The notes: generated from the letters alone by a model not told the origin. A stretch of 37,957 bases of DNA from Lenisia limosa (GCA_001655205.1 LPNZ01008725.1:1-37957), one strand, 5' to 3'. Shown: positions 1 to 37,957, numbered from the stretch's first letter. A program made the numbers and translations.

Positions 1-490
1 AGACTACTTATCTGGTTTGGATACTAATATAGTATTTTTGAGAATCACTTGAATCTTGAGACCATATAATTCCTTTCACGATAATAATCTCAAATACCTG
101 CTTTAACTCATATAGGACCTTCCCCCACCTCCTCCACCAATGTAGTTATTTTGGCTTGGTTTTTTGTGTCATAAGTTTGGGTTTTTTTCAATTATTTACA
201 TGTATTATATGAGGGACAATGTTGGGGGGGGGGGGGGGNNNNNNNNNNNNNNNNNNNNNNNNNNNNNNNNNNNNNNNNNNNNNNNNNNNNNNNNNNNNNN
301 NNNNNNNNNNNNNNNNNNNNNNNNNNNNNNNNNNNNNNNAAAATATCCTATGGGTCTGATCGTCACCAAAACAAGGGTACGGATCCCTCGCAAGTTGGCA
401 TTAACAATGACAACGCCAACAGAGCATTTCTAGTCCACCATAGAAGTCTGAACAGAATCAAACCAATTTATCAAAACAGAGGACACTTAT

Positions 491-3222
491 CTAAGCGCGG
501 TTGAAGCCTCTCTGTTTTCTCTTGTTTTCGCGCTCCTTCCGCTTCCGCTCTTGATCTGCAATGATTAAAGCATGAACCTTCAGTCAAATACTTGAGGGGA
601 AATAGAATAATCTTGATTTACTGGTAAAACAAAACTTTCAAGTCATTTTCGAACGTTTTACTGTAGGACATTAGACGATTAATCCTTTATGGCTGGTTCT
701 CACAGAAAAACAATCCATCTATCACACCCCTCATCTCTAATCATCCCCGTCCCACCCTCCTGTCGCTGCCGTCTCTTGGTTTCCCTCTCCTCAACTCGAG
801 GGTCAGCCACTTCGTCGAGGTCGTCCATCATGTCATCACCCCAACCGTCCTCAATGGTCTGACGAGTGGTGAGATGGATCAAATGGAGGATTGCAAAAAA
901 ACGGAGGCTCAACGTCACAATAATTTTGGTGTCATACTCGTATTACCACCATGAAAAAAACTAGTACAAATCTGTTTGAGTGGACAAGTGGGAATCACCA
1001 TTATAAACCCATCACAATTGGCTTCGATAAAAAAATTATAATGCATAACTTCAAGATTTGAACACTGATATCGTAAAAGTGAACCCCCCCCCCCCCAANN
1101 NNNNNNNNNNNNNNNNNNNNNNNNNNNNNNNNNNNNNNNNNNNNNNNNNNNNNNNNNNNNNNNNNNNNNNNNNNNNNNNNNNNNNNNTCGAGAGCAAGTT
1201 CATCGTCTTGGGTGGGAGTGGGGGTCTGGGTGGGTTCAGGAACAAACATGGGGATCTGAAATAGTGAGATGACGGGAATTATTAACTGTTCAACCAATAT
1301 AGTAATGAATAACAGCCTTGTTCTAGTACCATAAAACAATTTTGATACGAATGGAACACAACATCACTTCAATCCCAAAAAAAATATATATTTATATTTA
1401 TATCGATAAATGATATGTAGAACATACAGTAGCTTTTGTTCTTACAAGAGATTTTTTATATCATATGTATATGTATGATATATTATACATTTATCGAACT
1501 GAAGTATTGCTTGTTATTCCCAGGATAGAAGTGATACTATTTTCACTGGCCAATCACCTGTGGAGCTGGAGCGACGGGAGGGGTGAAAGTAGGGCGGGTT
1601 TGAGTAATAACTCTGGCTTTAGACTAAATCCGTGAACACCTTTAATACTGCTGATTCATTGAAAAAGTTCATAACATGAGAGTCATCAATGCAAGCAATG
1701 CAGAAATGCAAACTAAAAAGCGCCTTGCAACGTTTGGCATTATTTGATTATACGATCACAAATCGCAAGAAATACTGTAGGTGTAACTGACACTATCTAA
1801 CGATGTTTAGCTATCCGAAAGCAAAACGAATAATAATCCTTAGTGTACTATACAGCCATCCAACCACAGAAGGGGCCATATCAGCGAAGTAGTCGATGGC
1901 AGGCTCCAGTTCCTCAACAGGTGCCTGCACCGGAGGAGTGAAGGCCTTTGGTGGTGTAGCGGGTGATGCTGATGCCTCTTGATCCACGGGGGGCTGCTAG
2001 TAGGTCAGAATTTGCTGTTTGTTGGGGAATGAAGCTTGTGAAAAGATAGCTGCTTAAAAACCGCAGTAAGCACTATCATGTAACTGCAACTATTGGGATG
2101 TAGGCATATCGCAACCATTGCTAGAGAAGAGTTGCTGGATTAAAAAAAGTGCCACTGAACATAAATAGATATCATATGCAGATGTAAACAGGGGGTAATG
2201 GTAATTGATTGTTTAATGCAAAGGGGAACAGAAAGAACCAGGTATATTTGAGGTACACAAGCAAAATTTTTCCTGAAATGGTGAGCCACTTCTTGTAGAC
2301 CCCTACGCTATGATGATACATCCACCCAACTTGTGAAAGGGGGTAGGGGTTCTCCACAGGGGGTACAGGAGAATGGACAGTTTGTGGGGGCGGCGTGGGG
2401 TATGTGGTCTGTTGCTATGTAGTGTAAAAAAGCAATACTGCGTGCAATGCTCATATTTTTTTTGCCTTGGGATTAATTTGGAGTGTAATGATTATTTGAG
2501 GCACGCAGAAAGCTGTGTGCACAAAGTTATAAGGCAAATGATTGGGTGAATTGATATCCAATATCTCTAAAAGCGTGATAGTGTGGACGACTTCGGCCAG
2601 ATACAACCTTTTGTATTTATCATTGCTATACTATACGCTATACTCAACTGTTATACGAAGAGTATATTGGCACCCCCCCCCCCTCTCCATCCGAAGTAGA
2701 CTTGTATCATTATTTTGAACCTTTGAAAAGCCCAGGTTCAATCAAATAAATAGGCCCCTTCGTCTCCAGGGCAAACCAAAGAGAGAGGAACATACAACCT
2801 AGTATTCCATAAAGGGCTTCACTTCGGTTTGAAAAAAGACTGAGTTTCTCGATAAATCTTCGAGAATTTTCGATATTTTCCCGGTATTTTTAGAAGAGGT
2901 GAAGCCCTAATTCCAGATCCAGCCTTCTCACTTGGGGTACAGGCTGCTTTTGAACATAGCCACCATGGCCCATTTCAGCGTCAACCACCGGGGCGCGCGG
3001 CTCATCATCCTTACACAGACTCCATGGGTTGAGGAAACAACTCTGGGGTGGCAGTTAAAAGGTTGGAGTGAAGATATCATTCTCTATCCAAAAACAAAAA
3101 GAACCAATGAGAGTGAGGGTACCACATCAATTTTCGGCTTTATAAATATAATAAATGTGTAATATCGTGTGTAAGTTGTGTCTTCTAACAAAGGAGTAAG
3201 CACCTACCATGATCTTGTCCAT
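491..3222 (-). CDS. Spliced gene, EBAG9/RCAS1-like coiled-coil protein (about 7-8 exons, one assembly gap inside)
   Basis: Manual splice: MDKIM|SCFLNPWSLCKDDEPRAPVVDAEMG...VPQ|QQTTYPTPPP...LSQ|QPPVDQ...EELEPAIDYFADMAPSV (exon 1865-1996)|SKARVITQTRPTF...|IPMFVPEP...DDELALE[gap]TIEDGWGDDMMDDLDEVADPRVEERETKRRQRQE|DQERKRKERENKRKQRGFNRA* (TAG at 491-493). EPxxDYFxDMxP, then an acidic W-containing stretch, then a basic coiled-coil tail, matches my recollection of EBAG9 (EPDYFKDMTPTIRK). The family call is from memory, not a search. Confidence 0.55.
2491..2613 (+). repeat. Dispersed repeat family R1, copy 1 (intronic)
   Basis: GGCACGCAGAAAGCTGTGTGCAC...GGCAAATGATTGGGTGAATT...AAGCGTGAT...GTGGAC...GGCCAGATA aligns by eye at roughly 80% to 28598-28720 (+) and 29655-29750 (-). 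Confidence 0.85.
2812..2909. mobile_element. hAT-type MITE, 98 bp
   Basis: Inverted termini AGGGCTTCAC (2813-2822) and GTGAAGCCCT (2899-2908). The 8-bp flanks ATTCCATA (2804-2811) and ATTCCAGA (2910-2917) match 7/8, consistent with a hAT target-site duplication. A second partial copy lies at 36305-36380. Confidence 0.8.
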
Positions 3223-3594
3223 GGTGTCAGTGAAAATCAAGCCAGGTTTCCCAATATTAAGAAATACCCGTCTTAAAACGTATAACGTCTCTAAATATTA
3301 CAATAAAACCAGATGGTAAGGCAAAGGCAAGAGGAAATTTTCCAAAAAACAACATTCTTTAATAGCCGATATTTTTCGATTTTTTTCGAAATATAAAAGA
3401 AAAATTTGAAAAAAATCATTATTTAATGTAAGAATACTATAAATCTGTGTCAATACAAGTGTAATTTATAAATATTTGCGTTATTAAAGTTTAAAGTAAC
3501 AGGGAGGGATTCCTTTTGAATCTGAAGGGCTTCAAGGAGTTTATAGATCGCTGGAAGCACACATAGCCAATATCTTTTCAAAAAGGCCTGGAAT
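3223..3594. promoter_or_regulatory. Probable bidirectional promoter between the EBAG9-like and homeobox genes
   Basis: 372 bp AT-rich spacer between the divergent predicted ATGs (3222 on minus, 3595 on plus). This is positional inference only. Confidence 0.4.
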
Positions 3595-6500
3595 ATGCCG
3601 GCAGGTAAGAAGGGTGTTCAGTTTCAAAACTCAATCGTGGTTCTAAGTGGAATTTTCTGCAGACCGTAGCAAACATGCAGGTGTATTCATCAAAATAATT
3701 CATTTCGAAAATTTCCAAAGCCGTGCACACGTTATTCGACTGTGGATTGTTTTGACACAAAGCTACTCAGCTTTGGCCTCACTGCGACCATTTCTCTCAG
3801 ATTTGTTTTATATTTGTGTAATATTCACAAAATTTATCTTAACTTGGATATATTTGTTGTTTCCCTTTCTTCATCATATTAAACTGCTCTGTTGCCAAGA
3901 CGGCTCTTACCTGTCACAGCCACCAACCACGGTCAGAAGTTCAGTGAAGCGGTAGCGACTGCCCAATGGCCGGCACATCGCCACCAGACGCGTTTGGAGG
4001 TTTGGGGGTGAACATTGGATGTTGGAATTTTTTTTTTTTATTTCACAGAAACATTGCCATACCAATGATAGAGGATTGAAGATAATCTTGAAAATTTTGC
4101 GGGACTTTCAACATGGGATACACCTTTTTCACACCATAATGTAGTGTATTTCTGTCTTTGTGTAACAAATTATATTTTTCGCCCAAGGCCCACAAGAGTT
4201 GCAAAATGAAAATAATTGATGATGCTAATTTGTTATTGACTGAGATGCGCTGTGGTGATATCATGTGTTTAATTATTGGTTATTTATGGCTGGGCATTTA
4301 ATGATTTGAGCTTTACGCTGTGATCAACAATGAATATTAAGGACCTATTGTACATCATATCTGCGTAATACTTCAAACATTAACTTTCATTTTCGCTAAC
4401 TTCCCTTTAGAATGAGCCACCTAAGCCGGACCCGGGTACGGAGCTTGCGGCCAGTATCTTCTGCAAAGACCTCAAGGTGACTAATGAAAATGATACATTT
4501 GGAGATAAGGTCTAACATAGATTTCTCCTTTCATCCCCTCTTCTCATTGTTGATATTCAGTTTCGAATCACATAATTGTCCAACCGGTATATTGTTTCAA
4601 ATGAAGTACTTTACCACCACAGAAAGCCCGTGAGCTTAGTTCATCCGAAGTACTCACAGCCCACACTCCAAAAGCCCACAGACTAGTTTCCTCGCTTCAA
4701 AGGTCNNNNNNNNNNNNNNNNNNNNNNNNNNNNNNNNNNNNNNNNNNNNNNNNNNNNNNNNNNNNNNNNNNNNNNNNNNNNNNNNNNNNNNNNNNNNNNN
4801 NNNNNNNNNNNNNNNNNNNNNNNNNNNNNNNNNNNNNNNNNNNNNNNNNNNNNNNNNNNNNNNNNNNNNNNNNNNNNNNNNNNNNNNNNNNNNNNNNNNG
4901 TTATATTTTAGATGCCTAGAGAGTAGAGGTGTTCGTAAAATGACAGGTTAGTCCAAATTTTTAGAGATAAATTCGGGCTTATTCTCAATTCAGAACATCT
5001 TTCTGAAAGCAACTCTTACAGCTTCCAGTTACAAATCGAGGCACAAAGGCGCCTATGGACCATCATCATCTTCAAAGTGCCCTGAGTTCAATTGGAGGCT
5101 TCATTCCCCAGCTATGTATGTGGTGTTTTTCAAAATTGAAAACAACAAAATATCTGTAGTGTTGGATGACATCTTGGATAAAATTTCACCAGGTATTGTT
5201 GATTAAATAATTACAACTATCATCAAAAGAAAAAATACCCACAACAGTCCACTTGAAATGTGTTAGATGAGAAGCGATTGATAGGAAAAGTTGAAGAAAA
5301 TCTTTTACTCATTGACTCAGGTGACCGCCCTCCCCAAACGCTTCAAAGCGCATATCTAAGCCATTTACAAGCACTGGAGGTGAGCATACTTCATATCTTT
5401 TTTATTTTTTCAAATTTTTCTTAATTTAGTCGTATTATCGCTTCCAAATTGCCCTCATTAACCGCTACCAAGAAGCCATCGTAAACTGTGCGTTGGGATA
5501 TTATCTTAAAAGAGGTGTCATTGTTGTTGCCTTTAGCTTCGGGAGTGGCGGGAGGTATACTATTCATACATATATAGAAGTATATTTATAAACTGAAGGA
5601 AAACAAGAACATTATTTACCTTTTTAGTCTCTTCCGAGAGGCTTCTTCCAACTTTTCTCCTCTCTATCAAGGTGTGTGGGTAATATCTATAATTTCTCGG
5701 GTTGAATTCATCTCTTGACTCATCTTTGAACACTTAATTTTGATATTCATTTTATAACTGATGATAAAATTCACTCTTTGTTTACTCAACTTGACATTTT
5801 GAAGAGCAATAATAATAGCCCAGGAGGTGAAGCGATCTCTAGCAAAAGAAGTACGAGAAGTGGTCAATCATCTGCGAGTAGAGGTGAGTATTGGGTCTTT
5901 ATTGAGTAAGGAGGTGTAATATCTCACCAATGTATTGCGTCAATTTTCAAGCTATATTGCTAATCAGCACATTGGAGCATATTATTCCTGCCTTCACATT
6001 ACAGTATTTGAACTCCACCAACAGCAGACAAGGCAAGCTCTCTGACCATGCACAGAGAGTTTTACGCGCATGGTCTGAGGATATCTGTTCAATGGACTCA
6101 TTTTTCTATTTTTTTTTATCAAGTGATACACAGCATTCTTCAGTTTGTACACTAAAACGGACAATTTGGGATTTCCCGATAGTAAAATTCTGTTTTATAT
6201 GAGTCTATTATCAACAAGTTATAACTGCCCTCCCCCAGGTTCTTCTCAAATCTTCGAAAGCCATATCCTTCAGAAATGGAAAAGAAAGACCTCTGTCAAG
6301 AATGTTAGCGCTGTGACATTGTTTATTCTCAATGAATCTCAAAATTTTCTGTTTATTTTATGAGCAAAATTGGGCCTAATATTGCATTATTTTTCTAATC
6401 TATTGTTTTAAAATGCAACATTTACACTCCTTAGGTCGTATCACTCCTAGTCAACTGAATACGTGGTTTGGAAATAGTCGAATCAGATTCAAGGTTAGAA

Positions 6501-9500
6501 TTGGGGATTGTGTATTATGTCATGTTCTGCCAGAATGCAGTTAGTAACTTATGGACTTTTTTCTTGTTTTCGACTGTCTCAACTCTTTCATTTCAATGTA
6601 AAAAAAACTGTTTAATGATTTGTTCACTTCAATATTTGACAGTTTTCAGAGATCAATGGAGGAGGAGAATACTCGCCAGGAGAGGGCAAAAAAGTGGCAG
6701 GACATCGAACACAATGAAAGTAAGTACTCTTTCATCCTTCCAATCTTTGACCATGTTGTGTTCGCAAACACGTAGGGCTCCGTCTAATTAATTGAAATTT
6801 ATTTGAAACATTTGAAATGGGACATATTTTAATCAGAACCCCATTTCAGACACTTTAATTTCTAATTTTGTTTATTAATTCTTCAATATTAATTACACGA
6901 GTCCTACAAATATCCATTAATTCTCTAGTTGACCTCGATACATGCTCCACACCTGGCTCAACAGCCAGCTCCAATGCCGGGCGTAGGGTATGGCAAGTTG
7001 GAGGCGAACGTCGAGACGGCTTTGGTAGGTGTGGGCTCAAGCAGATAGGGAGGGTATTCTTGCATCTGGTACGGAATACAGATTCAGTTCCTTTACGTTA
7101 TATGGAATACCAAAGAACGATGTTCAAGGGGAAATTATTGCATTTTCTCAATCCTTCCCCTTTCTAAAACAATCATTTCCTCTTACAATATAGAAAGAGG
7201 AGGAGGAAGGAGAACAACCGCCCGTAAGCAACAGTGTTCATCAGATGACGATTACGACGACTATTACGTTAGCAGAGACAGTTTGTTTAATCATTTTGAT
7301 TCTATCTTTTCCCTGCCTCTTGTTGCTCCTTCAGCCAAGAGTATTTATATTTTTTATGTGTTTACAAGTTCTCTACACCTTCAGAATGGGCCCATAAAGG
7401 TGTTGTGTATGTGCCCACTCTCTATTATTATGAAGCTTGATGTAATAATATTCAACAGGAGGAGGTGCGCCCACGAGTGAAAAGAACCCGTCGAACTAAA
7501 TTCAACGCAGCACTTGCAGACATGCCTGTGCCAATTGCACCAAGTAGTGACCCTTTTAACCAGGGGACTGAACATGAGGGAATGGTGGGAGGTATTTTGG
7601 TCTGATAAGATAGACTAAGTGTTGTTTTTCTCTTTGTGTTGATTTACCCTTTAGGAGGTAGAAGAAGTTGAGCCTATCACAACATCTGAGCCTTTTCACT
7701 CACCTCCGCCGTCTGCTCGAAGTGCATTTACTTCTACCCAAATCGAGTAGGATGGGAGTGGATTGTTTTTTTTTTCTTATGTGTTTATTATGTTTGACAG
7801 TCATTATATTTACCTTGTTTCATATTTCAGGGAAGCCAAAACGCCTAAAATGCCTCATTCTCAATTCTTTAATGAAGCCCCTCCGGTATGACCAATACTT
7901 AAATTAAAGTACATTTAGTATTACACACACTTGTTTGACTCACTATACACAGAAGTTTTCTCCTGTTATTGAGACATACTTTGAAGAAACCGCAACACTA
8001 GGTGATGCTTTTGGTAAGGAGATTCTGAAAACATATTGAAGTACTTGATGCATTTAATTAACATGTAGGGTATTCTTATTATAATGTATCATATTAACTT
8101 TATAGATGAAACTTTTGACGATGGCTCACAAGACAAGTCCAAGTCCAGCACAGACCCCTTGGGGCTTGGAAACAACATGTCATCATTTGACCAATTTCCG
8201 TCTTTGGCTCACCTGGTGTCTGGTGATCGAGATGAAGCAGAGGTAAGCAATATATTTTATTTGTCCATTTTGATTATTAGTATCAATTTTGACTTAGATG
8301 GAAGGTTTCACTCGGATCAAAAAATTAACAATAGAAAAGCAATCTGAACAATTACTGAAATCATATATTTTTGTTATTTGAATATTCTCACAACACCAAC
8401 AGCCTAATTTAATTGACGGCGCTAGACAATATAAAAATATCCTCAGCATTCTCAATTGTCTGAATGTGAACCACGTCAAGGGGCCTGATTGGTTCGCAGT
8501 AGTCTCCTTTTAGTAACACGAGTAAAGCAGTATTATTTTTGCCACAGCGTGGATCTGATTGTAATCACCCATCATAACCGCATATTATACTGTGGTTGTT
8601 TGCGGCTAATCCTCAAATGATAACAATACATTAGGCCACTTTATATGAATTGTATATTTATGAACATCAATTTGATCTTACCATCAACTCTTAAAGTTCC
8701 TTCTTGAAAAGTAAACCTAAATGTTAGACTTTTTTTAGAAAACAGTAAAGGGGGACGAGCTACCGTCAATGTAGCCGAACCAGATGTCATGAAGACTTCC
8801 AGGTTCCTTACACTCTTTTTCAAAGAGATAACTGAAATGGATAAATTGATGACACCAAACTTCAAAACCAACAATTTTATTATGAACAGCCATGCCCGGT
8901 ATCAATCTGTGCGCGGACTTATACTGTAGATCCTAGCTACTAACATCAGCGCCGACCACCCTTTGGAGATCAATGGACAGCGACCTGGTTGGTCAAAATG
9001 GAATAAAATATATATATGTAACTTGACAATCTCAAAATATTAGGTGATATTTAGACTATTAAGGAATTGATAGCTTTATAATTATTTGATAAAGATCATA
9101 TGTAATGATCTGTGGAAATGAATCACTGTGACATGTATCATAGTATGTCTTCTATTTCCAATAGGTTCATGTTAACATTTTTTTCATTTCATATTTCAGA
9201 TGACCAGTTTTGGAAGAAGTCTGGTGATGACCCTCGTGCGGGCATTCCATCTCCTTCTGCTCCTTCTAATCCCTTTTCCCCCATGGTATGAGTTAAACTG
9301 CCATTTAAAAACAATGTTTTCATTGGTATTAATTTAGACTGATAGTATGCATTACCATGTCGATACGTATAATTTGCTCTTTAATATTGTTTTACAAAAT
9401 ATATTGTCAGTTTTTATTTTCATTCTTCTTTCAGGCCATTCCAAGGCAACCATCCCTGTTTGTCTCTCCTCCGCAGGTTTGCTGAATGATATTGGTTATT

Positions 9501-12453
9501 TTTGTTCTGTTATCTTATTCAAAGAAAAACTGGTTTCTTGAAAGGGAAATTTTTTTGTCGTCCAATTTTTGTGTGAACAATTTCAATATTAAATTTGAAA
9601 TGGTAATTTGTTTTCTTTATAACCACGTAGCCGCATATGCTTGGGACTGTCTTTACTCCAATTACCCAGCCACTTCCTCCAAAAATGTATGCTCTTGGTT
9701 CCTTTTTCTAGTAATCAGTGGATACAAAAAGCAAATACAGTGTTCCAGATAAATAGCTTTTCTTATTTATATAATTATCTGGAGCACTGTGTGATTTCGG
9801 TATTATTATGAATAGAGCACTCAATCCTTTTTGTAATGATATGCACTCGCTTTTAATACCCAACTTATAGGATGCGCCAGCGGTCTGCTGCAACGACTGC
9901 TCCTACACCAGATAATATCGGACCGCCAGGTTTGGATCTAGTCATAGTTATTATCCCAAAATAGATTTTCTTGAGCACCTCCCTACCATGAAGCTTATAA
10001 TTTGAATATGATAAACACAATTGTACCTTTAAGTACTTGTTTATTTTGGGATATACATGTATTTTACCCCTTATTTACGGTTAGGTACATCACCAACACC
10101 TTCTGTTGGAAGTCAACAAGCTCCTACTCCCGAAGGCCGTCCACCTTCTAGGTTAGATTCATAATATTTTTCAATTTATTTATTCCAACATATTACTTTA
10201 GAAATTGTTAGACAGTCATGTTGTTTCCTGTTTTATTTTGCAGCATGTCAGTCAATCACCCAGCGCAAAATATTACCAACCCGATAGTTGTGCAACTTGG
10301 TAATGAAACTCACGTCATCGGGTCACCAGTGAGGGGCGATAGAGCTGCATTTCATGATAACAATATGAAGTATTATGGTTTTGGATGGTTCTGCTTTTAG
10401 TCACATTTTAAAAATGCCCATTTATATTTGTAACTTTGAAGGAAAGGCCAAGAGGCAACTATGTGTTTAGCAACATGCCGCTTTCTTCCCTCCAGGAATG
10501 CAATATGGAAACACCGTCACCCCAAAGAAAAGTTGGTACATTTGAACGTATTTTGTTTTCATTGTGCAGTATCAGACACAATGTTATTTTTTCAATAAAT
10601 CTTTTTAGATAACCATGCCTGCTGCCCCTTCCATTTCGCTCCTGGTACAGAACGGGAAAGTAACATGCGCTTCTGGCACTATGGCAAGGCGTTTTGTCCC
10701 GACTCCTCCCACTGTCCCGAAGGATCGAGCTGATAACTGCAGTCCTGCAACCGTTTGTGGAGTCTGTACCTTATTCCGTTGTGTGTTTGCCAAGCTCTGT
10801 CTTACTTCGCTCTACAACTCAATTAAAAGAGCCCCTATCAGAATCAAATTAGACAGAAAATACAAAAATGAAACATTATATGTATGTTGTCAGAAGAGCT
10901 ATGATATAACTATCTTTCACTAAAAAAACATACTTTTTTAACTGTAACTGTATGACAATATGAAAAATTTTGGTAAATCTTTTTACTTCCATCCAGACAA
11001 TCACACTAAATAGCCAAGACACCGCCTGGTGGGGATCTGACAACGGAAGTGCAGACTCAAACCATACTCTGAATATTGAGGAAACTTGCAGGTAAGGAGA
11101 ACAGCGAATTTCTTTCAAATAATCAAATTTTTATGTTTGTCTTTTAAGGATTAACAATTTAGTATTGCTGATGTTGTCGCTCAGAGCAAAATTGCTGCTC
11201 AGGTTGGGTGGGGCTATCCTTTGATTTTATTACGATTATACCATTGAGAATCTTCTTAAAACATATAATTATATATTTTTGTATTTTCTATCTGATTTGA
11301 TGCCTTTCAGGTTCAAAACAGTCCCAGTTTTGGCGACTCTCAAGACACGACTAACTTTATTGAAACTAAAAAGGTATGCAGAACTTTCTGGCTTAATACA
11401 CATTTCATATTAGTCACTTTTGAGGCACTAACACTCAGGAAACACCACAACCGGACCCTGCAGCATCGGTCAATAACCTTTTCGATGTGAGCCTCACATT
11501 GGTTATTGTAGAGCATTCATCCAACGCACATTTTAGTTAATTTAGGTTTAGAATTGAAGGGCTTATAAACAACCCCCCCCCCCCNNNNNNNNNNNNNNNN
11601 NNNNNNNNNNNNNNNNNNNNNNNNNNNNNNNNNNNNNNNNNNNNNNNNNNNNNNNNNNNNNNNNNNNNNNNNNNNNNNNNNATATTTTCCTATCCGAAAG
11701 CATCCATGAACAAATCGCTTCAAAACATTTCGACGCACCTTTGTGGGTGGATTGGGCATTTATAAGAGACATTACATGCCGTGATATTATCCCATTTTGA
11801 TTATTTCCATATTGGCATCCATATAGAGGTTATGATAAGGTGTGCCGCTTCCTAGATTGTGTTACCATTTGAGAAACAAGTATTTCTTGATATTTTATTT
11901 TGTCGTTTGAATATGACATGGAAAATGTAACAGTGCCAAATGTCCGCTATTCTGATACCCCCAGGAACTTCATTCCCAATGGCTTTGGAAGCTCCAACAT
12001 CTTCAGATCTCTTGACGGAACACAACAAATGCATGATCCTTTTGGTATGACTCTGAATGTTCAAGACCATTCCTTGCCTTGCAAAAATTTCAAATAGGCA
12101 GGTTGATGATGCATCATCTCCAAAAACCTTCATCTATGGTTCTTAACCATCTTCTTACTCTCACACATCTAGGTTCATTTAGTGCACTTAACTCGATGGG
12201 AGGTTCCGCATGGCTCCCAGGTAACTCATACGGATTCCATGGACCTAACGGATCAGCCTGTGCTATAAGGTGGGTATCGTTGTCTTTTGTTCTTGATACG
12301 TCATTGTATTATGAAATTAGACCCATTCTTACAGTTAAAATATTGAAATTTGTCTGAAACAATCTTTTTGTATTTTTTTTACCAAATAGGAACACTTTCG
12401 ACTTGTTTAGCTCTGCTAACGCTGAAGCAATGAAGAACATGGGAATTCAATAA
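3595..12453 (+). CDS. Spliced gene, TALE-class homeodomain transcription factor, PBC/PBX-like, with a long S/P/acidic C-terminal tail (30+ short exons)
   Basis: Exons 6005-6072, 6239-6303 and 6435-6493 join in phase to SRQGKLSDHAQRVLRAWFFSNLRKPYPSEMEKKDLCQECRITPSQLNTWFGNSRIRFK (PYP loop, WFGN). The upstream exon 5807-5883 gives EVREVVNHLRVEYLN, similar to the end of PBC-B. The last exon ends ...AMKNMGIQ* (TAA 12451-12453). The start at 3595 (MPA|DRSKHA) and continuity across the gaps at 4706-4899 and 11585-11680 are less certain. Confidence 0.8.
6005..6493 (+). other. TALE homeodomain (3 exons), residue 50 = Gly
   Basis: LRAWFFSNLRKPYPSEMEK...QLNTWFGNSRIRFK. Phases 2/1/0 are consistent across the GT-AG introns. 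Confidence 0.92.
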
Positions 12454-12649
12454 TTATATTAACCCTGTGCGTTTATATGTGATAGGTGCGGGTATGGACA
12501 GAGGTTAGTAATATGTATATATTTAAATTATATGAGTAATTTGGGTTTTCTGAAAACTAACTAATCAACAATAAAGTAGAAAACAGGTGGTGGTGTCTCT
12601 CAGTTAAGAAGTTGTGCAAAACTTAACAAAAACATGATAATAAAACAGT

Positions 12650-13660
12650 CTAAATCTTTGTGTAGTGGATTAGGTATAACGGCATGGTTTGGGCCTAAAT
12701 AGTAAGAATTGAATATAGCAGGTTACTTCTAATACCATACGTTTGGAATCTATATAAAGAGAGATTCGACCAACCTGGTGGAAAATGACTCGGTTAGTTG
12801 GGCAGTGGAAATTGGAGTCGTATCCTGGTGGGTTCCCAGAGCCTTTGAAAACCTTAACATTAAACTTTTTTTTTTGTTAACCGGGTTTAAACTTGAAATA
12901 ATTTCCATGAAATAGACATAGTTCCAATCGTCTTGAAGGGGGCTTACTTTTCCAGGAAAGACTTGAACAAGGAACATTTTCATTGTGTCTCCAGTGTAGC
13001 TCATGGAATACGCGGGAGAAGACGAGAAGTACAAACCCTTTCCAAATACCTGTCCACTGAACGTTGCTGTGCAGCTCTAAAGGTGAAAATCTGTTTTAAA
13101 ACAATTTTTATAGATGGAGGCATTTTTGGACTGGAACAACTATTCGAAAAGGCCCGTAAAATATAGAAAGTTTTCGAGGATTTACTGAGAAATTCAGACG
13201 TGAAGCCCTGGAAAAACACCGCATACTTTGATATTGTCTCGTGTAAGAAGTCCACCGGTACAGATACTGTGTTCGTTTTTGGGGTTAGAGCCATGGAAGA
13301 GAAGTCTAAAACTGTCATAATTGTCTCCAATTGACAGCAAATTTCGGTTCTTACATTTCCTTTTCGACATCACCGTTACGAATTCTCTTTATTTCATTTT
13401 TTTTGAGGAAATATGCCTTCTCAACACTTGGACATTTGATGATTTCGACCTGTAATGTGTAATTAGTGATAAAATCACAACTTTAAAATTTGTAACGTTT
13501 CAACAACAGTATGTGAATCACCTTTAAACATGTTATTTAATGTAGATTCTTAAACATGGGATTCCGATGAATACCTTTTCCACTTGGTATTGTCCAGCCT
13601 GGTTGCCAAGCATCTCCTTGAATGCCACTGTTGCCCTGTTGTAGTGGCATCTATTGTCAG
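12650..13660 (-). other. C-terminal PARP/ART catalytic domain 2 (H-Y-N)
   Basis: Exons 13575-13660, 13355-13449, 13227-13305, 12948-13076, 12775-12852 and 12650-12694 give ...VEKVEIIKCPSVEKAYFLKK...KEILLFHGSNPKNEHSICTGGL...GQVFGKGLYFSSSPAYSMSY...MFLVQVFPGK...PPGYDSNFHCPTNRVIFHQAQTMPLYLIHYTKI*. Confidence 0.92.
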
Positions 13661-16600
13661 CTACATTGAAAAATGGTTATTAGTTTAAATTTTAAGAAAC
13701 CAAGAGTATGCATATCATATGCAACAAGCCGAAGCCAATTTATTCCAACAAACAGAAGTCATTGCTAAGAACGTCTGCAAGTACTGTAATTCGCTCATTT
13801 CTCATTGAATGGTGCTGTTGTTGCTGAATAGATTAGTCCACTATTAAAATAATCGAATGTTCAAATAGAATGAAAGCTCTTGATTGAAGAATGTGTCTTT
13901 TCTAACTGTTGTTTGATATGAAAACCCAGGTTAATATACCCCTAAACTAGAGCTTACAGGAGATCTTCTTTGGGGAGAGTCCCCGGTGATTGTGATGAGA
14001 TACTCCGGGACAATCAACTCTGGATCGAAACCAACGTATTCGTCGTTTTGCAAACTCTTTTTTGGGTGATGATAATAAATGAAAGATACTGCATACCGCT
14101 ACCCTTCCTCCCTCGGCAAAGAGTGAATGATATCCGTCTTTGATGAAGTAGGATGCTTCATGATTGTTGTACGTCTTTTGGGCTTTTAAAGTATTTCCGA
14201 GATTCACCTTCACAAATTAAAGCACCAATGTGATAGTGGAAGCGAGTAAATGATAAAATAAAATATCAATCTATTTAGGAGATTATAGATTTAACCAATT
14301 TTGAAGATTGGAGAAACTCACTTTGCATTTGAGAAGAGCTCCCACACCCTTTGTGTTTATCTAAAGTAATAAGAACAGTCAACCTGGACTTTCTTGGATT
14401 TTATGACACAATTTTACCATGCTCCTATTTATTTCCAGCAGACCTTCGTGTAGATATTTTGTCCACTCTTTGAAGGGTCGGTTGCAAAGTAAACTCCATT
14501 TCCAAACATGTTTCTAGAAATACAGTCAAACAATGTTGTGTCCTTACCCTCTTCCTCCTGTTTTTGAAGAGTCCAGACTTGCGTTTTGAGGGAGACGGAA
14601 CTGTCCTTTGGCTATCGCTTGTGCGGCTACATGCGTATCAAAAATTAAATATCCATAAATTATATATCTAGATATATATGTATTACATATATACATGTAT
14701 GTGGGTCCTCAAAGCTCTGGATAGCATTCACTGGACACATCAAAACTCCCGGACAACGAAAAGTTGACCCCTTGTATGGGTCAACGGTAGTGTTAAATAC
14801 AAAACTGGTTCGACAGACCTCTTGTTTTTTCAATTTTGAGCAAGTGTCAAAAATCGAATTTGGTCTATGGAGGTGGTTATTTTACCTTTTCACGGGATAT
14901 TTTTCAAAATCTATCCCTCTTTTAGTGTTAAGAAACAAAAATGTGTACCCCTCAGAGTAATTGGTTGTAGATTCCCCCTTACTTTGTTCAAAATAGTGCT
15001 TTCTACAAGGTCAAACTTTCCCGGATAGTTGCCATTTATTCCTTGAATGTTGCCAATTATAACGGTTTTGGTTGTTTGTGGCAGTTTAAGGGCCGCAAAC
15101 GGGTAGCCAAGTGACTTAATTTGGGTTTGAGCCAAGACTATTTAAAAATCGCATTCTATCCTGTGATTATGACTGAAATTACTTTCGAAAATAACAAGAA
15201 AATTAAGTTTATAATACTTTTATTTCAAGCTGTCCAATAGTTTTGATGTGTCCGGAGATTTTGAATGATGTCCAGATTCTGAATGACGCCGGAGCTGTAA
15301 ATATATATTATATAGTATATATAATATGATATATATATTGTAGTGGTTCCAGGTGGATAAATACTTACTACACCAAAAAACATTAATAATAAATAAGTAA
15401 GTGGGTAGTGGGGAATTCGTAATGACCAACCAGCGACTGTGGTCCCATGGTAAAGGTAACTTGTTCTGGTGTGGTCCAACCCTGTTGGTATTAACAAATG
15501 TACGCTTTACACAAATGCTTGCTTTAACCACAAGTGTACATTTGTAAAATGCCAGTATTATTTAGAAAATAATTTTAATATCAAAATATGGCCTAGTATT
15601 CTAATGAACAATGCTTTGAAACTGACCCAGACGTTGACACGCTGCATAATAGCGTTGAAGTTGGGGACCATTATGGACATGATCAATTGACTGGATGCTA
15701 AAGTGCGTCAATAGGGGCTTCGCAACATTTCCAAATTTTGCGGTCTTTGATCTGACATTTGTATCGCAGAAGAGTTTTATAAAGGTTGATCTACTAATAC
15801 AAGAGATATTCCAACCCTCACTAACTTAATTTTTGCTGAATTACTTTGAAGAGTGTGATTGATGTTATTACTTTCAATTTGGTAGGTCGCCACTGACACC
15901 TCCTAAAACCAATAAACCATGGAACCACTCTTCTTCTTCGGCAAAGAAAAAAGATTGTGAAATAAATATTATTTGCTCCATTACAATAAATAAAAAAGAA
16001 AGGAAATAAAAAAATAAAAAAGAAAGGAAATCTATAAATATCGTAGCGTTGTGATTAATTATCTGACCTTCACCCATACCCTTACATATTACCAGCTTAC
16101 TTCAATTGAGATTTTGTTATCAACTACCACTGATTTGTTCAGCTTTAGTTGGGACTTGCTGATCTCCAAATTGGTCTGAATAATCAAACAGAACAAATGA
16201 CAAACTTGCAATTGCTTGAGAAGCATCCAGTCGCATTTGGATTTTGCACTTTTTTGTCTCAGTGATTCATACTCCTAGAAGTGTTACATATTAATAAAAG
16301 CATACCTGCCTGCGGTCCTCAACTTCCTCCTTGCTGATTCGAACATTGCTATCAAAGAAGAGCTGAAAACTGTCAGTTGACTCGTATTCTCTTGTAAAAA
16401 CCATGCCAATAAGACAACAAAACACGATTTAGCTCCAAAAGTGTAGTTTTTTTATGGGATATGGAACAACAAATATTGAAAAAACGTGTCACCATCCCAC
16501 AGTATCACAAGGGAAGATAAACCAAACTGATCTCAAAATTCTTCTCATTGGTGTTTATTAGATATATTCAGAGAAAATTATTAACAAACACCTTCCCTCT

Positions 16601-19600
16601 ATTTTTGGAAGTTAATATGTTGTGAAATACCAATAACAGACATTTTGGGACCAATAAGGAATGTAATGAGAATCCAAAAATCAGATATTTTGAACAGTAA
16701 TTGATATGATGTAGATATTACACAAACTAAATATCAGAGTAAATGCTGAGAGTCACTGAATAAATCATTTGCCTCTGCGTACATCGTCATTTTTGGAAGA
16801 CTTCTGTGCGTTTCCACAGAGTCCAAGGTGCTGCTTGTTGCAAATGAAGCAGTAAGGTTGATCACACGATGAACAATGGCATGTACATGAGGTTTCCTAA
16901 GTCAGTAAACAATACGCTCTGGTAGAATAACATATCATGCTTTCAGAACCTATCATAACATTGAAGGAACCTAAAGCCCAGAAATGTCATTCCCCAAACA
17001 TATTTTTGATGGAAGCAAAATACCAGACAAAAACTATATACTATGTACTATCAGTCATTATTTTGTTACAACGAAACAACTGAATATTCCAGTTTAAGGT
17101 GGCCCCAGAACAGGCACAATAGAAATATTTCTTGTATCCTCGAACGGGAAATTTTAATCTTCACTTCAGCAAAATGCTTCGAGCGTATTGCTTGCAATTA
17201 TTGTGTTAATAAAGCGGGCAAAAAATGACAAACTTTATATTATTACTTTAAAGCTGAATATCCATATTAGGGGGAATATAGGTTCTGAGGTTGACATCCT
17301 ACCGAAGCTCCAAGGGCCAGCCCGCTGCACCCGGAGGTTGGACATTTCGCACATGGTCGGAGTCCACTCTACATAAATGGTGGTGAATCCATCATTTTCA
17401 GCATTCACAGAATTTGTGTTACCAATCACAATCCTACTCCATCAAGAACGTAATATTATTATACTAAGATCAAGAAAACCTTTCAGTTCTCAATGTTCAG
17501 TTTTTGACGTATCAACATCCCACTGTTGATTGCTGCTGAAGTACTTGATATCCGATTTGCTGAGTGTAGAGAGAAGATTTGGTCCTGTTATTTAATAAAC
17601 GATTTGTTAAAATATCCTACAAAGATATCATTATAAAACTGTGGTTAGTTGGATTGAAATTAAACGAAGTATTATAATATGAAAATTGCAATACTCTAAC
17701 GTCCCCATTTAAAAACTAATTATAGCAATCCATGCCTACTCTGCAATTTTTCTGGCGAAATTTGGATTGACCTCGAGTATATCATTCATGTGTACACCAA
17801 TATGGCATTTGGGGCAATGGAACGTGACGTCTGAGTGGTTCGTGGGGAATTGAATAAAATGGAATAGAATATCTTACTCTCAGTCTTAACATTCAATTGA
17901 CTAGAATGTAGTAGTCAAAATATAATAAAAAGTATAATTCCTTTAGCAAATATGGAACACCTGAAGTGCAAACTGCCTACAATGGGAAAGGGATTGTTCA
18001 GTATAGTGAGTAATACAGTCGCTGCACATCAAGTGATCGCAGAGGGTTAGAGGATTATTGGTCGGGCAACTGCAACCAACGCCTAAGAGCAAGTTATTGT
18101 CTTTCATAGTTAATTGATTGAATACAGAGGAAAATGCAAATATTTGATTATCAACAGGATTGACGACAATGTATCATTATTTCAAAGGAGATCACACTCT
18201 GGCGCCTCGACTTGGGATTCCCTTGTGATATTTCTTCCGATTTCCATAAAAGTCAATGCAGCGTAGTGCAGAAGTAATTTGTGAAATAATCCAGTGACCA
18301 ACAAATTCCATCAGTTAAGTTGTGCTGTGAACGGGCAAGTTTTTGGATGTCACCTCGAGCCTCCTCGTACTTGCTCAAGTTTCCAGAGACAAACAGCTGC
18401 GGGCAATTAACATATGTCATATAAAATGCAATTATTGTGCTGCAACATCAAGAAATATAGTATCAAGTGACTCGGTGTTTCGTATACCTTGCCTCCCTTG
18501 CAGTCATCAACTCTCAAATGCTTTTTGATTGCAACAATTCTTGCATCCTGTTCGATTCCGGGAACTAAAGGGACAATAAAAAATCAAATAAAACTTAACT
18601 TCACTACATTAATCATGAACGTCCAAATGGAATTGCTTTCCGCATATCTTACAGAATTATACTTGCATACCAATGGGAATGGGCTGCGATTTGACCTTCA
18701 CAACTTTATTCCACTTTGCAAAGAAAGCCACTTCAGCCTTTGGGATAAGATGCCGTTTTTCGTTTAAATGTTTAAATCGAACACAAAGATGAAAATGATA
18801 TTACTTATTGTTCTTAGGTGATAAATATTTCCTCTTCTGATCATTGCCGAATTCAATTAATCACATTTTTTTTTTCTTTTTTTTAAAAAATTTACCAACA
18901 AAACATTAAAAACTAGTTGTCTTTATGATAGAACATTTACACTTTGTATACACTCAAAAAAGATTCTTATCAAATCACCCTTTCACCTTGTTGATGCTAT
19001 CCACGTGGCCACTCAGGAAGGCTGCATTTGCCAGGTTCAAATGAACTTTGTGACCTTTCATCAAAGCTGAAAAACTAAAAAAAGTTAAAATTACTGTACT
19101 CGATTAACAATACTTATAAATATCACTTCCATTGATATTTCAAGAATAAAGTCCATCGAAGTTGTTATAACATCAAAATGGTTTTAAATCAGAACAATAA
19201 GTGATATGGTCTAGCTAAATACATCACAGTTTATAAACTTACTTAGAAATTTCGTCTCTCAGTTGCGCAAGTTGCCACTTGGGTAAGTCGAGACGCTTTT
19301 GTTTCTAAAATCGTTTGCAAATAATGTCGTTACGCAAATATCACTCAGAGATAGAATGATTTAACAATAATAAGACTATACAATGTAACATATCAGGTAG
19401 CAATACTGTAGATGCAGTTTTGTGATAATATTATCCAAGTTCACAACAGCTTACATATTCTCTGCAAATGATAGAGAAAGTTCGTTGAAGATCGCTGTAG
19501 TTTGAAGACTGAAACGTAAACTATTAGACTATTCTACTGTTACTCCACTGAACAGTAAAACATAAACAGAGTCCTCTACGTCTACACGAAAACCAACTTA

Positions 19601-22600
19601 CACTGAGATTGATTTGGTTCGGGTTTTTCTTATCAAAATCCATTCGCACACCTGGTTCATGAGATTTTAAAATGAAACTTTTGATAAAATAAGGAAATAA
19701 TGAGTATTGTAATTGTTGACGTATTCAGTACCAATACAGTTTTAATATCCACAAAAGATTACAACTTTACCTTTGTCTCCTGCTCTTTCACTCAGAGATT
19801 GGAACTGTTGAGGAGAATTAGCTGCAATGTTATTGTCGGTATAAAACATAAGATTGTCAAATATAATTGATTTTTGTTCATTTACAAAATAAATCAAGAT
19901 TCAAATACAACAAGCAATTACCGAGTGTGTAGCTTTCAACACGCATGAGGTACATTGTCGTGATTTGGAGGGGAGCCGGCCCTCTGAGCTCGTCATTGAT
20001 GGGCTTAAACAGTAAATAAACTTCATTTGAAGTTGGATTCGATACCAACAACAGTTGACACTGTATGATATATTACATATAATATATAGTATCTCATATG
20101 CTATGATATATAGTATATATAATTAGTATATCCTCGAGTCCCTAAAAGGGGTCCATTTTTACACTTTTTTATTCTTATTATTGTTTCTTTAAGTAAACAG
20201 AACTATTTCCTTGCCCAATATTCTGACTGGCTTTAAGATAAACTCAAAACAATTCTGTCAGAATTGAAACAATGCCATTGGACTATTCTTTTACATTTAC
20301 AAAAACAAAAACAACACAAATTTTTACATTTTTACAGCCTTTTTAGGTGTTCCACGAGTCTTGGGGACGATGTGATTAAGGTGGAGAATCACAACCTTCT
20401 CACAGTCTTCAAGGTAGTAAACCCCAATATTGGACTCGAGACTTGAGCAGTTGTAGAGAAGACGCTGTTGCAAATGCACAGCACATAAGAAGTCACAATG
20501 AGATTCAATTGCGGTGAATTCAGTGGGGTCAGTTAAGGCAAGACAGTGACTAAATACAACACCACACACCTGGGTTCGCAAATAGGGTTATTTTTTACGT
20601 AATAAATTTCTAAAGCACAAAAAAATATGGCCCTTTGACCCCGCAAGGGGGGGGGGGGGGGGGGGGGGNNNNNNNNNNNNNNNNNNNNNNNNNNNNNNNN
20701 NNNNNNNNNNNNNNNNNNNNNNNNNNNNNNNNNNNNNNNNNNNNNNNNNNNNNNNNNNNNNNNNNNNNNNNNNNNNNNNNNNNNTTTCTTCAAACTCTTA
20801 TTATTGGATAGCTGGGGTGATTTTTGAAGAAAAAAAATGATAAAACCAAAAAGGGGACCCCCGGGGAAAAATTTTCAAAAATAATATTTTCCTCAATAAC
20901 TGTTCTGGACTTAGAACCTTTTAATTCTCACATTCTGGCAAAAATTGATGCTACTAAAGTTGTATAAAAACAACCGATGTAAAAATGGACCCCTTTTAGG
21001 GACTCGAGGATATTTATAATATTTATCTATCATATATTATATATTACTATATATATAGTCTACATACATATATATTATATAATATAATATATAGGTGAAG
21101 GTACATAATTGTGTCCAGTCACATTATTGTCCACTTTAAAATGTTCCGAATTTTTGACTGGGCGCAAGTATTTGGTTTCTTTTTGACCAAAATCTACCCC
21201 TTAACACACCCTTTTAAAAAAAGATTTCGAGTATTTTAACCGTAAACTGTCCTTTTCAAAATTAGTTTATTTATGTGCAAGTTTGACGACTGCTTTCACA
21301 AGATTCCTGAAAAAGTATGCTGGTTAAATCAAAAATTAATATCTTTATTCCTTGAATGATATAAAATTTACGCTGTATCACGGTATAGCGAAATCAGGAT
21401 CTACTCTTCAGTTCTTTTCACAATTGAACCAGTATTCAGAAAAATCACTTTTTTTAGAAGCAACACAAATATGAGTGGCTTCGCATTGAGGTCAGAAAAC
21501 AGAGGAAAAGGTTTGATAACCTTGCAAATCATGAAAAAATTGCATCTTTGAAGATTATTTGTGATGGCGTGGGAAGAGAAGTACCTTCATTGAGAGTCGT
21601 TCAGACAATATTGAATGTTGGAGGGGCTTATCGTTGACCCTGCCAAGACTGCTTCGCCCTTGCCAAATTCGGAGTGTGCATTTGCTCATGCCCTCCAACC
21701 TCCTCCACGAACGGCCCTNNNNNNNNNNNNNNNACCGGCTTTGATACAGCTCATTAGGTCTGCTAAAGACAAATTGTCGACTGACGAGGAAGCAAAGAAA
21801 GCGTGGGAAAGTATTGCACATGAGAGAGATGCTCTCACTGAAGCTAAGGTCAAGTTCTACCAGCAAAATTCTGTGCCCAAACTTCGCTTTTGAGCCATCT
21901 CCCAAAGCTCGCAAATCAATCGCTCTGAAGACCGAAAAACACTGGGCTGACGTCTTGTTGCAAGAGAAAAAGAAGGAAATTGCAGATCGAAAAAGTGGGG
22001 AGAACTGTTCCTTAGAATCACTATTCTTTCTTCTTCTCTAACAACATTTAGAAGCCCAAAAGCTCACAACGTTAGGAGTCAAGAAAGAGAGTGTGTTGAG
22101 GCAAGAGTAAATATGTAACATTAATTACTTTCCTTAAATATCACAATTTAGGAGTCAAAAAATGACATCGTGGAAGCAGGCCTCAGCCCAAAATTATTTA
22201 TTACATCAATATATGAATATTTATCTACAATTATCCATACGAAGGGTTTTTAATGCAAAAAAATTCAAAGAATGAAAAAGTAGACATAATAATGTGACTG
22301 GACACAATTATGTATGTATATAATGGATGTGTAGATGATTAACAGAAAAAGGTAATATTTATCACATTCATTTACACGTTAAACTAAAGTAGAACAATTT
22401 GCCTTCAGATATAAAAAGTTATCAAACATTTTTAAAGAAGAATTCGATTTAAGTCTTCCTACCATGTTTTCAAGAAGGTCAGTGAGAGTTTTAGCTCCTT
22501 GTGGACTCTCCATATGTACCTTATTTTGTAAGATATAAACCAGGTGTTCAAGTAAAAATCCATATATCTGTTGACGATGTTGATTAATATCATTTATATT

Positions 22601-25600
22601 ATTTCATATAGTATATATGAAGAGTGAACTGAATGAAGAGTATTAGAAACACAACACAGTCTTATTGATCCCCAAAAATTTCACTAAACGGCACCAACCA
22701 CAATAGACCGCTTGTGAATCTCTGGACTAGAGAACACTGAAATCTTCAACGGCTAAAAGAATAAATAATCAGCTAATATGGGTAGTGGTACGAATACGCA
22801 TTGTCACTTACTCTAGTTACTGGTTTAAAGCATAAAATGCCATCCATACCTGAGCCTTCTCGGGCAATATTCCGGAGATCAGACGTGTCCATATGGAGAC
22901 ATTTCTGTGATCATTAAAAAATTGGTGTGTTATAAACTTGTGTATTATACTTCTTAAAACTTCAAACCAATCCTGTTGGGTTAATTGTATTAACAAAGCT
23001 GCATACTCAGAAGGCGATTTGGCTAGGAATGATGAACTGTCTATGTTGGGCTTGGACTTGACAAAGATTTTGATAGCGCCAATAGGTTTCAATGTAGAGC
23101 TTAAATCATATCTAAAATTTAAATAATTATCAGTACGTGATCATTAAGACCAATATGCTTACCTTGTCACTTGCGGAGGAACGTCCAAAAGGACCACGTT
23201 ATAGGTAGTGCAACCAGATGGATTCACTTTTGTGTAGGCTTTAGGCTTTACTTGAATTGGAACGCCTTTGCAGCTGAATGCACTGGCCATGCCTAAGTAG
23301 TAAGCTATTTAACTCGATTTGTTACGAAATCTTACATTTGCTGATAAAGTCATTTGCGGACGACTCTACTGAGAACGAGACAGTTGCGGTGTATGGTTCA
23401 TCTGAACAGGAGTTGTCCTTGATCTAAGTCGGTAAATTTCTGCATTAATGCTTCTTTAAAAGCAGAGGAAATAGTGTTGAATTATTTCAAAAAATAGAAT
23501 TCAGGTGAACTTACAGTGACTTTGGCAATACATGACATTTTGCTCGATCCATTGTTGACAGTTTTCACCTACATACATGTAAATAAGTTGACTATTTGAA
23601 ACAAAAAAAATTCCTCTTTTCCAAATACTATAATGACAAGAAAATGTTGCCAAGTACTTGTTTATATACATTTCAAAAATAAAAAAGGTGAACCTAAGAA
23701 AGAATAAATCAAACTTAGATCATTAAAAATTTCTAATATTAGAATTCAATAACTGTAATATTACTTCCAATAGAAGTTCCAACTTTTAGAGTCGATTTGT
23801 CGATTGTCTTGGAATAAAACTCCGTTTTGGCAATGGTTGCGCTACCCAATTTTGCAAACTGAATAGTAGCAGTTTTGGACTGAGTGCACCGCCCTAATGG
23901 TGGTCATACACATGTTATGCTTAATAAACAGATAATAATGTTTAAACTGATAATTTAAGATGCAAAATATGTTTATTGATACGGTAGTTAATAATATCAA
24001 TGATGCCACTACGGCGCATGGATATGGGAATCCTGACTTATTCTGGAATCGCATAAAACTATGAGAATCTCAAGTAATTATATTATATATATACATGTAT
24101 ATATTTAATAGAAATACAAAGTATATCATAACAGTAGCTTTTCCTAATACCTGAAGAGAAGTAGAACTGAGTGACATCGGCTGCGACTGCTGGCTATTTG
24201 AGTAAGTAATAGGCAAATTTAACATGGACTTATCCATTAAAAAATATGTAATTTCTATCACAGAGAACATCAATTTACCATTATAGTAACACTTTAGAAA
24301 AGGCATTGAGTATTTTGGTTTTGGTTTTGAGGATTTTAACGCGAGATGAGAGTAAAGATATTAACTACAAATTACAAAATCAACTTACAATCATTCCCAT
24401 CAGGGTGTCCTTAGTGGTGGCCGATGGAACATTCATAAGCGTCACACTCATCTAATTTAGAAATTATGAAAATGGAACTTATTCAATGCTGATTCATATC
24501 AGTACAATAAAGTCTATTCAATCACTTTCCCTCATTCATCATTATTGCATAATTTACAATCCCACTGATTCATTTGGACGTAGCAAAGTGATTGGCTTCA
24601 TTCCAGGCTCAAAAACAGCTGACACTCCCCCGGATCCTTCAACTAAAAAGTTGTAATTATGAGAAAGTATTTTACATGCCATATGTTTGTCTCAACCTAG
24701 AAATGCCCCAAACCAATTAACTCATGCTTAACTATCTGTTGTTCTTTCCTAAATTGTAAATTATCACCATTTTTCAACAAATTACTATATATTCAACATG
24801 GTATTTTAATAATTTTTAATCCTACCGAATTGTTCGAATTAACCTGTCCAATTCTGAACTGAACTCCTTCTCTCCTAGAGTATCAACAGTAACCATTATG
24901 ATATAAATTTGAATAATGATATCAAACAAAATTAACTAACAAGGGTATGGCAGCAATTATCGATAAATAATAAATAAAACAAATCCACTGAAGCCTACTG
25001 CAACGTTCAACGCGCATCTCAATACTGTAGTTTGTAACATAAATGGTGTATCGCGTCTGAAAATTGTCAAATGAACAAAAAGAAGTATTTATGATTTTAA
25101 TTGCGTCATTACAATCAGGATTGCATATGAAATGGAGAATATACATGTAGCTGTTTCTCAAATGAGATAATAATTAAGCTGAGCCATAAACAGAACAGTA
25201 AGTTGTACTACAAATAATGTAAACAATGGAGGAATACATCACACCATAACCAACATTATACTTAGTAAAGATGTGATTGTTCTTGAGTTCTTTCAGAATA
25301 ACACTTGAGAGATTTTGGCGTTTGACCTGGAATCATTAATGTGAATAGTATCAGATGACCTCATTCGTATATCATTGAGGCTATTCCCCACAAGGACAGG
25401 TTGTTTTCTGAGCGCTTCATCAATTTGGGAATGCAAGGATTTAGGGAGCCACCTCTTCTCGACCTTGAATGTGAAAATTGTAAATGTTTAAAAACAAATC
25501 ACATGTTTAAATGGAAATTTCAACAAATTTTCAAGTTGAGGTTTGAATATGAAAAACCCAAAAATTGGTTTCATTTACAATTTCCAACAGGAAAACAAGC

Positions 25601-28600
25601 AGTTGCTCTTGGACCAGCACCCGTGTCAATGACTGAGAATGCAATGTGAAGATTATCGGCGCTACTGGCAGCATGGTACTAAATTGTTAAATGGATATAA
25701 TATAGGTAACACAAAACTTATCTTAATCCTGAAAAAACATACATTAATAAGTCCTTCAGAAGACCCGCTGATAAGCCAGAGTTTTGTCTGTTCAAAGAGG
25801 ACACAAGTGGTGTTGAACATGGTTCTTGCAAGAGTACTAAATATCACATTAAACACATGTTCCCAAATCAATTGGTGGTGGTCAAAAAAGGAAGATATAA
25901 TAAAAATAAAAGTTTTTTGTTTCTGATATAACTTAGAAAAAGAAAAGAGGCTTTAAATCCATCAAGGTGCAGATTGGAATTCAGGTTTTACAACATAATT
26001 AGGAGATAAATACAATATTATTGCAAACCTGTGGAATTCACTAGGGTCAAGCTGTGCAGCACTGATGAAGTCTTCTTTTTCACTGGATTGCAGAAGGCCG
26101 CTGGCAATGAACGTTTCGGCCATAGCATTCATTCCCCTAGACTCATAATTAAACCAAGGTAATTGGGAATAAGCAATTATGAATGGAACATAATTCACAA
26201 GCCTTAGATATTTGTGCATACTGTTTGACATCTTTGGCAATATCCTTCATCACTTTCATGTCAAGGTTCATTTGTTTGCACCAATTCATCACGTTGGTAT
26301 TTCCCTATGTGATCAGTGGAAAATTATGAAAACGGTTTAACTTGACTAGTTTTGTCTTTTGAACGTTTTCCATTTGTAATTCCAGTACGAAGATAAATAC
26401 CTTTTGTTTCTCTAGTTGGAACATCACCATCAATTCTCCGGCATCAAACATCCATGAATTTGTTTCTAAACCAGGTAAAATTCACTTCCTTCTTCCTTTA
26501 TATATAACTACAAACACCCAATAATTGTAATTACGGAGAATAGTATAATGTCATATAATATATATTAACCACACTATGTCTTTACGCATGTACATGTATA
26601 CCTCAGTATGTTTCTACGCATCCTACATATCAGATATACCACATACTCCCCACTTTTCATGACATTGATTTTACCTTGGGATGCAGCGATTAGTGAGGCT
26701 GCATAAACTAAAACATCAGAAGCAAACTTTACAACTTATCACAAGAAATGAAACGTTTAGTACATTTCTGAATAATATATATTGTCCATAGATTTTGGTA
26801 TATACTATATACATATGTAGTTGATTCATATAACATATTATTTCACAAAAGAACGTTCTTATATTTCCAAAAACATAATACAAATTGGGACACATAATTT
26901 CCTACTTCCGTAGGAGCACATTGGAGTTGTGTTCATCCCCATGAGGCAGGCAGCAGTCACACGGAAGTCGCTAAACAAAGCATAGTTTTTTCTGGATAAT
27001 TCCGACAAGGCAAGCCCTGTAGATTAATAAAATGAATTCCAAATAGATATGCATAACAATATATGTGTCCAACCAAACCGGTTTTGGTAAGAGTTGAACT
27101 CTCAATTGCGTCAACCTGCTGCAAGAAAACAATTGCATCATTCCATTCCTGAGTTGACACAGGGTCGATCCACTTCGGCATACTTGCGAGGGCTTCGGGA
27201 ATACCCCATGCTGCACCATTAAAATGAAATAAAATTTTGGATTGTTGGTTAGTCACATATAATACATACACATTGAAATTATATTACTGAAACACAACAT
27301 ACTTGCAATTTCAGATGCAACAGAAGTTGCAGGACTCCTCATGACTTCAGGAATGGTAAATGAAGACCGTTCTGGAGTGATTATTGAATTTTGAAACAAA
27401 GCAAAATGTCTAATATATCCACATTTATTTCGGGAGAACTTGTTTAAAAGTACAGTAACCTACCACTGAGTGATTGTTGAGAGAACATGTGGATACACGT
27501 TCCGGGTTTGGTCCGTCCAACTCGCCCCTTCCGTTGGACAGATGATGCCTTTTCGGTAAGATTTAAATTGTGACAACATTAAAGGAAGCTGTAGTTCAAT
27601 ACAATTAGACATAATGTGCAGAATCGAGAACAATAAAGGACACTTTGAAAATATTAACAATAGGATTGCAGCAAAGTCACATTGATATTAGAGTTGGATA
27701 TATAATATATGATATATTATACATATCTAATATTACNNNNNNNNNNNNNNNNNNNNNNNNNNNNNNNNNNNNNNNNNNNNNNNNNNNNNNNNNNNNNNNN
27801 NNNNNNNNNNNNNACCACGGTTTGGCTCATAAGTTGGTTTCACATTATACCCGCCATCAATAACATGTGTGAGACCTGGTTGAAGTTAATTATCAGTTCC
27901 ACATTTTAGATTAAGATAATGGTACTTCATTAACACAGCTTACTATTGATAGTGATGCTGTTTTCAACTGCATCAGTAGCAAATATGACTCGTTTGAACT
28001 GCAAAATTAATTACAATATAATAAATCCAAGATCAAGAAGAGAAATATGAATTCCCCCCTCACAGGTTCTTGTAGATCTTGAAGTTGCTTTGTCTACAGA
28101 ATTAGAAGCCGCGTTGAATAATTGAAATTGCATATCGATATGTATTTGAAAGGATATCATACTGTGTATATTCAATTGTTATTAAAAATGATTCAAAATC
28201 ATTTCATTTTATTTCAGGTCTTGCAATTATCAATTGCATACACAAATTACCTTTCTCATCCTACTTTGCCAATAATAATTTCACAGGTGAGTTGAGGACT
28301 GAGTTTTTTGAGGAGGGCTTCTGCGGCTTCGAGATTTTTCTTAGTTGCAAGGAACGCAAGAATGTCTGTAGTTTCTTTGGCATACGAAGAACTTTGATGT
28401 TAAATCAAATAAAGGGAGTAATAAAATACTCTGAGTTTAACTGGATCTGTGCAAGGCCCAAGAGATGATGTTGAGAGTCCACTGTACATGTGCTTATTTC
28501 CTCGAGATATTGGGGGTTTAAACATATTCAGGGGTTAAGGATATGACAACCACCTTGTTACGTTTCTCAGTATGATTGTGTAACATACAGAGCCATATTA

Positions 28601-31600
28601 TTTGGGGAGGCATGCAGAAAGCTGTGTGCACTGAGTTGGCAAATGATTGAGTAAATTAATAATTCAATATCTCATATAAGCGTGATGGGGTGGACAGTGT
28701 TGGCCGGATACAACTTTTTTCTCATTTCTTTATATGATTGAATATGTAATACATCATATTCAAAATCTTCGATTCACCAAACCAGTTCTTTTTTTTGTTT
28801 CCATTTGACAAGTATTACGACTTCAGAGGTCCCTTCATGGCAAGGTATCCACCTCAGCCAATTCGCCCACAAAAGCGACACCATCCGCATTCGGGAACTC
28901 AGAGCACGGGTGATTCACTTTCTATCACATCAAACATACCTGATAGTTTGGATACACTCCATGACAGTTGCCTCAATGTAGTTGAAGGGAGTTAGCTCTT
29001 GATTGCGGAATATCACATCAATCTGAAGGAATGTGAATGAGATAAAAAAGAAGAATAAGGAACAACATCCAAAAATTTGGGTGTTTATCAAAATTCTATG
29101 AAATTGATAATAAGAAATTATACAAATTGTCGATAACAATTACATACCGGCTTAGGCAGCGTTTTGATACTGTACGAGTCAACTGGCGCAATACTGGAAA
29201 AGTACTCCAAGATTGATGCATCAAGAGTTGCACTCGTGATAATGAGTTTCAATTTACTACCACTGTTTTTTCTCGCATTTAATGCCCTACATTTGAATAA
29301 ATAGAAAGACAATTTCAGAAATAAACATCATTTTGGCGATTATGCACTGATATAACAATTATTTTCCTCAAATATTTCTTTTCTTAGCAGAATTCAGTAT
29401 AATCATATTAAGCGACACCTCAAACTGTTTTATTCTGTATAGAATGAAATCTTGCTTCATGTTTCTGAAGTGAACCTCGTCCATCATAATAATCTATGGC
29501 GGAAAGTAAGACTAATAGCTGTTTTGTCTGAGTACAAATACAAAGGTTGAATGCTTGCATTACATATCTCTCATTATAACCAACTTATCCCATCCCCTCA
29601 AATGATACAATGTACTGACATACATGTATATCGCAATAAGAAATAACAAATAAGGCTTTATCTGGCCGAAGCCGTCCACAATATCACGCTTATAAGATAT
29701 TGGATTACGGTATAATATTAATTCACCCAATCATTTGCCTTCTGCACAGATATGATGATATATGGAGAAAATATCGAAAATTTAGACTTTATACATGTAG
29801 CTATATGATATGTATTGGTTGTTTGACATACTGAATAGTCGGAGAAGAGGGGGTCAATTTCACTCAGTTGTAGCATTGTGTGTTCGCGAATCATGTCGAA
29901 AGATGAAGTGGTTGCTTTGGCCGGATCTCCACGATACCTGGTGGGAAATTGTAAAAGTAAAAAACGATTTAGATGACTTTAGGGTTAGATATAACTTGTG
30001 AAATAGGTTTGAGGTTTAAAGGGTATCAAGAAAATATAATAGACAGTAATGAGAAATAAAAATAAAGATGTACATGTATCTAATACAGTTACTATATATT
30101 GTAAGAAAATAAAATAGATAGGTTAAAAATTTGCTCCTTCTCACTGTAAATCACCCGATTCGCCAACATAACAAGCACGCATAAAATCGACAATTCCTTG
30201 CCCAATGTCCTAAATTTTGAGTTAAGATTTACATGCATGGTTTCATTAAAATAATTATGTGATAATATCAAAAAAAAAATATCATATTATGTAATATACA
30301 GATTGAATATCCTACGTTTGTTCATTTGAGACAATTTCACCAATCAAAAAGGAACCCAATCCTCAGCTTACCCCCTGTGGTGTGACACATGCAACTTTGG
30401 AGTTGACAAAACGAGGGTCGGAGAGTAGTATCGGAACAAGCTGTGTTGTTTTGCCACTTCCGGTGGGTGACTCAATCATCTGTGGACAAGAATTTTAAAG
30501 ACATACATATATGATATGTATTTCAAAACGTACAAACGACGGTTCTTAGAATGCATTATTGTACAACTACAGTCGCAAATATCAATGTTAAAAGTAATTG
30601 TCAAAACTATCAAGAGAGGGCCCTCACCATTACGTTGTTAGAGTAAACCGCTTCTCGAATGTTCGGAGCATGAAATGCAACAGGCATACCCAGCTCCGCA
30701 CGTGACAACTAGATGGTTAAATTATTTCAAGTGTTCATGTTTTAAGAACTCAAAACCAAAAAAATATGGGACTTAATTACTTACCTCAGAGAGCATCATT
30801 GATAACTGTTTTGGAAAAGGGATGTTGGTATCATTGAAGATTCGTTCATTCAGTCTAACTAGACTAATTGCATACTTGAGGAGAACTATAAAATGAATGT
30901 GTAAGAGGGTAGACAATAATATGGTACAGTGCAATGATAGTTTGATTAAATAGATCATTTTATTCCGACTTTGCGAGTTCTGGTGATAATAGTCCGCCTG
31001 TTCCTTGGTAATTCCTGGTCGGTCAATCTGCTGATTGGCATTCTGTCGTTTTCTGTGGAATAATATTTGTGGTAATGTGATCCAGTCAATTGGTATACCG
31101 ACCTTTAGCTTGATACACTGATACAAATTCAAAAACAAGTCGCAATTAATTGGGTAGAGAAATAACCCGCAAACAAAAGCATTTTTTCAAAAGCCTCAGT
31201 CCGATAATCTATGAGTTGTTGCAGAATTATTCCGCATGGAAGGGACCCATCTTTAGCATGTTTGTGAAGGATCTACAAAGTTATAAATCTAAGAAGCAAG
31301 AACAAAGTTGTGGAGGGCTGAAGATAATTTTAGAACCACAACATTTGCTTACTTGGAATTTGGACTCAACTACTTGTTGTTCCTTTACAATGTAGGCTAT
31401 TCCGTCATTCGTCAGCTGATATGTTAAAAATTCCGTCATTTGTCAGCTGTTTTGTTAAAACTTAATGTAAAAACAATTGAACTGGAAAGTCAGCAGAAGA
31501 ACTGTTCCTTGGAACTATATAATGAAATCCATGCTTAAATATTGTCATTAATTTATTTCCATCCTACTTTTGTGTTCGGTATTATGAACTCAGGATCTCT

Positions 31601-32865
31601 GGCGGCCTCTTTAATCTTGTTAACCACTGAGTCTTCGTTGCCAATTAGGGACTTGATGCTGTTGAAGGTGGCTAGGGCTTCGAACTGCACAACTAGGTAG
31701 ATAATGATCACATCCATACAAATTTCGCAATAACTATAAGATAAAGTGTCAATCAATTGCGATTTTAGAAGTTTTGCGAACAGAGCGGATAAAAGGACAG
31801 TTTCACCCTTATCCTTGCAAACCTCCATTATTTTCTGCGGCATTTTTCTTCATGAATCTGTCCTGGGAGTAGTTTTTGAGGCTAAAGAAGTGTTTGAGCT
31901 TTTGTTGTACCGCCTCAATCTCCGTCCTAAAAGATAGGTCATATCAGGAGAAGCCAGGCGCAACAACGAAAAAAGATCCAAAGTACTGAAGAAATACTAT
32001 CTATTTAAATATACATGTATCTATCGAGATAGCTAACTATGATATATATAAATGCCATAGCTGTCAGATAGCTGTTATATCACCTTGCCCATGCCTACAA
32101 TTTCACCGTTGTCTGTTGTTGAGGTGGTGGGGGTGTAGTGGTGGGGGAGACCCACGCCCGTCCGGCTCCCCGTCCTCCTCCTCTTCCTCCTCTTCCGCCT
32201 CTTTCACCAGAGCCAAAATGTGCCTTGATTGAAGGTTTATTCCCAGCATCTAAAACATGGTTATGTTCTGAAAAGTTCTGGTGATGGGTGAAGCTTCCTC
32301 TTCCTCTCCCTCCTCTCCCCCCTCTTTCATTGGGTTTAGCTTCTAAATCATGGCTGCTGTCTGAATAGTTCTGGTGATGGGTGAAACTTCCTCTTCCTCT
32401 CCCTTCTCTTCCGCCTCTTTCAACGGATCCAAAATGGGACTTGATTGAAGGTGTATTGCCAGCTTTTAAAACTTGGGTGCTGTCTGAACTGTTCTGATCA
32501 GGGGCAAAATTTCCTCTTCCTCTTCCTCCTCTCCCGCCTCTCCCCCCTCTTTCATTGGAGCCAGCTTCGAAATCATGGCTATTGTCTGAAATGTTCTGGT
32601 AAGGGGTAAAATTGCCTCTTCCCCTCCCCATTCCTCGTCCTCTTCCTCTTCCTCTGTCAGGTTTAACAAAGCTCTCTCCAGAGTAGTCTGTAAAAGAATC
32701 GGTTGAATCACTTCCTTCTTGATTGAGTGGGATTTTTCCTCTCCCTCTCCCTCTTCCTCTTCCTCTTCCCCTCCCTTTTCCTCCGCGACCATTGACGCTG
32801 TCACCAATTGATTGAAATGTGCTACCAAATGTTTCGAATGTGTTGGTAAAGTCTTCGACAGTCAT
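12650..32865 (-). CDS. Giant spliced gene: RGG repeats - DExH helicase - HA2/OB - RRM-like - KH-like - RING1 - IBR - PARP(H-Y-E) - PARP(H-Y-N)
   Basis: ATG at 32865, stop TAG at 12650-12652. Phase-consistent joins were checked at exon 1 to 2 (32099/31926), through helicase motifs I-IV, across the 2.4 kb TE-filled intron (ENM|CQLLL, acceptor 20060), and continuously from RING1 to the stop. Some junctions in 30780-31920, 22500-27000 and 18400-19800 were not fully resolved, and one gap (27737-27813) lies inside. Confidence 0.75.
13958..15751 (-). other. PARP/ART catalytic domain 1 (H-Y-E)
   Basis: Exons 15627-15751, 15431-15481, 14548-14626, 14444-14513, 14322-14360, 14097-14207 and 13958-14056 give FSIQSIDHVHNGPQLQRYY...YLYHGTTVAAAQAIAKGQFRLP...GNMFGNGVYFATDPSKS...LLKCKVNLG...DGYHSLFAEGG...SLQNDEYVGFDPELIVPEYLITI. 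His codon at 15447-15449, Glu codon at 14039-14041. Confidence 0.92.
14692..15299. mobile_element. Degenerate Tc1/mariner-like MITE (about 610 bp) inside an 804-nt intron of PARP domain 1
   Basis: Perfect 15-bp inverted match GGACACATCAAAACT (14733-14747) and AGTTTTGATGTGTCC (15239-15253) within longer degenerate inverted arms. The ends read TA-CA...TG-TA. Confidence 0.6.
16783..17368 (-). other. IBR (in-between-RING) zinc domain
   Basis: Exons 17303-17368 and 16783-16896 join in phase 0: CAKCPTSGCSGLALGASETSCTCHCSSCDQPYCFICNKQHLGLCG. This fits C-x4-C-xn-C-x2-C-x4-C-x2-C-x3-H-x3-C. Confidence 0.8.
17740..18302 (-). other. RING1 (C3HC4) zinc finger
   Basis: Exons 17981-18082 and 17740-17830: (C)VGCSCPTNNPLTLCDHLMCSDCITHYTEQSLSHYVTFHCPKC. 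The first Cys is formed across a phase-1 junction; more than one upstream donor supplies the T. Confidence 0.82.
18303..20060 (-). other. Possible KH-like repeats between the RRM region and RING1
   Basis: Segments such as KVHLNLANAAFLSGHVDSINK and QLFVSGNLSKYEEARGDIQKL resemble the strand-G-helix ends of degenerate KH folds. No GxxG motif was confirmed; the call rests partly on analogy to plant DEAH11/12 and PARP14. Confidence 0.3.
20128..21013. mobile_element. Non-autonomous TIR DNA transposon (about 885 bp incl. a gap), intronic
   Basis: Perfect 36-bp inverted repeat ATATCCTCGAGTCCCTAAAAGGGGTCCATTTTTACA at 20128-20163 and 20978-21013. The outer TA or ATAT may be the target duplication. No transposase seen. 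Confidence 0.85.
21102..22314 (+). mobile_element. Tc1/mariner-pogo-like TIR element (about 1.2 kb) with a decayed transposase-like remnant, intronic
   Basis: Perfect 27-bp inverted repeat TACATAATTGTGTCCAGTCACATTATT at 21102-21128 and 22288-22314, including flanking TA. The interior reads AWEEKYLH*ESFRQY*MLEGLIVDP and a K/E-rich tail, weakly like the pogo DDE_1 C-terminus (low confidence). Confidence 0.75.
22850..24460 (-). other. Two or three RRM-like repeats
   Basis: SVTLMNVPSATTKDTLMGMI (about 24392-24455), YTATVSFSVESSANDFISKC...KGVPIQVKPK and YNVVLLDVPPQVT (about 23163-23200) follow the RNP2/RNP1 hydrophobic pattern. Confidence 0.55.
28598..28720 (+). repeat. Dispersed repeat family R1, copy 2 (intronic)
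   Basis: Aligns to 2491-2613. Lies in helicase intron 28389-28939. Confidence 0.85.
29655..29750 (-). repeat. Dispersed repeat family R1, copy 3 (intronic, inverted)
   Basis: The reverse complement GGCAAATGATTGGGTGAATTAATA...TCCAATATC...AAGCGTGATATTGTGGACGGCTTCGGCCAGATA matches copies 1 and 2. Confidence 0.85.
31399..31460. repeat. Tandem direct repeat, 2 x 31 bp
   Basis: ATTCCGTCATTCGTCAGCTGATATGTTAAAA followed by ATTCCGTCATTTGTCAGCTGTTTTGTTAAAA (28/31 identical). Confidence 0.85.
32099..32865 (-). other. First exon of the helicase gene: RGG/RG-box repeat domain (255 aa)
   Basis: ORF 32095-32865. The donor TT|GTAGGC at 32098 joins in phase 2 to 31926 (L-TEIEAVQQKLKHFF). An upstream coding exon cannot be excluded. 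Confidence 0.8.
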
Positions 32866-33639
32866 GGTTGCGCTCAGTTCTCTACAAGCAATAATGGAAA
32901 AAGAGTGTATTCATATGAGAAAGCCACCCAATACTTGTATAACGTTTGTCGTCTTTTTTGTTTTTTTTTAAATGCCATTTTATTGGGAATATGGACACAT
33001 TTTGACCACAACATATACATAATAGGGTATGGGGTATCGGAACCATTAGGGAAAAAGGAAAACGCTGCAACAAACCAGGAATCTAACGAATGCTAATTCG
33101 ACACCTGTTGTCCTTCCCAGGCCAAAGATATCAAGCAACCTGTGGGCAACCTACAGCAAGGATGACTTAGTTAATAGTCAAAATCATTTCAGCAGAACCA
33201 CTCCCTTGGTTTTGGGAATTCAAATAACAAATAAAGAAATTATTTATTCTGTTATTCTACCTGCAATCTCAGTGTATTTCACTGTCAAATAGCTGAATAT
33301 TCGACAGGGGCGGAAGCGGAAAGGAAAAAACGGAACTTGATCAAAGATCACAAGTACTTCGTAACATCCGAGCCAAGAAGCACACGTGGCTTTTTGATTG
33401 TTTACCGAATTCCTCTCCCCTTCTCCCTTTTCTACCAATTTAGAGAAGAAAGAACCTGTAAATGCTAAATATAAGGCCAATAAAGCTCGTCTAATCTCCC
33501 ATTTCAAAGGCTCGTGTCATCGGTGAATCTTGGTGCTTACCTTCCTTTGGAAGGAATCTTGGCCTCGCGCCAAGAAACAAGTGAGAAACCATCAGCAAAC
33601 AAGGAGCTTCCTGAAGGTTTTTCCAGGTCCCCTGGCATA

Positions 33640-36600
33640 ATGATAGTGTGGAAGGTTGGTTGTCACATATTGATGGTTTGTAGATAGAATAACTACTTAC
33701 CCATATTATCATTACGTGTTTCTTTGACATCTGTAGCCTCTTCTTTTCTTGCTGTCTTTGAAGCTGTGTTTGGCGTCGGCCATAGACTTGAACGTGATTA
33801 TCACCCCGGTTGAAAGAAAACTCGGTGATACGGAGTTTCTTCCGTCCAATGCTGCCGATGATATTGTAAGGGGGATGGATCATCTCAAAATGTATATGGG
33901 TGGATTGCTGGTTTTTTGCCAGTCTAACTCTGGCAATGATGTGGATTTGACAAAAGAAGCTACCTTCGGAATCGGCATTCAATGGTGCTAAGAGGCGGAT
34001 AGCATTATAATATGATTGATTGGTTATGACCAATTGTCCTTCATACATACATATACATATGTACATATCATATTATATATATTTGTTATAGAGAAGAGTG
34101 GAAAGTCTTTCGAAATAGAGTTTTAAATTTAATCAGACAACCAAACATGTGTTCTTGATTAACATGAATTTTAACTCTTCTTCAGAGTGCCGTGCTCTAT
34201 GACGGCCAAGTCCTTGCGGTAGACTCAGACAAAGCGGTCATTTTCTCTCCCGAAGGTTGGTGCTGGGATTGTCAAAATGAAATAGCTTGAATCTCAACGC
34301 TGTGGACAGATTTTTCTGCTTGACAATATTGGAATCTATAATTTGTTCTTCAAAATGTGTGGAATCTTAATATATCAGACAACTTCTCGATCATACGGCG
34401 GATGGACAACATTTCTTCAAAGCCCTTCATTCAGCATGAGAGATGCATCTTCGTATGCGGGATAACATGTTACATGATCCAATAATGATGTACCAAAAAA
34501 TATCTCTTCCCTGCAGGTTATTTTATTTTCTGCCCCTTTTCCTGGCGGAATTATATCGTTGCTTCTTCGCTCAAATTGTCTTAGGAGATCCAAGGTACGA
34601 AAATGGCATATGACAACGGAGCCTTCACTTTGTTCCCTGTCAACAACACGGCAGTATGGGGGTCGTGAAAGGGGATCATACATCCTTTAAACACATAGTT
34701 CATCTCTACGTGACGAGTGATATGCCCTTCTTTTAAACGTATATCTTTCTAAATGTGTCTATCAATTCCTCTAGCGTCTCTTGTTAAATTAACAGCCGGA
34801 TATATCATAAAAGTCTCCCTTGAGACACACTTCAAAACGACCTTACCCACCCCTCAGCCTGTCATTATTCCTGTACCTGCGGGAACACACTCCTCCAACC
34901 CCTACTGCTTGTACAACGATCAGTCCAGTCTCTTTGTTGCTGTTTCGCTTGAACAACAGAGTTTTCTTCCAGTGGGATGATGGGGAGTGATAATGTTTGT
35001 CCAATCAATTGATTCAAGATTACCCCCCCCCCATTATTCGGTTCGTGATTAGTACTGTTACGCCAATATCGAAGTTTCCTTCGCTTTACTCCCCCTTACT
35101 CACTACCCTCATTTCAACCTATCTTACTCCCCAGTTCAACCTATCTGATCCACTCAACCCTGTTGGCCTTGCCGAATGGGATTTTACCCCGGAACTGACC
35201 GACGCCAATTTCGGCGGCGTAAGGGGGGGGGGGGCTGGTAGAGATACAGTGATAAGTCTTGACCGATTTGATCTATGATTTCCCAGGAAAATCGGTCAGG
35301 ACTTATTTCGGTCACTGTATATGGAATTGTCAATGCAGGTTGATTCTGAATGAAGAGCTGAGTTAAATCCAACCTAAATGTCACGATAGGCGAGGGTGAG
35401 AGCAAGGAGAGAGGGAAAGAGAAAAGGGAATAGAGGGAGTGATTGGAGTAACGGTTCGATATTGTTTGATACTTTCCCCTCAACGAGTTGATCCATTTCA
35501 CTTCCCAGAACACTGTGGATGTGACATTGGTGTCGAATATTGATGACGATGGCACTTTCATCCTGGCTGGAGGTAAGTGGCGACTTGTTTTGTGCGTTGC
35601 TTTTGGGTTTCACTACGGTTCACAAAAAACCCGCGATAAAATATGGATAATTTTGAGGACATATCGAGAAATTTAGACCATTATTTTTCATAATGACTAG
35701 TTTTCTCTGCTTTGGAAAATTCTATCATCTGCAGCTCTAATTTCCATTTTAGAGTACTCCTACAACAAAGACGGATTTATTTTCTACTCCTTCTCTGCGG
35801 GAGTAGTTGCTCATGTTCATTCCCTTGATGCTCAGCATGTGAGAACTCCTTAACTAAATAAAAATTTCTGAAAACTCCCACTTAACTTCGCTACCGTTTT
35901 TCCATCACAAATCTGCATTCAGCGCCATGACTTACACTTTAGTTTACCATTCCAAACAAGCTGACATTCCTTCATGACGGCACTCTGCTTGTTGGGGAAT
36001 ATAATTCCATTTCCTACGCCAATGCAACCGACCTTTCGGTCATTAGATCCTACACAGATAGTGAAATGATTGTGGGCTGAAATGTGTTCGATCCAAAGGC
36101 TATGTGACTCGTCATAATTTTTCACTGAATATATTGGTGGCAACTTTATGCTTCTAGACCTTGTCAAAATTCCTTTGTTATTACCCCCCCCCCCCTCAGA
36201 CGGACGTTATTGTTGTTGACCGATCAATTGGCCTTTATGCCGGACCTCTGGGGAGCTTCAATCAACCGGCGTATGTGGGTTGCTGAAACCTTGTTGAGTG
36301 TTAAGCACGGGTAAAATATCGATAATTTTCAAAGATTTATCGAGAGTTACAGTCTTTTTTCGAACCGAGGTGAAGCCCTAGTGGTTATGAACAGTATCCA
36401 CAAGGGGTGATAGCAATGGAGTGGATTTGATTACGCGATTGATTAGGTTCTGATATTCTAGGTTTGCGCTGTACAATGGAACTGATTTTGTCGTCACTTC
36501 CTCCACAAACGCTGATAGGTGCAACCCTACTTTACTGCATGTTTGTGGCAGTTTGTTTGTGCTAAAATGAAATTCTAATATTCATCTTTAGAGTCCCAAT

Positions 36601-37957
36601 TTAAGTTCGAAATAATTTTAAGTTCTCTTTGTATTTGTCTTATATCATCCAGAGAGTCTATTTTTCACACATCATAGTTGACTGGCATTAACTCAGTAGT
36701 ACAAGGACCACACCGTCTTCTGCTCTTTTGGAATTGCCGGCTTCCTTTGTTCTTACAATGCCACGACCGGTACAGCAGCGTGCACTGACAGTGTCGCTGG
36801 CGGACAGTCCAACGACATGATCTACCAATACGTTGACACGAAAAACCAGATTCTGGCCTATGTGAGCATCATGATTTTGTATTATTTCAGATGTTGACGT
36901 TTATACCAATGTAATGAGACAGATTTGATTTGATTATTTTGTGAATTTCCTCCACAGTAACGCCAGTTCACTCCCTTAGGAAGGCGGTTTTGTTTCACTT
37001 ACAAATGCTGACACCCTTGAAAAGATTAAGACCATGTTTGCAAGGATGTATATCTAAACTACTTTTGCATTGCTCTTCAGAAGACTTTTTGAAATATCGT
37101 ATTGTACAAGTTATTGTATAAATACACTCGTGTGATGGTACCTCTTAACCACCCAGCTCTGTGATCGACATGGTGTCTTGGGGTAACCAAATGGAGACGT
37201 ACACATCAGGTGGAGGCTCTGACAAGTGGATGTTCATTGTGGGAAGGGCTTCTCTGTCAAGAGATGCAATTATTCTACAACCTGTCCATACCATTATTTC
37301 TATCTGTATTCATTATTTTACCATATCACTGCATTTATTCGTTTAATTAAACAAGAGCTAACCTGGTTTAGATTGACGAGGTTAATGACGTGTTCTTTAT
37401 GAGGCAGTCTCGATACATCTTCATTTACGACCTAACTACCCTTGAGGAAATTGACTCGGTAAGACGGGTTTTTAATGGAACACATTATGATGCTGAGGTC
37501 GGCTCAATGGCGTCCATGTATTAATAGAACTGATAAGTTGTTTTGTTTTCAATTCTCCATTGATAGAAATCAAAACATATGCTTGGGTTGATCTTGGTCT
37601 AAAAAGAGCTCGGTTACAATTGTGAAAGGTTTTACTTCAGTACCTGTCAATATTCACTGGTGACAATTGGGAATCGTTGTCTTTTTGGGAAGCATTTGAA
37701 ACGCATCGTGACTACCAATCTCAAATCTCTCTCCAGTATTACGCTTTATCCACAATTGTTGCACTATCCCTCGATTCCGCTTCCATGAACGCCTACCTTA
37801 TGGTGAGTGACGCAGTCTTTATCTCATTTTTAGATCATTTTTAGAGATGTTTACAATCATTTTTCACCCATTGATATGATTACCCACTCTTATGATAATT
37901 GACCGACAAAGTTATGGAACTTGCAAACCAGCTCTAAACAACACAAAAACAAGCTTT
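33640..37957 (+). CDS. Spliced gene, probable secreted/surface beta-propeller-like protein, 3' end beyond the window
   Basis: MIVWK|PLLFLLSLKLCLASAIDLN gives a signal-peptide-like start. Short beta-rich exons include FTIPNKLTFLHDGTLLVGEYNSISYANATDLSVIRSY, IDEVNDVFFMRQSRYIFIYDLTTLEEIDS and IVALSLDSASMNAYLM, with several N-x-S/T sites. The fold is inferred and several junctions are unresolved. Confidence 0.55.
36305..36380 (-). mobile_element. Partial second copy of the hAT-type MITE (one terminus)
   Basis: The reverse complement TAGGGCTTCACCTCGGTTCGAAAAAAGACTGTAACTCTCGATAAATCTTTG... aligns at roughly 80% to 2812-2885. The second terminus was not found nearby. Confidence 0.8.

Follow-up and report, generated by a model that had tools for sequence, protein, structure and literature searches.

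The window analyzed in the present study is a stretch of 37,957 nt of Lenisia limosa DNA (GCA_001655205.1 LPNZ01008725.1:1-37957), and the predicted gene occupies 12650-32865 on its minus strand. The start codon is the ATG at 32865, which has an A at -3 and an in-frame upstream stop at 32911-32913. The stop codon is the TAA at 12650-12652, which coincides with the canonical C-terminal end of the PARP fold. In the curated model, every intron is GT-AG, the only stop is the terminal one, the shortest intron is 43 nt, and the exons are tiny (a median of 82 nt). Outside the RNA-covered stretches, the exon chain is a dynamic-programming model, and GT and AG sites are so numerous that a GT-AG chain can nearly always be assembled. 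The predicted order of the domains is RGG repeats, a La-type motif, a DEAH helicase, RRM-like exons, RING1, an IBR-like module, and two PARP units. The features are as follows.

12650-32865, minus strand: whole predicted CDS (curated model, 75 exons, 2,322 aa; RNA-verified in part only)
32099-32865, minus strand: exon 1, RGG/RGR-rich N-terminus with 19 RG[GR] motifs
31568-31926, minus strand: La-type RNA-binding motif, exons 31823-31926 and 31568-31677 (Pfam La, PF05383)
27464-30479, minus strand: DEAH helicase core (motifs read directly)
30372-30479, 29426-29493, 29148-29286, and 28265-28391, minus strand: exons of helicase motifs I, II, III, and IV, respectively
27944-27998, from 27875 into the gap, and 27464-27548, minus strand: exon of motif V, a further helicase exon, and exon of motif VI, respectively
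27737-27813: assembly gap in the helicase core, true length 86 nt (contig L001, 9435-9520; ENA ERZ3820729, NODE_730)
25392-27371, minus strand: winged-helix/ratchet (HA2)/OB-like region after motif VI (pattern only)
24566-25056, minus strand: four small predicted linker exons between the helicase and the RRM-like part (splice sites)
22463-24451, minus strand: RRM-like exons, approximately three beta-alpha-beta units (RNA-supported from 24193 down)
20004-22462, minus strand: intron of 2,459 nt with two N gaps and a high-copy repeat (707-nt RNA contig)
18488-20003, minus strand: exons that separate the RRM-like part from RING1 (RNA junctions in part)
17740-18396, minus strand: RING1 in three exons (C-x2-C, C-x-H-x2-C-x2-C, then C-P-x-C)
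16783-17368, minus strand: IBR-like zinc module (CP-x3-C, then C-x2-C-x4-C-x2-C-x3-H-x3-C; pattern only)
16101-16362, minus strand: post-IBR exons at the expected place of RING2 (exon boundaries uncertain)
15218-15816, minus strand: candidate PARP N-terminal half with LYHGT, exons 15627-15816, 15431-15481, and 15218-15294 (pattern and spacing)
14732-15114, minus strand: frame-neutral block of 77 aa (231 nt) that resembles a degenerate duplicate of the PARP N-terminal half
13958-14542, minus strand: C-terminal half of the first PARP unit (Tyr motif GNGVYFA, Glu motif NDEYVGF)
12650-13823, minus strand: entire second PARP unit (H-Y-N triad; Pfam PARP)

Several candidates were removed during curation. 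Micro-exons in early gene models were judged to be spurious, the exons at 28603-28695 and 29645-29741 lie inside interspersed repeats, and the exon at 14548-14626 would leave an intron of 34 nt before the Tyr-motif exon. A 31-nt intron (16275-16305) was rejected, and the donor at 16323 was preferred.

In the RNA contigs (polyA run), which are open in one frame, 13 GT..AG introns were identified from 23782 down to 18081. A 14th intron was inferred from a loose contig end, which mapped to 24153-24180. The splicing of these exons, which an earlier note on this DNA had proposed, was thus confirmed in the stretch with RNA support, which extends from 24193 down to approximately 18000. One RNA contig of 707 nt spans the 2,459-nt intron, whose ends are GT..AG, by connecting 22463 to 20003, and thereby bridges the RRM-like and pre-RING regions; the gene break that the earlier note had considered at this large intron is not there. 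The intron itself was correctly anticipated; however, its position is 20004-22462 and not 20061-22457. Both N gaps in this part (20669-20784 and 21719-21733) are within the RNA-confirmed intron and do not affect the reading frame, and DNA depth in the intron is 200-630 versus a baseline of 34. RNA also joins the pre-RING part to RING1. In the pre-RING part, RNA junctions are present at 19922, 19769, 19602, 19455, and 18488; RNA depth is zero at 18600-19199, no RNA junction was found between about 19258 and 18552, and the exons 19074-18987 and 18737-18671 are predicted. The links from the helicase to 24451, from 19243 to 18564, and from 17740 to 12650 are modelled rather than RNA-joined. An estimate based on word shares of the RNA run suggests that the RBR-PARP exons are covered by RNA about as well as the middle part.

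The domain content and order given in the earlier note were borne out by motifs read directly and by Pfam matches on separate exons. At the N-terminus, the RGG repeats had been recognized, while the La-type motif had been overlooked. A homologue search with an exon segment revealed only a partial copy of exon 1, 130 nt long, on another contig. The first La exon matched Pfam La with an E value of 0.0016 and 18.7 bits (gathering cut-off of 37.1) at profile positions 3-29, which is the first half of the profile only, and the second La exon was placed by pattern. The pattern GC.H..C at 31689-31715 falls in a frame outside the model and was taken as chance.

The DEAH/RHA motifs I, II, III, V, and VI are present in order (GSGKTTQ, DEVH, SAT, TDAVENSITI, and QRKGRVGR). 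Motif V was considered as a degenerate motif, and this was rejected because the right phase reads TDAVENSITI. The helicase core matched Pfam DEAD with an E value of 0.025, and when the exons of motifs I and III were searched separately against PDB, the top matches were DEAH helicases of the Prp43, DHX16, and Prp22 types. The assembly gap in the core was filled from an independent contig, which matched both flanks at 100% identity. The 86-nt fill, which is in frame, comprises the final 33 nt of a helicase exon, followed by its GT donor and the first part of an intron. The HA2/OB region, the RRM-like exons, and the IBR-like module listed in the earlier note stood as patterns, but not as exon-level Pfam or PDB matches. 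Pfam has low sensitivity for single exons, and the majority of the exons had no match. The HA2/OB region yielded no Pfam or PDB match at the exon level, and a search of protein representatives with the exon segment 26960-27283 returned its own ORF and two spurious matches only. Similarly, no Pfam RRM was found in five exon pieces of 22463-24451, in which the resemblance was noted by eye.

The region between the helicase and the RRM-like exons bears on whether the locus contains an upstream gene boundary. An RGG-La-DEAH gene may end after the OB-like region, followed by a PARP10/14-like gene with RRMs, RING1-IBR, and PARP units that starts at ATG 24451. The exon 24389-24451 opens exactly at this ATG, RNA evidence begins only at 24180, and N-terminal RRMs are typical of clade-3 PARPs (PMC2964712). 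However, a strong T-rich acceptor immediately precedes ATG 24451, which is expected for an internal exon. The four linker exons at 25056-24566 are predicted with strong acceptors and donors and consistent phases, and small exons with strong splice sites are so dense at 25500-24400 that a 3' UTR, an intergenic region, and a promoter would not fit. Furthermore, a helicase and an RBR module in one protein represent an ancient, documented architecture (PMC2904391). We consider a boundary at this point to be very unlikely.

RING1 is of the C3HC4 type. It matched Pfam zf-C3HC4 with an E value of 0.0025, showed a weak PDB match to the CBL RING, and is connected by the RNA junctions 18396/18488 and 18081/18302; the RING1 segment had no match in a metagenome scan. 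In the IBR-like module, the Cys/His spacing fits; however, no Pfam or PDB match was obtained at the exon level. The RING2 pattern (CPxC ... GC-x-H ... C) is absent from all minus-strand frames downstream of the IBR. Without RING2, the RBR module has no catalytic cysteine and is unlikely to act as a ubiquitin ligase of the RBR type. This weakens the proposal in the earlier note that three activities reside in one polypeptide: it is the ubiquitin part that is doubtful. The segment 16101-16274 may contain a degenerate relic of RING2 (one C, then C-H-x2-C), although this is doubtful.

The same region is where a second boundary has to be considered. The locus may comprise two genes on the same strand, a Helicase-RBR type gene that ends just after the IBR and a tandem-PARP gene that starts at approximately 16404. 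If the putative donor of the IBR exon is unused, an in-frame stop follows five codons past it at 16768. An AATAAA is present near 16560, ATG 16404 is in frame with the exon at 16362, and the GC content of the exon 16101-16274 (0.36) is low for an exon. RNA junctions are known only at 18081 and above, with none for 12600-18000. However, the donor at the end of the IBR exon is good, and so is the T-rich acceptor that opens the next exon in the same phase. A split at this point would leave an intergenic space of approximately 120-350 nt only, and the similar RNA coverage suggested for the PARP and middle exons also argues against it. Moreover, the first gene would encode a RING1-IBR protein without RING2, and, to our knowledge, such a protein has no known functional form. 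We regard the two-gene arrangement as somewhat unlikely, and continue with the single gene as the preferred reading.

Downstream of the IBR, four exon pieces matched PF00644 (E values of 1.1e-5, 9e-4, 1.3e-3, and 0.15) at non-overlapping, collinear positions that form two units. In the first unit, the C-terminal half accounts for two of these matches (1.3e-3 at profile positions 81-98 and 0.15 at 170-197), with consistent phases. The candidate N-terminal half at 15218-15816 found no support in Pfam, PDB, or Atlas. In a local alignment of this half with the block 14732-15114 (z of 2.8), RTSYLYHGT is paired with RTSFVFNTT. The Tyr and Glu of the first unit are present, and its His depends on splicing: the position is occupied either by the His of LYHGT (approximately 15450) or by the Asn of FVFNTT (approximately 14790). 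The second unit accounts for the matches of 9e-4 (profile positions 49-80) and 1.1e-5 (75-127). Its triad is H-Y-N, not H-Y-E, in LLFHGS, GKGLYF, and TNRVIF, based on a manual alignment to the first unit, and the best PDB matches of its Tyr-motif exon were to PARP12 and ZAP, but were weak and below significance (E values of 0.19-1). The H-Y-E triad is found in PARPs that form poly- or oligo-ADP-ribose, while a triad without Glu occurs in mono-ADP-ribosyltransferases. The two PARP domains described in the earlier note are present as two sets of motifs, with an ambiguous His in the first and an H-Y-N triad in the second.

The absence of RING2 and the presence of a degenerate duplicated half-domain (14732-15114) may also indicate a decaying locus, namely, a transcribed pseudogene or an exon-shuffled remnant. 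Repeats inside introns are consistent with decay, as is the divergence of many domains beyond the reach of exon-level Pfam searches. However, the spliced RNA contigs retain a long open frame, the ATPase motifs are all intact, as are the His and Tyr motifs of the second PARP unit, and the stop-free model of 2,322 codons terminates precisely where the PARP fold ends. A decaying locus is, therefore, highly improbable in our assessment.

Searches for homologous proteins with the exon segments did not identify relatives. In its architecture, the predicted protein is nearest to the ancient Helicase-RBR subfamily. The earlier note presented the fusion of a helicase and an RBR module as a feature of plant DEAH11/DEAH12; this view has to be revised since the Helicase (Plant I) RBR ligases, to which Arabidopsis DEAH11/DEAH12 belong, are ancient and occur in unikonts and bikonts, with many losses (PMC2904391). 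As in this subfamily, a DEAD/DEAH helicase would be located N-terminal to RING1-IBR in a very long protein, with approximately 800 residues between helicase motif VI and RING1. In contrast to the subfamily, the predicted protein has no RING2 catalytic cysteine, carries two PARP units instead, and has an N-terminus with RGG repeats and a La-type motif. It shares its motif set with Prp43/DHX15, DHX16, and Prp22/DHX8, although at low identity, with C-terminal domains that are recognized by pattern only and with wholly different extensions.

Among PARPs, those of clade 3 carry N-terminal RRMs (PMC2964712). As in PARP10/PARP14/PARP15, candidate RRM-type modules are located upstream, a candidate His motif is of the LYHGT type, and the second unit is without the catalytic Glu (PMC2964712). 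In contrast, neither a macro nor a WWE domain was seen, the catalytic units are in tandem, the first unit has Glu at the third position of the triad, and a helicase and RING1-IBR are located upstream. PARP12 and ZAP/PARP13 are RNA-linked antiviral PARPs; no CCCH fingers or WWE domain were seen here. DTX3L-PARP9 consists of two proteins, with a Deltex RING-DTC paired with a macro-PARP. The coupling of a RING-type ubiquitin module to a PARP domain is similar; however, the present protein would be one chain with an RBR-type RING without RING2 and, additionally, a helicase. Ubiquitin-system modules are fused to PARP in the Dictyostelium U-box-macro-PARP (DDB0232928) and in a fungal E2-like PARP clade (PMC2964712). 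In contrast to the present protein, those fusions use U-box or UBC-like modules and have no helicase. Two surveys of the PARP family do not mention a helicase or IBR partner, and a precedent for RBR plus PARP was not found in the surveys consulted, which also favors the division into two genes after the IBR. The architecture is probably a variant of the helicase-RBR kind that was not previously described.

Collectively, we conclude that the locus probably, but by no means certainly, contains one expressed minus-strand gene with approximately 75 small exons, which encodes a helicase/RING1-IBR/PARP protein of approximately 2,300 residues and is a lineage-specific derivative of Helicase-RBR. We speculate that ADP-ribosyltransferase modules took the place of the catalytic RING2 end of the ancient Helicase-RBR protein. 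An RNA or RNP may be selected and remodelled by the helicase together with the RNA-binding modules at the N-terminus and in the middle of the protein, after which the PARP units at the C-terminus may carry out mono-ADP-ribosylation of the protein itself, of bound proteins, or of RNA ends. At most, RING1-IBR would dock an E2 enzyme. The single transcript and the catalytic competence are inferred, as is a function in RNA surveillance or antiviral defense. A further proposal is that the ATP-driven helicase, guided by the RGG, La-type, and RRM-like modules, places an E2-docking RING1-IBR beside the PARPs in one chain, such that the engagement of RNA triggers the ADP-ribosylation of ubiquitin, RNA-bound targets, or RNA ends. 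We consider this to be clearly unlikely. If true, the protein would be a counterpart of DTX3L-PARP9 that was built by replacing RING2 of a Helicase-RBR ligase.

If the locus comprises two genes, it is an ordinary neighborhood in which a tandem-PARP gene lies next to a truncated Helicase-RBR gene. In known animal antiviral systems, RNA sensing, ubiquitylation, and ADP-ribosylation are distributed over several proteins. If the locus of L. limosa encodes one protein, a single chain would combine the recognition of RNA, helicase activity, and ADP-ribosylation. Such a protein would provide a natural case for how RNA binding controls PARP and for whether RING1-IBR without RING2 still recruits E2-ubiquitin.

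The gene is carried by the minus strand, as its stop-free segments show. The first exon (767 nt from the ATG at 32865) abounds in RGG/RGR repeats, all remaining exons are small, and the coding sequence ends at a TAA (12650-12652) that closes the final PARP motifs. Three runs of N lie within the gene (20669-20784, 21719-21733 and 27737-27813). The exon model was obtained by splice-aware dynamic programming trained on confirmed exons and introns, then anchored to motif frames and curated manually. In its final form it comprises 75 exons with 2,322 codons and a single stop; every intron is GT-AG and none is shorter than 43 nt. GC content is 0.43-0.44 in predicted exons, as in confirmed ones, versus 0.28-0.32 in introns, a partly circular check. 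GT and AG sites are so dense here that assembling some exon chain is nearly always possible, and having one is therefore no proof of a single gene. Nevertheless, we slightly favor one gene running through the PARP units; a decaying locus appears very unlikely. The structure is unusually fragmented, with a median exon of 82 nt and RNA-confirmed introns as short as 43 nt. An AT-rich simple stretch, tyrosine/isoleucine-like, occurs at 15296-15341 inside a predicted intron.

Contigs from a polyA RNA run (word shares 0.08 and 0.13) and a DNA-like run (0.99 and 0.83) were placed on 18000-23999, the stretch to which the junction evidence applies.

Introns supported by RNA contigs
18083-18302, minus, RNA junction
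18397-18487, minus, RNA junction
19305-19454, minus, RNA junction
19509-19601, minus, RNA junction
19652-19770, minus, RNA junction
19822-19921, minus, RNA junction
20004-22462, minus, RNA junction, 2,459 nt
22520-22698, minus, RNA junction
22753-22849, minus, RNA junction
22905-23006, minus, RNA junction
23112-23162, minus, RNA junction, 51 nt
23293-23335, minus, RNA junction, 43 nt
23569-23783, minus, RNA junction
23894-24150, minus, inferred from a contig loose end at 23895 that maps to 24153-24180

All 13 junctions were checked and read CT..AC on the plus strand, i.e., GT..AG on the minus strand. A single frame is open throughout the spliced RNA sequence. The earlier note named an intron of 20061-22457 as a place where the gene might break; the intron exists, with ends differing by 57 and 5 nt, and a 707-nt RNA contig running from 23291 to about 19258 bridges it. 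A 337-nt RNA contig joins 18552 to beyond 18000. Because the gaps at 20669-20784 and 21719-21733 both fall within this RNA-confirmed intron, they cannot alter the frame. The intron also holds a high-copy repeat (21150-22200), where DNA contig depth is 200-630 over a background of about 34; the RNA contigs that align there with 3-6 mismatches stem from other copies, and its open frames on both strands had no Pfam match.

Upstream of the confirmed exons, small predicted exons in 25500-24400 feed into the RNA-confirmed exon 24193-24151.

Predicted exons with strong splice sites and agreeing phases
25056-24999, minus
24871-24826, minus
24748-24714, minus
24636-24566, minus
24451-24389, minus, starts with ATG

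This ATG would suit two genes split ahead of the RRM-like part. However, 25500-24400 is too packed to accommodate intergenic DNA together with a 3' UTR and a promoter, and a T-rich acceptor directly precedes the ATG; we regard this split as improbable. By eye, exons 24451 to 22463 suggest about three RRM-type units; their exon pieces gave no RRM match in Pfam.

The helicase motifs were read in order.

Helicase features
30372-30479, minus, motif I GSGKTTQ, direct reading
29426-29493, minus, motif II DEVH, direct reading
29148-29286, minus, motif III SAT, direct reading
28265-28391, minus, motif IV-like exon, reading
27944-27998, minus, motif V TDAVENSITI, direct reading
Running into gap 27737-27813, minus, VIDGG exon between motifs V and VI
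27464-27548, minus, motif VI QRKGRVGR, direct reading

Single-exon tests were weak but consistent with a helicase: Pfam DEAD matched at E 0.025, and among solved structures the motif I exon best matched Prp43, DHX16, Prp16, DHX8 and HrpB, the motif III exon a Prp22-type factor. The DExH helicase of the earlier note stands, while its HA2/OB part is a pattern: the stretch past motif VI resembles the DEAH winged-helix, ratchet and OB domains, with no Pfam or PDB match exon by exon. A sub-threshold Pfam match (E 0.0016) relates exon 31823-31926 to the La motif, over the opening half of the profile; the note did not list this domain.

Contig NODE_730 (ENA ERZ3820729) is 100% identical to 37247-27814 and 27736-21791 and has 86 nt in place of the 77 N at 27737-27813. 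In this fill a helicase exon runs through its last 33 nt and is followed by a GT donor and the beginning of an intron, so the helicase frame is continuous over the gap; motif VI sits on the next exon. NODE_730 was reached through a protein-representative search with an exon near the gap, whose one hit was an ORF called in prokaryote style on this very DNA and located on that contig. G or C homopolymers, translating to poly-Gly or poly-Pro, flank several N runs (239-339, 1099-1187, 11585-11681 and 20669-20784); these runs look like an assembly artefact, as does the 86 versus 77 nt. Short interspersed repeats (about 50-105 nt, 77-87% alike) are common to the gene introns, the window flanks (2498-2909, 28603-28695, 29645-29741 and 36307-36380 in all) and several places on NODE_1151 of the same assembly; two were initially modelled as exons and rejected. 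NODE_1151 (10417-10546) also carries, within an unrelated-looking ORF, a 130-nt stretch that copies part of exon 1 (32631-32758, 92% identical) and no copy of the rest of the gene.

RING1-IBR features
18303-18396, minus, RING1 exon 1, RNA-joined to exon 2
17981-18082, minus, RING1 exon 2, RNA-joined to exon 1
17740-17830, minus, RING1 exon 3, sequence pattern
17303-17368 + 16783-16896, minus, IBR-like module, C6HC spacing fits

RING1 matched Pfam zf-C3HC4 (E 0.0025), and the IBR proposed alongside it is a candidate that fits in Cys/His spacing, its exons having no Pfam or PDB match. No RING2 pattern was found downstream of the IBR in any frame; exon 16101-16274 may hold a RING2 relic, a doubtful one. 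An RBR ligase lacking RING2 lacks the catalytic cysteine, and a ubiquitin thioester then cannot form. By its sequence, the ligase part is unlikely to be catalytic, contrary to the ubiquitylation activity previously proposed.

The main rival is two genes split after the IBR. The frame ends at 16768 if the IBR-exon donor is unused, an AATAAA is present near 16560, and the ATG at 16404 shares a frame with the next exon. However, the donor and acceptor flanking this junction are good and agree in phase, the split leaves very short intergenic space, and coverage by the polyA RNA run, as estimated from its word shares, is approximately equal between the RBR-PARP exons and the middle part. We consider this split possible, though unlikely, and still lean slightly towards the single gene.

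Four separate, ordered PF00644 pieces make up the two PARP units that had been claimed.

PARP features
15816-15218, minus, candidate N-terminal half with LYHGT, motif pattern
15114-14732, minus, second candidate half, 77-aa block (exon pair) with FVFNTT, local alignment
14432-14611, minus, first unit, PF00644 profile 81-98
13934-14098, minus, first unit, PF00644 profile 170-197
13197-13388, minus, second unit, PF00644 profile 49-80
12753-13076, minus, second unit, PF00644 profile 75-127

Clean splicing of the second unit (13823-12650) yields a complete PARP domain with LLFHGS, GKGLYF and Asn in the third triad position; it stops where a PARP fold canonically terminates. In the first, a C-terminal half (14542-13958; GNGVYFA and NDEYVGF) with consistent exon phases follows two candidate N-terminal halves. 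The LYHGT half was not recognized by Pfam, PDB or the Atlas. The FVFNTT block aligns to it (RTSYLYHGT versus RTSFVFNTT, z 2.8) and looks like its degenerate duplicate. Because the block is 231 nt, a multiple of three, the frame is kept with or without it; it might be a cassette or belong to a mutually exclusive pair, and the triad of the first unit may be H-Y-E or N-Y-E.

RBR ligases that contain a DEAD/DEAH helicase are classed as the Helicase (Plant I) subfamily, which occurs in both unikonts and bikonts and shows repeated losses in animals; the paper describing it (PMC2904391) does not mention PARP. PARP architecture surveys (PMC2964712, PMC4245714) record a Dictyostelium U-box-macro-PARP and a fungal E2-like PARP clade and mention neither helicase nor IBR; fusions go unmentioned in a DTX3L-PARP9 preprint. 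The earlier observation of a helicase-RING-IBR-PARP series was largely right; its reading as an RNA sensor-effector is plausible but overstated. If this is one gene, its product would be a Helicase-RBR kind of protein carrying PARP effectors, which is new as a variant.
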